Shown: positions 1 to 42,963 of the stretch, piece after piece
Position numbering within the stretch: position 1 is the stretch's first letter
Layout of the letters: each line of letters starts with the position of its first letter
Source: a virus
Length of the DNA: 42,963 nucleotides
Reading direction: 5' to 3' (one strand)
IMG/VR virus record: IMGVR_UViG_3300045988_024953
Translations under genes and position numbers: made by a program
The notes under the pieces: model-generated
Told to the model about the DNA's origin: nothing
Databases searched by the model: none
Seen by the model: only the letters and a program-made list of their open reading frames with translations

Positions 1-55
1 CCAGACATTGATCCAGAACATCCTGCCGGTCGTTGTGAGCCTGCTGTCCCAGATC
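1..55. repeat. Terminal overlap, copy 1 (identical to 42909-42963)
   Basis: Exact 55-nt identity read directly from the sequence. This is most simply an assembler circularisation overlap. Confidence 0.9.
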
Positions 56-481
56 ATTCCGGTGGCGATGCAAATTATCCAGGCGATACTGCCGGTTGTA
101 ACATCGTTATTGCAGGCACTCTTGCCTCTTGTATCTCAGATAATCGACGCGGTGCTTCCGATACTGATCCAACTGATCAACATGCTGCTCCCGATTATTA
201 TGCAGATAATCGATACAGTGCTTCCGGTACTGATCCAACTGATCAACTCGCTGCTTCCGGTTGTGACAATGATCATACAGTCGGTGCTTCCTATTGTTGT
301 GCAAATATTGAACACGCTGACGCCGATCCTGAGCATGATCATAAGCCTGCTCTCTCCTATTCTGGAGCTGATCATGGCAGTTGTGCAGCCTATTCTTAAT
401 TTGATAATGATGGCCGTGCAGCCGTTGATCAGTGTGCTCTCTGTTCTGATCGAGGCAGCCCTTCGACCACTGCAGCCTATA
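1..481 (+). repeat. 33-bp (11-codon) tandem periodicity inside the tape measure gene, downstream half
   Basis: The translation shows consecutive units such as ILPVVVSLLSQ, IIPVAMQIIQA, ILPVVTSLLQA, LLPLVSQIIDA, VLPILIQLINM and more. Confidence 0.8.
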
Positions 482-1228
482 ATTCAAGTGCTTGCACAGC
501 TGTTCACCGGCGTGCTCGGCGGAGCGATGCAGTCCATCCAGCCGATCATCAGCGCCGTGCAGTCAATTTTCCAAGGCTTGATGAACTTTATCACTGGCGT
601 TTTCACCGGCAACTGGTCACAAGCATGGTCTGGTGTCGTTCAAACTCTCGGTGGCATCTTCGAGGGCATCATTGCAGTGGTGAAGGCACCTATCAATGCA
701 GTCATTGGATTGATCAACGGTGCGATCGGCGCGCTGAACAAAATCAGTGTCAAGATCCCAGACTGGGTACCGGGTGTCGGAGGTCAAAACTTCGGCGTCA
801 ACATTCCGACAATCAGCTATCTGGCAACCGGTGGATTTACGGACGGCATATCAATCGCCGGAGAAGCTGGAACGGAGGCAGTAATTTCATTCGATAGAGC
901 ATACAGAGCTGACAACATCGGATACTGGAAAGAAGCCGGACGGATGCTCGGTGTTCTGGATAGTAATGGAATTATGAAAACGGATCAGACTCAGAGCTCA
1001 CTTGCTGGCGAACTGCTAACACTTGACGACTTTTCACTGTCTGATCTTGCAACACAAAACCAGACTATAATATACGATTTTTCCGGCATGAGTTACTCGC
1101 CTACTATTCAGGCAAATGGAAACGCCGACGAGGCAAGCCTTATGGAACAGTTGAGAGAAAACGAAGCCGATTTCATCGACTGGCTGGAGAGTTGGCTGAG
1201 ACGCAGGGAGGTGACTGCTTATGCCTAA
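2..1228 (+). CDS. Tail tape measure protein, C-terminal part (continues 41635-42908 across the circular junction; 833 aa in total)
   Basis: The frame is continuous with 41635 (42910 corresponds to position 2). It contains hydrophobic 11-residue repeats and sits between the tail chaperone and the baseplate genes. Confidence 0.85.
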   Translation, partial: QTLIQNILPVVVSLLSQIIPVAMQIIQAILPVVTSLLQALLPLVSQIIDAVLPILIQLINMLLPIIMQIIDTVLPVLIQLINSLLPVVTMIIQSVLPIVVQILNTLTPILSMIISLLSPILELIMAVVQPILNLIMMAVQPLISVLSVLIEAALRPLQPIIQVLAQLFTGVLGGAMQSIQPIISAVQSIFQGLMNFITGVFTGNWSQAWSGVVQTLGGIFEGIIAVVKAPINAVIGLINGAIGALNKISVKIPDWVPGVGGQNFGVNIPTISYLATGGFTDGISIAGEAGTEAVISFDRAYRADNIGYWKEAGRMLGVLDSNGIMKTDQTQSSLAGELLTLDDFSLSDLATQNQTIIYDFSGMSYSPTIQANGNADEASLMEQLRENEADFIDWLESWLRRREVTAYA

Positions 1229-1451
1229 TATATCAGGCTACTACACATACACAACCCAGGAGGGCGACACGTTCGACCTCCTGGCTCTGGATATGTACGA
1301 TGACGAAAAAATGGCACATTACATCATTCAGGCAAATCCGGACTACTCCGACATGATTGTTTTCCCTGGTGGCGTAGAATTGCAGCTCCCAATCATATCC
1401 AGCGACGAACTCAGCGACACGGTCGCACCATGGAGGCGATCGGATGGCTGA
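1221..1451 (+). CDS. LysM-like tail protein (PBSX XkdP / P2 gpX-like)
   Basis: 76 aa with a YTxxxGDTFDLLALDMY LysM-type motif. It lies directly after the TMP and overlaps its stop. Confidence 0.6.
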   Translation: MPNISGYYTYTTQEGDTFDLLALDMYDDEKMAHYIIQANPDYSDMIVFPGGVELQLPIISSDELSDTVAPWRRSDG

Positions 1452-2367
1452 GAAAATAATTTACAACAATACAAACATCAGCACGGCCACTACAAGCATG
1501 GCGGCAACTTATGACATGTTTGTGGGGGCTCAGCAAGCTGACAATATCGTTCTAACTTTTGAGGACTCAGACAGCCGGTGGAAAAAATGGGCACCAAAGT
1601 CCGGCGACACCATCGAATACCAGCGCGACGGCGTATCCACTGGCATCATGCACATATATGAGCCGCAACTGCTCAATGGTCTCTGCATCATTCGAGCGTG
1701 CTCCATGCCTCAAGATGCAAAAGTAAAACACTCGAAAAGCTGGCAGCAGGTTCACCTGCTACAATTCGGCAACGAAGTCGCTGCTCGCTTCGGCATGACT
1801 TTCGAGCTTTTAGGATTGAGCGATCTGTACTATGAACACATGCGCCAGGAAAACGAAACAGACATCGGCTTCCTGCAAAAAATCGCAAGCCTCGAAGGTG
1901 CTGCGCTGATCCTATTCAACAACCGGATCATTATGGCTCAGGAAAAACCTCTCGAGGCATCCGACGCAATTTTACAAGTGTCTGCCGCTGGCTCATATAT
2001 CGAGAGCAGTGACAAGCGCGGTCTTGCATACGGATCTGCAGAGGTCCGTGCTGGCGTTTACTACGGAAAATATACCGCAGACGCAAGCAACAAGAGGAAT
2101 TTCTTGCCGGAGCAATCAATCATGGCAGGAAGTAATGCCGAGGCTGCGCGTTTTGCAGCGGGACAACTGAGGCAAATTAACAAACAGCTGACAGATGCAA
2201 AAATGCAGACGTCGCTCATGCCAGAACTAACTGCCGGTGTCAACATAGAACTGACCGGCTCAGATGTTCCGTTCTGGAATGGTAAGAACTACCTCTACCA
2301 TGTCCGGCATGAATACCACAAACAGCAGACCACTCTGTTTATGAGGAAACCACTGGAGGGATATTGA
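1444..2367 (+). CDS. Tail/baseplate hub protein, gpD (late control D) / XkdQ-like
   Basis: 307 aa with a QENETDIGFLQKIASLEGA motif typical of the gpD family. Position after TMP and the LysM protein fits. Confidence 0.65.
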   Translation: MAEKIIYNNTNISTATTSMAATYDMFVGAQQADNIVLTFEDSDSRWKKWAPKSGDTIEYQRDGVSTGIMHIYEPQLLNGLCIIRACSMPQDAKVKHSKSWQQVHLLQFGNEVAARFGMTFELLGLSDLYYEHMRQENETDIGFLQKIASLEGAALILFNNRIIMAQEKPLEASDAILQVSAAGSYIESSDKRGLAYGSAEVRAGVYYGKYTADASNKRNFLPEQSIMAGSNAEAARFAAGQLRQINKQLTDAKMQTSLMPELTAGVNIELTGSDVPFWNGKNYLYHVRHEYHKQQTTLFMRKPLEGY

Positions 2368-2567
2368 TGGACGGAAAAATCATAAAAGGCAAGGTGCTCA
2401 GCATCGACGGCAAGACCGCCAAGGTGGCACCAGTCGACAATATTGACAATGTAAGCCCCGCCATACATGTGGCGGAGTGGATAAAGGCAGAAAGCATAGT
2501 CAAGGAAAGCCTTGTGGCCTACTGCTTATTTCCGGATAACACCGGGATCATACTCTCGAAATTATAA
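2364..2567 (+). CDS. Small baseplate protein, gpV N-terminal OB-fold-like / XkdR-like
   Basis: 67 aa. The pattern GKVLSIDGKTAKVAPVD...VAYCLFPDNTGIILSKL resembles baseplate assembly protein V N-domains. ATGA overlap with the upstream gene. Confidence 0.4.
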   Translation: MMDGKIIKGKVLSIDGKTAKVAPVDNIDNVSPAIHVAEWIKAESIVKESLVAYCLFPDNTGIILSKL

Positions 2568-2578
2568 GGAGGATGCTC

Positions 2579-3040
2579 ATGGCAAAAGCTCAGGCCCAAT
2601 GGGGGAAACACAAATTCCTGATAAGCAGCAACCAGCTCAACCCGATGGGAGACTTCTCAACGTCGTCCGAAGCAAAAGCGTCAGACAGCAAAAGCAAGAA
2701 GAAAAAAACAGAGCTGGAAACTTACACACTGACCGAAACGTGCCACTCCGCCGCCGGAACTGATCCGGTGGCTCATTATAATGCCTGGCGCGCAGATATA
2801 GGCAACTACAACTCGCTTTATATGAACGGGAAAAAGTGGAAAAGCAACCCGCTCAAGTTGCAAAAGGTCTCCCTCGGATCAGTCAAACAGGACGACTTCG
2901 GCCGCATCCGGTACGCCGTCATAAGTTTGACATTTGAAGAAAAGAACCAACGCGAAACCTTCACACTGACATCCCGGGTAACTGCATCAAAATCAGCGAA
3001 AAAAGCGAGAAAGAAATCAAGAAAGAAAAAGAAAAAGTAA
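2579..3040 (+). CDS. Hypothetical tail/baseplate-module protein with a poly-lysine C-terminus
   Basis: AAGGAGG at 2566-2572 favours the ATG at 2579. The C-terminus is KSAKKARKKSRKKKKK. No confident family assignment. Confidence 0.55.
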   Translation: MAKAQAQWGKHKFLISSNQLNPMGDFSTSSEAKASDSKSKKKKTELETYTLTETCHSAAGTDPVAHYNAWRADIGNYNSLYMNGKKWKSNPLKLQKVSLGSVKQDDFGRIRYAVISLTFEEKNQRETFTLTSRVTASKSAKKARKKSRKKKKK

Positions 3041-3054
3041 GGGAGGAAAATGCA

Positions 3055-3345
3055 ATGTTAGGATCAGGAAACGGCGAGCCACAAACGTGCGCCGAAAATT
3101 TATTAAAAACGCCACGCTTCTCTGTACCGTATGAGCGGATCAAAGGCATCGACGGCAGCTTGATCGACTCCCCTGCTGCCACAGCTGGCGATGATATGAT
3201 CGCCGATGCTGAGTGGCTCCTGGAAACATACGAGCCGCGGGTGCAGGTAAACAGCATTGAAGCCAACGAAACCGATGGAGTCGGTGACTTCGGCATTGTG
3301 GCGGATCTATCCATCAATATATTAGACGAGGAGGAAGATGCATGA
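3055..3345 (+). CDS. Baseplate wedge protein, gpW/gp25-like
   Basis: 96 aa with an IADAEWLLETYEPRVQV motif (GPW_gp25-like). It lies immediately upstream of baseplate J. Confidence 0.6.
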   Translation: MLGSGNGEPQTCAENLLKTPRFSVPYERIKGIDGSLIDSPAATAGDDMIADAEWLLETYEPRVQVNSIEANETDGVGDFGIVADLSINILDEEEDA

Positions 3346-4466
3346 GTGACTTAAATTTTATCACGATTGACTCCTCGGAGATTTACGACACCATAATCAC
3401 CGCACTGGAAAACGGCTGCAGCGACGAGCTATATCCTGGAGACGAACGCCGCATATTCGGCGAGGCTCTTGTGGCTGTCATTGTGGCCACATTCAACTCA
3501 GTGAATGATGCTTGCCGCCAGAGACTACTGCGCTACGCCAGAGGCGAAGTCCTGGACGCACTCGGAGAGTCAAGAGGAGTCTTGAGAGAGACACCGGTGT
3601 GCAGCACCGCAACGGAGCGCTTCTCGGTGTCAACAGCAATCGGTGACAATATAGTCATACCAAAGGGCACGCGAGTGACTTGCGACTACTCTCATTACTT
3701 CACTACCGACAAAACGGTCGTACTTCCAGCTGGTTCTTTGTATGTCGATGTCGGTATCACGGCAACAGTCGGCGGTGAGGAATACAACAAGATCCTTCCG
3801 GGATCAATCAATGTCATGGTGGACCAGATCCCATACATTGATAAAGTTGAAAACCTTGCCAAGACATCCGGCGGAGCTGACAAAGAGACGGACGATGTGT
3901 ATCGCGAAAGAATACGAACCAGCAGCGCAAAGGTGTCAGTTGCCGGACCAGCTATCGCCTACAAATACTGGGCCATGGCAGCAGATCCGACGATTGCAGA
4001 CGCGGTTGTTGAGTCTCCGAGCCCTGGTGTTGTTATGATCACGCCGATCGGATATGGTGGGCAGGTGCCAGACGAGTCGCTTCTGGCCAAGGTGCTGGCG
4101 TCCTGCTCTGCCGATGACGTTCGACCACTGACCGACCAGGTAAAGGTGCAAGCTCCGACTGTTGAGGAGTACGACATCGAATTGACCTATTACACATCAG
4201 CGGCAAACGAGTCGAAGTGTGTCAGTACAATCGAAGGAAGCGGCGGAGCTATTGACCAGTACAACTACTGGCAAGGCTCGGCACTAAGCCGAGACATCAA
4301 CCCGGACTATCTTCGCAAGCTAATTCTTGCACCGAGCTGGGGGGATGATCTTGTCGGCGCCGACCGCGTTGATATAGTGAGCCCGGTATATACCGATCTC
4401 AGCAAAACAACCGTCGCAAAATTCTCCGGGACAATCAAAGTATCACATGTCGTAGAGGAGGGATAG
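3342..4466 (+). CDS. Baseplate J-like protein (XkdT/gpJ)
   Basis: 374 aa. Size, position and N-terminal pattern (ELYPGDERRIFGEAL...) are typical of the Baseplate_J family. Confidence 0.8.
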   Translation: MSDLNFITIDSSEIYDTIITALENGCSDELYPGDERRIFGEALVAVIVATFNSVNDACRQRLLRYARGEVLDALGESRGVLRETPVCSTATERFSVSTAIGDNIVIPKGTRVTCDYSHYFTTDKTVVLPAGSLYVDVGITATVGGEEYNKILPGSINVMVDQIPYIDKVENLAKTSGGADKETDDVYRERIRTSSAKVSVAGPAIAYKYWAMAADPTIADAVVESPSPGVVMITPIGYGGQVPDESLLAKVLASCSADDVRPLTDQVKVQAPTVEEYDIELTYYTSAANESKCVSTIEGSGGAIDQYNYWQGSALSRDINPDYLRKLILAPSWGDDLVGADRVDIVSPVYTDLSKTTVAKFSGTIKVSHVVEEG

Positions 4467-4467
4467 C

Positions 4468-5592
4468 ATGAGCATGAAACTTGAAAATGTCGAAATTGTG
4501 AAGCTGCTCCCTCCCTGGATGCGACAAGACGAAGCAAACGCAGCACTCAGCAGATCCGCGAGCTCTCTTTTTCAGGAACCAGCCAAGAGGATCAAACAAC
4601 TCCGGATCTGGGACAAAATTGACGAGCTGGACGATGATATGCTGGACGAGCTGGCCTGGGAGCTGAACATCGACTGGTACAGCTCAGCCATGGAGATCTC
4701 CAAAAAAAGAGCAACCATCAAAGTGGCGCACTTGATCATGGAAAAGCGTGGCACAAAATGGGCTGTCGAACAGCTTATATCCGCGTACTTCGGCACCGGA
4801 TATGTCAAAGAATGGTTTGAGTACGGTGGCGATCCGTATATGTTCCGCGTTTTGACCACCAACCCCGACATCGGGGACGATGGCATGGCTGGCTTTTTCA
4901 AGCAGGTAGACGTTGCCAAAAGTGTCCGATCACACATGGAAGGCGTCTACTTTTACGAGGAACTTGAGCCGGTGATCCTGGTCTCTCCCACTTCTACTGC
5001 TCATGTATTTGAGTATGTAAAATGCGGGACCAGACCAAGATCTGCAAACATCGGCAGGATCAAGACGACCACTATCGAGGCGAGCCCTCAGGCATCGAGC
5101 CATGGTTTTGAATATACACACGCCGGAGACGGTACCAAGGCTGGCACCTACCCACGCCAGGCAAACGTGGCCAAGATAAAAAACGGAGAGGTTGATGCCC
5201 TTCCGCAGTCAAGACATCACCCTTTTGAATATGCCACACACGCCGGGGATGGCACCAAAGCCGGTACCTACCCGAACCGGATGGCTCTGGGTGAAATAAC
5301 AAAAGCAACAGTTGAAGCCGATGGATCCGCCGAAATCATCGGCTTTATGTATGCCAGAACGACCGGCACCTATCCGAGAGCTGCTAACAATGCTGAGATT
5401 ACAACGGCAGCAGTTGAAACAGACGGATCTCTCGATCCGCATCAATTTGAGTATATCAGGAAAGCGGGAACGAGCCCAAGGCACGCCACTCTCGCTGAGA
5501 CAGCTCAAGGAAACATGGAGGCAGCAGGCGCCACCTCGGTGCACTGTTTCACATACACAAAATGCGGCACTAAGAAGTGCGGGCAAAAGTAG
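4468..5592 (+). CDS. Tail protein gpI/XkdU-like with C-terminal tandem repeats
   Basis: N-terminal LPPWMR...LDELAWELNIDWY...KRGTKWAVEQL matches the P2 gpI-type family. The C-terminal half carries six FEY...GT.PR.AN repeats. Confidence 0.65.
   Translation: MSMKLENVEIVKLLPPWMRQDEANAALSRSASSLFQEPAKRIKQLRIWDKIDELDDDMLDELAWELNIDWYSSAMEISKKRATIKVAHLIMEKRGTKWAVEQLISAYFGTGYVKEWFEYGGDPYMFRVLTTNPDIGDDGMAGFFKQVDVAKSVRSHMEGVYFYEELEPVILVSPTSTAHVFEYVKCGTRPRSANIGRIKTTTIEASPQASSHGFEYTHAGDGTKAGTYPRQANVAKIKNGEVDALPQSRHHPFEYATHAGDGTKAGTYPNRMALGEITKATVEADGSAEIIGFMYARTTGTYPRAANNAEITTAAVETDGSLDPHQFEYIRKAGTSPRHATLAETAQGNMEAAGATSVHCFTYTKCGTKKCGQK
5002..5592 (+). repeat. Six degenerate ~33-40-aa coding repeats in the gpI-like protein
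   Basis: The units begin HVFEYVKCGTRPRSAN, HGFEYTHAGDGTKAGTYPRQAN, HPFEYATHAGDGTKAGTYPNRMA, IGFMYARTTGTYPRAAN, HQFEYIRKAGTSPRHAT and HCFTYTKCGTKKCG. Confidence 0.75.
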
Positions 5593-5606
5593 GAAGGAGG
5601 CAACCT

Positions 5607-5921
5607 ATGGCGGCAAATTTTTTCAGTGACAGCTTTATGGCACGCCGTCGGCAGCAGTGGCTCCGCTCTATCCTCAGACTGGAGGTAAGAACCAACGGGA
5701 CGTGGTATGAGGGAGACATCCAGAAGAAAGAAGTCCAGGGCGACACCCTGGTCCTCAATGTTGTGTTTTCTGCCGTCGACAACATGAGCTGCACAATCGA
5801 CCGATCAAGGATTTTCGACGTATATGGCGAAGTTATCCACGAGCAGGTTGAAGCAATCAAAAAGGCAAAAGGCCAGGGCACAATGATCCAGATCAAGGTG
5901 CCGATCAAAGAACCAAGTTAA
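5607..5921 (+). CDS. Hypothetical tail-fibre-module protein
   Basis: AGGAGG at 5595-5600 followed by the ATG at 5607. No recognisable domain. Confidence 0.55.
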   Translation: MAANFFSDSFMARRRQQWLRSILRLEVRTNGTWYEGDIQKKEVQGDTLVLNVVFSAVDNMSCTIDRSRIFDVYGEVIHEQVEAIKKAKGQGTMIQIKVPIKEPS

Positions 5922-5933
5922 GGAGGCGAAACC

Positions 5934-6368
5934 ATGTACAGAGAAACAAAATGGCAGGACGAAATCGTTGACTCCGAAACAAAGGAACTGATCCAGGACG
6001 GAACCGATCAGTCTGCCGGAAATTTCAACAATGCAGAGCATGGCATCAGCGACGCGCATCTTGCGGCACTGATCATGTTCTCTGGGATGCTTCCACAGAT
6101 CCGTGCCAACACTGTGGAAAAAAAGACAGTCACACTGACAAACACGAAGCGCGTCCCATTCAACAATAGCAAAAAGTCCGTCGCTCTTGCTGAAACCAGA
6201 GACTCCCTCAACTACGACGTTGAGGTTGAGGTCGTGGAGACCGCAGGCACCGGCATCGTTGGAGAGTTTGACATCACCGACAAGATGCTCAACGGCTTCA
6301 AAATTGCATACAGCGGAAGCGCCTCAAGCGTAACCGTGAATTTAACCATCAAAGGAGGTAGCAACTAA
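5934..6368 (+). CDS. Putative tail fibre / fibre-associated protein
   Basis: The N-terminal GTDQSAGNFNNAEHGISDAH motif resembles the conserved N-termini of Firmicutes prophage tail fibres (XkdV-like). Confidence 0.45.
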   Translation: MYRETKWQDEIVDSETKELIQDGTDQSAGNFNNAEHGISDAHLAALIMFSGMLPQIRANTVEKKTVTLTNTKRVPFNNSKKSVALAETRDSLNYDVEVEVVETAGTGIVGEFDITDKMLNGFKIAYSGSASSVTVNLTIKGGSN

Positions 6369-6751
6369 TGGCAAAGGAAAAACCAGTGACCGTTGTTGAG
6401 ATCAACGAGGGCACAAAAATCGACTACGAACAGAACGGCACAAAGCTCACATTCGACGATCAGCTTATGATCAACGTGGCAAAGTACCAGAAGGGCTTCC
6501 CGGTACATGTTGACATCTGCATGGATGCTGACAGAAACCTCTGCACCGGCGTGGCTGCTGGACTCTTTTATGTTGCACAGCTTGACATCCCTGCTATCAA
6601 GTACGAGGAGCAGACAACAAGCGAAAACGACAGCTCTGACGAGAATGGCATGAACCCGCAGACGCCACCCGCAGTCATTCCGCTCGATATGTCAGACGTA
6701 ACTCTCACATTATGGAGCATCGACCAGCTGACTCCAGCAACCGAAGAATAG
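6368..6751 (+). CDS. Hypothetical tail-fibre-module protein
   Basis: 127 aa. TAATG coupling with the upstream gene. Acidic C-terminal half. Confidence 0.5.
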   Translation: MAKEKPVTVVEINEGTKIDYEQNGTKLTFDDQLMINVAKYQKGFPVHVDICMDADRNLCTGVAAGLFYVAQLDIPAIKYEEQTTSENDSSDENGMNPQTPPAVIPLDMSDVTLTLWSIDQLTPATEE

Positions 6752-6760
6752 GAGGAAAAC

Positions 6761-7831
6761 ATGAGTAAACCTAATTTTGATTTATCAAATCTGGCGCTCC
6801 AGATGGTGCTGCCAAACAATGAGCTTATTTATGACGACAAGGGGATGCCTTCCGTCATGGTCAAGATCCCAAAATTTAAGATCAGTGACGTGATCACCGG
6901 CGGATCAAGCAACACACACCCTGCCTTTATTGTAAACGGCAAAGAAATCGACGCGATCTACATCAGCAAGTACCTCAATGTTGTTGATGATGGCAGAGCC
7001 TACTCTCTCCCAGGCCAGGATCCGGCGAACACACTCAACTTTGACCAGGCAGTGCAGTATTGCACAGCAAAAGGAGAGGGCTGGCATCTTATGACCAACG
7101 CAGAATGGGCTGCCGTTGAGCTCTGGTGCTTAAAGAATGGCTTCATCCCTAAGGGTAACAACAATTACGGAAAAGACGGATCCGAGAGCAACCGCAAGGC
7201 TATTCCGTCCAACATGGATGGCTCGAACGTCGGAAGAACCGCAACCGGAACCGGTCCTCTTTCCTGGTATCACGACGGAACCGTTTGCGGCATTGCGGAT
7301 CTCAAGGGTGATGTCTGGGAATGGTCTGGCGGCCTCCGTTTTGTATTCGGAGAGGTGCAGGTGCTCGCAGATAACAGCGCCGCGGATCTCGACAACCCTC
7401 AGAACGCATCCAGCGCAATGTGGAAAGCCATTGACGCAACAAGTGGCAGCTTAATCGATCCTAAGGGAGACGGACGCACCGCGAACTCTGTCAAGGTCGA
7501 CATTGTTTCCGGAAAGATGCAGTACACCACCACCATCGCCAACGCTACCGGCAATGTAAACTGCAAATTTGCAGAAATCACTTGCGCGGCGTCAATCGGC
7601 GCAGCAGCGAAGGCAGTCCTCCAGGCGCTCGGTCTGCTCTGCACCGACACCTCTGCAGACTACGCAACAAGCCAGTGCTACCTCAACAATGCAGAGGCAG
7701 AGCGTCTGGTGTCTCGCGGGGGCCGCTGGTACCACTCTGCGTCTGGACTCTTTTCGTTCTACGGCAACATTCCGCGCTCGTCTGTGTACTGGAGCATCGG
7801 TTTCCGCTCCGCTTATTACAAGAAGATCTGA
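6761..7831 (+). CDS. DGR target protein: FGE-sulfatase/C-type-lectin-fold putative receptor-binding tail protein
   Basis: 356 aa. The motifs GWHLMTNAEWAAVELW, GDVWEWSGG and C-terminal WSIGFRSA are typical of the FGE-sulfatase/CLec fold. VR occupies the last ~40 codons. Confidence 0.9.
   Translation: MSKPNFDLSNLALQMVLPNNELIYDDKGMPSVMVKIPKFKISDVITGGSSNTHPAFIVNGKEIDAIYISKYLNVVDDGRAYSLPGQDPANTLNFDQAVQYCTAKGEGWHLMTNAEWAAVELWCLKNGFIPKGNNNYGKDGSESNRKAIPSNMDGSNVGRTATGTGPLSWYHDGTVCGIADLKGDVWEWSGGLRFVFGEVQVLADNSAADLDNPQNASSAMWKAIDATSGSLIDPKGDGRTANSVKVDIVSGKMQYTTTIANATGNVNCKFAEITCAASIGAAAKAVLQALGLLCTDTSADYATSQCYLNNAEAERLVSRGGRWYHSASGLFSFYGNIPRSSVYWSIGFRSAYYKKI
7702..7813 (+). repeat. DGR variable region (VR)
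   Basis: Aligns without gaps to 8280-8391. There are 13 mismatches, all opposite TR adenines. Confidence 0.93.
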
Positions 7832-7857
7832 CAATCTGATAATCTGAGGATCTGATC
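7826..7857 (+). repeat. 8-bp tandem array: ATCTGA x4 with 2-nt spacers
   Basis: The sequence is atctgaca atctgata atctgagg atctgatc. The TGAs at 7829, 7837, 7845 and 7853 cover all three frames, and the first is the target gene's stop codon. Confidence 0.85.
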
Positions 7858-7882
7858 AGGGGCGCCCGCCAAAGCGCCCCTG
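7857..7882 (+). promoter_or_regulatory. GC-rich stem-loop downstream of VR (candidate DGR target-recognition hairpin and/or terminator)
   Basis: caggggcgc (7857-7865) pairs with gcgcccctg (7874-7882) around an 8-nt loop ccgccaaa, followed by gttattta. Confidence 0.6.
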
Positions 7883-7905
7883 GTTATTTATGAGAAAGGA
7901 AGCAC

Positions 7906-8247
7906 ATGGCAGATTTAAAACTACAACAAAAGATTGAGAGGATGATCTCAAAGTCATCCATCTGGATCAACAATATGCCAAAGCCCGACAAATTCGTGCT
8001 CGGCGAAGAAATAAGAAGATCAGAGTGGATGATGCTCCGGTGGAGTATTCTGGGAAATGCTACACATAAAAGCAAACGACCATATCAGGAAAAGATTGAC
8101 GACGAGCTCAAGGTGCTCAAAGGCTTCATTGATCTGGCCGTGCAGCCAGAAAATAAGCTGATCAGTCCAGGAGCTCACGGAGAATGGACTGCGATGCTGA
8201 CAGAAATCGGCTGCATCCTCGGTGGATGGATAAACCGCACAACATGA
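7906..8247 (+). CDS. avd: DGR accessory variability determinant (Avd)
   Basis: 113 aa, basic and helical. The C-terminal TEIGCILGGWINR resembles the EVGRILGSWIARVN of Bordetella phage Avd. It lies between the target gene and TR. Confidence 0.85.
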   Translation: MADLKLQQKIERMISKSSIWINNMPKPDKFVLGEEIRRSEWMMLRWSILGNATHKSKRPYQEKIDDELKVLKGFIDLAVQPENKLISPGAHGEWTAMLTEIGCILGGWINRTT

Positions 8248-8279
8248 TCGCACCGTGGGGGATGTGCCGGGAAATCGTG

Positions 8280-8391
8280 GCGTCTGGTGTATCGCGGGGG
8301 CAACTGGAACAACTCTGCGAATGGACTCTTTTCGTTCAACGGCAACAATCCACGCTCGAATGTGAACTGGAGCATCGGTTTCCGCTCCGCT
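8280..8391 (+). repeat. DGR template region (TR)
   Basis: This is the invariant copy of VR, with 23 adenines. In the VR frame it has 9 AAY codons plus one TAT. It is non-coding and sits between avd and the RT gene. Confidence 0.93.
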
Positions 8392-8582
8392 CTGGTCTAT
8401 TTTGTTGAGGATCCACGGCACTCATGGGTGCCTGGCAACGGTCCAGATCAAAGGGGCACGTCTCCCGGTATAGAAATCTATACCAAAGACAGATCCGCCT
8501 GACAATGGGCGGTGTTTACTGCGTAGGCTGGCCGGATCATCGGATTGTCACGCGCAGCTATTAAAGAACAAAGGAGGCAACA
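8392..8582 (+). ncRNA. TR-RT spacer, probably part of the DGR template RNA
   Basis: Non-coding. Three stem-loops: ggcac/gtgcc (8417-8432), ggtataga/tctatacc (8467-8484) and ccgcc/ggcgg (8495-8512). Confidence 0.5.
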
Positions 8583-9692
8583 ATGGAACAATGTAAAAAC
8601 ATGTTCGAGAAAATCTACGCATGGGAGAACCTTCTGGACGCATATCACCATGCAGCCAGTGAGAAATGGTTCCGCGACGACGTGGCGGCCTTCTCTGCTC
8701 ATCTGGGTGAAAACCTAACAGACATTCAAAACTCGCTTATCTGGAAAACATACACGGTTGGAAGGTATCGCGAGTTTTATGTTTATGAGCCAAAAAAGCG
8801 CCTTGTCATGGCTCTGAATTTTCGTGACAGAGTTGTGCAGTGGGCGATATATTTGCAGCTCAATCCTCTGCTCGACAATCAATTTATTTACCACAGCTAC
8901 GGCTGCCGGGTAGGCAAAGGAACAACCAGAGCTGCCGATCAACTTCAATACTGGATGCGCATGGCAGACAGAAAACCAATTCCCTGGTACTATTTGAAGC
9001 TCGATATATCAAAGTATTTTTACCGAGTGGACCATAATGTCCTGCTCGGGATCCTCAGGAGAAAATTCAAGGGAGAGGATGACCTGCTCTGGTTGATGGA
9101 TAAGATCATCAACTGCGACCACACTCCCTTCGGATTGCCTCCTGGGCTTAATGTTGACGACATACCGCCAAGTGAGCGACTTTTTGAAGTCGGGATGCCG
9201 ATCGGCAACTTGACGAGCCAACTGCTTGCAAATGTGTGTCTTAATGAGCTGGATCAGTACATCAAGCACGAGCTCCGCGTCCATTGTTATGTCAGATATA
9301 TGGACGACATGGTGCTACTGCATCCGGACAAGACTTTCCTCAACAAGTGCAAGGATCTGATTGAGGAATATCTCAACGATATACTTCACCTGGAGCTCAA
9401 CAGCAAGACAACCATCGGCAAAGTCTCCTGCGGGATCACTTTTGTCGGGTATGTAATCCGGCCAACATACCGGAAACTAAAACGCAAGTCGCTCCGCAAA
9501 ATGAAGGCACGCATCCGTTACATCCAAAAGGAGTACGAAAGCGGCCTCATTGATTTTGAGGACGTCAACAACACGATGCAGAGCTACTTCGGACAGATGT
9601 CAAACTTTGACAGCTATGGACTCAGGAAGTGGATCACTGAAAACATCGCCTTCCAGCGCGGAGAGACACGCGGGAAAGGAGGTATCACATGA
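8583..9692 (+). CDS. DGR reverse transcriptase
   Basis: 369 aa. YMDD at 9297-9308 and the DGR-hallmark IGNLTSQ at 9201-9221. AGGAGG RBS upstream. Confidence 0.95.
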   Translation: MEQCKNMFEKIYAWENLLDAYHHAASEKWFRDDVAAFSAHLGENLTDIQNSLIWKTYTVGRYREFYVYEPKKRLVMALNFRDRVVQWAIYLQLNPLLDNQFIYHSYGCRVGKGTTRAADQLQYWMRMADRKPIPWYYLKLDISKYFYRVDHNVLLGILRRKFKGEDDLLWLMDKIINCDHTPFGLPPGLNVDDIPPSERLFEVGMPIGNLTSQLLANVCLNELDQYIKHELRVHCYVRYMDDMVLLHPDKTFLNKCKDLIEEYLNDILHLELNSKTTIGKVSCGITFVGYVIRPTYRKLKRKSLRKMKARIRYIQKEYESGLIDFEDVNNTMQSYFGQMSNFDSYGLRKWITENIAFQRGETRGKGGIT

Positions 9693-10036
9693 TCGACATC
9701 AGCATCCTGATCGCAGTCATCGGCGTCGTTTTATCTATCGCAACATTTTACTTCGGCCGCCAGGCTGGAGCAAAGCAAGATGGGAAAAGCGCCGGAGCGC
9801 TGGAGACAGACATCAGCTACATCAAGGAAAGCGTGCAGCGCATTGAAACCCAGCTCAATCGAGACGTGCAAAGGCTCGAGGGGCGCATCGACGAGATCAG
9901 CAATCAAATGAGCATTATCAGCAACACGGCCGGTAGAGCCCACGAGTCCGCTAAGTCGGCGCACAATCGCATCGACGAGCACTTGCAGCGCGAGCACAAC
10001 ATCACAGTGGAAAGGGGACGGACAAATGAGACGTAA
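9689..10036 (+). CDS. Membrane-anchored coiled-coil protein of the lysis cassette
   Basis: 115 aa with an N-terminal TM helix followed by a coiled coil. ATGA overlap with the RT stop. It precedes the holin and endolysin. Confidence 0.45.
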   Translation: MIDISILIAVIGVVLSIATFYFGRQAGAKQDGKSAGALETDISYIKESVQRIETQLNRDVQRLEGRIDEISNQMSIISNTAGRAHESAKSAHNRIDEHLQREHNITVERGRTNET

Positions 10037-10328
10037 ACGCCCAGAATTTTCAAAGACAATACTCAAAGCCGTGGCAATCGCCACGGTTGTTATTGTCGTA
10101 CTGTCTTTCAAGCTCATGTTTGAGACTGGAGACACTTCCGCCCTGGCGTACATTGTGCCGGGGATATTCACAGAGTTGTCTGCAGCTACCGGCTTTTACT
10201 TTTGGAAAGCAAAGGCCGAGAACCAGATCAAACTCGACATTGTGAGACAGAAGAAACTAAAAGATCAAAAACATCCGGATGATGATCCGGAAGAAAGTGA
10301 GGCAGATTATGACAACAGAACAGATTAG
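10026..10328 (+). CDS. Holin (two TM helices, charged C-terminus)
   Basis: 100 aa with two hydrophobic helices and an acidic/basic tail. It lies immediately upstream of the endolysin. Confidence 0.65.
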   Translation: MRRKRPEFSKTILKAVAIATVVIVVLSFKLMFETGDTSALAYIVPGIFTELSAATGFYFWKAKAENQIKLDIVRQKKLKDQKHPDDDPEESEADYDNRTD

Positions 10329-11292
10329 ACAGAAAGTCGTTGAAAAGATGCGCAGCTGGATCGGCTGCAAGGAAAGCGACGGATCGCACAAAAAGATCAT
10401 TGATCTCTACAACAGCCACAAGCCTCTCGCGCGAGGCTATGCCGTCAAATACACAGACGCATGGTGCGCCACAACGGTGTCGGCTGCATCCATCGCCTGC
10501 GGATTGACTGACATCATGCCAACAGAGTGCGGATGCGACGCAATGATCAAACTCTACCGGAATTTAGGTAGATGGGAGGAAAACGACGCATACAGACCGA
10601 GCCCTGGCGATGTTGTTTTTTACGACTGGGACGACAACGGCATCGGCGACAACCGCGGATCCTCTGATCATGTCGGAGTAGTCGACCATGTATCTGGCAA
10701 CACGATCACAATTATCGAAGGCAACAAGAGCAACGCAGTCGGTACCAGAGAGATCCAGGTCAATGGCAAATACATCAGAGGCTACGGCTTGCCTAATTAT
10801 GCAAGCAAAGCAACATCAGCGAGCCACACAGAAAAACCGGCAACATTGAAGCATAAGGCTGGAGATATTGTAAAATTTACCGGCTCAACTCATTACAAAA
10901 GCTCAGACGCATCCAGCGGCGTGAGCTGCAAGGCAGGCACAGCCAAGATTACTGCAGTATTTGAAAAGGGCAAGCATCCGTATCACCTTATTGCCGAAAA
11001 AGGCGGCGGCTCTACGGTTTATGGCTGGGTAGACACCAAAGACATCGGAGAAACTTCTCAGGCTTCTCCTGCTGCCTCTGCTTCGTTCTCAGTGGGCGAC
11101 AAGGTAAAAGTCAGAGGATCGGTTCATTGTTACGGTAACGGATCCGGAGGCGACGCAAACAGAGACGGCTCCACAATGTACGTTGTCGGGCTTGTGAGCT
11201 CCAAAACTTACAAATATTACATCGGCGTGGCTGACAAAAAAGGCGGCGCTCGTATTGGATGGGCTGAGCCTTCTCAGCTCTCTCACTGCTAA
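10309..11292 (+). CDS. Endolysin: N-terminal CHAP-type peptidase plus two C-terminal SH3-like wall-binding repeats
   Basis: Motifs AWCATTVS (Cys), GDVVFYDWD and SDHVGVV (His), then two GD.VK..GS.H... repeats. The ORF is open from 10279 and I prefer the ATG at 10309. Confidence 0.85.
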   Translation: MTTEQIRQKVVEKMRSWIGCKESDGSHKKIIDLYNSHKPLARGYAVKYTDAWCATTVSAASIACGLTDIMPTECGCDAMIKLYRNLGRWEENDAYRPSPGDVVFYDWDDNGIGDNRGSSDHVGVVDHVSGNTITIIEGNKSNAVGTREIQVNGKYIRGYGLPNYASKATSASHTEKPATLKHKAGDIVKFTGSTHYKSSDASSGVSCKAGTAKITAVFEKGKHPYHLIAEKGGGSTVYGWVDTKDIGETSQASPAASASFSVGDKVKVRGSVHCYGNGSGGDANRDGSTMYVVGLVSSKTYKYYIGVADKKGGARIGWAEPSQLSHC

Positions 11293-11303
11293 GGAGGTAC
11301 ACT

Positions 11304-11807
11304 ATGAACATAAACCAGATCATCGGCATCGTTATCGTTTTGATCCTTTTGCCACTTATCGCCTATCTTCTCTCTGTTGCGGTCTCCTACATGAAGGCCA
11401 AGGCTGAGAACATCCAGAACCAGACTGTCAAAGATATTGTTTTGGATGCCATCGACACCGTTGAGCAGTCCGTCCTCTATGTCATGCAGACGTATGTGGA
11501 CGCATTGAAACGTGGCGGCACATTCACTAAAGAAGCACAGCAGGCTGCGTTTGAAAAAGCTGCGGAACGCGCGAGAGAATTGATCACAGACGAGGTCAAG
11601 GCAATGATCTCGGCAACCTATGGAGATTTTGATAAATGGTTAGAGACTCGCATTGAGAAAGAAGTCCGAGCGAATAAAACAGAAAAGCCGGAGACGGATC
11701 ACACAGTTGAAGCAGCGACCACTGCTGCCAGTGTGGCGGCAACTGTCGCATCCACTGCAGTCCAGCAACTCGCAGCCGAAGTGTCCGACGCGACGCCTCG
11801 TGAATAA
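11304..11807 (+). CDS. LL-H-type holin-like membrane protein
   Basis: 167 aa with an N-terminal TM helix and a DAIDTVEQSVLYVMQTY pattern resembling the Holin_LLH family. Confidence 0.5.
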   Translation: MNINQIIGIVIVLILLPLIAYLLSVAVSYMKAKAENIQNQTVKDIVLDAIDTVEQSVLYVMQTYVDALKRGGTFTKEAQQAAFEKAAERARELITDEVKAMISATYGDFDKWLETRIEKEVRANKTEKPETDHTVEAATTAASVAATVASTAVQQLAAEVSDATPRE

Positions 11808-11830
11808 TCACAAACGATAAAACAAAAAAG

Positions 11831-11863
11831 CCCAGCAGGACCATCACCTGCTGGGTGTTTTTT
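11831..11863. terminator. Bidirectional rho-independent terminator between convergent lysis and integrase genes (also a candidate attP)
   Basis: cccagcagg (11831-11839) pairs with cctgctggg (11847-11855). It is flanked by an A-run upstream and a T-run downstream. Confidence 0.7.
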
Positions 11864-13487
11864 AGTGCTCGGCGAACACTTTCCAGTTAAAGACAAAACT
11901 CACAACACCGCGGAAATAAAGGATCCGCGTGGTGTTCGCCTCAGACTCATTTAGTGGAGCAGACGAGTCCAAAGGCGAACCCTCTGCACCATCCATGTCA
12001 ACAAGTTCCTGCTCGATCTGCCTGAGCGTCAGCTGGTTGTTTTCGCCGGTATAATTGTAATTGATCACGATCCGGCCATCGTCCCAGAGATAAACAGACG
12101 AGACAAACGCCTCCACCAGCTTCGTGCGATAATCAGGATCGTCAAGACTGCCCTCTTTGAACTTCTCCAGAAAATACACAATCTGGTCACGCTCGATGTC
12201 TGGCGTTGCTATCTTCTCCCTTGCTATCGCGGCACTGATCTGATCCCGCTGCTCCTCAAGCTCCATGAGCCTCTGCTTCGTGCTTTTCGTGATGATGCCC
12301 TGCTCAATCGCCTGCATCATGTTCCTGATCGAACTCTCCACATTCTTGAGACTTGCCTCCAGAGCATCGAGCTCTCCGTTGCTTTTCTTTTCTCTCTCCA
12401 GAAAGTCCATCACTCCGTCAGCAATCTGCTCGATCATATCCTCAGCAAGCACGACCTCTTTCGTATATTTTACAACAATATCCTCAATCCATTCCTTTTT
12501 CACCGGCTTTTTATCACAACCGTGCCGCCTGGTTCGGTTTACGCAGGCATAATAGTCGTATTTCTTACCAGACTTGCCGGTGCCAGCTCTGCCGACCATC
12601 AGCTCACCGCAGTGGCCACAGAACAGCTTCGAGGTGAGGATGTAGTCCGCAACCTTCCATTTATGCGCCGGAGCTCTGGATCCTCGGTCGAGCTTGCGCT
12701 GCACACTGTCAAACAATGGCAGCGGGACGATCTGCGGCATACCGCCCGGAACAGTAACATCGCCCCAGGAATACTCGCCGATATACTTCCGGTTCCTCAG
12801 GATCCTGGTCACACTGTTTTTGTTAAAGGCAAAGCCTCGCGTTGTCCGGAAGCCTCTGGCGTTTAGGTCGTCGATGATCTCTTTCTGCGGAACGCCTGCA
12901 TCATACTTCTGGAATATACTCAGCACAACGCTGGCATAATCTGGATCAATCTCATAACAACCATCTTCTCCGGTGTAATACCCAAGCACCTGGACGCCGT
13001 TGGTCTTGCATTTCATGGCATTGCCTTCCAAACCTCTGAGGATGTTCTGGGAAAGCGCCGCGCTGTAATACTCGGCATATCCCTCGAGAACTGACTCCAG
13101 GATGATGCCCTCAGGTCCGTCCGGTATCGTCTCTTTTGCGTACAGAACGCGGACGCCGTTCTTTCTGAGCTTCGCCTTATATATGGCGCTGTCATATCTG
13201 TCGCGGGCGAAACGATCCACCTTGTAAGTGACAACGACCCGGAACTTGCCACGAGCTGAGTCCCTGATCATTTTCTGGAAGTCCGGACGGCTGTCTGTTC
13301 TTCCGGTGAGAGCTGAGTCTGTATATTCTGCAATGATCTTTATGTTGTTACGAGCAGCGAACTCGTGACACTCACGCAGCTGATCCTCGATTGACTCCTC
13401 TCTCTGGGAGTGGCTTGAGTACCTGGCATAAATGACGCCGATCATTCCATCACAATCCGACGCTGCCGCTGGTATCCTTTTTGCCAT
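11862..13487 (-). CDS. Large serine recombinase (integrase)
   Basis: Resolvase catalytic N-terminus (VIYARYSSHSQ...DRFARD), a recombinase domain and a Cys-rich zinc ribbon (CGHCG...YYACV). The ORF is open to 13496. I prefer the ATG at 13487, which has a GAGGTG RBS. Confidence 0.9.
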   Translation of the reverse strand: MAKRIPAAASDCDGMIGVIYARYSSHSQREESIEDQLRECHEFAARNNIKIIAEYTDSALTGRTDSRPDFQKMIRDSARGKFRVVVTYKVDRFARDRYDSAIYKAKLRKNGVRVLYAKETIPDGPEGIILESVLEGYAEYYSAALSQNILRGLEGNAMKCKTNGVQVLGYYTGEDGCYEIDPDYASVVLSIFQKYDAGVPQKEIIDDLNARGFRTTRGFAFNKNSVTRILRNRKYIGEYSWGDVTVPGGMPQIVPLPLFDSVQRKLDRGSRAPAHKWKVADYILTSKLFCGHCGELMVGRAGTGKSGKKYDYYACVNRTRRHGCDKKPVKKEWIEDIVVKYTKEVVLAEDMIEQIADGVMDFLEREKKSNGELDALEASLKNVESSIRNMMQAIEQGIITKSTKQRLMELEEQRDQISAAIAREKIATPDIERDQIVYFLEKFKEGSLDDPDYRTKLVEAFVSSVYLWDDGRIVINYNYTGENNQLTLRQIEQELVDMDGAEGSPLDSSAPLNESEANTTRILYFRGVVSFVFNWKVFAEH

Positions 13488-13492
13488 CCGGA

Positions 13493-13957
13493 TCACCTCG
13501 TTTCTGGCAAACCGATGATGGCGCCGCTCTTGTCTGCGAACTTATTGCAGCAGAGCATCACAATGTCGACGATCCAGCCGATCCCGAAACATCCAAGAGT
13601 CAACAACCAAAGGATGCCGGTGCCTATCTTTCCAACATAAAAGCGGTGGATCCCCATATACCCAAGCAGCACACAAAGAACCAGTGCGACGCCCTTGCTT
13701 TTCTGAGAGCGAACCGGCACAGCTACCTCTGGCACGATCGGATCAGCTGACGCGGCAGCAGTCGGAGCTCCCATCTTTTTACTTGTGGAATATGACAACC
13801 CAGTGCCGGGGATCCCGACCGTGGTCGTTGTCCTTCCTCTTGTGCTGAATGTTTTCTTGAACCCCTTCGGGCCGATGGATATGCTTGCGCTTTTTGCGTT
13901 CAAATTTACTCGCACGCCTGGCGCGATCTTCTTACTCTTTCTAAATCTCATTCCCAT
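13493..13957 (-). CDS. DUF4236-like N-terminus plus TM2-domain membrane protein
   Basis: 154 aa. N-terminal RFRKSKKIAPGVRVNL..., C-terminal GIHRFYVGKIGTGILWLLT...GIGWIVD TM2 motif. Its stop lies 3 nt before the integrase ATG. Confidence 0.65.
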   Translation of the reverse strand: MGMRFRKSKKIAPGVRVNLNAKSASISIGPKGFKKTFSTRGRTTTTVGIPGTGLSYSTSKKMGAPTAAASADPIVPEVAVPVRSQKSKGVALVLCVLLGYMGIHRFYVGKIGTGILWLLTLGCFGIGWIVDIVMLCCNKFADKSGAIIGLPETR

Positions 13958-13978
13958 GATAAAAGACCTCCTTTATTG

Positions 13979-14003
13979 AAAAAGCCCGCCCCGAAGGGCG
14001 AGC
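13979..14003 (-). terminator. Rho-independent terminator after the repressor gene
   Basis: The minus strand reads gctcgccc-ttcg-gggcgggc followed by ttttt. Confidence 0.7.
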
Positions 14004-14035
14004 CTCTCACCTCCTCCTGGAAAAATCGACATATA

Positions 14036-14410
14036 TCACATTGCCGACTCTTTTTTCACTGGCGACTCGTTACACTTTAAGACCATGAGTGCTGACTCAC
14101 GTCCAACCGGTGTTGCTTTTCTCCAGAGTTCCAGAAGTTCAGCTTCATCAGCTGACAACTGCGTTTCGGTTGAGTAGCTTGTGGGCTCCGTTCCGAAAAA
14201 TTCGCTAATGTCGGCATGATATAGATTGCAAAGCGCCAGGAACGTCTCGGCGTCCGGCTGGTTTTGGCCACTCTCCCATGCGTAGACTGTGTTTTCTTTC
14301 TTTCCAATAGCTTCGGCCGCGTCTTTTGCGGATATTCCAGCTGCCTTCCGGAAAGCCTTCAACTGCTTCGCGATGGTCTCGCGGGTGTGCTTCTTTGCAT
14401 CCATGAACAT
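14036..14410 (-). CDS. CI-like repressor (XRE-family HTH)
   Basis: HTH segment IAKQLKAFRKAAGISAKDAAEAIGKKENTVYAWESGQNQP. It is divergent from the early operon. AGGAGG lies 5 nt upstream of the ATG at 14410. Confidence 0.85.
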   Translation of the reverse strand: MFMDAKKHTRETIAKQLKAFRKAAGISAKDAAEAIGKKENTVYAWESGQNQPDAETFLALCNLYHADISEFFGTEPTSYSTETQLSADEAELLELWRKATPVGRESALMVLKCNESPVKKESAM

Positions 14411-14494
14411 CACCTCCTCCTACAATATACCATAGCCAACGGACAAAAACAACAAAAAAACCCACGAAAAATAGAAAAAACAAGATAAAACATC

Positions 14495-14523
14495 TTGACT
14501 TCCCACGCTGGATGGGTTATATT
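14495..14523 (+). promoter_or_regulatory. Early rightward promoter (sigma-70-like)
   Basis: TTGACT (14495-14500), a 17-nt spacer, then TATATT (14518-14523). Confidence 0.6.
14501..14517. promoter_or_regulatory. Operator-like inverted repeat O1 (TCCCACG-N3-GATGGGT)
   Basis: It exactly fills the -35/-10 spacer. Its half-sites are shared with O2. Confidence 0.5.
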
Positions 14524-14531
14524 ACAATCAA

Positions 14532-14548
14532 TCCCACGGAGAATGGGA
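14532..14548. promoter_or_regulatory. Operator-like inverted repeat O2 (TCCCACG-N3-AATGGGA)
   Basis: Same 17-bp architecture as O1, 31 bp downstream and just after the -10. Confidence 0.5.
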
Positions 14549-14591
14549 CGGAGCCCACAGAACTCTCGCACATAATAAGGAGGTCAACAGA

Positions 14592-15026
14592 ATGATCGAA
14601 GATCTGAAAGAAACCGCAGCTTGTGGCATGATCATCCACTACTCAGTTGATACAACCACCGATATGGTGACGTATAACGACATAAACGGCCGAGGCGTAA
14701 AAAGTAACAACTGCTCAGGATGCTCATGGAGAGCAATCTGCAAACCATCAACACTGCCAGAAATGAAACACTACTTTTTTACTTTTGGATCCGATGAAAG
14801 ATACCCATATCAAGGCGGGTATGTTGAAATCGCAGCTCCAAGCATCCAAGCAGCGTGCACAATATTCCGAGCATATTATCCGGATCGTGTTGATGGAATA
14901 CTCAACTGCAGCGACTACTACACCGCCGCAGAATTTGAAAAAACCGGAATGAAAGAAACTGGAAACAGAGGAGCCGGATGCCATTGCATAATCGGCCCAC
15001 AAAGTAGGAAGGAGGAACACAAATGA
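14592..15026 (+). CDS. Hypothetical early protein
   Basis: 144 aa with an AAGGAGG RBS. First gene of the rightward operon. No confident family. Confidence 0.55.
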   Translation: MIEDLKETAACGMIIHYSVDTTTDMVTYNDINGRGVKSNNCSGCSWRAICKPSTLPEMKHYFFTFGSDERYPYQGGYVEIAAPSIQAACTIFRAYYPDRVDGILNCSDYYTAAEFEKTGMKETGNRGAGCHCIIGPQSRKEEHK

Positions 15027-15244
15027 GCAATATCATCAGAGTGATCAGCAACCGCATCGAGGACCGCGGCATGAGCATCACGGTTGTTGCAACACGCGCC
15101 AATATCAACCCAGAGCTTTTGAGCAGAACACTGAACGGACGCAGAAAGCTCAAAGCTGACGAGTTAGTTGATCTCTGCAGAGTTCTGGATCTTACAATGG
15201 ACGATTTCAAGGAAGTGTCCGCAACGTCCACCGCCACAGCATAG
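15023..15244 (+). CDS. Cro/antirepressor-like XRE-family HTH protein
   Basis: 73 aa. HTH segment MSITVVATRANINPELLSRTLNGRRKL. Confidence 0.65.
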   Translation: MSNIIRVISNRIEDRGMSITVVATRANINPELLSRTLNGRRKLKADELVDLCRVLDLTMDDFKEVSATSTATA

Positions 15245-15256
15245 GAAGGAGCGAAA

Positions 15257-15811
15257 ATGTTCAAAGAAATTATTCAAAAGTTGAAAACATGGAGAAAAGA
15301 CCGCCAGCAACTTGTCGCGGTACCCGATCCAGAACCAGAAACAGAGACACCGGTCGAAGAAATTCCGGGCGATGTTCTCGCACTGGATGATCCAGAGGGC
15401 TCATACGGCGAAGGCATCGAGCCAGAATGCTGGCAGTGTTCTCCAGGTATGCGCTTGAGAAACGGAGAGGTCCAGCTGCTCCAGGAAAAGGATCCGACAG
15501 AACCCAGCCGGGAGCTTGCTACTCTCTACGGAATAACAGCTGACGAAGCAGCGGAACGCCTGAGAGATCTCGGCAAAGCAATCACGGACGCGCTCAAACC
15601 GTTCGTTGACGCCATGCGCAACATGTGGGAATGTCTGCCGAAGTGGTACCGTGACGCGCTGGCTCTCGAGAACGAAATGAAAGAGATCGCAACGCCGCGA
15701 CAGTGGCACCTATACAAACACGGAACACCACGCCAACAGAAGAAATGGGCGCACGCTCTGGCCAGAAAAGCCAAGATCCAGAAGAAACGGCAAGGAGGTG
15801 ACAACCGATGA
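15257..15811 (+). CDS. Hypothetical early protein
   Basis: 184 aa with a GGAGCG RBS-like sequence upstream. No recognisable domain. Confidence 0.55.
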   Translation: MFKEIIQKLKTWRKDRQQLVAVPDPEPETETPVEEIPGDVLALDDPEGSYGEGIEPECWQCSPGMRLRNGEVQLLQEKDPTEPSRELATLYGITADEAAERLRDLGKAITDALKPFVDAMRNMWECLPKWYRDALALENEMKEIATPRQWHLYKHGTPRQQKKWAHALARKAKIQKKRQGGDNR

Positions 15812-15978
15812 GATACGACCAGTTCTATCAGTGCCCGAACTGCGGGTGCGCACTTGATCCAGGAGAAAAATGTGATTGCCAGAAAGAGAAAAAGGAGGCA
15901 GATGCTAATGATGCCAAGCGTTTCATTTACGGAGATCCCGGACAACACAAAGCGAACGCTCAACGCTTCGCTGGCTGA
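15808..15978 (+). CDS. Small zinc-ribbon protein (CPNC...CDC), 56 aa
   Basis: My own translation: MRYDQFYQCPNCGCALDPGEKCDCQKEKK.... AGGAGG at 15793-15798 and ATGA coupling. It is below the 60-aa cutoff of the ORF track and overlaps the next candidate CDS. Confidence 0.4.
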   Translation: MRYDQFYQCPNCGCALDPGEKCDCQKEKKEADANDAKRFIYGDPGQHKANAQRFAG

Positions 15979-16075
15979 GGCGGTACGCACTGCCTTCCAG
16001 GATCCGAAAGTTTGCAGAGACTACGAGAAATGGCGCAAAGAACGCGCCAGACGAAAGGAGCTTATACATGAATGA
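15902..16075 (+). CDS. Hypothetical small protein
   Basis: AGGAGG at 15893-15898 precedes the ATG at 15902. The ORF is open from 15854. Confidence 0.4.
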   Translation: MLMMPSVSFTEIPDNTKRTLNASLAEAVRTAFQDPKVCRDYEKWRKERARRKELIHE

Positions 16076-16829
16076 ATATAACAAAAGAGGCAGCCAGCCG
16101 ATCAGATCGGTCGCTACCTCTCAGGACGTTCCGGAGCCCACAACTCAAAGGAAGTCCACAACCATCATAGCACGAAAACGCAGAAAGCGCAATCGAAAAA
16201 GTCACATCAAGCGATTGATCAGCAGATTGAACACCCGCCGGATCGTATTCCTGGTCGCTGGTGCCTGCATGACGGTCGTGATTGTGATCTGTATCGTGAA
16301 GCTGGTCGCAGGACATAGCAACACAGAGACAGAAATAACGACATCCGGAACCGCCTCCGGGTATGACCTCAAGACATACTACTTTGTCTATGAGGACAAC
16401 GATGGCGAACCGGTCTACATAAACATGGACGAGCTGACAAAAGCATGGGCGTCCGAAGCTGGATTTGAGCGTCGCTACGCTCTCACTGACGAGGAACGCT
16501 ACGAGATCGCCCAGGTTGTAACCGCTGAGGCAGACGGCGAGTGCTTCGCCGGAAAGATGGCGATCTGCCAGTGCATACTCCAGGCGGCTGAGGATGACAA
16601 CATCCGCCCGACTGAGGTATTCACAAAATACTCATACAGCAAGCGCAGGCCAGAACCATCCCAGGACGCTCTGGATGCCGTGATGCAGGTATTTGACTTC
16701 GGCACTGTTGTCACAAAGGAGCCGATCAAGTATTTCTACAATCCCGAACTTGTCGAGAGCAAGTTCCACGAGTCTCAGACGTATGTCACAAAGATCGGCG
16801 ACCATGTATTTTTCAGCGAGAGGAAGTGA
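16068..16829 (+). CDS. Membrane-anchored SleB/CwlJ-type cell-wall hydrolase
   Basis: Basic N-terminus, a TM helix (IVFLVAGACMTVVIVICIV), and C-terminal IAQVVTAEADGE...AICQCILQ...FYNP motifs of the Hydrolase_2 family. Confidence 0.7.
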   Translation: MNEYNKRGSQPIRSVATSQDVPEPTTQRKSTTIIARKRRKRNRKSHIKRLISRLNTRRIVFLVAGACMTVVIVICIVKLVAGHSNTETEITTSGTASGYDLKTYYFVYEDNDGEPVYINMDELTKAWASEAGFERRYALTDEERYEIAQVVTAEADGECFAGKMAICQCILQAAEDDNIRPTEVFTKYSYSKRRPEPSQDALDAVMQVFDFGTVVTKEPIKYFYNPELVESKFHESQTYVTKIGDHVFFSERK

Positions 16830-16834
16830 TCAGC

Positions 16835-17662
16835 ATGGCGGCAGCCAACTCAACCAAAACAGCAGCGGGAAAAACTGCGGAGACGCCAAAGGAAACAAAA
16901 CCAGACCGCACCACTCTCACGCTGCAGCAGAAATTCGTGGAGATCCGCAAGGCTATCCCGGCAATACAACAGCAGGCGCACAGCGATGGCGTCAAGTACA
17001 AATTCGCCAAGATCTACGACGTCTACAAACTCATGGCTCCAGCGCTCAATGAGTGGGGCGTGAATTTTGACATCACAGAGGAGACTGCGACCAGACACGC
17101 AGAAAACGGCGACGAAATCTACTACTCCAATTTTGTGCAGCACACAAGGTCTGGTGATCGCGTTGTCTGGATATACGAGGCGGAGCTGACGATCCGGTGG
17201 ACGAACGCAGACAACCCTGACGACTGCATGGATGTCACTCTCCATGCCATAGGAACCAATGACAGCGGACCGGACAAGGCAAAAGGATCCGCCTGGACGT
17301 ACTGCCTCAAATATTACTTTTTTGAGAAGTTCAATATTGACCAGGGCGATGATGATCCGGACAACTACGACCACGCAACAGAGCCTCAGACGGCTCAAAA
17401 CGGCTCCGGAGATAATACTGGAGCAAATAATCGACCAAGCAATCAAAAAGGCAGTCACGGACAGAAACAGAGCTCACAGCGTCTAAGTGAGGCGCAGCTC
17501 AACCGGATGTATCGCAAGGCAGAGGACGCAGGCATGACCAGAGAACAGACTGACGCCAGGATCCTGCAGTGTTACGGATTACAGAACCCGGCAGAACTGA
17601 CGCGGCAGCAGTATGACGGTATATGCGAGCAGCTGGACGCATCTGTCAAAGGCGGCCACTAA
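16835..17662 (+). CDS. ERF-family single-strand annealing recombinase
   Basis: YKFAKIYDVY...KAKGSAWTYCLKYYF pattern typical of ERF. It lies adjacent to SSB. Confidence 0.75.
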   Translation: MAAANSTKTAAGKTAETPKETKPDRTTLTLQQKFVEIRKAIPAIQQQAHSDGVKYKFAKIYDVYKLMAPALNEWGVNFDITEETATRHAENGDEIYYSNFVQHTRSGDRVVWIYEAELTIRWTNADNPDDCMDVTLHAIGTNDSGPDKAKGSAWTYCLKYYFFEKFNIDQGDDDPDNYDHATEPQTAQNGSGDNTGANNRPSNQKGSHGQKQSSQRLSEAQLNRMYRKAEDAGMTREQTDARILQCYGLQNPAELTRQQYDGICEQLDASVKGGH

Positions 17663-17677
17663 AGAAAGGAGCATAAC

Positions 17678-18079
17678 ATGAACGACGTAAAACTTCTCGG
17701 ACGACTCACAGCCGATCCGGAAACCAGATACACAGCAGCAGGCGATCCGGTCTCCCGCTTCTGCCTTGCTGTAAATGCCGGAAAAGATGCAAACGGCAAC
17801 AACACGGCTGAATTTTTCAATATTGTGACATTCAAGAACCAGGCAGAATTTACAACCAAGTACCTCACCAAAGGCAGACAGATCGTGATCAGCGGACGCC
17901 TCCACAACAACAGATGGACCAAGGACGGCCAGAACCACGTCAGCACCGAGGTCATTGCTGACCGCATCTACTTCGCAGACAGCAAACAGACAGACAGCCA
18001 GGGACGCCCACAGCCTGCTCCGGATGATGGCTTTATGCACATTCCGGAAGGAGCTGGCGACGAGCTTCCATTCAACTAA
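17678..18079 (+). CDS. ssb: Single-stranded DNA-binding protein
   Basis: OB-fold N-terminus (LLGRLTADPETRYT...FFNIVTF...) and an acidic C-terminal tip, DELPFN. Confidence 0.9.
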   Translation: MNDVKLLGRLTADPETRYTAAGDPVSRFCLAVNAGKDANGNNTAEFFNIVTFKNQAEFTTKYLTKGRQIVISGRLHNNRWTKDGQNHVSTEVIADRIYFADSKQTDSQGRPQPAPDDGFMHIPEGAGDELPFN

Positions 18080-18099
18080 TAACGAGGAGGTGCACAGAT

Positions 18100-18906
18100 A
18101 TGAGCGAAAAAAAGGCTTTTATGCTCTATCTTGACTACAAGCAGCACCTCGAACTACTGACGGACGCGGAGCGCGGCATGTTGATGATGGCATTATTCGA
18201 CTACGCCGCAGACAAGACGGAGCCCACAACGCTCACTGGATCCGCCGCCATGGCGTTCTCGTTTATCCGGGCGCAAATGGACCGAGACAACCAGAAGTAC
18301 GAGGAAAAATGCATAACAAACCGGGCAAACGGAGCTAAAGGTGGCAGACCAAGGAAAGAACCGACCGAAAGCGACGCAAACCCAAAAGAACCCAAAAAAA
18401 CCGAACGGTTTTCAGAGAAACCCAAAAAACCCGATACAGAAACAGATACAGATACAAATACAGATACAGACACGGATAATAAAACCACACCCCCTACCCC
18501 TAAAGGGGAGAAGCCGCCAAGCGCTCAAGAGAGACGCTTCGACGAGTTCTGGGCTTTATATCCCAAAAAGGTCGGCAAGGCAGCAGCTAAGAAAGCGTGG
18601 AAACGTGCAAAGGTGGACGCAGAACTCCATGAACACATCATCACAGCGTTGAGAGCTGCCATCACATCCGTGCAATGGACGCGAGACAATGGCCGGTTTA
18701 TTCCAAACCCATCCACATGGCTCAACCAGGGACGATGGGATGACGAACTGGAGCAGGCAACACCTGGAAGCAGGCAGTCGACACAACGCTCCGGAAAAGT
18801 AGACACTTTTGGAGTAATGGCTGCAATGTACCAGGAGGAGGTGGATGGAATTGACCAAAGCAGAGACGATCCAGATGGTAGCGCTGATTACTTCGGCATA
18901 TCCTAA
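18100..18906 (+). CDS. Putative replication initiation/organiser protein
   Basis: The FDEFWALYPKKVGKAAAKKAWKRA...IPNPSTWLNQGRWDDE motif is common in phage replication proteins. It has a central low-complexity PK/TD linker. Confidence 0.45.
   Translation: MSEKKAFMLYLDYKQHLELLTDAERGMLMMALFDYAADKTEPTTLTGSAAMAFSFIRAQMDRDNQKYEEKCITNRANGAKGGRPRKEPTESDANPKEPKKTERFSEKPKKPDTETDTDTNTDTDTDNKTTPPTPKGEKPPSAQERRFDEFWALYPKKVGKAAAKKAWKRAKVDAELHEHIITALRAAITSVQWTRDNGRFIPNPSTWLNQGRWDDELEQATPGSRQSTQRSGKVDTFGVMAAMYQEEVDGIDQSRDDPDGSADYFGIS
18433..18480 (+). repeat. Imperfect hexanucleotide (GATACA)n repeat encoding a (D/E/N)-T linker
   Basis: The eight hexamers are gataca gaaaca gataca gataca aataca gataca gacacg gataat. 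Confidence 0.8.
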
Positions 18907-19528
18907 CCACGACCGCTTCAACAGCGAGGAAATGATCAAGGCCATGGTCAATGTATGGGCCAACACCTTCAAGGATGACGATGCCCGCATTGTGAGCATG
19001 GCAGTCGCCAAGCATGTGCAGACAAGCAAATGGCCGCCAAGCATTGCGGAAATTCGCGAAATAATGATGACCATACAGTGCCCGGATCTTATACCGCCAG
19101 ACGAGGCATGGCTCGCAGTGAGCGACGTCATGTATGCCAAGGGAGAGTTCGGAGACGGCAGCAGGTACCTCCCGCCGCTGATCCGCAGAGCGGTCGAGTC
19201 AATCGGCTGGTCTAATCTCTGGCAGATGCACCGCAGCGGGAGCATCGGAAAATCTGCAGGTTATGACCGCGTGGCATTTATGGATATATACAAACCGCTC
19301 TACGAGCGGGAACGCCAGCGGATGCAACTGGCACCGGCAACACGGCAGCGCATTGACGCCGCCACTGCTTCCCTATCCGGGGAGGGGCGCAAGATGCTGG
19401 AAGATGCAAAGCAGGACCGAAAAAAACAAGACGATTTTTTTCGGATGATTGAGTCGGGACTGCAGCATCAGGCACTAACAACAGACAACAGCCCGGAACT
19501 GTTAGAAAGCAAGGAGGAAGTCCAATGA
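18845..19528 (+). CDS. G39P-like replicative-helicase loader
   Basis: N-terminal ALITSAYPN...VNVWANTFKDDD...WPPSIAEI pattern of the loader-and-inhibitor-of-G40P family. It overlaps the upstream gene by 62 nt. Confidence 0.5.
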   Translation: MELTKAETIQMVALITSAYPNHDRFNSEEMIKAMVNVWANTFKDDDARIVSMAVAKHVQTSKWPPSIAEIREIMMTIQCPDLIPPDEAWLAVSDVMYAKGEFGDGSRYLPPLIRRAVESIGWSNLWQMHRSGSIGKSAGYDRVAFMDIYKPLYERERQRMQLAPATRQRIDAATASLSGEGRKMLEDAKQDRKKQDDFFRMIESGLQHQALTTDNSPELLESKEEVQ

Positions 19529-20109
19529 AAAAGACACACGTCAACAGCAATGTCGACCTCAACACTCTGGCAGGCGGAGCCTTCGCTGAAAAGGTCAACG
19601 AGGCACTCGTCCAGGTGGGCGAGAACATCCAGAACCAGAACACAGAGGCGACCAAAAAGAGAAAGATCACCATCACGATGACTTTCGCACCAAACAAGAC
19701 CAGACAGCTGGTAAACACGCAGATCGGCGTCACTACTACTCTTGCCGCAACCGAGGCGGTCGACACCCAGATGGTCATGGGAATGAATATGAGAACCGGC
19801 CAGCTTGAGATCGGTGAGTACGACGGACAGATCCGCGGGCAGATGTCGATCAATGAGATCCTCGAGGAAGGCAAGAAAGCCGGTGAGGAAATCATGGAAA
19901 CCGCAGACAAGATGATCGCCGCACAGCAGGCTACTGGCGACGCAGAGGTCGCAGCTGGCGAGCCGCTCGATTTAAAAAAACGCGGGCAGCAGTCGCCAGA
20001 GGCAGAGACACCTGAGGAAAAGCCGGAACCAGACTTTGATCCGGAAACCGGCGAGATCTTCGAGAATGGCAAAGGCGGCAAAGTGATCGCAATGGCAAAG
20101 CAGGCATAA
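19525..20109 (+). CDS. Conserved phage protein (often annotated as phage-associated replication-terminator-like)
   Basis: The N-terminal LNTLAGGAFAEKVNEAL...KRKITITMTF pattern is recalled from Clostridia phage homologues. Function unproven. Confidence 0.35.
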   Translation: MKKTHVNSNVDLNTLAGGAFAEKVNEALVQVGENIQNQNTEATKKRKITITMTFAPNKTRQLVNTQIGVTTTLAATEAVDTQMVMGMNMRTGQLEIGEYDGQIRGQMSINEILEEGKKAGEEIMETADKMIAAQQATGDAEVAAGEPLDLKKRGQQSPEAETPEEKPEPDFDPETGEIFENGKGGKVIAMAKQA

Positions 20110-20122
20110 GGAGGAAAAGAAC

Positions 20123-20860
20123 ATGATCAAAGAGGCAATCGCTTATATCACAAACCTGGCAGTCCAGGCAGAAAAACCGGAAGTTTTAGAAATCAATGGC
20201 AGAACATACTGCACCAAGAACATGACCAGATACGACAAGGCAGACATGGCGGATCCTATCAAAGCCACCACCCTCACATCCCTGGTCGACTACATCAAGC
20301 AGAGACGTGACGAGCTCCGCGAGCACATGATCATCCAGGTCGTGAGCGCAACAGAGGTCAGAATGTACTCCGGGTTGCTTGACGAGCGCGACCGTGAGGA
20401 GCTTTTTGTGGTCAATGCCCTGCTCCCTCGCTTCGAGTTCGGTCAGCAGTATGACCAGGAGAGCTTCATCGTCTCCCTGCAGTCGTGTTTCCAGAACAAC
20501 GGAGACCGCGAGGCTGTCGCGATGCTTGCCAGCAACATCGTGAACAATCAGCAGCAGGAATACTCTGACGACGGCATCACACAGCAGGCAGTCATCAAGA
20601 CTGGCATCACAACAAAGCAGGCCGCACTCGTGCCGAACCCGGTGCACCTCGTACCGTACCGCACATTCCTGGAGGTTGAACAGCCTGCCAGTGACTTCGT
20701 GTTCCGCATCAGTGAAGGACGCGGAGGCGAGCCGGTGTTCAAGCTGGTGGCAGCAGATGGCGGTCTCTGGAAGGCTGAGGCGGTCGACAACATCAAGAAA
20801 TACCTGGAGGATGCTCTCGACGGTATTGAGAACCGCGAACAAATCACCATCATCGCATAA
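20123..20860 (+). CDS. Hypothetical conserved phage protein
   Basis: 245 aa with a GGAGGA RBS. No confident domain. Confidence 0.55.
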   Translation: MIKEAIAYITNLAVQAEKPEVLEINGRTYCTKNMTRYDKADMADPIKATTLTSLVDYIKQRRDELREHMIIQVVSATEVRMYSGLLDERDREELFVVNALLPRFEFGQQYDQESFIVSLQSCFQNNGDREAVAMLASNIVNNQQQEYSDDGITQQAVIKTGITTKQAALVPNPVHLVPYRTFLEVEQPASDFVFRISEGRGGEPVFKLVAADGGLWKAEAVDNIKKYLEDALDGIENREQITIIA

Positions 20861-20958
20861 TATGATCCCGACATAAATGTCGGAAACATCCGGGAGAGCG
20901 CACTGCTCTCCTGGAATACATACAAGGAGCCCACAATCAACCAAAGGAGGAACAGACC

Positions 20959-22359
20959 ATGACAGAAACAACCAGAACAACCAAAGACACCGCGATAATG
21001 ATCAAGGTGTCGAACCTCTACCCTCACCCAGACAACCCGCGCAAGGATCTCGGAGACCTCACGGAGCTGGTTGAGAGTATCAAGAAAAACGGCATCATGC
21101 AGAACCTAACAGTCATCCCGATCGGCAACGAAAGAGATCCAGAGGAGCAGGCGGACGCCGGAAACATTGCACTATACAGTGACTTCCGTGTTTTGATCGG
21201 ACACAGACGACTGGCAGCAGCCAAAAAGGCAGGGCTTGAGAGTGTTCCGTGCCGCATCGTCAGTAACATCAGCCGAAGCGACCAGATCGGCATCATGCTC
21301 GAGGAAAACATGCAGCGCAATGACCTGAGTATATATGAGCAGGCTCAGAGCTTCCAGATGATGCTCGACCTCGGAGAGACCGAGGAGACAATCTCACAAA
21401 AGACCGGCTTCGGGCGCACTACGATCCGCCACCGTCTGAACATTGCCAAGCTCGACAAGCGCGTCATGCAGAGGATCGACAAGGACGAGAGTTTCCAGCT
21501 CTCATTTAAGGATCTGTACGAACTGGAGAAAATCAAAGACATCAAGAAGCGCAACGAAGTCCTTCGAGACTCAAGAGACTCCAGAGATCTGGCGAGCAGA
21601 GCCATCCAGGCAGCCAAGCAGGAGGCAATGGACGCCGTTGCAAAGAAAGTCATAGAACTGGCAGAAAAGCGAGGCATTAAACTGGCCAGCGACTACGCAA
21701 ACCACCGCTGGGACAATACATACACAACGGTCAAAGACATATCACTCGAAGAAAAAGCTCCGGAACGTCTCAGGATCGGCGATGATGGTGAGCTTTTCTA
21801 CTGCCGTGAATTTAGAACCATAAAGATCCTCAAAAAAACACCCAAAAAGGCAAAAACACCAAGCAAGGCCGAGCTGGAGCAAAAAGATCGTGAGAAAAAG
21901 ATCAAAGAAATCAAAAGGTCAACCAAGGAGATCGTCAGCAAGGTCACAGATTTTGTCAACAATCTGCTCTCTGGAAAAATTGAGCCGCTCAAGGAAACAG
22001 ACGAGCTCCTCCGGACAATCTGGGAGGCGATGCTGGCAACCGGCACATATATCTCAGAGAGTGCCCTCGTCTCTTTTATATCCGGCAAGGAAAAGTACCA
22101 GGTAAGCAAAGAGGAACGAGAGGCAACCATGCAGATTATGAAAAACACGCAGATCAGCCTGCAGATGCTCGCACTTCTGCCCGACTCTCTCAAGGGTATC
22201 GATCTTGTCGACTGGCAAGGTTACTACAACCAGGAAAAAGCCGGAACATTCAAGATGGTGATCCGCGCACTGGTGCCGTATGGCTTCTCTATCACCGAGG
22301 AGGACGAAAAGCAGATACTTGACGGAACCCACGAGCTCTACGCCGTAAAAGAAAAATAA
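20959..22359 (+). CDS. ParB-like nuclease-domain / DNA-binding protein
   Basis: ParB N-terminal motifs: YPHPDNPRK, IGHRRLAAAKKAGLESVPCRIV, and the HTH segment ISQKTGFGRTTIRHRLNIAKL. Confidence 0.8.
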   Translation: MTETTRTTKDTAIMIKVSNLYPHPDNPRKDLGDLTELVESIKKNGIMQNLTVIPIGNERDPEEQADAGNIALYSDFRVLIGHRRLAAAKKAGLESVPCRIVSNISRSDQIGIMLEENMQRNDLSIYEQAQSFQMMLDLGETEETISQKTGFGRTTIRHRLNIAKLDKRVMQRIDKDESFQLSFKDLYELEKIKDIKKRNEVLRDSRDSRDLASRAIQAAKQEAMDAVAKKVIELAEKRGIKLASDYANHRWDNTYTTVKDISLEEKAPERLRIGDDGELFYCREFRTIKILKKTPKKAKTPSKAELEQKDREKKIKEIKRSTKEIVSKVTDFVNNLLSGKIEPLKETDELLRTIWEAMLATGTYISESALVSFISGKEKYQVSKEEREATMQIMKNTQISLQMLALLPDSLKGIDLVDWQGYYNQEKAGTFKMVIRALVPYGFSITEEDEKQILDGTHELYAVKEK

Positions 22360-22390
22360 ACCAGAGCCCACAACTCAAAGGAGGTCAAAC

Positions 22391-22786
22391 ATGAAAAGAG
22401 GACAAATTTACTACATCGAAAGCAATCACCAGGAAATCGGAAGCGAACAGCGCGCCGGTCGCCCTGCGGTGATCGTATCAAATAACAAAAACAACGAAAA
22501 CAGCACAACGGTCGAAGTCGTTTACATGACTACGCAGCCAAAGAACGACCTCCCGACTCATGTGTTCATCAGATCTTCGCTCAGACCGTCCACCGTGCTC
22601 TGCGAACAGATTTACTCAGTAAGCACAGAACGGCTCGGCACCTATATCGGAGAATTGACAGACAGAGAGCTCCAGGAGCTTGACATCGCCCTCTCCATAT
22701 CACTCGGACTTGACTGGATGCAGCCAGAAACCTCGCGGGGGGGGGGTGCCAGCCAGAAGATCTGGAAGCTATGCAGCAGCAGCTGA
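22391..22786 (+). CDS. MazF/PemK/EndoA-family endoribonuclease toxin (C-terminus determined by a G10 tract)
   Basis: KRGQIYY...GSEQRAGRPAVIVSNN...PTHVFI...VLCEQI...LDIALSISLGL aligns along its length with the Bacillus EndoA pattern. Confidence 0.85.
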   Translation: MKRGQIYYIESNHQEIGSEQRAGRPAVIVSNNKNNENSTTVEVVYMTTQPKNDLPTHVFIRSSLRPSTVLCEQIYSVSTERLGTYIGELTDRELQELDIALSISLGLDWMQPETSRGGGASQKIWKLCSSS

Positions 22787-22899
22787 CCGAAACAGAGGCA
22801 AAACTGGCAGCAGTAACCGCCGAACTTGCCGAACTGAAAAACCAGCCGGATTACAAGCTCTTGTACGACCAGCTGATCGAGAAGCTGCTTGACAGATAG
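22714..22899 (+). other. Open -1 frame downstream of the G10 tract, encoding a coiled-coil segment (alternative toxin C-terminus or separate 42-aa ORF from the ATG at 22771)
   Basis: My own translation: ...QPEDLEAMQQQLTETEAKLAAVTAELAELKNQPDYKLLYDQLIEKLLDR, stopping at 22897-22899. Confidence 0.5.
22737..22746 (+). repeat. Homopolymeric G10 tract
   Basis: Counted directly: four G at 22737-22740 and six at 22741-22746. Confidence 0.95.
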
Positions 22900-22911
22900 G
22901 AGGTGCCAGAC

Positions 22912-23169
22912 ATGAAAAATTCACTCCAGGACCTCAACAACTATCTTTTTGAGAGTTTGGAACGTATCAACGACGACGATCTCACAGACGAGGAGCTCGA
23001 GAAAGAAATCAAAAGATCCGAAGCCGTGACGAAAGTCGCAAGCACTATCATCAACAACGCCGAGGTGCAGCTCAAGGCTCTGCAGTACGCTGACGAGTAT
23101 GGATACAACAACAGCGGCAAGCACCTGGTCGGTTCGATGGTACCGGAGCTGGAGGTGTCTGATAAATGA
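22912..23169 (+). CDS. Hypothetical protein
   Basis: AGGAGG at 22898-22903 with the ATG at 22912. Acidic and helical. Confidence 0.55.
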   Translation: MKNSLQDLNNYLFESLERINDDDLTDEELEKEIKRSEAVTKVASTIINNAEVQLKALQYADEYGYNNSGKHLVGSMVPELEVSDK

Positions 23170-23984
23170 GAAAACCATGGCCTCAGGAAGTCAACGACTG
23201 GCTCGCCGAGAATGTACCAGGAAGAACAACCCGAGAAATCACTGAGTTGATCAACTGCCAGGGCTTCGATAAGCGCTACGGCATGACATTCACGGAGAAT
23301 ATGGTCAAAGGAGCAAAGAACCGACTCCATATTAAAAGCGGGACACCTGGAGGACTGCCGAAAGGCAGCTCTCTCCTCTACCCGGAAGGTATGGAGGCTT
23401 ATGTGCGAAGTATTGCAGCAGGAAGAAAGACGGACGAGATCGCCAGGATGGTCTCCGAGCACTTCGGGATCGAGTTCACTGCCAGACAATGCCGGGCATA
23501 CAAGAAAAACCATGGCATCCAGAGCGGCGTCGATTGCCGATTTGTAAAAGGTCAGGAGCCACCGAACAAAGGCAAGCCCATGACGCCGGAACAATATGAG
23601 AAAGCCCGACCGACAATGTTCAAAAAGGGAAACATCCCAGCCAATCACATGAATGTCGGCGACATTTCCAGAACAACGGACGGCTACCTGATCAAAAAGG
23701 TGCAGGAAGATGGAATACAGCGCGAGCGCTGGGCTTTTCTGCATCGACTTGTCTGGGAAGAACACAACGGACCAATCCCCGAGGGGAAAATGGTCTCTTT
23801 CCTGGATGGAAACAAAGACAACTGCGACATCAACAATCTTGTACTGGTTGACAATGAGATCAATCTGGAACTCAACCGGAGCGATCTGAGGAGCGAACAC
23901 GCAGAGATCACAGAGGTCGGCGTTGCTATTGCCGCCCTAAAGGTTGCAACCAGAAGCAGGAAGAAACGGAGGAAACAAGCATGA
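23166..23984 (+). CDS. HNH-family (HNH_3-like) DNA-binding/endonuclease protein with duplicated N-terminal HTH modules
   Basis: C-terminal FLHRLVWEEHNGPIPEGKMVSFLDGNKDNCDINNLVLV pattern. The usual HH before DGN is replaced by FL. Confidence 0.6.
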   Translation: MRKPWPQEVNDWLAENVPGRTTREITELINCQGFDKRYGMTFTENMVKGAKNRLHIKSGTPGGLPKGSSLLYPEGMEAYVRSIAAGRKTDEIARMVSEHFGIEFTARQCRAYKKNHGIQSGVDCRFVKGQEPPNKGKPMTPEQYEKARPTMFKKGNIPANHMNVGDISRTTDGYLIKKVQEDGIQRERWAFLHRLVWEEHNGPIPEGKMVSFLDGNKDNCDINNLVLVDNEINLELNRSDLRSEHAEITEVGVAIAALKVATRSRKKRRKQA

Positions 23985-24541
23985 GCGCAACAAACAGAGG
24001 AGCACAGAGACGTGCATCTGACTTCTATCCTACACCAGAAACAGCCATAGAGGCCCTACTCGACAATTTTCCGCTCGGGGGGGGTATTAAGGTGTTAGAA
24101 CCAGGCGCGGGATCTGGCAACATTATCAGAGCACTGCGAAGATACGACAATATCACCATCGACGCGGTAGAAATCAGAGAGGAAGAACGCGAAACACTTG
24201 CAGAAATCGCTGACGATGTTCTGATCGGTGATTATATGAGCATGGAGCTCGGAAAGTATGACGCAATCATAGGGAACCCGCCCTTCTCCAATGCCATGGA
24301 TTTTGTAACAAAAAGCTACCAGCACTTAAACCCTGGCGGTGTGATAATCTTCCTACTTCGCACAGCGTTTCTTGAGTCTAAAGAACGCTTCCCATTCTGG
24401 AAAGAACACGCCGGAGAACTGGCTGGACTATACACGCTCCACCAGCGCCCGAGTTTTACCGGAAAAGAAACAGACGCCACAAGCTACTCCTGGTTTATCT
24501 GGAAACCAGGGAGCAACCAGAACACAATAAAAATTATTTAG
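23981..24541 (+). CDS. DNA N6-adenine methyltransferase (NPPF type)
   Basis: SAM-binding motif VLEPGAGSGN and catalytic IIGNPPF. Contains a G8 tract at 24077-24084. Confidence 0.8.
   Translation: MSATNRGAQRRASDFYPTPETAIEALLDNFPLGGGIKVLEPGAGSGNIIRALRRYDNITIDAVEIREEERETLAEIADDVLIGDYMSMELGKYDAIIGNPPFSNAMDFVTKSYQHLNPGGVIIFLLRTAFLESKERFPFWKEHAGELAGLYTLHQRPSFTGKETDATSYSWFIWKPGSNQNTIKII
24077..24084 (+). repeat. Homopolymeric G8 tract inside the methyltransferase gene
   Basis: Counted directly. It encodes the GGG in FPLGGGIKV and is in frame as assembled. Confidence 0.95.
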
Positions 24542-24551
24542 GAGGTACACC

Positions 24552-25076
24552 ATGAAAAAGAAATTGATCTATATTTGTTCGCCGTGCAGAGGCAACGACG
24601 GCAACTACGAGCACAACATTGAAATGGCTCAATATTACTGCAGAACAGTGATGCACATGTTCCCGAACCTGCTGCCGATCGCTCCCCATGTGTACTTCAC
24701 CCAGTTTCTCGACGACTCGGATCCTTGCGAACGCCGCATGGGAATGGTTGCGGGCATGGAACTCCTGGAGCAATGCTCAGAGGTGTGGGTGTTCGGGATG
24801 GAAAACCCGAGCGCAGGCATGAAAAAGGAAATTGCAAAAGCCAATGAGCTCGGCATCCCCATCGTAGATGCGGCAGAGGCGCTCACTATCCACTCCCCTG
24901 CTGCCGCCAGTGCCGCCATATCTGCTTCCGTAAGTGCGGCGGCACCACTGCTGAGAACGCCAGAGCTACATCCGGACATAAGTGTCAACGCGGTGCCGTT
25001 TCCTGACGTTGCCGACATAGAGGAGCAGCTTCGCAGAAATCTCATGAAGCAGCTCGTCAGAAGCACGGAGGTGTGA
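24552..25076 (+). CDS. DUF4406 / nucleoside 2-deoxyribosyltransferase-like protein
   Basis: IYICSPCRGN...APHVYF...CSEVWVFG...SAGMKKEI pattern of that fold family, recalled rather than searched. Confidence 0.45.
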   Translation: MKKKLIYICSPCRGNDGNYEHNIEMAQYYCRTVMHMFPNLLPIAPHVYFTQFLDDSDPCERRMGMVAGMELLEQCSEVWVFGMENPSAGMKKEIAKANELGIPIVDAAEALTIHSPAAASAAISASVSAAAPLLRTPELHPDISVNAVPFPDVADIEEQLRRNLMKQLVRSTEV

Positions 25077-25162
25077 AACATGGGGTACAAGCAAAAACAT
25101 CCGTACCTGGCACAGATCTGGTACATAATACGCAATTTATTGAGGAGGTGGCAACACTGAAC

Positions 25163-25768
25163 ATGGGACGAAACAATGAAGGATATCCGGATCCGACTGC
25201 TGCCGCTGCCATCGGAGAGGTGGCGAAGGCAGAGAGATCCGCAAGAGCAAACCGCTCACGCCTATCTGGTCAGTATTTTGAGGGAATGATCACAGCAAGC
25301 CTCAACTGGTACCGTGACATGGGCGTGGCATATATCGAAAAGACACCGGAGCCGATGAAACCGCTCAGAGCTCCGAACCGCCAGGGGCAATTCCTGGCAT
25401 GTTTTACTAAGCAGGGACAGCCAGACTTCAAAGGAACACTAACCGGCGGCCGTTCTGTTGTATTTGAGGCAAAACATACAGACGACGACAAAATCGAGTA
25501 CGGCAGGTTGACACACGAACAGATCGAAGCTCTCAGCCAGCACCACAAGCTCGGAGCTGCTGCCTTCGTTCTGGTCAGCATCAAGCTGGAGAACTTCTAC
25601 CGCATCCCATGGACTACATGGCGCGACATGAAGCAGATATATGGCCGCAAGCACATCAAGCAGGCAGAGCTTGAGCCATTCCGACTGCAGTATATATCCG
25701 GGGTGATCAAGATGCTGGAGGGCATTGAGATCTCATACACGGAGGAAGGAGACGAAAATGAGCAGTAA
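25163..25768 (+). CDS. RecU-like Holliday junction resolvase
   Basis: PDFKGTLTGGRSVVFEAKHT...EQIEAL...GAAAFVLV motifs. The ORF is open from a GTG at 25073, so the start is uncertain. Confidence 0.65.
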   Translation: MGRNNEGYPDPTAAAAIGEVAKAERSARANRSRLSGQYFEGMITASLNWYRDMGVAYIEKTPEPMKPLRAPNRQGQFLACFTKQGQPDFKGTLTGGRSVVFEAKHTDDDKIEYGRLTHEQIEALSQHHKLGAAAFVLVSIKLENFYRIPWTTWRDMKQIYGRKHIKQAELEPFRLQYISGVIKMLEGIEISYTEEGDENEQ

Positions 25769-26561
25769 ACTCTCACAATTATGTGACAAGTATCAGGCGA
25801 TTGTTTTCTTTGATACAGAGACCACTGGGCTGGATCCGAATGTTGACCAGATCATTGAGCTGGCAGCAGTACGGATAACAAGAAACCAAGCAGGCTTCCT
25901 GGTACTGGACGAAAAGATGGACGCCTTCGTGAAACTTCTGGAAGTGCAAAAGCTCCCGGACAAAATTGTGGAGCTGACACATATCACCGATGAAATGATC
26001 CAAAAGGATGGCGTTGATGCGACTGCTGCCGCTTCCGCCTTCAATAATTTGATCAGAGGACGCACTCTTCTGGTTGCACACAACGCACAGTTTGACCTGT
26101 TATTCAGTCGCGCACTGCTGCACTATACGGACATAGGCACCGCAAGGCTGGACGCCTGCGATTATATCGACAGCCTGACAGTCTACAAAGACCGCGCAGC
26201 ATATCCTCATAAGCTCGCCAATGCAATCGAGCATTACAGTCTGGAGGGAAAAGTCAAAAACTCCCACAGAGCCATTGATGATGTGCTGGCGCTCTACTGC
26301 GTCACCTATGCGATGGCTGAGGAGCGGATGGACCTGGAGCAGTATGTCAATATATTCGGCTACAACAACCGCTACGGCATCATGGAACCGAAACTTGAAA
26401 AGGTAACATATCACGCCCAGAGCTACAACAACTACATCACGGACGACCGCACCACTCTCCCTGCAATCATTCGGACAGAAAACGGAGAAGGCGATCAGCT
26501 GACGCTCGACGCATTTTACGAAAAGGAGGCAGCGGGCCATGGAACTGAACCAGGTTTATGA
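25758..26561 (+). CDS. DnaQ-like 3'-5' exonuclease
   Basis: Exo I motif FFDTETTGL, Exo II LVAHNAQFD, Exo III HRAIDDV. Confidence 0.85.
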   Translation: MSSKLSQLCDKYQAIVFFDTETTGLDPNVDQIIELAAVRITRNQAGFLVLDEKMDAFVKLLEVQKLPDKIVELTHITDEMIQKDGVDATAAASAFNNLIRGRTLLVAHNAQFDLLFSRALLHYTDIGTARLDACDYIDSLTVYKDRAAYPHKLANAIEHYSLEGKVKNSHRAIDDVLALYCVTYAMAEERMDLEQYVNIFGYNNRYGIMEPKLEKVTYHAQSYNNYITDDRTTLPAIIRTENGEGDQLTLDAFYEKEAAGHGTEPGL

Positions 26562-27306
26562 CATTGACTGCATCCAGGGCATGAAGCAGCTGGAAGCTGA
26601 AAGCATTGACATGATCCTCTGCGACCTTCCGTATGGCATAACCGCCAGAAACAGATGGGACACACCAATCGACATGACAGAGCTCTGGCAGCAGTACAGA
26701 CGGATCATAAAGGAACACGGCGCGATCGTTCTGTTTGGTACCGGCATTTTCACTGCAGACATGATGGCAGCAGGCCGTGATCTATACCGGTACAATCTGA
26801 TCTGGCAGAAAACCAACGCCACGAACTTTCTCAACGCGAACCGGATGCCGCTCCGGACGCACGAGGACATCATGGTGTTTTATAAAAAGCTCCCGCCATA
26901 CCACCCGCAAAAGACCGGCGGACACAAACCGGTCAACAACTACACCAAGTCTGGAGACGACGGCACCAACTACGGAAGAACGAAGCGAGGTATCAGAGGC
27001 GGAGGAAACACTGACCGATACCCTACTTCGATTATCCGGGCAAAATCAGACAAGCAACACCTGGCACTGCATCCAACACAGAAGCCGGTGGATCTTCTGA
27101 GGTGGCTGATCCGGACATACACAGACGAGGGCGCCCTGGTGCTGGATAACGCCTGCGGCAGCGGGAGCACCTGCGTGGCAGCAGTCGAGGAAGGTCGCAA
27201 CTACATCGGCATGGATAACGGAACGTGCGAGAACAAAAACAGCCCATTCTACTGCCGCCCATGGGCTGAGGTAGCGGCGACAAGGATCGAGGCGGTACAT
27301 GGATAA
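26539..27306 (+). CDS. DNA methyltransferase, N4/N6 (beta-class, DPPY-type)
   Basis: CDLPYG catalytic motif near the N-terminus and HPTQKPVDLLRWLI...DNACGSGST near the C-terminus. Confidence 0.85.
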   Translation: MELNQVYDIDCIQGMKQLEAESIDMILCDLPYGITARNRWDTPIDMTELWQQYRRIIKEHGAIVLFGTGIFTADMMAAGRDLYRYNLIWQKTNATNFLNANRMPLRTHEDIMVFYKKLPPYHPQKTGGHKPVNNYTKSGDDGTNYGRTKRGIRGGGNTDRYPTSIIRAKSDKQHLALHPTQKPVDLLRWLIRTYTDEGALVLDNACGSGSTCVAAVEEGRNYIGMDNGTCENKNSPFYCRPWAEVAATRIEAVHG

Positions 27307-27449
27307 ATGCGGCGCCTATAACCTGAGGGAAGTCTCAGAGGACGCCGCCAAGGCATATTATGAACAGCTGAAAATGACACACTGCTGCCCTCTGTTATGC
27401 ACACAACTGCAGCGGATAATGTGGATAACTCAGCGGGAAGGAGAAAGAA

Positions 27450-27674
27450 ATGAGGAAGAAACACAAAGACCAGGCTCACCGGCTGAGAGTTCTCACTGGT
27501 AAAGAAAAGGAAAACGAGCCGAACGGCTTCTGCAGTCTGCTTATGAGTAGATGCCCGGAAGCTACTGGAGACGATACAGAGTATTGCAAAACAAAGTGCA
27601 AGCTCGGCAGGCTTGCCGTGGAATACAAGAAACGAGGGGACGAGCTTGACAGACAACACCCGTACAAGTATTAA
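27450..27674 (+). CDS. Hypothetical small Cys-containing protein
   Basis: GGAGAA RBS-like sequence before the ATG at 27450. 74 aa. Weak support. Confidence 0.35.
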   Translation: MRKKHKDQAHRLRVLTGKEKENEPNGFCSLLMSRCPEATGDDTEYCKTKCKLGRLAVEYKKRGDELDRQHPYKY

Positions 27675-27684
27675 GGAGGACGAC

Positions 27685-29034
27685 ATGGACGAAGAAAAGA
27701 AAACAATCACACCAAAGGCAACGGCGGACGGAGTTCCGGTCTACTGCTCCCACGATGCCGTTGTTGATACGATAAAGATGGTGCCAAACCCGGCGAACCC
27801 AAACAAGCACCCTGACGACCAGATCAAGTTACTGGCCAAGATCATCAAGGCATCCGGATGGCGTCAGCCGATCACAGTGAGCAAACGCTCCGGCTTTATC
27901 GTAAAAGGACACGGCAGACTAATGGCTGCACAGCTGGCAGGCTTCAAGCAGGTGCCGGTTGATTACCAGGAATACGCAAGCGAGGCTGAGGAGTATGCGG
28001 ATCTAATCGCGGACAACCGCATCGCAGAGCTGGCAGAGATTGATCAGAAGATGCTGGCGGACATATTCGCAGAGATTGACACTGGGGAGATTGATCTCGA
28101 CCAGACCGGATACACAGATCAGGAAGTTGAACAGCTTGTCACATCCCTGGCTGAAAGTTTACACCAGGAGCTTGATGTCGACAGCAACGCGAACGATGCA
28201 CCGGAGGCACCAGCTGAACCGGTTACACAATACGGAGACATATGGATCCTGGGAGACAACCGCGTTATGTGCGGCAACTCCACCAGTGCAGATGACCGTG
28301 CCCTCCTACTTGATGGAGCTGCTCCGGAGATCCTGCTCACAGATCCACCATACTGCTCCGGCGGGCAGCAGGAGTCAAAGAAAAGCGTTGGAAGCATCGG
28401 CACCGTACAGAAAGGCGGCAAGGTGCCAAAGATTGCAAATGATATACTAAGCACAAGAGGCTACCAGAATTTGATCAAGGGAGCCCTCACAGATCTGCCG
28501 TGCCTATACTCCTATATCTTTACAGATTGGCGCATGTGGATCTATCTCTTTGATCTGACGGAAGGCGCAGGCTTCGGCGTCAAGAGCATGATCGTCTGGG
28601 ATAAAGAGACACCCGGCATGGGAATGGGATGGAGATCCCAGCACGAACTCTGTATGTTCGGAGCAAAAGCCGCCACTCACTTCGACGGACACAAAGGTTA
28701 CGGCAATGTGATCCGATGCAGCAGGTCCGGCAACGAACTCCACCCGACACAGAAACCGCTGGAGCTGATCGAGGCACTGCTTGACAACACAGACTTTGCG
28801 AACGGCGTCTACGATCCGTTTGGTGGAAGCGGCACTACCCTCGCGGCAGCAGTCAACAAAGGGCAGCCCGCATGGATCATGGAGCTGACGCCAGCATATA
28901 CGGACATCATAGTCAAGAGATACATCCGCATGACCGGAGACAAACAGATCAAATGCATCCGCCAAGGCCAGGAGCTACCACTCGAAGAATATGAGCGCAT
29001 CCTGGAGAGCGACGAAGGAGGTGGCGGGGAGTGA
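27685..29034 (+). CDS. ParB-domain / DNA methyltransferase fusion protein
   Basis: AAGGAGG before the ATG at 27685. N-terminal ParB-like NPANPNKH...KGHGRLMAA, then TDPPYCSG and HPTQKPLELIEALL...DPFGGSGTT. Confidence 0.85.
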   Translation: MDEEKKTITPKATADGVPVYCSHDAVVDTIKMVPNPANPNKHPDDQIKLLAKIIKASGWRQPITVSKRSGFIVKGHGRLMAAQLAGFKQVPVDYQEYASEAEEYADLIADNRIAELAEIDQKMLADIFAEIDTGEIDLDQTGYTDQEVEQLVTSLAESLHQELDVDSNANDAPEAPAEPVTQYGDIWILGDNRVMCGNSTSADDRALLLDGAAPEILLTDPPYCSGGQQESKKSVGSIGTVQKGGKVPKIANDILSTRGYQNLIKGALTDLPCLYSYIFTDWRMWIYLFDLTEGAGFGVKSMIVWDKETPGMGMGWRSQHELCMFGAKAATHFDGHKGYGNVIRCSRSGNELHPTQKPLELIEALLDNTDFANGVYDPFGGSGTTLAAAVNKGQPAWIMELTPAYTDIIVKRYIRMTGDKQIKCIRQGQELPLEEYERILESDEGGGGE

Positions 29035-29046
29035 TGCACCTGAGCA

Positions 29047-29541
29047 ATGGAACAACAACCAACTAAGAAACGTACCGACGCCATAAAGGAGAGACTACAG
29101 AACTACTCCGACATGGTGCGGGAATTTGAAAACCAGAACGAAAGATACGTCCGACTTGTCACCGCAATGGAGAGCCCAAAGGTCCAGAGCTTCGACACAA
29201 TGCCAGGAGGCGGCACGGCAGCAGGCGACCGCATGACTGTCAACATCGCACGAAAGATTGAACTCGAGAAAAGCCTGGAAGGTGACGAGAAGGCAATCAA
29301 AGAAGAACGAGCACAGCTCGAGAGATTGATCCGCAAGGTGAAGAAACCAGACGAGCGCGCTGTCATCCGCATGAAATACTTTGACGGTATGGGATGGACC
29401 GACATCGCTGACGCATTATTCAGAAAGATGCCAGACTTCAACAAGGCGGCGCGCTTATATCTGGATAAAGCGTACAAACTTCACGGCACTGCCCTCCTCA
29501 GCCTCGCAGAAGCTCAGGAAAAGGCAGAGGCAACCAACTGA
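29047..29541 (+). CDS. Sigma-70 region-4-like late transcriptional regulator (ArpU/RinA-type)
   Basis: C-terminal ERAVIRMKYFDGMGWTDIADAL HTH. It is the last gene before the packaging/structural operon. Confidence 0.6.
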   Translation: MEQQPTKKRTDAIKERLQNYSDMVREFENQNERYVRLVTAMESPKVQSFDTMPGGGTAAGDRMTVNIARKIELEKSLEGDEKAIKEERAQLERLIRKVKKPDERAVIRMKYFDGMGWTDIADALFRKMPDFNKAARLYLDKAYKLHGTALLSLAEAQEKAEATN

Positions 29542-29688
29542 ACCTAAAAAGAAAACAAACGCGAGAATGAGGCACACACGAGCTCACAGCGGCATAATTC
29601 GGAAGTGTTTGGAAGTAATCAGAATAAACAGGAAGTTTACAACAGCCACATGGCTGCGATATTGTAATATAGACATATAGCGAAAAGC

Positions 29689-29726
29689 AAGGGCAGGCGC
29701 TCACATGAGTGCACTGCTCTTTTATT
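29689..29726 (+). terminator. Candidate stem-loop terminator/attenuator
   Basis: About 14 bp of imperfect stem (gggcaggcgctc / gagtgcactgctc, with one bulge and G-U pairs) followed by tttatt. Confidence 0.35.
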
Positions 29727-29750
29727 ATGCGCACAAGGAGGTGGATGCAA

Positions 29751-30413
29751 ATGCCTCAGGGCTCAATGCAGGTATCTCTCAGCAACTATGCCGCACTATG
29801 CAAAGACCTCCAGGCTATGAATGGAGATGCAACGAAAGCCATCCAGCGAACAGCGTCGGACTTTAAGAGTCGAGCACCGGCGTGGATCGGCGCGGCCGTG
29901 ACTGAGGAATACACAATCAAGAAGTCCGAAGTCAAAGGCGCACTCACTGGAGCCAAGAAGATCGGATCCATTAAAGTGTCAGGCGTCGAAGTTGACAACA
30001 TCGGGCTGGAGTACAGTGGCCGCCCTCTCACACCGACGCACTTCAAAATGAAACCAAAGAAGCCAAGCATCAAGCGAGAGAAAGAGCCGCGCCTCATTCC
30101 GGGTGAAAACACCAACAGCGACGCCGATGTCGTGACCGCCTTCCCGATCAAAGCCTACAACGTAACGGCTGAGATCCACAAAGGACAAGCCAAGAGCCTC
30201 GGCTCCGATGTATTCCTGGGGAGCAACGGAGGGGCTGGTTACATTCCATTCCAACGTACCGGAGACAGCCGCACACCAATCAAGTCAATCAAGACTGTCA
30301 GCGTTCCGCAGATGATCACAAACGAAAAGGTTGCCGCCACAATCCAGAAGAACATCGAGGAAGGAATGACCAGCCGACTGGAGCACCACATCCAGCAGGC
30401 CATGGGTAAGTGA
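29751..30413 (+). CDS. gpZ-like tail completion protein (prophage minor tail protein Z family)
   Basis: Overall pattern (AIQRTASDF...IKVSG...IHKGQAKSLGSDVFLG...IPFQRTG...) resembles lambda gpZ. AAGGAGG at 29735-29741. Confidence 0.45.
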   Translation: MPQGSMQVSLSNYAALCKDLQAMNGDATKAIQRTASDFKSRAPAWIGAAVTEEYTIKKSEVKGALTGAKKIGSIKVSGVEVDNIGLEYSGRPLTPTHFKMKPKKPSIKREKEPRLIPGENTNSDADVVTAFPIKAYNVTAEIHKGQAKSLGSDVFLGSNGGAGYIPFQRTGDSRTPIKSIKTVSVPQMITNEKVAATIQKNIEEGMTSRLEHHIQQAMGK

Positions 30414-30669
30414 GCCGCCACCATGCGGCCGCTCCGCCCACGCATCCCGCCGCCACCGCCAGGAAAACAACGAGCGAACAAACCGAAGTCGAACACGACC
30501 GCGCGCCCGCCGAAAAAAATTCTCAACGCCGAAGGTACTGTGACTGTCATCACTACCCTGCGGTGCTGGCGAGCCCAGAAATCGAAAATTTTTTTGAAAA
30601 AAATTTTTTGCCGTTTCGTTTCGCCTGGCCGGTGCTCGTTGCCAAGATACCGGAAGGAGGGAGTCACAC
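30414..30669 (+). promoter_or_regulatory. Non-coding region upstream of terS: candidate cos/terminase-recognition region
   Basis: GC-rich block (30414-30517), A4T7-G-A7T6 palindrome (30585-30609), and flanking direct repeats CGGTGCT... at 30561 and 30630. Confidence 0.5.
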
Positions 30670-31239
30670 ATGGCAGAGAAAAAAGGAGCGCAAAATCTTC
30701 AAGGCTCTGACGTCATTGCCAAGCTGTTCGACGTGACACCTCGAAGGATCCAGCAGCTCACAAAGGAAGGCGTCATCGTTGCCACAAAAGAAGGCAATGC
30801 CTACAAGTACGATCTGTTGCCTACCATTCAGAGATACATCAAGTATTTGAGCGACAAGGCAAACGGACGCGATAAAAAAGACGAAAAAACAGACCAGGAA
30901 AAAGCCAGAGCCGAGGCAGATCTCAAAAGGGCCAAGGCTGACATGGCCGAGATCCAGCTCAAGGAGCTCAAGGGAAAAATGCACCGCAGCGAAGATGTTG
31001 AGGCATTAACCAGCGACCTGGTCTATACCATCAGGAGCATGATCATCGCACTCCCTGGAAGGCTGGCCGTTGACGTCGCGGCGGTCTCGACTGCTCCAGA
31101 GGCTTCTGAGCTTATCAGAGCTGAGTGCTTTGCCATCCTGGAGGAATTGAGCAATTACAAATACGATCCCGAAGAATATGCTCGGCGGGTAAGGGATCGA
31201 GAAGGCTGGCAAGAGCTAAACGATGGCGACGACGAGTAA
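30670..31239 (+). CDS. terS: Terminase small subunit (Nu1-like HTH)
   Basis: N-terminal HTH IAKLFDVTPRRIQQLTKEGVI. Coiled-coil middle section. It overlaps the terL start. Confidence 0.7.
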   Translation: MAEKKGAQNLQGSDVIAKLFDVTPRRIQQLTKEGVIVATKEGNAYKYDLLPTIQRYIKYLSDKANGRDKKDEKTDQEKARAEADLKRAKADMAEIQLKELKGKMHRSEDVEALTSDLVYTIRSMIIALPGRLAVDVAAVSTAPEASELIRAECFAILEELSNYKYDPEEYARRVRDREGWQELNDGDDE

Positions 31240-33130
31240 GCGCGCAGCCGCCAGCCTAAATGCTGCTATCTCCGGAGCAATCTCTCACTTTAAGCCGCCG
31301 GAAAATCTAACCGTCGCAGAGTGGGCTGATAAATACCGCCGATTATCTCCGGAAAACTCAGCGGAGGCAGGACCGTGGAGAACATCAAGAACTCCATACC
31401 TTGCCGAACCGATGGCAGCGTTCACGGATCCAAAGATCCACAAGATAGTTATGGTCGCAGCTTCTCAGGTTGGAAAGTCAGAACTCGAGCTGAACATCAT
31501 CGGCTACATTATGGATCAAGATCCCGGCTCTGTTCTTTTTGTGCAGCCGTCCCTGGAGGATGCAAGGAAATTTTCAAGACTTCGAGTTGCTCCGATGATC
31601 AGAGACAGCAAAGTGCTCAAGAACAAAGTCCAGGATGTAAAAGGGAAAGACTCAACCAGTACAGTGCTGCAGAAGTCATTCCCCGGAGGAATGCTAACCA
31701 TCACCGGATCAAACAGTGCCAGCGCACTGGCTTCTACTCCTGCGCGATACATCCTCGGAGACGAGAGAGATCGTTGGGCTATATCGGCAGGCAACGAAGG
31801 AGATCCGTGGGCTCTTGCGGAAGCTCGGCAAGCGACGTTCTACAATGCCAAGGCTGTCGAGGTCTCAACGCCAACCATCAAAGGATATTCAAACATCGAG
31901 GCGAGTTTCTACCAAGGAACTCAGGAACGCTGGTGCCACCAGTGTCCTCATTGCGGAGAGTATTCTGAGATAGTTTTCAGCCGCGTGAAATTTGAACATA
32001 AAGTCATTACTGCGCACGGCAAAAAAATGAATAAAATCGTCGGCCCGATGACCTACGTCTGCCCTGCGTGCGGCTGCATCTCAACAGAAGCAGAAATGAG
32101 AAAGCAACCAGCCAAATGGATTGCCAACAATCCGGAAGCATACAGCACCGGCGTGAGATCCTTCTGGCTGAGTGCCTTCGCATCACCATGGACTCCATGG
32201 AGTAAAATCGCGACAAAGTTCCTGGACGCCCAAGGCGATCCGGAACGACTCAAGGTAGTGTGCAACACACTTCTCGGAGAGCTCTGGGAAGATCGTGGAG
32301 AAATTCAAGACGAGGACTCAATGCTCAGTCGACGCGAAGCCTATCCGGCCGAGCTGCCTGACGGAGTTCTCTGTCTAACGTGTGGCGTCGACACTCAGGA
32401 CAATCGTCTCGAGTATGAGGTTGTCGGCCATGGAAAGGGAGGCGCTACCTGGGGCATAAAGAAAGGGTACATCATGGGGCGCCCTGATACCGAGGAAGTC
32501 TGGGAGCGGCTGGATGACGTGATCGATCATGTCTACCACTACAACAGCGGCAAAGGACTCAAGATCTCCATCACATGCGTGGACTCTGGCGGCCATTTTA
32601 CTCAGGAAGTATATGCGCAGTGCCGCAAACGATTGACGAAGCGAGTCTTTGCCATCAAGGGAAAAGGTGGCGAGGGCATACCGTTCATAAGTCCACCTTC
32701 AAGGGTGGCCATAAAGGACAACAAAAAAATAACCTGCTGGCTATACACCATCGGAGTCGATGCTGGAAAGAGTGCAATCATGAGCGCCCTCAAAGTTATG
32801 GATAGCGATGGAGAGACAAAGTTCTGCCACTTCCCTCTCGGAGAAGAAAGGGGATACGACGCAAACTTCTTCAATGGGCTACTGTCTGAGCGCATGGTGC
32901 TCTCGAGAACGCGCCGAGGCAACAGATGGGCGTGGGAAAAGCTCCCAGGACACGAGCGAAACGAAGCCCTCGACTGCCGCAATTATGCAATGGCTGGCTT
33001 CCGCATTATCGATCCTGATCTTGATGCAATCGAAAGACGCCTCAAGGGATTGGATGAACCGAAGCGCCCAGAACCAGCTCCAAAACCTAAAAGAAAAAAA
33101 CGACGCGATCTATATGATGGCGACTGGTAG
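31223..33130 (+). CDS. terL: Terminase large subunit, lambda GpA family
   Basis: 635 aa. AEWADKYRRLS...GPWRTSRTPYLAEPM...VGKSE (Walker A-like) pattern of Terminase_GpA. Confidence 0.9.
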   Translation: MATTSKRAAASLNAAISGAISHFKPPENLTVAEWADKYRRLSPENSAEAGPWRTSRTPYLAEPMAAFTDPKIHKIVMVAASQVGKSELELNIIGYIMDQDPGSVLFVQPSLEDARKFSRLRVAPMIRDSKVLKNKVQDVKGKDSTSTVLQKSFPGGMLTITGSNSASALASTPARYILGDERDRWAISAGNEGDPWALAEARQATFYNAKAVEVSTPTIKGYSNIEASFYQGTQERWCHQCPHCGEYSEIVFSRVKFEHKVITAHGKKMNKIVGPMTYVCPACGCISTEAEMRKQPAKWIANNPEAYSTGVRSFWLSAFASPWTPWSKIATKFLDAQGDPERLKVVCNTLLGELWEDRGEIQDEDSMLSRREAYPAELPDGVLCLTCGVDTQDNRLEYEVVGHGKGGATWGIKKGYIMGRPDTEEVWERLDDVIDHVYHYNSGKGLKISITCVDSGGHFTQEVYAQCRKRLTKRVFAIKGKGGEGIPFISPPSRVAIKDNKKITCWLYTIGVDAGKSAIMSALKVMDSDGETKFCHFPLGEERGYDANFFNGLLSERMVLSRTRRGNRWAWEKLPGHERNEALDCRNYAMAGFRIIDPDLDAIERRLKGLDEPKRPEPAPKPKRKKRRDLYDGDW

Positions 33131-33139
33131 GAGGAAACC

Positions 33140-33388
33140 ATGACACAGGAAACAAAGAAGAAAAAAATTGAAGATCTCACGGAACGCCTCCAACTCTACA
33201 AAGACCGTGAAAAGGTGATGCTCACCGGCGGCGTGCAGTCTTATGGCGTAGGATCAAGAAATGCCACAAGATACAACACGGATCTGGCAGAGGTACGCAG
33301 AGCAATCAATGAACTCCAGGAGCAAATTGACACGCTCTCCTCTGCTTCTCCGCGCAAAGCCATGGGAGTCATCCCTCGCGACTGGTAG
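33140..33388 (+). CDS. Head-tail joining protein gpW-like
   Basis: 82 aa located between terL and the portal as in lambda. Helical, with the segment GVGSRNATRYNTDLAEVRRAINEL. Confidence 0.55.
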   Translation: MTQETKKKKIEDLTERLQLYKDREKVMLTGGVQSYGVGSRNATRYNTDLAEVRRAINELQEQIDTLSSASPRKAMGVIPRDW

Positions 33389-33398
33389 GAGGTACAAG

Positions 33399-34952
33399 AT
33401 GGATAACACAAACAACATCGAAGTCGATCGCCCTGGCGGCAAAGCCGAGACAGTGAGCAACTATGGATATGGCGACGCTGGAGCCAGCTGGAAAAAGCGA
33501 GCCCTCAAGTCTTTTCTGGCAAACAGTTCGAGCTCTCATGAGGACATCGACTGGAACAACTACACACTGCGCCAGAGAGCCAGGATGCTCTATATGGCGG
33601 CGCCGCTTGCAACATCGGCGATAAAAACCAACCGAACAAACGTGATCGGCTGCGGGTTGCGATTGAAAGCAAAACCAAACGCCGAACTCCTGGGAATAAC
33701 TCAAGAGCAGGCAGACGCCTGGGAAGCCCGCACAGAAGCAGAGTTTGACCTCTGGGCGAGAAAAAAACAATCATGTGACGCCACTGGAGTCAATGATTTT
33801 TACAGCTTGCAGCAGCTTGCACTCATGTCGTGGTTGCTGTCTGGTGATGTTTTTGTTGTTTTGAAACACGAAAGCACGACACCGATCTGCCCGTACTCTC
33901 TTCGGCTTCACATTATCGAGGCTGACAGAATAAGCACACCGGCACCAAACGGCTCTTTGATGCTTACAATGACAGAGGGCACGGCGGAAAATGGCAACCG
34001 CATATATGACGGCGTTGAGGTTGATGCGAATGGGAAAATTGTGGCTTACTACATCTGCAACAATTATCCGAACCAGCTCAGACTCGCAGCGAACAACTGG
34101 CAGCGTGTTGAGGCGTATGGAGAGTTGACCGGTCTCCCGAACATTTTGCAAATCATGGACTCGGAACGCCCGGAGCAATACAGAGGCGTCAGCTACCTCG
34201 CGCAAGTCATCGAGCCGATGCTGCAAATGAGACGCTATACAGAGAGCGAGCTCACCGCCGCACTCATTGAGAGCTTTTTCACCGCATTTGTAACTACTCA
34301 AGACGATCCGGGTGAAATGCCGTTTAACGAAGCGGGAAAGCCAGAGATCCCGCACGACAACGACGAGTACGAAATGGGCCCCGGCCAGATCAATATTATG
34401 AAACCTGGCGAGGACATCAAGTTTGGAGCTCCGAACAGACCAAGCTCCGGTTTTGACGGCTTCATCAGGGCGTTGTGCGAACAGTGTGGCGCCGCTCTTG
34501 AAATACCGGCAGACCTTTTACTCAAGGCGTTCAACGCTTCGTACAGCGCAAGCCGCGCCGCGCTCCTGGAAGCATGGAAAGCGTTCAAGATGCGCCGCGA
34601 ATGGTTTGTCTCGGACTTCTGCAAGCCGGTCTACGAAGTGTGGCTATGTGAAGCAGTTGCCCGCGGTAGGATCCAGGCTCCTGGCTTCTTTAACGATCCG
34701 ATGATCAGAGAAGCGTGGCTCGGAAGCGAATGGATCGGACCATCCCAGGGACAGCTTGATCCTACAAAAGAGATCGAGGCAGAAATCAAAGCGGTTGAGC
34801 ATGGTTTCTCTACACATGAACAGAGCACGATCAAACTCAACGGCGGACAGTGGAACGCCAACATTGCACAGCTGGCAGTGGAAAATAAGAAAATTGCAGA
34901 GGCAACAGCTGCAGCTCAACCACAGCAAACACCAACACCCAAGGAGGAGTAA
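33399..34952 (+). CDS. Portal protein, lambda family
   Basis: AGGAGG before the ATG at 33399. 517 aa. Synteny with a GpA-type terminase and gpW. Confidence 0.85.
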   Translation: MDNTNNIEVDRPGGKAETVSNYGYGDAGASWKKRALKSFLANSSSSHEDIDWNNYTLRQRARMLYMAAPLATSAIKTNRTNVIGCGLRLKAKPNAELLGITQEQADAWEARTEAEFDLWARKKQSCDATGVNDFYSLQQLALMSWLLSGDVFVVLKHESTTPICPYSLRLHIIEADRISTPAPNGSLMLTMTEGTAENGNRIYDGVEVDANGKIVAYYICNNYPNQLRLAANNWQRVEAYGELTGLPNILQIMDSERPEQYRGVSYLAQVIEPMLQMRRYTESELTAALIESFFTAFVTTQDDPGEMPFNEAGKPEIPHDNDEYEMGPGQINIMKPGEDIKFGAPNRPSSGFDGFIRALCEQCGAALEIPADLLLKAFNASYSASRAALLEAWKAFKMRREWFVSDFCKPVYEVWLCEAVARGRIQAPGFFNDPMIREAWLGSEWIGPSQGQLDPTKEIEAEIKAVEHGFSTHEQSTIKLNGGQWNANIAQLAVENKKIAEATAAAQPQQTPTPKEE

Positions 34953-36212
34953 ATGATGAAGAAAAACAACATCCGAGTCCTTGCTGGTCCTGCTCCATCT
35001 GCATCTGGAACGGCTCAACCATTCTGGAACATTGCGCAGAACACTGAGGACGATGCCGAGATCACAATCTACGGCGAAATTGTAGCCCACAGACCGACGA
35101 ACTGGTTGACCGGAGAACCGGAGGACGGACTTTTCACAAGCCCGGAGGGCTTCCTGGACGATCTCAACAAGATCCAGAACGCCCAAAACGTCACCGTCAG
35201 GATCAACTCAGTCGGAGGCGACTTATACACTGCTATCGGAATTGCCAACAGACTCAAGGAACTGGCAGGCAACACTGTGGCAATTATCGACGGAATTGCA
35301 GCCAGTGCTGCTACTGTCATTGCCATGGGATGCAACACCATCCGAGCATATTCTGGCAGCTTATTCATGGTGCATGAAGCTCTTACAACTTTATGCGGTG
35401 CCTATAATCACAAGGCACTCATGGAAGCAGACAAAAGATTGCAGGCGGCAAATGCTGCGGCTGCCGAAATGTACGACGCAAAGACCAAGCTCGGCGTTGA
35501 TAAAATACGCAGCATTATGGCGAAAGAGTCCTGGATGACCGGAAAAGCCGCGAAAGCTGACGGATGGATTGACGAAGTAATTGACGGAGAAGATCCTGAA
35601 ATGAGCCTCAGCAAAGACAAGGCAATGATGACAGTCAACGGCATCACCATGAATGTCAAAGGCTTTTCTGCTTTACCAGGAAACATTCCAATCCAAAAAA
35701 GTGCACAACAGCCAACGGTCCCACCTGCACCGGCACCGACAGCTGATAATGCAAATAAACCAATCACATCCAACGAAGGAGGTATTACAACCATGACTGT
35801 TGAAGAAATCAGACAGCAGCACCCTGACATCGTGCAGCAGATTGAAGCATCGGCTCAGGAGTCTGCAAGAACACAGGCTATCCAGGACGAGCGCTCTCGT
35901 CTCCAGGCTATCCAGGAGATTGCACCAACCATCGGCGACACTCAGATGGTAAACGACGCAATGTATGGAGAACACGCTTGCACCGCTCAGGAACTTGCGC
36001 TCCGTGCTTTACAGAAGCAGGCACAGATGGGTGCTCAGCACATTGCGAACCAGACAACAGACTTCCAGGCTTCTGGAGCTTCTGGAGTAAGTGCCACACC
36101 AAACAACGGAAACCCTGCTCCAGATGCAGGTGGAAAAGCTGGCGAGGAAGAAATGAGCGAGGCTGACGCCATCGCAATGATCACCGGCCAGACTACAAAG
36201 AAGGAGGACTAA
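34953..36212 (+). CDS. Head maturation protease (ClpP/S49 family) with a C-terminal scaffold-like region
   Basis: INSVGGDLYTAIGIANRL...IDGIAASAATVIAMG active-site-region pattern. Gln/Ala-rich C-terminus. Confidence 0.8.
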   Translation: MMKKNNIRVLAGPAPSASGTAQPFWNIAQNTEDDAEITIYGEIVAHRPTNWLTGEPEDGLFTSPEGFLDDLNKIQNAQNVTVRINSVGGDLYTAIGIANRLKELAGNTVAIIDGIAASAATVIAMGCNTIRAYSGSLFMVHEALTTLCGAYNHKALMEADKRLQAANAAAAEMYDAKTKLGVDKIRSIMAKESWMTGKAAKADGWIDEVIDGEDPEMSLSKDKAMMTVNGITMNVKGFSALPGNIPIQKSAQQPTVPPAPAPTADNANKPITSNEGGITTMTVEEIRQQHPDIVQQIEASAQESARTQAIQDERSRLQAIQEIAPTIGDTQMVNDAMYGEHACTAQELALRALQKQAQMGAQHIANQTTDFQASGASGVSATPNNGNPAPDAGGKAGEEEMSEADAIAMITGQTTKKED

Positions 36213-36216
36213 GACC

Positions 36217-36591
36217 ATGAGAAATGACGAAACTATGGGAACATTCGAGTACGACGGCTTAATCATTGACGGATCCCACTCTCTCGATGTCAAGGGCATC
36301 ACTATTGCATCGGGCCAGGGAAAACTCCAGCGCGGCACTGTTCTCGCGATCGGAGCAGACAAGAAGGCGGTCATCCTCGGAACCAAAGATAGCACCCCTG
36401 CCCTCTACCCTGCCGACTGCATCCTCACTGACGACGTAGATGCCACAAGCGCAGACGTCTACACAACAGCATACCAGAGCGGCAAATTTAACAAGGGAGC
36501 TCTTATTGTTAAGAGCGACTACAAACTTGCAGACACAGACATCGACACACTCAGAACGAAGGGCATCTTCGTCGAGAGCGTAATGGAATAA
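36217..36591 (+). CDS. Head decoration protein (gpD-like)
   Basis: 124 aa located between the protease and the capsid gene. GTVLAIG...AYQSGKFNKGAL pattern of the HDPD family. Confidence 0.6.
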   Translation: MRNDETMGTFEYDGLIIDGSHSLDVKGITIASGQGKLQRGTVLAIGADKKAVILGTKDSTPALYPADCILTDDVDATSADVYTTAYQSGKFNKGALIVKSDYKLADTDIDTLRTKGIFVESVME

Positions 36592-36606
36592 AGGAGGGAC
36601 CAGACT

Positions 36607-37677
36607 ATGCCAGTACCAGTAATTTACAGAACCATGACTATGATCGGCGCCATCCAGGCACTTCCGACTCATAGAACATTCTTACGCGACAGATACTTCC
36701 CTTGCACTCCTGCGACCGACATGTTTCCGACAGAGGAGGTACTCATTGAGTACAGAGACGGAAACAAAAAGATCGCACCGGTTGTTGCTCCGAGAAAAGG
36801 CGGCGTAACTATTAAAAGAGAAGGCTATACAACAAGACGATATGCGCCACCTCTCGTAGCTCCAAAGAGAGGACTCACGATCGACGACCTCAACAAGAGA
36901 GGCTTCGGCGAAGATTTATACAGCCAGATCACCCCTGAGCAGAGAGAAGCCCAGGTGCTCGGTAACGACTTGACAGAACTCAGCACAATGATCGATGGCC
37001 GCGAGGAGTACATGGCAGCGAGCGCGATGCTCAACAACGGCTATGTGTTAAAGCAGTACGCCGACGACTACGGTGAGAAGTATGAGGAATTTGAGCTCTT
37101 TTTCTATGACGGAGAAAGCGACGACTCCAAGTACACACCATCCGGTCATTGGACTGATGTAGATTATGACATCATCGGAGATTTTCGTGCAATGATCAGA
37201 CTACTCACAAGCAAGGGACTTCCTGCGGAGGATGCTGTATTTTCTCCGGATGTAACAGACTACATCATTAAAAACAAAGCGATCAAAGAGCTGCTCGACA
37301 TCAGAAATGTAAATATCGGAACTATTGCGCCGATCGAGCTCCCTGATGGCGCCAGCCGCATCGGCGTGATCAATATCGACGGCCATGACATTAACCTCAT
37401 TAGCTACGACGAGCAGTATGAGGACGAGAATGGAGAGCTCCAGTATTTCATGGGCGAAGGCAATGTAGTCCTCACAGCTCCGGCATCCGGACGCTCTCTC
37501 TATGGAGCAGTGTCTCAGCTTGAGCAGTCTGACGGACGCTTCCACACTTACATGGCCAATCGCGTGCCTAAGTACACCGCAGACGCAGAGGCAGAAACCA
37601 GAACACTCAAAGTGTCAGCGAAGCCTCTCCCTATTCCTAAGAACAAAAACGCATGGATCCATGCAAAGGTAAAATAA
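36607..37677 (+). CDS. Major capsid protein, lambda gpE family
   Basis: 356 aa. N-terminal FLRDRYFP...EEVLIEY pattern parallels gpE. Synteny supports the call. Confidence 0.8.
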   Translation: MPVPVIYRTMTMIGAIQALPTHRTFLRDRYFPCTPATDMFPTEEVLIEYRDGNKKIAPVVAPRKGGVTIKREGYTTRRYAPPLVAPKRGLTIDDLNKRGFGEDLYSQITPEQREAQVLGNDLTELSTMIDGREEYMAASAMLNNGYVLKQYADDYGEKYEEFELFFYDGESDDSKYTPSGHWTDVDYDIIGDFRAMIRLLTSKGLPAEDAVFSPDVTDYIIKNKAIKELLDIRNVNIGTIAPIELPDGASRIGVINIDGHDINLISYDEQYEDENGELQYFMGEGNVVLTAPASGRSLYGAVSQLEQSDGRFHTYMANRVPKYTADAEAETRTLKVSAKPLPIPKNKNAWIHAKVK

Positions 37678-37693
37678 AAAGGAGGACACCAAC

Positions 37694-38080
37694 ATGATCA
37701 AGATTATCAACGGCACATACGGCTACCGCAACAGCGACGGCCACGTCGAAGCCAAAACACCAAAGTCAAAGCCTTTTTCTCTTTCTGATGAGCGCGAGGC
37801 CGAACTTGTTGACGCCGGTGTTGCTGAATATGTAAACGGAGCACCAGCCACCTCAGAAGATAACCGCGATAAGGTCAACGGTGACATGACCGTGAAAGAG
37901 CTCACTGCTATCGCCCAGGAACTCGGGGCGGACGTACCAAAGAAAGCAACAAAGGCTCAGCTTCTCGAAATTATCGAAAAGGCTCAGCATGAAAGCCAGG
38001 TCAACGATGAGGACGATGAGGATGACGACGGAGATCCGGATGGTGACGCTCCGGCTCCCTCCGCTCAGATGCCTGAATAA
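37694..38080 (+). CDS. Hypothetical head-associated protein with a HeH/Rho-N-like motif and acidic tail
   Basis: TVKELTAIAQELGADVPKKATKAQLLEIIEK followed by a DEDDEDDDGD tail. Confidence 0.45.
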   Translation: MIKIINGTYGYRNSDGHVEAKTPKSKPFSLSDEREAELVDAGVAEYVNGAPATSEDNRDKVNGDMTVKELTAIAQELGADVPKKATKAQLLEIIEKAQHESQVNDEDDEDDDGDPDGDAPAPSAQMPE

Positions 38081-38397
38081 TGACATTAAAGGAGCAAATG
38101 GCTGGAGACGTCGCTGATCTCTTTTTCATGCTGAAGGACTTCGGAGAAACCCACAAGATTGAAGGAAAACCGGTTGACATTGTGGTTGATAATGACGAGC
38201 TGGTGAAGTTAAAAACCGGCCAGATTGTCGGGACTTCGGAGGCTGATCTCTTGTTTTATGCAAGAACGGGCGATCTTCCAGAGCGAAAAGCGCCGGGCTC
38301 CTTCCTCAACTACGACAGACGCGAGTGCATTATTATCGACTGGGTGGAAAACGCCGGAGTCTCATGCATCTTGCTTCACCAAAATAGAACAGTTTAG
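38080..38397 (+). CDS. Head-tail attachment protein (gpFII-like)
   Basis: 105 aa. The pattern of conserved hydrophobic residues resembles gpFII. Position after the capsid gene fits. Confidence 0.4.
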   Translation: MTLKEQMAGDVADLFFMLKDFGETHKIEGKPVDIVVDNDELVKLKTGQIVGTSEADLLFYARTGDLPERKAPGSFLNYDRRECIIIDWVENAGVSCILLHQNRTV

Positions 38398-38408
38398 GAG
38401 GCAACTGG

Positions 38409-39038
38409 ATGACTACTAAAAAAATAATTGAAGGCATCACAGACTGGGTGCAGGAAGCGATCTGCGGCAAGATTGAGCTCAAAGTCCCGGATGATAATGC
38501 AAACGATGATGGTTATAACATCAAAAGAGTTCACCCGGCTGCCTTCCCGCTGTACCTACCGGCAAAAGACCGGATACCACCCGGCATCGTTGCGCCGATC
38601 CCTTCGATCACAGTGCAAATGATGGAAGGCAGCGACAACATAAAAGACAAAGAAAGAAAAATGAAGATCCGACTCTGCCTGGCTACATGGAACCCAGGGA
38701 AACACTCAGGAGAAACCATGATACCAACAGAAAACCCGAACGCTCTGGGAGGGTATTCATACACCCAGGAGTCAACAACCGAGGAAATGTACCAGAGAAA
38801 TGGAGACGGATGGAAAGACCTCTACAACTTCCAAGATGTTGCACTCTCTGCTCTTGAGAGTACGCAGTTTATAGCTGGCGCACGAATATCTCAAGACGAT
38901 CCGGTCAATTATGGTCCTTTTATAGAGGACGGAACAATCTGGGACTACTATCCATACTGGCACGGTTGGATCAGTTTCACAATTATATGCGGCACCGGCA
39001 TGAAAACGCCGGACACTGTTCGTGAATTATTAGACTAA
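38409..39038 (+). CDS. Hypothetical tail completion/terminator-like protein
   Basis: 209 aa immediately upstream of the sheath gene, with an AGGAGG RBS. Confidence 0.4.
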   Translation: MTTKKIIEGITDWVQEAICGKIELKVPDDNANDDGYNIKRVHPAAFPLYLPAKDRIPPGIVAPIPSITVQMMEGSDNIKDKERKMKIRLCLATWNPGKHSGETMIPTENPNALGGYSYTQESTTEEMYQRNGDGWKDLYNFQDVALSALESTQFIAGARISQDDPVNYGPFIEDGTIWDYYPYWHGWISFTIICGTGMKTPDTVRELLD

Positions 39039-39051
39039 AGGAGGAAAAACC

Positions 39052-40539
39052 ATGGCATACAAACATGGAGCATACGGCGAAAGAGTAAGCTCGAAAACGA
39101 GAAGCGCCAGCCAGGTGGAAGAAAACCTGGTATATTTTGGCGTTGCTCCGATCAACTTGATCCGAGGCTACGATGACGCCGGTCTCATAAACACTCCGGT
39201 CCGATTGAGAAATCTGGGAGAAGCTCAGAGCAAAATCGGATATTCGGAAAACTGGGACAGCTTTTCGTTGTGTGAAGTTGTGGACTACCACTTCAACAAT
39301 ACAGTAGAAAATGCTGGACCGATTTATATCATCAATGTTTTGGATCCCGACACACACAGAAAGAAAACCCAGACAACCAAGTCTGTCGGTTTTTCAAACG
39401 GTAAGGGAACATTCAACAGCGACACGATCATCCTCGACACTCTTGCGATTGCAGATAAAACCGAGGGCGTTGATTACTCTCTCGAGTACAACTTTACAGC
39501 TGGCGCTGTGACGATCACCTCACTGATTGACACGGATCCCCTCAAGGACGATGTCGATGTGACATTCTACGAAGTAGACACCAGCATGATCGAAGCGGCG
39601 GACATCATTGGTCAGAAATCACAGAGCGGAACATACTCGGGTATTGCCGCTATCGCTCTTTTATATATGCGTGAAAATGCGGTACCGAACATTCTGGCAG
39701 CACCAGGATGGTCTCACATTCCTGCAGTATATCGCGCATTGTGCTCAGCCGCACAGAAGATCAACGGCCACTGGGATGCCTTCGTCAATGCAGACATTCC
39801 GCTCACCGATAACGGAACTGAGGTAGACACAATCGCCAAGGCAAAGAACTGGGCCGAAAAGAACGGATACACCTCGGCAATTTCTAAGGTGTACTGGCCA
39901 CAGATTAGAAACGGCGAAAAGGTCTACCACCTATCAACTGTCGGATCTCACACCATGCTCTGCGTTGATGGATCTCACCAGGGAGTGCCTTCTGGTATTC
40001 CTTTTGAGAGCCCGTCAAACAAAGAAATCATGGCAACCGACCAGTATTTTGGAGAAAACTCTGAAAACCAGGGGTTTGACCAGACCGATGGCAATGACCT
40101 CAACGAGCGCGGTATTACTACCGCCGTATGGTGGGATGGTTCCTGGAAACTCTGGGGACCTCATACGGCAGCTTATAAATATAACGGATCAATGGATGCC
40201 TCTGCTATTTTTGACACAAACATGCGTATGCTCATGTATGTGACGAATGGCTTCCAGAAAAGAAACGGAACAACCATTGACTCGCCAATGACTCCGAACG
40301 ACAAAGACAGCGTTGTGCGAAGCGAGCAGGAAGAACTTGACACGCTTGTCGGATATGGTGCATTGATCGGCAACCCGGAGGTGCTTTTCCTGGAAAGTGA
40401 CAACCCGACCAGCGACATGCTGAACGGTGACTTTGTGTGGGATATGCTGGCAACGCCTACGCCTCCTAAGAAATCAGCAACCGCCCGTGTGGCATACACA
40501 GACGAGGGCTTCAACGCATTTTTTGGAGGTGAAAGCTAA
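39052..40539 (+). CDS. Tail sheath protein
   Basis: 495 aa. Start MAYKHGAYGE.... Followed by tube, chaperone and TMP as in PBSX-like contractile tails. Confidence 0.85.
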   Translation: MAYKHGAYGERVSSKTRSASQVEENLVYFGVAPINLIRGYDDAGLINTPVRLRNLGEAQSKIGYSENWDSFSLCEVVDYHFNNTVENAGPIYIINVLDPDTHRKKTQTTKSVGFSNGKGTFNSDTIILDTLAIADKTEGVDYSLEYNFTAGAVTITSLIDTDPLKDDVDVTFYEVDTSMIEAADIIGQKSQSGTYSGIAAIALLYMRENAVPNILAAPGWSHIPAVYRALCSAAQKINGHWDAFVNADIPLTDNGTEVDTIAKAKNWAEKNGYTSAISKVYWPQIRNGEKVYHLSTVGSHTMLCVDGSHQGVPSGIPFESPSNKEIMATDQYFGENSENQGFDQTDGNDLNERGITTAVWWDGSWKLWGPHTAAYKYNGSMDASAIFDTNMRMLMYVTNGFQKRNGTTIDSPMTPNDKDSVVRSEQEELDTLVGYGALIGNPEVLFLESDNPTSDMLNGDFVWDMLATPTPPKKSATARVAYTDEGFNAFFGGES

Positions 40540-41036
40540 TGGATAAAAACGCTGCTGTAATTGCTGACGTCATGCTTATCAACAAGAAAAAGGCTGCGGA
40601 GGATGTAACTTTCGAGCTTCCTTCCGTTGCTTTTCAGACTGCTGACGTTGCTGCAATGGGTACACTCTCGATCCCACTGGTCGGCCTGCTTGATGACATG
40701 ACCATGACGATCACAAAAGTGGGTGTTGACAAAGGCTACGGCACAATGATCACACCCGAAAAACTTGCGATAGAGTTCAGATGGGTGCAGGATGTCGTCA
40801 ATGGCGACGGATCTGTCACACACAAGGGCTGCAAGGCGTTTATCAACGCGATCCCTCAGGAGATCCCGAGTCTCTCGGTAGAAATCGGATCGTCCACAGA
40901 GGCGCAGCCTACTTATACAGTCACCAGATACCAGCTTGTTGTCGATGGAAAAGAGACGCTCCTGGTTGATAGATTAAACCGCAAACTCAAGGTAAACGGC
41001 AAGGACTACATGAGCAGCATCAACAAATTGCTGTAA
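40539..41036 (+). CDS. Tail tube protein (XkdM-like)
   Basis: 165 aa. TAATG coupling to the sheath gene. Synteny supports the call. Confidence 0.75.
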   Translation: MDKNAAVIADVMLINKKKAAEDVTFELPSVAFQTADVAAMGTLSIPLVGLLDDMTMTITKVGVDKGYGTMITPEKLAIEFRWVQDVVNGDGSVTHKGCKAFINAIPQEIPSLSVEIGSSTEAQPTYTVTRYQLVVDGKETLLVDRLNRKLKVNGKDYMSSINKLL

Positions 41037-41061
41037 TACACACCCACAACTAAAAAGCAAA

Positions 41062-41091
41062 GAGCTCCAGGGACTCCCGGGGCTCTTTTTG
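41062..41091 (+). terminator. Rho-independent terminator/attenuator after sheath-tube
   Basis: gagctccagg...cccggggctc stem with one mismatch and one G-U pair, followed by ttttt. Confidence 0.55.
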
Positions 41092-41108
41092 ATTAAGGAG
41101 GACACAAA

Positions 41109-41513
41109 ATGAACGGAACAATCGAATTAAAAAAAGCCATCATGATCAACGACAAGAAAGTCCAGAAGTTAAAGTACGACACGGACGAGATCACAAGTGA
41201 ACTTTTTGCGGAAGCAGAAAGCAAGAAAATGAAAGCATCCGGCTCCAAGGGCGGAAACCTCTCCGGAGCGATGGAACTTGACTACGGTCTCCATTTGTAT
41301 CTCGGCTTCGCTTCTATCATTGCAGTGAATGGCGACTACGCATTTGAGGATCTTGAGCGCGTAAAAGGTCCCGACCTGATCCAGATCACAAAGGTGGGAA
41401 GAAATTTTTTAATTGCATCGGGCGCATCAGCGGACGACAACTCAGACGAGCAATCAGAGACTACGCCAGATGCTTCCACACCTCAGTCTGCGACATCGAA
41501 AAAAGAAGATTAA
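41109..41513 (+). CDS. Tail assembly chaperone (G-like, XkdN-like)
   Basis: 134 aa located between the tube and TMP genes. Acidic C-terminus. It ends just after an A6 slippery run. Confidence 0.7.
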   Translation: MNGTIELKKAIMINDKKVQKLKYDTDEITSELFAEAESKKMKASGSKGGNLSGAMELDYGLHLYLGFASIIAVNGDYAFEDLERVKGPDLIQITKVGRNFLIASGASADDNSDEQSETTPDASTPQSATSKKED

Positions 41514-41629
41514 CACAATTTATCATAGAGTACGCCGAGGCAGCGGAGGATCTTGCAGCTGAAAAGAAACGCCAGGAAAAGAACCGACCGCAACCTCGCA
41601 AGGTAAGTAGAAGCCACAGGAGGAGGTGA
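41109..41629 (+). CDS. Tail assembly chaperone -1 frameshift product (G-T-like)
   Basis: A6G at 41499-41505. The -1 frame stays open and reads KRRLTQFIIEYAEAAEDLAAEKKRQEKNRPQPRKVSRSHRRR, with a stop at 41627-41629 just before the TMP start. Confidence 0.55.
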
Positions 41630-41634
41630 TCGGT

Positions 41635-42963
41635 GTGGCGAAATCAAAAACTCTCCAGGCGGTTGTTGAAATCGCCGGAACGCTGAGCCCCACACTCGCA
41701 TCATCAATCGGAGAAGTCACCGACAAACTCGGTGGCATCAATGTCAAAGCTCTGGCCGTCGGTGCAGCAGTCGGCGGCATTGCAGTGGCTACAACCAAGG
41801 CGGTGTTTGAAGCAGGAAAGGCACTCGTAGACCTGGGTGGAGAATTTGACAGCGCATACGACAACATTCGTATCGGTACCGGTGCAACTGGTGACGCTTT
41901 GCAGGATCTCCAGGACGACTTCAAGGAAGTGTATAAAAGTGTGCCGACAACAATGGAGGACGCCGGACAAGCTATTGCGGACTACAACACACGTCTGGGA
42001 CTAACTGGACCGCAACTGCAGGAAATATCCAAGCAAGCAATCCAAGTCTCTGACATGCTGGGCGACGATCTCGGCAGCGTTATCGAGGAGTCGAGCCAAG
42101 CCTTCCAGCAATGGAACATCGACGCGGATGACATGAGCGGCGCGATGGACTATGTGTTCAAAGCATCGCAGTCGACCGGTATGGGTTTTACTGACTTATT
42201 GAGTACAGTGCAACAGTTTGGACCTCAGCTGCAAGAGATGGGGTACTCCTTCGAGGAGTCCACCGCCCTGATCGGACAGCTTGATAAAGCCGGAGTAAAC
42301 ACTGGCGAAGTTCTGGGAGCGATGAAAAAATCAGTTAGCGCTCTGGCCAAAGAAGGCATAAGTGCAAGCGACGGACTGGCTCAATATTCCGAAAAGATCA
42401 AGGGCGCCAAAGATATGACGGAAGCAACAACAATAGCGTCCGAAATTTTTGGAACAAAGGCAGCCTCAACAATGGCGAAAGCAATCAGAGATGGCACACT
42501 TTCGGTGGACGACTTAACAAAGTCTCTCGAAGATAGCCAGGAGACAATCGCCGGGGCAGCTGGCGACACCTACGACTTTGCCGAACGCCTGCAACTTTTT
42601 AAGCAACAAGCTCAGGTTGCACTGGAGCCTCTCGCGAGCACGCTTTTTGACTCTCTCAATGACTTAATGCCTATTGTCGGCGAAGCAATGGAAGGAATTA
42701 TTCCAGTAATTGAGCAAATGAGTGAAGCAATAATCCCAATCGTTAAGGATTTACTGCCAAAGATCGGCCCGATGCTCACACAGCTCGTTCCTCCACTTGT
42801 AAGCATGGCGGGCACAATAGGCTCGCAGCTTATTCCTCCGATCGTTGAAATGGTGACAAGCCTCATCCCGGTAGCGATCCAGCTGGCTCAGGCACTCATG
42901 CCGGTGATCCAGACATTGATCCAGAACATCCTGCCGGTCGTTGTGAGCCTGCTGTCCCAGATC
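41635..42963 (+). CDS. Tail tape measure protein, N-terminal part (TP901-family core; continues at window position 2)
   Basis: GTG start after AGGAGGAGG. My own translation: VAKSKTLQAVVEIAGTLSPTLASSIGE...DYVFKASQSTGMGFTDLL.... No stop before the window end. Confidence 0.85.
   Translation, partial: MAKSKTLQAVVEIAGTLSPTLASSIGEVTDKLGGINVKALAVGAAVGGIAVATTKAVFEAGKALVDLGGEFDSAYDNIRIGTGATGDALQDLQDDFKEVYKSVPTTMEDAGQAIADYNTRLGLTGPQLQEISKQAIQVSDMLGDDLGSVIEESSQAFQQWNIDADDMSGAMDYVFKASQSTGMGFTDLLSTVQQFGPQLQEMGYSFEESTALIGQLDKAGVNTGEVLGAMKKSVSALAKEGISASDGLAQYSEKIKGAKDMTEATTIASEIFGTKAASTMAKAIRDGTLSVDDLTKSLEDSQETIAGAAGDTYDFAERLQLFKQQAQVALEPLASTLFDSLNDLMPIVGEAMEGIIPVIEQMSEAIIPIVKDLLPKIGPMLTQLVPPLVSMAGTIGSQLIPPIVEMVTSLIPVAIQLAQALMPVIQTLIQNILPVVVSLLSQI
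42664..42963 (+). repeat. 33-bp (11-codon) tandem periodicity inside the tape measure gene, upstream half
   Basis: Units LMPIVGEAMEG, IIPVIEQMSEA, IIPIVKDLLPK, IGPMLTQLVPP, LVSMAGTIGSQ, LIPPIVEMVTS, LIPVAIQLAQA, LMPVIQTLIQN. Confidence 0.8.
42909..42963. repeat. Terminal overlap, copy 2 (identical to 1-55)
   Basis: Exact 55-nt identity with the window start. Confidence 0.9.

Follow-up and report, generated by a model that had tools for sequence, protein, structure and literature searches.

At positions 6,761 to 9,692 of the window, by which we mean the whole 42,963-nucleotide stretch of viral DNA analysed here, a target gene ending in a variable repeat (VR), a small avd gene, a template repeat (TR) and the gene for a reverse transcriptase (RT) follow one another on the plus strand. 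The first-pass annotation had described a diversity-generating retroelement (DGR) here, and the open reading frames, the repeat pair and the sequence motifs place all four of its parts in this order, as follows.

6761–7831, plus strand: target (variable protein) gene, 356 aa, C-type-lectin/FGE-sulfatase fold
7702–7813, plus strand: VR, 112 nt, encoding target residues about 315–351
7797–7813, plus strand: adenine-free, GC-rich 3′ end of the VR, equal to TR 8375–8391; GC-rich part of the IMH-like region
7826–7855, plus strand: ATCTG four times at 8-nt spacing, on the VR side only; candidate IMH-like recognition element
7857–7882, plus strand: GC-rich inverted repeat, 9-bp stem and 8-nt loop; hairpin/cruciform analogue between target and avd
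7906–8247, plus strand: avd, accessory variability determinant, 113 aa, pI 9.1
8257–8268, plus strand: upstream strand of the Stop-like duplex, GGGGGAUGUGCC, pairing with spacer 8455–8466 over 12 bp
8280–8391, plus strand: TR, non-coding, 112 nt with 23 adenines, in the avd–RT intergenic region
8392–8582, plus strand: spacer RNA, 191 nt, delineated from alignments and pair counts among relatives
8394–8399 and 8444–8449, plus strand: primer-duplex strands in the spacer (template:primer analogue)
8412–8436, plus strand: inner hairpin of the spacer RNA
8450–8452, plus strand: invariant AAA in the spacer, candidate priming adenosine
8455–8466, plus strand: spacer strand of the Stop-like duplex
8467–8484, plus strand: spacer stem-loop, followed by AAAGA
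8519–8524 and 8552–8557, plus strand: spacer stem around the invariant GGAUUGUCAC at 8542–8551
8583–9692, plus strand: DGR RT gene, 369 aa, with IGNLTSQ and YMDD

The target stop codon, 18 nt beyond the end of the VR, falls within the first ATCTG copy, while the RT gene's stop codon and the start of the following gene, part of the lysis cassette, overlap as ATGA. Upstream of the target lie P2-type baseplate genes and then three small conserved genes, while the lysis genes downstream encode XhlA-like, holin-like and CHAP-endolysin products; the cassette thus sits between the tail and lysis modules, as had been proposed. The lambda-type head read from the sequence earlier is likewise present (GpA terminase, lambda-family portal, ClpP and capsid E), together with a contractile tail that has P2/Mu-type baseplate parts and with a serine recombinase. 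The PBSX label given to this tail at first pass is presumptive. The TR occupies the avd–RT intergenic region, in keeping with its description as non-coding; a 71-aa open reading frame that runs over it (8287–8502) is no more than an in-frame echo of the VR coding sequence.

TR and VR are 88% identical over their 112 nt, and each of the 13 mismatches falls at an adenine of the TR, which has exactly the 23 adenines counted at first pass (hypergeometric P=3.4e-11). The last mutable adenine is at 7796 in the VR and 8374 in the TR, and the homology stops at 7813/8391. With its adenines masked, the TR matches the 43-kb window twice, at the TR and VR themselves, and shuffled sequence not at all; a second VR or a target paralogue did not turn up in the window under low-stringency blastn with the TR and tblastn with the target. 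The mutable codons number 12 (nine AAY, one TAT, one AGC and one ATC) and permit about 2.5e12 protein variants at the C-terminal lectin-fold surface.

The small basic gene after the target, taken earlier for an Avd-like gene, exceeds the Pfam bAvd cut-off (51.7 bits against 40) and matches PHROG 3206, 'Avd protein of DGR' (E=2.5e-24); it scores 75.4 bits with the NCBIfam DivGenRetAVD equivalog model, just under the cut-off of 80, and its pairwise match to bAvd is short. The target matches Pfam FGE-sulfatase, a member of the C-type lectin superfamily (32.6 bits, cut-off 23.3), and aligns with the Thermus aquaticus variable protein TaqVP (PDB 5VF4) over residues 22–352 of its 356, the C-terminal VR segment included (E=2.9e-57).

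DGR RTs carry [LIV]GxxxSQ where group II intron and retron RTs have QGxxxSP, together with YxDD. The RT encoded here, which matches RVT_1, has IGNLTSQ at residue 207 and YMDD at residue 239, and its best solved relative is the RT of phage BPP-1, bRT (8ub7, E=1.3e-41), to which it is 32% identical over 350 aa (E=7e-50); group II RTs trail by 25 orders of magnitude (2.9e-16), and retron RTs too are far behind. An adenine-specific TR/VR pair, with its repeats about 560–600 nt apart, accompanies 27 of the 28 RT relatives tested (50–74% identity), and in the remaining one the mismatches of the repeat pair show no adenine specificity. The generic RT profiles of group II, retron and Abi/DRT families do match the protein at low scores, as might be expected if the RT came from a group II intron, a retron or an abortive-infection/DRT defence system and the repeat pair were an incidental duplication. 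Yet all the curated non-DGR models score far below their NCBIfam cut-offs (group II 117 against 300, retron 51 against 235, Drt3a 51 against 200 and AbiA 22 against 250), a search of the whole window at the Rfam gathering threshold gave no match, group II intron and retron msr RNAs included, and the adenine-only mismatch pattern, at P=3e-11, is seen again in 27 of the 28 relatives tested. On the sequence evidence of family cut-offs, Rfam and the adenine pattern, this origin is refuted, and we give it practically no credence; the DGR-type RT of the first-pass annotation stands.

The natural history of the element can be followed in 15 near-identical contigs from other samples, which with the window make 16 genomes; samples carrying the element include ERZ27956077, ERZ27260749 and ERZ1311369. 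The TR is identical in all 16, among which there are 15 distinct VRs that differ almost exclusively at positions of TR adenines. Substitutions already affect 22 of the 23 adenine positions among the first six VRs. The exceptions to adenine templating are 7803 T>G, shared by two of the relatives and the sole non-adenine VR/TR mismatch found within 7797–7813, 7729 G>T and two in-frame 3-nt deletions. A constant TR beside 15 VRs that differ nearly only at its adenines indicates that the element has been active in nature. In the 14 relatives with an identity of about 99% or more, the VR has 11–17 differences in its 112 nt, as against 0–48 in about 2.8–6.3 kb of flank. In eleven of the relatives the flank has just 0–8 differences over about 2.8–6.3 kb and the VR nonetheless shows 11–17 changes, so that VR diversification must be much faster than background divergence. 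These sequences show that in near-identical copies the DGR has time and again remodelled the tip of a single tail-module protein; diversification within a population and current activity of the window's own copy are plausible from the assembled relatives.

It might be argued that the copy in this genome is silent or decaying and that the VR differences of its relatives record past activity in ancestors. In culture, no variation at read level was seen for Lagaffe_CP or for two further Faecalibacterium phage DGRs, though the VRs of related genomes differ (PMC11792537), and in one relative of the window the RT gene has lost 1 nt in its early part. In the window itself, however, every open reading frame and catalytic motif is intact, the identical RT protein is found again in over a thousand public assembly blocks, the cis elements at 7814–7885 are unchanged in 14 of the 15 relatives, and the VRs of the eleven relatives with the closest flanks change far faster than the flank, all of which makes silence of this copy improbable. 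More serious is the possibility that the DGR is genuine but its diversified protein binds something else, such as mucus or capsule glycans or a different surface, or is not a virion protein at all. Pairwise comparison of the target with Mtd gives no significant similarity, its closest solved relative TaqVP has no known ligand, and three genes without an assigned function separate it from the baseplate genes. Moreover, Hoc-like decoration proteins are the targets of other Faecalibacterium phage DGRs (PMC5883640), and phage Lagaffe carries, in its early/replication region, another target belonging to this family. On the other hand, the target follows the baseplate J and P2-I genes and precedes the lysis genes, exactly the place of mtd in BPP-1; it weakly matches a tail protein family (PHROG 2889), and its VR lies at the C-terminal lectin-fold surface, as in Mtd. 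Position, fold and the PHROG match lead us to regard the target as probably a receptor-binding protein attached to the baseplate or a fibre, and a non-receptor role as unlikely, though it deserves to be kept in view. The DGR reading itself draws on the clade of the RT, the Avd, the lectin-fold target, the adenine-only differences, the invariant TR and BPP-1-like RNA and candidate target-site elements. We are therefore confident that the locus is a complete, recently active DGR of the BPP-1/Lagaffe type, carried by a temperate phage of gut Clostridia that has a contractile tail and houses the element in its late, tail-to-lysis region.

The RNA of the BPP-1 ribonucleoprotein contains a template:primer duplex and an upstream:spacer 'cPRT Stop' duplex (Handa et al., bioRxiv 10.1101/2023.10.23.563531). 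Two long-range duplexes of this type have covariation support across 27 related elements. For the Stop-like duplex, 8257–8268 with 8455–8466, 98.7% of cells are paired among 26 distinct sequences and 8 of the 12 pairs change on both sides, natural variants retaining the pairing; the primer-like duplex of 6 bp has compensatory changes in all six pairs. In the two helices together, 14 of 18 pairs are changed on both sides, values that shuffles never reached, and 92% of cells are paired overall, compared with 30–55% when the partner strand is slid. The fold of the spacer RNA has z=-2.7. Several other pairings were considered. RNAalifold pairs the 3′ end of the TR, GGUUUCC (8377–8383), with spacer GGAUUGUC (8542–8549), 96% paired; these strands are nearly invariant, which makes covariation uninformative, and the covarying duplex beside the Stop strand is therefore favoured as the primer duplex. 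A local GGGG...CCCC hairpin predicted at 8453–8466 was set aside for the covarying 12-bp long-range duplex, and pairing of spacer CAGAUC to the ATCTG repeats holds in the window but is not conserved in relatives. A permissive Rfam search of 7600–8700 returned nothing, the DGR RNA lying outside every curated family. Covariation extends the BPP-1 RNA architecture of primer duplex plus Stop duplex to a clade of Bacillota phages and supplies testable coordinates for priming and termination.

On the DNA side, three candidate target-site signals stand together: an adenine-free, GC-rich VR end, a flank specific to the VR, and a conserved GC stem. Tandem Repeats Finder reports the ATCTG array in this flank with period 8 and 3.8 copies, and its pattern occurs once in the window and never in shuffles. 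Nearly all of 24 distinct members of the RT clade have the array behind the VR, and their TRs are not followed by it; the period-8 autocorrelation is 0.49 after the VR and 0.27 after the TR. It is also kept after the remote second VR (VR2) of phage Lagaffe, although that VR is inside coding sequence and has no hairpin. An interpretation of the repeats as stop codons in all frames fails across the relatives and for this internal VR2. In BPP-1, three TGA triplets spaced by 8 and 7 nt carry 5 of the 7 differences between IMH and IMH*, each of the three being lost in IMH*, and other DGR clades have just a weak period-7 signal in the flank. It is conceivable, if on balance somewhat doubtful, that the array marks the VR as against the TR for homing and that periodic arrays are a general feature of DGR target sites. 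If it is such a marker, the array may be the functional counterpart of the VR-specific half of the BPP-1 IMH. A literature search for periodic or tandem repeats in the IMH returned nothing relevant, and as a detail of DGRs the array may be new. Target recognition in DGR homing is poorly understood, and the array offers a concrete, testable candidate for it.

The GC hairpin at 7857–7882, identified by folding, lies 43 nt from the VR, and about 25 related loci have a GC-rich stem, differing in sequence, in the corresponding position. Phage DGR hairpins have been described with a 4-nt GRNA loop and at 4–34 bp from the VR (PMC3240598); with an 8-nt loop that is not GRNA, and at its distance of 43 nt, the present one is outside that range. 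It was also considered as an intrinsic terminator, but there is no T tract and the terminator scan gave it no score.

Priming site, cDNA ends and homing are deduced here by analogy with BPP-1. A transcript of about 8257–8560 would assemble with the RT and a pentameric Avd, and the primer-like duplex (8394–8398:8445–8449) would position an adenosine of the AAA at 8450–8452 as the primer. cDNA synthesis would presumably start from the 2′-OH of this adenosine, right at the TR 3′ end or immediately beyond it, and the RT would copy the TR with misincorporation opposite its 23 adenines until halted at the 8257–8268:8455–8466 duplex. The cDNA might then replace the VR, guided by the shared adenine-free, GC-rich end (7797–7813), the ATCTG repeats (7826–7855) and the GC hairpin (7857–7882).

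The closest described element, as judged by sequence, is the DGR of Faecalibacterium phage FP_Lagaffe (NC_047911; Cornuault et al. 2018, PMC5883640; PMC11792537). Both share a gene order of baseplate J, a P2-I-like baseplate gene, three small conserved genes and the lectin-fold target, followed by avd, TR, RT and lysis genes; the cassette DNA is about 70% and the RT 74% identical, and the two also have in common their RNA motifs as well as, after the VR, the ATCTG repeats and a GC hairpin. Unlike the window, which has one VR and no target paralogue, phage Lagaffe has a second, remote VR within its gp40; its spacer is about 318 nt long with two extra hairpins, compared with 191 nt here, and it encodes an IS30-type integrase, whereas the window's phage has the serine recombinase. 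With BPP-1, the prototype (mtd-avd-TR-brt), the element shares the order of parts, the placement between tail fibre and lysis genes, the adenine-specific differences between TR and VR, an RT with IGxLTSQ and YMDD, a GC hairpin after the VR, and an RNA layout of primer strand, short linker, Stop strand, stem-loop and adenosines. It differs from BPP-1 in that its target is TaqVP-like rather than Mtd-like in sequence, and the upstream strand of the Stop-like duplex lies in the 32-nt avd–TR spacer, not inside avd codons. In further contrast to BPP-1, the shared ends of VR and TR are identical, so that discrimination between them must lie further downstream; the hairpin has the larger loop and distance given above, and the flank is a regular 8-nt ATCTG array instead of three TGA triplets at 8- and 7-nt spacing. 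The third comparison, the T. aquaticus DGR, offers full-length homology of the target and the C-type lectin fold of DGR variable proteins, but that element is chromosomal and outside any phage tail module.

DGRs of similar type are well described in phages of gut Clostridia (PMC5883640, PMC11792537). Since these phages are known to be rich in DGRs, nothing in the element is categorically new as a DGR; it belongs to a well-known kind and is no new system. Relatives of the RT, up to 73% identical, come from Clostridia/Eubacteriales metagenome-assembled genomes and isolates. The exact masked-TR pattern had no matches in species-representative genomes, and megablast of 24 kb of the remaining phage against GenBank phages gave none. 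The host phage is a very common gut temperate phage, present as a prophage as well as in the form of a free circular genome. The value of the locus is practical: its natural copies hold a clean record of adenine-only diversification over an invariant template, and this record, with the abundance of the phage and its occurrence in free and prophage form, makes it a good natural system for learning what gut-phage DGRs select for.

The first 55 nt of the window (1-55) recur exactly at 42909-42963. The assembly accordingly closes into a circle and represents a complete phage genome about 42.9 kb long, with the overlap probably produced by the assembler as a k-mer artefact rather than being a true terminal repeat. 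Within it, the first-pass annotation had described a diversity-generating retroelement (DGR) of four co-oriented parts in the order target with variable repeat (VR), avd, template repeat (TR) and reverse transcriptase (RT). The open reading frames, the profile matches and the repeat pair bear out this description in every particular. The region is organized as follows.

3342-4466, plus strand: baseplate J gene, P2-type
4468-5592, plus strand: baseplate gene, P2-I-like
Between the P2-I-like baseplate gene and the target, plus strand: three small conserved genes of unknown function (PHROGs 7177, 9010 and 8734)
6761-7831, plus strand: target ORF, 356 aa (Pfam FGE-sulfatase)
7906-8247, plus strand: avd ORF, 113 aa (Pfam bAvd; PHROG 'Avd protein of DGR')
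Between the 113-aa and 369-aa ORFs: avd-RT gap, 335 nt
8583-9692, plus strand: RT ORF, 369 aa (RVT_1; PHROG 1423 reverse transcriptase)
3' of the RT: lysis genes, XhlA-like, then holin-like, then CHAP endolysin

The RT ORF runs into the gene behind it, its stop codon sharing the ATGA at 9689-9692 with the start codon for the XhlA-like coiled-coil protein heading the lysis cassette; this overlap suggests that the RT is translated within the late operon. Upstream, the P2-I-like baseplate protein carries a C-terminal extension of about six imperfect ~35-aa repeats (FEY...AGDGTKAGTYP...), which makes it ~70 aa longer than its counterpart in Faecalibacterium phage FP_Lagaffe (Lagaffe); the extension could serve in attachment or as a fibre-like structure.

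The repeat pair is a 112-nt direct repeat comprising the VR (7702-7813), which covers the last 37 full codons of the target ORF, and the TR (8280-8391), situated in the avd-RT gap. The two copies differ at 13 positions, and at all 13 the TR base is A (probability of 13 random mismatches all falling on A, 3.4e-11); the TR contains exactly 23 adenines, the count given earlier. In the target frame these adenines lie mainly in AAC/AAT codons: the variable codons are nine AAY plus TAT, AGC and ATC, two adenines occupy silent third positions, and the potential peptide diversity is 15^9 x 4^3 = 2.5e12, with stop codons impossible. The adenine-masked TR pattern had no match in the window beyond the TR and VR themselves, nor was a weaker second VR or a target paralogue found there.

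The FGE-sulfatase family belongs to the C-type lectin superfamily, whose fold is employed by DGR variable proteins. Residues 22-352 of the target, including the C-terminal variable segment, align (E=2.9e-57) with TaqVP, a variable protein from the DGR of Thermus aquaticus for which a crystal structure exists (5VF4). Pairwise comparison with Mtd gave no significant similarity, and 'Mtd-like' is thus valid for fold and role, not for sequence. The gene lies directly after the baseplate module and before the lysis genes, the place equivalent to that of mtd in Bordetella phage BPP-1 (where mtd-avd-TR-brt precedes two small genes and an endolysin) and of gp26 in Lagaffe. Given this position and a weak PHROG match to tail proteins, our best guess is that the target is the receptor-binding protein. 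The first-pass annotation had inferred as much; the mtd-like position and the lectin fold speak for it, but the sequence shows no significant likeness to Mtd.

Evidence of activity comes from comparing assemblies from different samples, a variant of the read-mapping check suggested earlier, not from variation within one population or in this copy. Relatives were collected by the masked-TR pattern (two IMG/VR contigs and three metagenome contigs) and by exact look-up of the RT protein (ten more places out of the 1,147 index blocks listing it, many of them prophages, on contigs of up to 698 kb). Fourteen of the 15 match the window at 99.0-99.7% identity over 2.9-6.4 kb, and the other at 95.8%. 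The TR of all 15 is the same as that of the window; the 16 genomes, window included, hold 15 distinct VRs. Each relative differs from the window at 11-17 of the 112 VR nucleotides, versus 0-8 differences outside the VR in eleven contigs, 20-48 in three and 125 in the divergent relative L003. The VR differences fall on TR-adenine positions, with four exceptions: two point changes, 7803 T>G (relatives L004/L005) and 7729 G>T (prophage L096), and in-frame 3-nt deletions in the AAC-AAT run of prophage copies L089 and L093. Among the first six VRs alone, 22 of the 23 adenine positions were substituted. These comparisons indicate that the VR has been rewritten repeatedly, in one direction and adenine-specifically across near-identical genomes, and much faster than the background divergence. 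Each of the two deletions removes one codon from the variable loop; indels of this kind have been reported in DGR surveys (PMC5758913). In the IMG/VR relative L001 the RT gene lacks 1 nt at a point 62 nt from its start (window-equivalent 8645), the loss being either a frameshift or an assembly error.

The RT carries IGNLTSQ at residue 207 and YMDD at 239. Its best match among all solved structures is the BPP-1 RT (8ub7, E=1.3e-41; 32% pairwise identity over 350 residues), compared with 2.9e-16 for group II intron RTs and 1.5e-15 for retron-type RTs. It scored far under every cut-off of the NCBI curated models for group II maturases, retron RTs, Drt2-5 and AbiA, and Rfam found no intron or retron RNA in the window. 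A scan of species-representative genomes returned 570 RT relatives, and 28 loci with RT identities of 50-74% were inspected (Lachnospiraceae, Oscillospiraceae, Paenibacillus, Tepidibacillus, phage Lagaffe and others). A 109-120-nt repeat pair in the same arrangement with adenine-specific mismatches was present in 27 of them; the 28th, L013, has the repeat pair with mismatches that are not adenine-specific. By structure matches, model scores and the repeat pairs of its relatives, the RT can be assigned to a populated DGR clade, which upholds its earlier classification as DGR-type.

The RNA alignment took in 21-27 related elements and ran from a point 5' of the TR as far as the start of the RT; in these elements the spacer consists of invariant blocks interrupted by variable hairpins. 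Covariation gives strong support to two long-range helices. In the first, of 12 bp, GGGGGAUGUGCC (8257-8268, in the avd-TR gap) would pair with GGCACGUCUCCC (8455-8466); 98.7% of cells are paired, with two-sided changes at 8 pairs, and natural variants keep it (L093, C>U giving G-U twice; L003, U>C turning G-U into G-C). In the second, of 6 bp, GGUCUA (8394-8399, directly 3' of the TR) would pair with CAGAUC (8444-8449), with compensatory changes at all six pairs. Over the whole tested structure 92% of cells pair, against 30-55% with partners slid by 1-3 columns, and none of 500 shuffles reached the observed values.

In the BPP-1 RT-Avd-RNA particle as described by cryo-EM, the template:primer duplex between TR and spacer extends up to the priming adenosine, and an avd:spacer 'cPRT Stop' duplex follows two nucleotides on, then a short stem-loop and adenosines; the same work reports duplexes of the Stop type for 207 other DGRs, Bacillota included (Handa et al., bioRxiv 10.1101/2023.10.23.563531). 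The spacer of the window has the same layout: primer-type strand, invariant AAA and GG, Stop-type strand, stem-loop (8467-8484) and AAAGA. From this likeness, cDNA synthesis is predicted to be cis-primed by one adenosine of 8450-8452, to copy its first template base at about 8392-8393 and to end near 8269-8279, limits that would neatly bracket the TR/VR homology at 8280-8391. A further stem (8519-8524/8552-8557) shows modest covariation. The spacer motif GGAUUGUCAC (8542-8551), whose CAC is invariant in 21 relatives, lies within the stem spanning 8519-8557; its predicted pairing with TR GGUUUCC (8377-8383) cannot be judged by covariation, since neither side varies. The motif may be a protein-binding element or belong to an alternative RNA conformation.

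At the target site, VR and TR end in the same 17 nt, a GC-rich stretch without adenine. The VR alone is followed by four copies of ATCTG with an exact 8-nt spacing (7826-7855), a pattern unique within the window, and the target TGA stop falls within the first copy. Downstream come a GC stem of 9 bp closed by an 8-nt loop (7857-7882) and the avd ribosome-binding site. The stem lacks a T tract and was not scored by the terminator scan. Stems of differing sequence occupy the equivalent place in about 25 relatives, with canonical 4-nt GRNA loops in the deeper-branching ones, and the window's stem appears to match the hairpin/cruciform required for BPP-1 homing (PMC3240598), although its 8-nt loop and 43-nt distance both lie outside the ranges given there. 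Fourteen of the 15 close relatives have exactly the window's sequence over 7814-7885, and the fifteenth, L003, keeps four ATCTG copies and the stem.

Nearly all members of the RT clade carry three to five copies of (A/C)TCTG at about 8-nt spacing after the VR, never after the TR. Across 24 distinct sequences, the mean self-match in the 45 nt after the VR is 0.49 at shift 8 and 0.44 at shift 16, versus 0.27 and 0.25 after the TR. Lagaffe (NC_047911) has a second VR 10 kb away, inside the gp40 coding sequence, which is followed by five copies (32707-32760) and no hairpin; an array at so remote a site, within a coding sequence, speaks for a function in DGR targeting and against one in local gene regulation. 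The target-site region (IMH) of BPP-1 has a VR-specific portion, cTGTGAccacCTGAttcTTGAg, with three TGA triplets at spacings of 8 and 7 nt (locus L099, 3438-3470, minus strand); each is lost in the TR-side counterpart (IMH*), and five of the seven IMH/IMH* differences lie within them. Other DGR clades sampled gave a weak periodic signal with a small peak at shift 7, and the periodic array is accordingly put forward, on sequence comparison, firmly for this clade only. We found no description of such arrays when the literature was searched for periodic or tandem repeats in the IMH.

The closest described element is the Lagaffe DGR, whose RT is 74% identical and which shares synteny and cis motifs; that element, its activity and its second VR have been published (PMC5883640, PMC11792537). 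The present phage differs in its single VR, shorter spacer and serine recombinase, and the remainder of its genome is unrelated to Lagaffe at the DNA level. Its DGR thus belongs to a well-known kind and will not surprise a specialist; its value lies in its prevalence, in a clean record of natural diversification, in RNA coordinates that can be tested and in the periodic array at the target site.

Among the early/replication genes is one for a ParB-like protein with ParB N-terminal and HTH domains (20959-22359). The identical 369-aa RT protein is found in 1,147 blocks of a public assembly collection, on contigs from under 2 kb up to 0.2-1 Mb, and the phage or prophage is therefore very widespread in sequenced samples. 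In ten prophage copies (L088-L097) similarity to the window stops at about 11958-11965, inside the 3' end of a serine recombinase ORF (11862-13496, minus strand), which suggests an attP crossover in the final ~33 codons of the integrase gene. The bacterial flanks vary by contig, being smpB, a DUF6512 gene, or unnamed genes of 105 and 125 aa.

Follow-up and report, generated by a model that had tools for sequence, protein, structure and literature searches.

The window analysed here, a viral DNA of 42,963 nucleotides (IMG/VR record IMGVR_UViG_3300045988_024953), contains a direct repeat of 112 nt whose two copies disagree exclusively at adenines of one copy, and this raises the question of whether the locus is a working diversity-generating retroelement (DGR). 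It almost certainly represents a complete, functional DGR, belonging to a temperate phage with a contractile tail whose hosts are Clostridia of the human gut. The reading builds on an adenine-specific repeat, the protein components, conserved RNA pairings and diversification of the variable repeat (VR) over an invariant template repeat (TR), all of which are observed here, and the element is apparently active, as judged from differences between assemblies. Repeats, partner genes, reverse transcriptase (RT), target fold and natural alleles agree with one another, which supports the DGR interpretation of the initial annotation, in which AAY codons of a target gene are mutagenised specifically at adenines.

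All parts of the DGR locus described below lie on the plus strand. VR (7702–7813) and TR (8280–8391) align without gaps at a constant offset of 578 and are identical at 99 of 112 positions. The 13 mismatches are located at TR positions 8291, 8302, 8303, 8308, 8311, 8320, 8321, 8338, 8348, 8352, 8359, 8360 and 8365, where TR invariably carries A and VR reads C, C, G, T, C, T, C, T, T, G, T, C and T, respectively, and none of the 89 non-A positions of TR differs. Ten of the 23 TR adenines are unchanged in this VR. Likeness drops at once beyond both ends of the repeats. Pairwise realignment thus reproduced exactly the gapless pair, the adenine-restricted mismatches and the abrupt homology ends that had been described from the sequence. 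VR comprises codons 314–351 of the 356-residue target and ends 5 codons before the stop codon. The non-coding TR is situated between avd and the RT gene, 191 nt 5′ of the RT start, and its 23 adenines are distributed over nine AAY codons and the codons TAT, AGC, ATC, GGA and CCA. The initial annotation translated both copies correctly and equated the variable sites with nine AAY codons plus one TAT. This holds for the codon content of TR, but not for the sites altered in the window, where eight of the nine AAY codons and TAT are changed, the AAC at 8344–8346 is intact and one change is silent (CCA to CCG at 8352). Furthermore, other natural alleles reveal that the adenines of the AGC (8371) and ATC (8374) codons are mutable as well. 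Neither a second VR nor a target paralogue was found in the window by an A-masked scan, relaxed blastn and tblastn.

The target gene (6761–7831) closes the tail/baseplate module, downstream of the baseplate J and P2 gpI-like genes, and encodes a variable protein of 356 amino acids with a C-type-lectin/FGE fold. It matches Pfam FGE-sulfatase (8.8e-8), phrog_2889 (2.8e-123) and, over residues 22–352, the variable protein TaqVP of Thermus aquaticus (PDB 5VF4; E 2.9e-57). A Foldseek search with the AF2 model (pLDDT 91.6) returned TaqVP with a TM-score of 0.90, followed by FGE, PvdO, EgtB and BPP-1 Mtd. TaqVP is a full-length homologue of the target (33–34% identity in the structural alignment, TM 0.90/0.84), and the VRs of both proteins align in the C-terminal part of the fold (PMC6328139). 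However, TaqVP originates from the DGR of a bacterial thermophile rather than from a phage tail module, and its variable residues differ from those of the target. Mtd, the target of the prototype DGR in Bordetella phage BPP-1, is only a distant structural relative (TM about 0.3). By analogy with BPP-1, the target is likely to be the receptor-binding protein of the tail, and what would be labelled a ‘SUMF1/sulfatase-modifying-factor-like’ tail gene thus likely encodes a hypervariable receptor-binding protein.

Downstream of the target gene follow avd, TR and the RT gene in the canonical order, which is also that of BPP-1 (mtd-avd-TR-brt), and all protein families score above their curated cut-offs. 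The avd gene (accessory variability determinant; 7906–8247, 113 aa) was assigned by Pfam bAvd PF22296 (1.4e-13, 51.7 bits with a cut-off of 40) and by phrog_3206, ‘Avd protein of DGR’ (2.5e-24); a sequence search of its product against solved structures in the PDB gave no significant match. The RT gene (8583–9692, 369 aa) matches RVT_1 (6.6e-22) and phrog_1423 (8.9e-144). Its best match in the PDB is BPP-1 bRT (8ub7; E 1.3e-41, in two aligned stretches), whereas group II intron RTs reach 3e-16 and retron-type RTs 1.5e-15. Besides the YMDD motif, the enzyme displays the signature [I/V/L]GxxxSQ, which replaces QGxxxSP in the DGR clade of RTs (PMC7826257): I207-GNLTSQ213 corresponds to I181-GSLTSQ187 of bRT, and R73 corresponds to R74. 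Thus, the equivalents of both bRT residues shown to promote adenine mutagenesis, R74 and I181, are retained. An identity as retron or group II intron was considered and dropped, since the RT carries IGxxxSQ, matches bRT with a score that is better by 25 orders of magnitude and is accompanied by no corresponding Rfam RNA. Rfam searches yielded no family in the whole window at gathering thresholds and none in 7800–8650 at E ≤ 1, which excludes the group II intron and retron RNA families. At the sequence level the annotation is thereby settled, with the small open reading frame predicted to encode Avd and the ‘retron-type RT’ predicted to be a DGR RT. A convincing promoter for the avd-TR-RT unit was not found.

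The RNA of Avd-type DGRs contains an Avd-binding stem-loop just after TR, a stop duplex formed across TR, and then a further stem-loop with adenosines (bioRxiv 10.1101/2023.10.23.563531). This architecture is matched in the window, and the elements are collinear with those of the BPP-1 RNP: behind TR, the template:primer duplex encloses the Avd-binding hairpin and is followed by the priming adenosine, the stop duplex, a small hairpin and adenosines. The ‘cDNA stop’ duplex of 12 bp is formed between GGGGGAUGUGCC (8257–8268), located 11 nt upstream of TR, and GGCACGUCUCCC (8455–8466). Among 52 sequences, 98.1% of the cells are paired and compensatory double changes occur in nine of the 12 pairs; native partners reach a mean of -24.6 kcal/mol compared to -17.4 kcal/mol for swapped partners (0/5000 permutations). 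While the 5′ strand of this duplex lies between avd and TR in the window, its counterpart in BPP-1 is located inside avd. The second duplex, P1, consists of 6 bp between UGGUCU (8393–8398), which begins 2 nt past the homology end, and AGAUCA (8445–8450), whose strand leads into a nearly invariant AAA (8450–8452; strand and triplet together 8445–8452). P1 is paired in 89.4% of the cells, with compensatory changes in all six pairs and a swap test of 0/5000. Stop duplex and P1 both passed the shuffle, slide and partner-swap controls. A local hairpin GGGG...UCCC (8453–8466), proposed by RNAalifold, was rejected because it is displaced by the far better supported 12-bp duplex with 8257–8268. TR coincides exactly with the stretch delimited by primer duplex and stop duplex, and this bracketing explains the abrupt ends of the VR/TR homology.

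By comparison with the BPP-1 RNP, the 5′ strand of P1 would be the analogue of the template strand in the template:primer duplex that TR forms with Sp. At its 3′ strand, positions 8451, 8452 and 8454 (A80, A81 and G83 of alignment A1) are invariant and position 8450 (A79) is nearly so; A8450 is proposed to be the priming adenosine, analogous to Sp A56 of BPP-1. Enclosed by P1 is the hairpin P2 (8413–8435; 9 bp with one bulged C at 8416 and the tetraloop CAUG), and a bulged hairpin of about 9 bp with a tetraloop cap is found at this place in most family members. P2 may be regarded as the analogue of the Avd-binding stem-loop, since it fits the description of such stem-loops in 207 DGRs. Immediately behind the stop strand, most of the 52 sequences display a short hairpin and then AAAGA or AAAAA, in the window the 7-bp hairpin P4 with loop AAAU plus AAAGA (8467–8489), which would correspond to the stem-loop of the stop element with its A-minor adenosines. 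P2 and P4 are backed by per-sequence folds rather than by clean column-wise covariation. Length variation spoils the MAFFT alignment, in which column-wise pairing amounts to 60.7% in P2; within P4, the two outer pairs reach 80.8% and the five inner ones, mostly gapped, 51.9%. The distal spacer (8490–8582; MFE fold z = -2.7) harbors further hairpins (e.g. 8495–8512), among them a terminator-like one, and the ribosome-binding site of the RT gene. It varies in length and sequence within the family and may correspond to the thumb-ring and RT-binding RNA.

At the VR 3′ end, the G+C-rich, A-free 17-mer TCGGTTTCCGCTCCGCT (7797–7813) is identical to TR 8375–8391. It is the same in all alleles apart from one T→G change and is nearly invariant across the RT family. 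The initial annotation had placed the IMH equivalent in the last 25 shared bases, considering them free of substituted adenines. This does not hold for other alleles, in which A8371 and A8374 are substituted (S345G, I346L/F/V), so that the segment free of substitution shrinks to the last 17 nt. In BPP-1, the IMH consists of (GC)14 and a second half, 21 bp with few VR/TR mismatches, and the difference between IMH and IMH* sets directionality (PMC3240598). The A-free 17-mer would correspond to the (GC)14 part and mark the site at which integration of the cDNA would start. In contrast to BPP-1, the homology ends at the putative cDNA start, leaving no 21-bp IMH/IMH* pair; a counterpart of that half is absent, and the flanks past 7813 and 8391 are unrelated. 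The definition of the IMH stems from BPP-1 and need not apply generally.

Located 43 nt behind VR is the GC-rich inverted repeat CAGGGGCGC-ccgccaaa-GCGCCCCTG (7857–7882), which folds as a 9-bp stem with the 8-nt loop CCGCCAAA. Most family members possess a GC-rich hairpin 40–47 nt past VR; their stems differ yet stay complementary, and a T-tract is often absent. The published hairpin/cruciform pattern of DGRs comprises a stem of 7–10 bp and a GRNA tetraloop at a distance of 4–34 bp from VR (PMC3240598). The BPP-1 hairpin has a GRNA loop and is positioned 4 bp from VR, in contrast to the larger loop and distance found here, and GRNA loops are present in the hairpins of distant family members. 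By analogy, the inverted repeat is probably the DNA hairpin or cruciform for target recognition, and it may also terminate transcription of the target gene. A GC-rich hairpin after VR, albeit with these differences, occurs in BPP-1 too, as do Avd, the IGxxxSQ motif of the RT, the equivalents of R74 and I181, and the adenine-specific transfer from TR into the 3′ end of a gene for a C-type-lectin-fold tail protein.

Comparison with related phages, as the initial annotation had suggested, revealed an invariant TR and VRs that differ, with rare exceptions, only at sites of TR adenines. At the DNA level six VR alleles were distinguished, carried by the window, by L001, L002 and L169, and by the pairs L083/L084 and L167/L168, with the members of each pair sharing one allele. 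TR is identical in all of these genomes where it is on the contig; the contig of L169 does not include it. In near-identical genomes, which come from other samples, most or many of the differences fall inside the 112-nt VR: 14 of 18 for L002, 16 of 16 for L083, 16 of 17 for L084 and 11 of 36 for L001. This amounts to an enrichment of about 40- to 400-fold over background, where the background is non-zero, and VR differs even between genomes that are otherwise >99.4% identical. At the protein level, variation among 32 variants is confined to VR codons, and in the 90% cluster of the target, comprising 1,381 distinct proteins, all 13 columns with more than 1 bit of entropy correspond to VR residues 318–346. 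Adenine specificity is imperfect, as indicated by rare T→G, T→C and T→A changes in VR alleles. Variation at residue 344, encoded by TGG and thus lacking an adenine, was considered as a sign of non-adenine mutagenesis and rejected: it mostly reflects a sublineage whose TR reads ACG, and only the G and R variants are true non-A changes.

These alleles also bear on the possibility that a once-active DGR is now dead in this genome, in which case the VR/TR differences and the alleles would be historical. The cassette does decay in siblings, with an eroded TR in L165 and L166 and a spacer deletion in L176, and some DGRs of Faecalibacterium phages gave no read-level signal in culture (PMC11792537). 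In the window, however, the reading frames of the RT and avd are both full length, the RT retains its catalytic and signature motifs, TR keeps its 23 adenines and all RNA pairings are intact. Moreover, genomes with no or almost no differences elsewhere have VRs that differ at 14–16 sites. Differences of this kind amid a near-zero background imply diversification much faster than background divergence, and hence recent, so that a relic is very unlikely. An ordinary segmental duplication or gene-conversion tract, in which a coding sequence and its non-coding copy drift apart through normal mutation, would account for the existence of a direct repeat and nothing more. It is refuted by the base-specific, one-directional mismatches: the hypergeometric probability that 13 randomly placed mismatches all fall on the 23 adenines of one copy is P = 3.4e-11. 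The same asymmetry recurs in 112 related loci of the same layout, where 1,520 of 1,704 mismatches are at TR adenines while control repeats in these loci have no base bias, and Avd and a DGR-type RT adjoin. No less negligible is an assembly artefact, in which mis-threaded repeat copies or collapsed variants would yield a chimeric VR: assembly is known to suffer from microdiversity in VRs (PMC5883640), so that the VR allele of the window could be a consensus or mosaic, but the exact target protein is recorded on seven contigs (P0121), the same locus structure recurs in numerous independent assemblies, and a mosaic VR would leave the interpretation as a functional DGR unchanged.

Among the siblings, the 97%-identical prophage of L165 and L166 carries at the TR position a copy with 14 substitutions, all of them at adenines (P = 2e-11), and a 3-nt deletion, as compared to the intact TR of its own sublineage. 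Since L165 and L166 are 100% identical, they do not represent independent cases. The TR flanks, avd and the RT gene are intact, and VR still derives from the intact TR. This eroded TR was not found in IMG/VR. In L176, the spacer is shortened by a deletion of 156 nt. So far, TR erosion has been reported only for engineered DGRs coupled to a single-strand annealing protein (SSAP), where it was contrasted with natural ones: such systems in E. coli (DGRec and related) display the same erosion pattern as L165, but are synthetic and CspRecT-dependent, whereas natural DGRs are described as keeping TR unchanged. It is conceivable, though we put it forward tentatively and at slightly less than even chances, that the directionality of retrohoming is leaky in this phage lineage and that a DGR in nature could extinguish itself by mutating the template it copies. 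The family lacks an IMH/IMH* pair, and the phage encodes an Erf-family SSAP (gene at 16826–17662). As a putative link, an Erf-type SSAP could let cDNA anneal not at VR alone but at the TR locus too.

The closest cultured relative is Faecalibacterium phage FP_Lagaffe (Lagaffevirus), with 73% identity in the RT and 76% in TerL. Synteny is identical and comprises the P2 gpI-like baseplate gene, three small genes, the FGE-superfamily target, Avd, RT, two small genes, endolysin and holin, and 13 of 13 VR/TR mismatches of FP_Lagaffe are likewise at adenines. Activity of its DGR, read-level variability of VR and an Mtd-like target have been published (PMC5883640, PMC11792537). In contrast to the 191-nt spacer of the window, the spacer of the Lagaffe-like subgroup measures about 265–280 nt, and a second VR has been reported for Lagaffe. 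By megablast, positions 6000–10000 gave no nucleotide match among GenBank phages. Since the exact TR was absent from species-representative genomes, the host assignment draws on relatives only.

The mechanism proposed for the locus takes the priming nucleotide and the exact cDNA ends from BPP-1, along with the role of the target-side hairpin and receptor binding. The avd-TR-spacer-RT region would be transcribed, and the RNA would fold such that the 12-bp (8257–8268/8455–8466) and 6-bp (8393–8398/8445–8450) duplexes bracket TR, with the internal hairpin (8413–8435) docking on Avd. RT-Avd would then use the conserved adenosine in which the 6-bp duplex ends (about A8450) to prime cDNA and copy TR from about 8392/8391 toward 8280, with random nucleotides incorporated across from the 23 adenines of the template, until synthesis halts before the 12-bp duplex. 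Guided by the shared 17-mer free of A and by the GC-rich hairpin that follows 43 nt downstream, the cDNA would take the place of the 112 homologous nucleotides in the 3′-terminal part of the tail-protein gene (7702–7813). The outcome would be up to about 2.5e12 variants (15^9 x 4^3) at the ligand-binding face of the C-type-lectin-fold tail protein, none of which could carry a stop codon, and their purpose is likely the tracking of changing host receptors.

Elements of this kind are already well described, and the locus adds another one. For this phage, assemblies and SNP analyses should expect a hypervariable patch of 112 nt. The family of more than 100 loci provides independent covariation support, from phages of Bacillota, for RNA elements of the BPP-1 cryo-EM structure. 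Sibling genomes display three natural routes by which the cassette changes or dies, namely TR polymorphism, erosion of TR adenines and spacer deletion. These routes are relevant to the use of engineered DGRs in continuous evolution, in which erosion of TR poses a practical difficulty.

Intervals 7702–7813 and 8280–8391 align without gaps at a constant offset of 578 and are identical at 99 of 112 positions, as stated in the initial annotation. The 13 mismatches listed there were recovered exactly at the positions given, and at every one an adenine of the downstream copy (the template repeat, TR) is replaced in the upstream copy (the variable repeat, VR), in order by C, C, G, T, C, T, C, T, T, G, T, C and T. 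The downstream copy contains 23 adenines, and none of its 89 non-adenine bases differs; the probability that 13 randomly placed mismatches all fall on adenines is 3.4e-11. Similarity drops to noise right outside both ends, in agreement with the abrupt borders described earlier, and the translations proposed for TR and VR are right. The last 25 shared nucleotides had been regarded as free of substituted adenines. This holds for the final 17 nt, which contain no adenine, whereas A8371 and A8374 are substituted in other alleles.

The TR adenines occupy positions 1 and 2 of nine AAY codons as well as TAT, AGC, ATC, GGA and CCA. Within the VR of the window, eight AAY codons and the TAT codon are changed, and one further change is silent (CCA to CCG). 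Substitution at any of the 23 adenines cannot generate a stop codon, and the theoretical repertoire calculated from the TR codons amounts to 4^23 at the DNA level and about 2.5e12 (15^9 x 4^3) at the protein level.

The VR forms the 3' end of a 356-aa target ORF (6761–7831; Pfam FGE-sulfatase), which is followed by a GC-rich hairpin (7857–7882), the 113-aa avd ORF (7906–8247; Pfam bAvd, PHROG 'Avd protein of DGR'), the TR and, after a spacer of 191 nt, the 369-aa ORF of the reverse transcriptase (RT; 8583–9692; RVT_1, PHROG 'Reverse transcriptase', 8.9e-144). All three ORFs exceed the curated Pfam cut-offs. The best solved relative of the RT is bRT from the prototype diversity-generating retroelement (DGR) of Bordetella phage BPP-1 (8ub7 cryo-EM series, E 1.3e-41), about 25 orders of magnitude better than group II intron or retron RTs. 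Arg73 and Ile207 align with Arg74 and Ile181 of bRT, both of which have been shown experimentally to promote adenine mutagenesis, and residues I207-G-N-L-T-S-Q213 constitute the DGR signature [I/V/L]GxxxSQ. The target protein aligns over residues 22–352 with PDB entry 5VF4 (E 2.9e-57), the VRs of both proteins being in register; this entry represents TaqVP, the DGR variable protein of Thermus aquaticus (PMC6328139). The AlphaFold2 model of the target (65 homologues; pLDDT 91.6, pTM 0.92) likewise matches TaqVP best (TM 0.90/0.84), followed by FGE, PvdO and EgtB and then by Mtd of BPP-1.

Repeat pairs of about 110–120 nt with copies about 570–640 nt apart were found in 112 loci, fetched mostly via the RT protein, in which the downstream copy lies 150–330 nt upstream of the RT. 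Of the 1,704 mismatches, 1,520 (89%) fall on adenines of the downstream copy, whereas control repeats from tail and endolysin genes of the same loci lack any base bias. Among 95 non-redundant pairs, the VR differs at 57% of TR adenines compared to 0.66% of C, 0.2% of G and 1.06% of T, the non-adenine rates being lower bounds since this set was pre-filtered for at least 80% adenine mismatches. The spectrum comprises 638 A to G, 345 A to T and 327 A to C changes.

Comparison of VR alleles among related phages had been proposed as a check, and alleles were searched with two patterns, one of the TR with adenines masked and one anchored in the flanks with the VR left free. This yielded four contigs that belong to the same phage (more than 99.4% identity to the window). 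All four have exactly the window's TR, and their VRs show 11, 14, 16 and 16 differences from the window VR, every one at a TR-adenine site; compared to their own TR, L083 and L084 carry one extra non-adenine change, T102 to G (window 8381). Differences between the window and these siblings are concentrated in the 112 nt of the VR, which hold 11 of 36 differences over 9.7 kb aligned in L001, 14 of 18 over 8.9 kb in L002, and 16 of 16 and 16 of 17 over 2.9 kb each in L083 and L084. L001 (IMGVR_UViG_3300029711_000281) is a 22.6-kb contig that fuses four distant pieces of the phage genome (window 19880–21213, 32422–35248, 42095–42207 and 2077–11807) at 98.4–100% identity, with about 11.2 kb, about 6.8 kb and the segment spanning the window ends absent between them; it is either a strongly deleted derivative or a mis-assembly.

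At the protein level, the 90% cluster of the target comprises 1,381 distinct sequences. In 32 cluster members, 13 columns exceed 1 bit of entropy (residues 318, 322, 324, 325, 328, 334, 336, 337, 341, 343, 344, 345 and 346), and 12 of these correspond to adenine-bearing codons of the window TR, the exception being residue 344 (TGG). The variants T, A and P at this residue are explained by the TR of a 357-aa sublineage, which reads ACG AAC where the window TR has TGG AGC, while G and R in the window's own lineage are true non-adenine changes. The TR itself is polymorphic between phage sublineages (window 8368–8373 and 8379, positions 89–94 and 100 of the TRs in loci L170–L175): ACG AAC (T N) occurs in the 357-aa sublineage, as in the consensus of the wider family, TGG AGC (W S) is found in the window, and position 100 is T in the window and C in L170–L175. 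As a result, the window TR has two adenines fewer, and its Trp codon is normally beyond the reach of its own mutagenesis. Besides T102 to G, the rare non-adenine changes are T89 to G (window 8368) in related loci L167 and L168, whose cognate TR is identical to that of the window, and T89 to C together with T77 to A (window 8368 and 8356) in L169, where the TR lies off the contig. T89, located within the Trp344 codon inside the variable surface, has changed at least twice independently, and rare RT errors at this position may have been enriched by selection.

In the BPP-1 RNP, the TR is followed by a template:primer duplex, with the Avd-binding stem-loop inside it and the priming adenosine Sp A56 at its end; after two more nucleotides, the avd 3' end pairs with Sp to form the 'cPRT Stop' duplex, followed by a small stem-loop and unpaired adenosines with A-minor contacts, and cDNA synthesis stops immediately ahead of the stop duplex (bioRxiv 10.1101/2023.10.23.563531). 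The window RNA displays the same order of elements. The template:primer duplex corresponds to P1 (8393–8398 with 8445–8450), the Avd-binding stem-loop to P2 (8413–8435; 9 bp with bulged C8416 and a tetraloop), the priming adenosine to a nearly invariant AAA (8450–8452), cPRT Stop to a 12-bp duplex (8257–8268 with 8455–8466), the small stem-loop to P4 (8467–8484) and the A-minor adenosines to AAAGA (8485–8489). Across 52 aligned sequences, pairing reaches 98.1% in the 12-bp duplex, where 9 of 12 pairs carry compensatory double changes, and 89.4% in P1, where all six pairs do. Among 500 shuffles of the whole structure, four of five measures were reached by none and the fifth by one, and sliding the register lowers pairing to 33–60%. 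Exchange of strands between loci changed the pairing energy from −24.6 (native) to −17.4 and from −8.5 (native) to −4.3 kcal/mol, the native mean being reached in 0 of 5,000 permutations. P2 and P4, which vary in length and are blurred in the MAFFT alignment, were assessed by per-sequence folds and are present in most family members. An Rfam search returned no family matching the DGR RNA around the TR.

The stop duplex ends 11 nt before the TR, and P1 begins 2 nt after it. This bracketing provides a mechanistic reason for the abrupt homology ends; the priming nucleotide and the cDNA ends are putatively placed here by analogy with BPP-1. Past the stop element and ahead of the RT start codon, the spacer contains a terminator-like GC hairpin (8495–8512; CCGCCUGACAAUGGGCGG, then U-rich), which could be an attenuator of RT expression or part of an RT-binding RNA. 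Within the RT family, no other part varies as much as the distal spacer (150–330 nt).

On the target side, the adenine-free end common to VR and TR is nearly invariant in the family; its BPP-1 counterpart is the (GC)14 part of the IMH. Beyond 7813 and 8391, the flanks are unrelated to each other, and the window therefore lacks a 21-bp IMH/IMH* pair as defined previously (PMC3240598). Most family members have a GC-rich inverted repeat 40–47 nt past the VR, the stems of which vary in sequence with complementarity kept; the T-tract is missing in many copies. The published phage DGR hairpin carries a GRNA tetraloop 4–34 bp from the homology end (PMC3240598), and distant members of the same RT family have such tetraloops. 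The window's subfamily shares a conserved 7–8-nt loop, CCRCCAAA (window 7857–7882 and equivalents in about 55 related loci).

Apparently decayed cassettes were observed among siblings. L165, a prophage adjoining smpB and RNase R on a 197-kb contig, is 96.9% identical to the window over 11.2 kb aligned. In L165 (7523–7631) and L166 (5052–5160), the copy corresponding to window 8280–8391 comprises 109 nt with only nine adenines. It differs from the intact TR of the sublineage (L170–L175) by 14 substitutions, all at adenines (P = 1.9e-11), and a 3-nt deletion; both flanks are identical at 198 of 200 positions, and avd and RT are intact. The intact TR, not the eroded copy, is the source of the VR of L165, with adenines at 16 of 17 mismatches. 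Adenine mutagenesis seems to have acted on the template itself. Such 'TR erosion', here apparently in nature, is on record only for engineered DGRs coupled to a single-strand annealing protein (SSAP), where it was set against natural systems. Alternatively, a VR allele might have been mis-threaded into the TR locus during assembly: L165 and L166, being 100% identical, represent one strain rather than independent cases, and a search of IMG/VR did not find the eroded TR. With regard to natural erosion, the window phage encodes an Erf-family SSAP (16826–17662), and in engineered DGR systems an SSAP is required for cDNA installation; by analogy, a role of the Erf protein in retrohoming or TR erosion is conceivable. 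One-codon deletions at AACAAT (window 8344–8349, GGC AAC AAT) are found in the VR of target cluster member P0150 (355 aa, residue 337) and in the eroded TR of L165, and their recurrence suggests slippage while the CAACAA repeat is reverse transcribed. In another sibling, L176 (4060–4680), a 156-nt deletion between two CATCGG direct repeats, corresponding to window ~8379–8534, has removed the TR 3' end, P1, P2, the priming adenosine, the stop strand and P4. The RT gene is intact and no avd ORF is called, though the avd region aligns with that of the window; this DGR cassette is presumably dead.

The ends of the window share an exact 55-nt direct repeat (1–55 = 42909–42963), which identifies the assembly as circular and complete, with a length of about 42.9 kb. 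The cut falls within a long ORF of repetitive sequence, probably the tape measure, and an open frame of 583 codons crosses the junction. Encoded are terminase, portal, protease, major head protein and tail sheath, as well as a serine integrase, a repressor, the Erf-type annealing protein, replication genes and three DNA methyltransferases. The DGR cassette is flanked by baseplate genes (baseplate J, P2 gpI-like) and lysis genes (holin-like, CHAP endolysin, holin). In its C-terminal half, the P2 gpI-like baseplate/tail protein contains internal direct repeats (5002–5454, period ~100–120 nt, for example 5116–5153 and 5236–5273) with the recurring motif ...HAGDGTKAGTYPR...; their mismatches, used as an internal control for adenine bias, fall on all bases. 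In the integrated form (L165:11048–12590), host smpB and RNase R start shortly past the holin gene, whereas in the circular form (window 11807–11862) the serine integrase gene lies only 55 nt beyond holin. Accordingly, attP is expected at ~11808–11861 or within the integrase gene at its 3' end, and the phage should integrate adjacent to smpB. The early region is rich in DNA-modification genes (20959–22359, 23981–24541, 26539–27306 and 27613–29034), with three ORFs resembling DNA methyltransferases, of which one carries a fused ParB-like domain, and a separate ParB-like protein; it also contains an HNH endonuclease (23166–23984) and a nucleoside 2-deoxyribosyltransferase-like ORF (24552–25076).

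Among cultured phages, Faecalibacterium phage FP_Lagaffe (TerL 76%, RT 73%) and Roseburia phage Shimadzu are the closest, and RT relatives at about 72% are found in genomes of Lachnospiraceae, Oscillospiraceae and other gut Clostridia. The DGR of FP_Lagaffe, which shares the synteny of the window and has an annotated Avd, is the nearest described relative; its VR variability and Mtd-like target have already been published (PMC5883640, PMC11792537). By every testable criterion, the cassette of the window is a DGR. Compared to the BPP-1 prototype, it lacks IMH* homology, its hairpin differs in loop and in distance from the VR, and the 5' strand of its stop duplex is intergenic rather than inside avd; these departures are matters of detail.

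What the first reader, a model, noticed from the sequence alone, without database searches (positions are those of the whole stretch)
6761..7831. DGR target is an FGE-sulfatase/C-type-lectin-fold protein placed where a receptor-binding fibre is expected
Seen in sequence: the 356-aa protein carries GWHLMTNAEWAAVELW, GDVWEWSGG and C-terminal WSIGFRSA motifs. VR occupies the final ~40 codons, leaving only YYKKI after it. Established knowledge: most DGR targets display their variable residues on a CLec/FGE-sulfatase-type fold at the extreme C-terminus. Inference: this is the distal receptor-binding protein, and the DGR mediates host-range or tropism switching. The N-terminal ~40 residues have no recognisable baseplate-attachment domain, so how it docks onto the gpI/J-type baseplate is open. 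The small upstream ORFs at 5607-6751 may act as adaptors.
Basis: partly seen in the sequence, partly recalled or inferred. Interest (0 to 1): 0.65.

Follow-up and report, generated by a model that had tools for sequence, protein, structure and literature searches.

The report
DGR-diversified lectin-fold phage tail protein
A gut-bacterial phage uses a reverse-transcriptase "mutation cassette" to rewrite 12 surface residues of a globular lectin-fold protein encoded at the tip end of its tail genes; this is real and demonstrably active in nature, but it is a well-documented kind of system with a solved structural homologue.

Summary
ORF 6761-7831 (356 aa) is the target of a complete DGR: VR 7702-7813, hairpin, Avd, TR 8280-8391 and RT. 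All 13 VR/TR mismatches lie at TR adenines (P about 3e-11).

The AlphaFold model (pLDDT 92.6) superposes over its full length on TaqVP (PDB 5VF4, TM 0.91). TaqVP is the solved FGE-subtype C-type-lectin DGR variable protein of a Thermus prophage. TaqVP's nine solvent-exposed variable residues align with variable positions here.

Three near-identical phage contigs from other metagenomes differ 34-123 times more in the VR than elsewhere. Those differences fall only at TR-adenine sites, and the TR is unchanged, so the DGR is active in nature.

The gene ends the tail module (gpJ-gpI-three small ORFs-target) of a complete circular temperate myophage of about 42.9 kb with no other fibre gene. The same module occurs in Faecalibacterium phage Lagaffe, whose DGR is published, in Bacillus phage BalMu-1 and in about 60 Clostridia prophages.

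The protein is one globular domain, not a fibre, and it is not Mtd-like beyond the lectin fold. Its receptor-binding role and the adaptor role of the small ORFs remain inferences.

Verdict: a new member of a known kind, of modest interest.

The parts
3342..4466 (+). Baseplate J-like wedge protein.
   Evidence: Pfam Baseplate_J, E 4e-47. Homologous to Lagaffe, Bise and BalMu-1 gpJ.
4468..5592 (+). P2 gpI-like baseplate protein with six C-terminal repeats of about 35 aa.
   Evidence: Pfam Tail_P2_I at aa 27-154, E 3e-20. phrog_14404 baseplate protein. Repeats listed.
5607..5921 (+). s1, a small conserved protein (104 aa) and candidate adaptor of unknown fold class.
   Evidence: phrog_7177. Homologues sit at the same position in Lagaffe, BalMu-1 and 61 loci. 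AF2 pLDDT 88.5: one helix plus six strands. No significant PDB fold match.
5934..6368 (+). s2, a small conserved protein (144 aa) and candidate short fibre stub or adaptor.
   Evidence: phrog_9010. Present in 70 loci. Its C-terminal domain aligns weakly with the C-terminus of the 309-aa fibre-like protein of Pseudomonas phage Bise (hhalign prob 32%). No PDB sequence match.
6368..6751 (+). s3, a small conserved protein (127 aa) always immediately upstream of the target; candidate adaptor or chaperone.
   Evidence: phrog_8734. Present in 71 loci, including Lagaffe, BalMu-1 and, weakly, Pseudomonas phage Bise. Its start codon overlaps the s2 stop codon.
6761..7831 (+). DGR target (variable protein): a single-domain FGE-subtype C-type-lectin fold, TaqVP-type.
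7702..7813 (+). Variable repeat (VR), codons 315-351.
   Evidence: 112 nt, 88% identical to the TR, with all 13 mismatches at TR adenines. It is hypervariable between near-identical contigs.
7799..7813 (+). Adenine-free, GC-rich 3' end of the VR (GGTTTCCGCTCCGCT), identical in the TR. Homology ends just after it, so it is the IMH-like boundary.
   Evidence: Direct reading of the sequence. By analogy with the invariant last residues of the TaqVP VR (PMC6328139).
7857..7882 (+). GC-rich hairpin (9-bp stem, 8-nt loop) 26 nt after the stop codon. Candidate DGR target-recognition hairpin and/or terminator.
   Evidence: A hairpin at the same position occurs in 51 of 65 RT-bearing relatives, with different stem sequences.
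7906..8247 (+). Avd accessory variability determinant.
   Evidence: Pfam bAvd, E 1e-13. NCBIfam DivGenRetAVD, E 4e-21, 75.4 bits against a cut-off of 80.
8280..8391 (+). Template repeat (TR). It encodes RLVYRGGNWNNSANGLFSFNGNNPRSNVNWSIGFRSA and holds 23 adenines.
   Evidence: It is identical in three related contigs.
8495..8512 (+). Hairpin between the TR and the RT gene, possibly part of the DGR RNA spacer.
   Evidence: Function not tested.
8583..9692 (+). DGR reverse transcriptase.
   Evidence: Pfam RVT_1, E 7e-22. The sequence carries IGNLTSQ and YMDD. 56% of... homologous to Lagaffe RT, E 6e-185.

Best explanation
The ORF is the variable protein of a complete and currently active diversity-generating retroelement. 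The element is carried by a temperate contractile-tailed phage of gut Clostridia, most likely Lachnospiraceae.

Shown here:
- The TR (8280-8391) is the invariant master copy.
- Its 23 adenines are the only sites at which the VR (7702-7813) differs from it, both in this genome and between natural relatives.
- Avd and an RT with DGR-type motifs lie between and after the repeats.
- The target folds as one globular FGE-subtype C-type-lectin domain that is homologous over its full length to TaqVP.
- Its 12 diversifiable residues fall on the positions that form TaqVP's solvent-exposed ligand-binding face. That face is framed by two invariant tryptophans, W323 and W344.

Inferred:
- The TR is transcribed and then reverse-transcribed by RT-Avd, with misincorporation opposite adenines.
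- The resulting cDNA replaces the VR. Directionality is set by the adenine-free GC-rich VR end and the downstream hairpin.
- The protein is a virion component mounted at the periphery of the gpJ/gpI baseplate, probably through the co-conserved small proteins s1-s3. There it acts as the distal ligand- or receptor-binding head.
- VR turnover therefore produces phage subpopulations with altered adsorption specificity.
For: DGR anatomy:
- establish the VR/TR pair, Avd and RT.
- A-only mismatches have P about 3e-11.

Activity in nature:
- Contigs L005, L007 and L008 are 99.7-99.9% identical to the window over 11.8 kb.
- Their VRs differ at 12, 14 and 11 of 112 positions, all at TR-adenine sites, and the TR is identical in all three. 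This is a 34-123-fold enrichment, with Fisher p of 1e-14 or lower.
- 17 members of the 90%-identity cluster (1381 member sequences) vary at exactly the 12 predicted residues, with the substitutions each codon permits.

Fold:
- AF2 pLDDT 92.6, pTM 0.92.
- Foldseek to 5VF4: TM 0.91, E 4e-40.
- HMM to 5VF4: E 5e-67 over aa 20-354.
- The residue map to TaqVP's variable residues and invariant Trp is, read with PMC6328139.

Tail context:
- Baseplate_J and Tail_P2_I lie upstream, and lysis genes lie downstream.
- The whole genome is annotated and holds no other fibre gene.
- The same module occurs in Lagaffe, BalMu-1 and Bise and in about 60 of 80 species-level Clostridia genomes.

Fibre-tip role:
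- In some relatives the same head is fused to N-terminal extensions of 190-320 aa with fibre-type motifs. Those relatives then lack s1-s3.
- BFVD hits include N-terminally extended proteins and proteins named tail collar fibre.
- Klebsiella siphophages carry the head directly after an 869-aa tail protein.

Published precedent: PMC5883640, PMC11792537 and PMC8144416.
Against: - There is no direct evidence that the protein is in the virion or binds the host. TaqVP's own ligand and virion location are also unknown.
- TaqVP is monomeric in solution (PMC6328139), and no attachment domain is visible here.
- I could not compute solvent exposure on the model because its coordinates are not exposed to scripts. 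Exposure therefore rests on homology to TaqVP.
- The folds of s2 and s3 are unknown, and s1 has no significant structural match, so the adaptor role is only a co-conservation argument.
- The hairpin region is not strongly more stable than shuffled sequence over 106 nt (z = -1.3). It could simply be a terminator.
Confidence: 0.75

Rival explanations
1. The lectin head is an accessory or secondary adhesin rather than the essential receptor-binding protein. It might mediate reversible first contact, or binding to mucus or glycans in the gut. The essential host recognition would then be done by another baseplate component: s2, or the repeat-bearing C-terminus of gpI.
For: - The C-type-lectin fold is a general ligand-binding scaffold, and TaqVP's ligand is unknown (PMC6328139).
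- Other Faecalibacterium phage DGRs target Hoc-like decoration proteins proposed to bind mucus (PMC5883640).
- gpI here carries six C-terminal repeats absent from a minimal gpI.
- The closest genome-resident relative (L009) has lost avd, TR and most of the RT but keeps the target, so diversification is dispensable in at least that lineage.
Against: - No other recognisable fibre or RBP gene exists in the 42.9-kb genome.
- The head is fused to the C-terminus of fibre-like proteins in relatives, which is the usual place of the host-binding domain.
- The gene lies inside the baseplate operon, not with the head genes.
Confidence: 0.18
2. The DGR is a relic, and the VR/TR differences are old, fixed substitutions rather than ongoing mutagenic homing.
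For: A single genome cannot distinguish past from present activity. Some Faecalibacterium prophage DGRs showed no read-level variation (PMC11792537). A related prophage has deleted its DGR.
Against: - Near-identical genomes from independent samples carry different VRs. The changes are confined to A-sites, and the TR is identical.
- The cluster has 1381 member sequences.
- The RT, Avd and TR are intact.
Confidence: 0.03
3. The protein is an enzyme of the FGE/SUMF1/EgtB family (formylglycine-generating or sulfoxide synthase-like) rather than a binding protein.
For: There is a Pfam FGE-sulfatase hit. There are weak PDB hits to EgtB, SUMF and PvdO. RefSeq names homologues 'SUMF1/EgtB/PvdO family nonheme iron enzyme'.
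Against: - The Pfam match covers only profile positions 87-188 of 255.
- The FGE catalytic Ser/Cys/Cys positions superpose on TaqVP D348, N351 and V354 (PMC6328139). Those map to R322, H325 and S328 here, which are hypervariable and not cysteine.
- Structural similarity to the enzymes is low, TM 0.3-0.4 against 0.91 for TaqVP.
Confidence: 0.02

Closest known systems
TaqVP, variable protein of the Thermus aquaticus prophage DGR (PDB 5VF4; Handa, Shaw & Ghosh 2019, PMC6328139).
   Same: - Full-length homologue: HMM E 5e-67, 41.5% identity over 323 aligned residues, model TM 0.91.
- Single globular FGE-subtype C-type-lectin domain with an N-terminal wrap.
- VR at the extreme C-terminus.
- Eight of TaqVP's nine variable residues align exactly with variable residues here. 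The ninth lies next to a 1-residue gap.
- Both invariant binding-site tryptophans are conserved.
- The cassette order is the same: target-avd-TR-rt.
   Different: - 12 rather than 9 diversifiable residues, giving about 2.5e12 variants against 3e9.
- The protein is about 25 aa shorter.
- The host is mesophilic gut Clostridia rather than Thermus.
- Here the tail-module context and natural variation are documented.
DGR of Faecalibacterium phage FP_Lagaffe (Lagaffevirus; Cornuault et al. 2018, PMC5883640; PMC11792537).
   Same: - The synteny is identical: TMP, LysM tail protein, baseplate, gpJ, gpI, three small ORFs, target, Avd, TR, RT, then lysis genes.
- The target is 54% identical. s1, s2, s3, Avd and RT are all homologous.
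- The hairpin loop class is the same.
- Read-level VR variation is published for Lagaffe.
   Different: - This is a different phage: no nucleotide-level match, serine rather than IS30-type integrase, and a 42.9-kb rather than 48-kb genome.
- Lagaffe has a second VR/target (PMC11792537). This genome has only one.
Mtd, major tropism determinant of Bordetella phage BPP-1 (PDB 1YU0-1YU4).
   Same: The C-terminal FGE-type C-type-lectin domain carries the VR, diversification is A-specific, and the cassette order is the same. Mtd is the only case where tropism switching has been demonstrated.
   Different: [quoted passage not shown]
- The whole-chain fold match is poor: TM about 0.3, Foldseek prob 0.6-0.93.
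- The protein here is single-domain and sits on a myophage baseplate.
TvpA (Treponema denticola DGR variable protein).
   Same: It is a single-domain, monomeric FGE-type C-type-lectin variable protein with a C-terminal VR (PMC6328139).
   Different: TvpA is a cellular lipoprotein, not phage-borne. It did not appear among the significant matches in the PDB searches here.

Membership tests
Diversity-generating retroelement (DGR) | A TR/VR repeat pair that differs essentially only at TR adenines. | tested here: met
   112-nt pair with 13 mismatches, all at TR adenines, P about 3e-11.
Diversity-generating retroelement (DGR) | A reverse transcriptase adjacent to the TR, with DGR-type motifs. | tested here: met
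   RVT_1, E 7e-22. IGNLTSQ and YMDD are read in the translation. That these motifs are the DGR signature is established knowledge. No DGR-specific RT model was available in NCBIfam.
Diversity-generating retroelement (DGR) | An accessory protein (Avd). | tested here: met
   Pfam bAvd, 51.7 bits, above the cut-off of 40. NCBIfam DivGenRetAVD, 75.4 bits, just under its cut-off of 80.
Diversity-generating retroelement (DGR) | The VR lies at the 3' end of a protein-coding target and is followed by IMH and hairpin target-recognition elements. | tested here: inconclusive
   The VR position is met (codons 315-351 of 356). An adenine-free GC-rich end (7799-7813) and a GC hairpin (7857-7882) are present, and the hairpin is positionally conserved with differing stems in 51 of 65 relatives. 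Their function in homing was not tested.
Diversity-generating retroelement (DGR) | Ongoing adenine-specific diversification. | tested here: met
   Between near-identical contigs the VR is 34-123 times more divergent than the rest. All changes are at TR-A sites, and the TR is identical. 17 cluster members vary at the 12 predicted residues.
TaqVP-type C-type-lectin (FGE-subtype) DGR variable proteins | Full-length sequence and fold homology to TaqVP (5VF4). | tested here: met
   HMM E 5e-67 over aa 20-354. Foldseek TM 0.91, E 4e-40. Model pLDDT 92.6.
TaqVP-type C-type-lectin (FGE-subtype) DGR variable proteins | Variable residues are solvent-exposed and form one binding face framed by invariant aromatic residues. 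| tested here: inconclusive
   The alignment places the variable residues on TaqVP's exposed variable positions, and W323/W344 on W349/W371 (PMC6328139). Solvent accessibility could not be computed on the model itself.
TaqVP-type C-type-lectin (FGE-subtype) DGR variable proteins | Monomeric, single-domain protein. | not testable with these tools
   The single compact domain is supported by pTM 0.92. The oligomeric state needs experiment or multimer modelling.
Mtd (BPP-1 major tropism determinant) family | N-terminal beta-prism and beta-sandwich trimerisation domains preceding the lectin domain. | tested here: not met
   Foldseek to 1YU0-1YU4 gives TM 0.27-0.31. There is no Mtd match in the PDB sequence search. 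The protein is one domain.
Formylglycine-generating enzyme / SUMF1-EgtB enzymes | Catalytic Ser/Cys/Cys (or metal-binding) site in the C-terminal part of the domain. | tested here: not met
   The equivalent positions are R322, H325 and S328. They are hypervariable and not Cys (mapping from PMC6328139). The Pfam match covers only profile positions 87-188 of 255.
Canonical phage tail fibre (trimeric shaft with N-terminal baseplate-binding domain) | An elongated shaft or coiled coil and an N-terminal attachment domain. | tested here: not met
   The model is a single globular domain. Relatives that do have such N-terminal extensions are distinct, longer proteins.

The most novel reading that the evidence does not exclude
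The three small proteins s1-s3 (5607-6751) may form a previously undescribed adaptor set. It would mount a monomeric, shaft-less C-type-lectin head on the gpI/gpJ periphery of contractile-tail baseplates.

They have no Pfam, NCBIfam or PDB relatives. They are co-conserved with the TaqVP-type head across Clostridia prophages and Bacillus phage BalMu-1, and s3 also occurs in Pseudomonas phage Bise.

In lineages where the head is fused to its own fibre-like N-terminus, the set is absent. This suggests it is interchangeable with such an N-terminus.
Probability: 0.4. Interest if true: 0.45.

Novelty: new member of a known kind. Interest (0 to 1): 0.3.

Why it matters
The window adds a clean and demonstrably active example of a TaqVP-type DGR in a complete gut-Clostridia myophage genome.

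It links the only solved structure of this subfamily (TaqVP, whose biological role was unknown) to a defined position: the distal end of a contractile-tail baseplate module.

It also shows that this head travels with a conserved trio of uncharacterised small proteins. This makes one question directly testable: how a monomeric lectin head is attached to a baseplate.

The principle itself, a DGR diversifying a C-type-lectin tail protein in a gut phage, is already published. Examples are BPP-1, Lagaffe and global surveys, so the finding is confirmatory rather than surprising.

Tried and rejected
- Nucleotide search of 5600-9700 against 50,697 phage records found no match. The phage is known only at the protein and synteny level.
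- A second VR or second target, as in Lagaffe, was not found. I scanned for the TR allowing any change at A positions and ran tblastn of the target against the window.
- s1 as a stand-alone P22-tailspike N-terminal (particle-binding) domain is not supported. The s1 profile gave weak PDB hits (E 0.065-0.4). However, the confident AF2 model did not retrieve that domain, and no fold match was significant. The best were TM 0.41-0.44 to small neck chains of phages Bas63 and Sf14.
- s2 and s3 profiles against PDB sequences gave nothing. NCBIfam and Pfam gave nothing for s1-s3.
- A Rosetta-stone fusion of s1, s2 or s3 to the long target variants was not found.
- Mtd membership is rejected, because only the lectin domain is shared.
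- An enzymatic FGE reading is rejected.

Full report
**1. The observation**

The ORF at 6761-7831 (+) encodes 356 aa and carries the three quoted motifs, at aa 107-122, 183-191 and 344-351. A direct repeat of 112 nt links 7702-7813 to 8280-8391.

Base by base, the two copies differ at 13 positions, and at every one the downstream copy has an adenine. With 23 adenines among 112 positions, the chance of that placement is about 3e-11.

The upstream copy covers codons 315-351 and is followed only by YYKKI and the stop codon.

Between the repeats lies a 113-aa Avd (Pfam bAvd; NCBIfam DivGenRetAVD, 75.4 bits against a cut-off of 80). After the TR lies a 369-aa reverse transcriptase (RVT_1) carrying IGNLTSQ and YMDD. 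The cassette has the canonical order target-avd-TR-rt.

One correction is needed. The 13 substitutions touch 10 codons, one of them silently, so 9 residues differ from the TR-encoded peptide in this copy. The TR holds 12 codons with a non-silent adenine (TAT, nine AAY, AGC, ATC). The theoretical repertoire is about 2.5e12 proteins.

**2. The DGR is active in nature**

The target has more than 2,500 homologues. The 90%-identity cluster nearest to the window holds 1,381 distinct sequences.

I recovered three contigs from other metagenomes that encode 97-98% identical targets. Over about 11.8 kb they differ from the window at 0.10-0.31% of positions. Within the 112-nt VR they differ at 12, 14 and 11 positions, every one at a TR-adenine site. 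The TR is identical in all three. That is a 34-123-fold excess, with Fisher p of 1e-14 or lower.

Seventeen cluster members vary at exactly residues 318, 322, 324, 325, 328, 334, 336, 337, 341, 343, 345 and 346. The substitutions are those each codon allows, for example S/F/Y at the TAT codon and I/V/F/L at ATC. Elsewhere there are only five singleton changes.

**3. Fold**

An AlphaFold2 model built on a 67-sequence alignment is confident (pLDDT 92.6, pTM 0.92).

A profile of the family hits one PDB entry strongly: 5VF4, the Thermus aquaticus DGR variable protein TaqVP, with E 5e-67 over aa 20-354. Foldseek gives TM 0.91 to 5VF4. FGE-family enzymes and Mtd reach only TM 0.27-0.39.

TaqVP is described as a single globular, monomeric, FGE-subtype C-type-lectin domain whose first ~110 residues wrap around the domain. 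Its nine variable residues are solvent-exposed and flanked by invariant W349 and W371 (PMC6328139).

A pairwise alignment (41.5% identity over 323 residues) places eight of TaqVP's nine variable residues exactly on variable residues here. The ninth is next to a one-residue gap. The alignment also places W323 and W344 on the two invariant tryptophans. This protein has three extra diversifiable sites.

I could not compute accessibility on the model itself. Exposure is therefore an inference from homology to the crystal structure.

**4. Context**

The window has a 55-nt terminal direct overlap, so it is a circular assembly of about 42.9 kb.

Annotation gives a complete temperate myophage:
- terminase, portal, protease and capsid;
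- sheath, tube and tape measure (which wraps the window ends);
- LysM/X, gpD-like, gpW, gpJ and gpI;
- three small ORFs (s1-s3), the target and the DGR;
- holins and endolysin;
- serine integrase;
- replication genes and methyltransferases.

No other tail-fibre gene exists in the genome.

The same order, gpJ-gpI-s1-s2-s3-target-Avd-TR-RT, is found in three places:
- Faecalibacterium phage Lagaffe (54% identical target), whose DGR and FGE-superfamily target are published (PMC5883640, PMC11792537);
- Bacillus phage BalMu-1;
- about 60 of 80 species-level genomes, all Clostridia-type. The best match is an uncultured Lachnospiraceae at 73% identity.

s1, s2 and s3 are homologous in Lagaffe and BalMu-1. 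s3 is also weakly homologous in Pseudomonas phage Bise, where a 309-aa fibre-like protein takes the place of s2. The C-terminus of that protein aligns weakly with the C-terminus of s2.

**5. How it most likely works**

The mutagenic-homing steps are inferred from the BPP-1 paradigm: transcription of the TR, error-prone reverse transcription at adenines by RT-Avd, and replacement of the VR.

The adenine-free GC-rich VR end (7799-7813) fits the target-recognition elements described for BPP-1, and so does a 9-bp GC hairpin 26 nt after the stop codon. A hairpin at that position occurs in 51 of 65 RT-bearing relatives. Their stem sequences differ, and the loops are either GNRA-like tetraloops or a CCRCCAA(A) loop. 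It could also be a terminator.

Three things support the view that the protein is the distal binding head of the tail:
- its position in the tail module;
- the lack of any other fibre gene;
- domain fusions. In several relatives the same head is the C-terminal domain of a 545-668-aa protein whose N-terminus has fibre-type coiled-coil and repeat motifs, and those loci lack s1-s3.

BFVD matches include such extended proteins and proteins named tail collar fibre. Klebsiella Casjensviridae phages carry the head, without any DGR, right after an 869-aa tail protein.

The protein is not itself a fibre.

The adaptor role of s1-s3 rests on co-conservation only. The s1 model (pLDDT 88.5; one helix plus six strands) has no significant structural match, and a weak profile hint to the P22 tailspike N-terminal domain was not confirmed.

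**6. Comparison and novelty**

The protein is a member of the TaqVP-type subfamily of C-type-lectin DGR variable proteins. The phage is a Lagaffe-like temperate myophage. It works like BPP-1 Mtd but is not a member of the Mtd family, because the trimerising domains are absent. It is also not an FGE enzyme, because the catalytic positions are hypervariable and not cysteine.

Global surveys already report that phage DGRs in gut Firmicutes mostly target tail proteins with C-type-lectin VR domains (PMC8144416). The finding is therefore a new member of a known kind.

What remains open, and mildly interesting, is how a monomeric lectin head is mounted on a contractile-tail baseplate, and what the conserved s1-s3 trio does.

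**7. Verdict**

- Observation: confirmed.
- Interpretation: supported, with corrections. The protein is a globular head rather than a fibre, it is TaqVP-type rather than Mtd-type, and it has 12 rather than 10 variable residues.
- Receptor binding and tropism switching remain inferences.
- Interest: 0.3.

Noticed in passing
window 1-55 and 42909-42963: The window has a 55-nt exact terminal direct overlap, so it is a circular assembly of about 42,908 bp. The tape-measure gene runs across the window ends.
   Followed up: partly
window ~11950-11960, inside the 3' end of the serine integrase ORF 11862-13496 (-); L008 15194-15539: Three near-identical contigs diverge from the window exactly here. 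One of them, L008, continues into a tmRNA (ssrA) gene. The relatives are therefore prophages integrated at the 3' end of ssrA, and the window is the excised circle. The attP core lies within the last ~33 codons of the integrase gene, so integration would change the integrase C-terminus.
   Followed up: partly
window 4468-5592, aa ~160-374 of the gpI-like protein: The C-terminal half of the gpI-like baseplate protein consists of six repeats of about 35 aa. The motif is roughly ...[FM][EMT]Y..(A)GT.PR.AN..I....VEA. The Lagaffe homologue (301 aa) is shorter. This could be a fibre-like extension or a docking platform.
   Followed up: no
L009 (uncultured Lachnospiraceae, closest genome relative, 73% identical target), locus 8115-8177: Only the last ~21 codons of the RT remain directly after the target gene. 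avd, the TR and most of the RT have been deleted, leaving a 'frozen' target in an otherwise syntenic prophage.
   Followed up: partly
L004 (Klebsiella phage YMC16/01/N133, Casjensviridae) 6935-8029, and 23 other Klebsiella phage records: Full-length homologues of the target (36-37% identity) occur in Klebsiella siphophages as the last tail gene, after an 869-aa protein. They have no RT or Avd nearby, so the TaqVP-type head is also used without a DGR.
   Followed up: no
proteins P0123, P0124, P0125, P0127, P0130 (members of the P0001 cluster): A sub-lineage of 357-aa variants has one extra residue in the VR and lacks W344 (for example ...VSTGIGF...VRASFGF). This implies a TR variant with an extra codon, or a different TR, in otherwise >90% identical targets.
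   Followed up: no
window 8495-8512: A 7-bp GC hairpin (CCGCCTG ACAA TGGGCGG... read as CCGCCTGACAATGGGCGG) lies between the TR and the RT start. It may belong to the structured spacer of the DGR RNA, or it may be a terminator.
   Followed up: no
L055 2282-3490; also Lagaffe (MG711461), which has 2 matching places: Some relatives carry a second target-like ORF upstream (402 aa in Gemmiger sp. An50). This fits the two-VR arrangement reported for Lagaffe (PMC11792537).
   Followed up: no
window 8287-8502 (+): A 71-aa ORF spans the TR in the same frame as the target C-terminus (MYRGGNWNNSANGLFSFNGNNPRS...). It is most likely just the open frame inherited from the repeat, not a gene.
   Followed up: no
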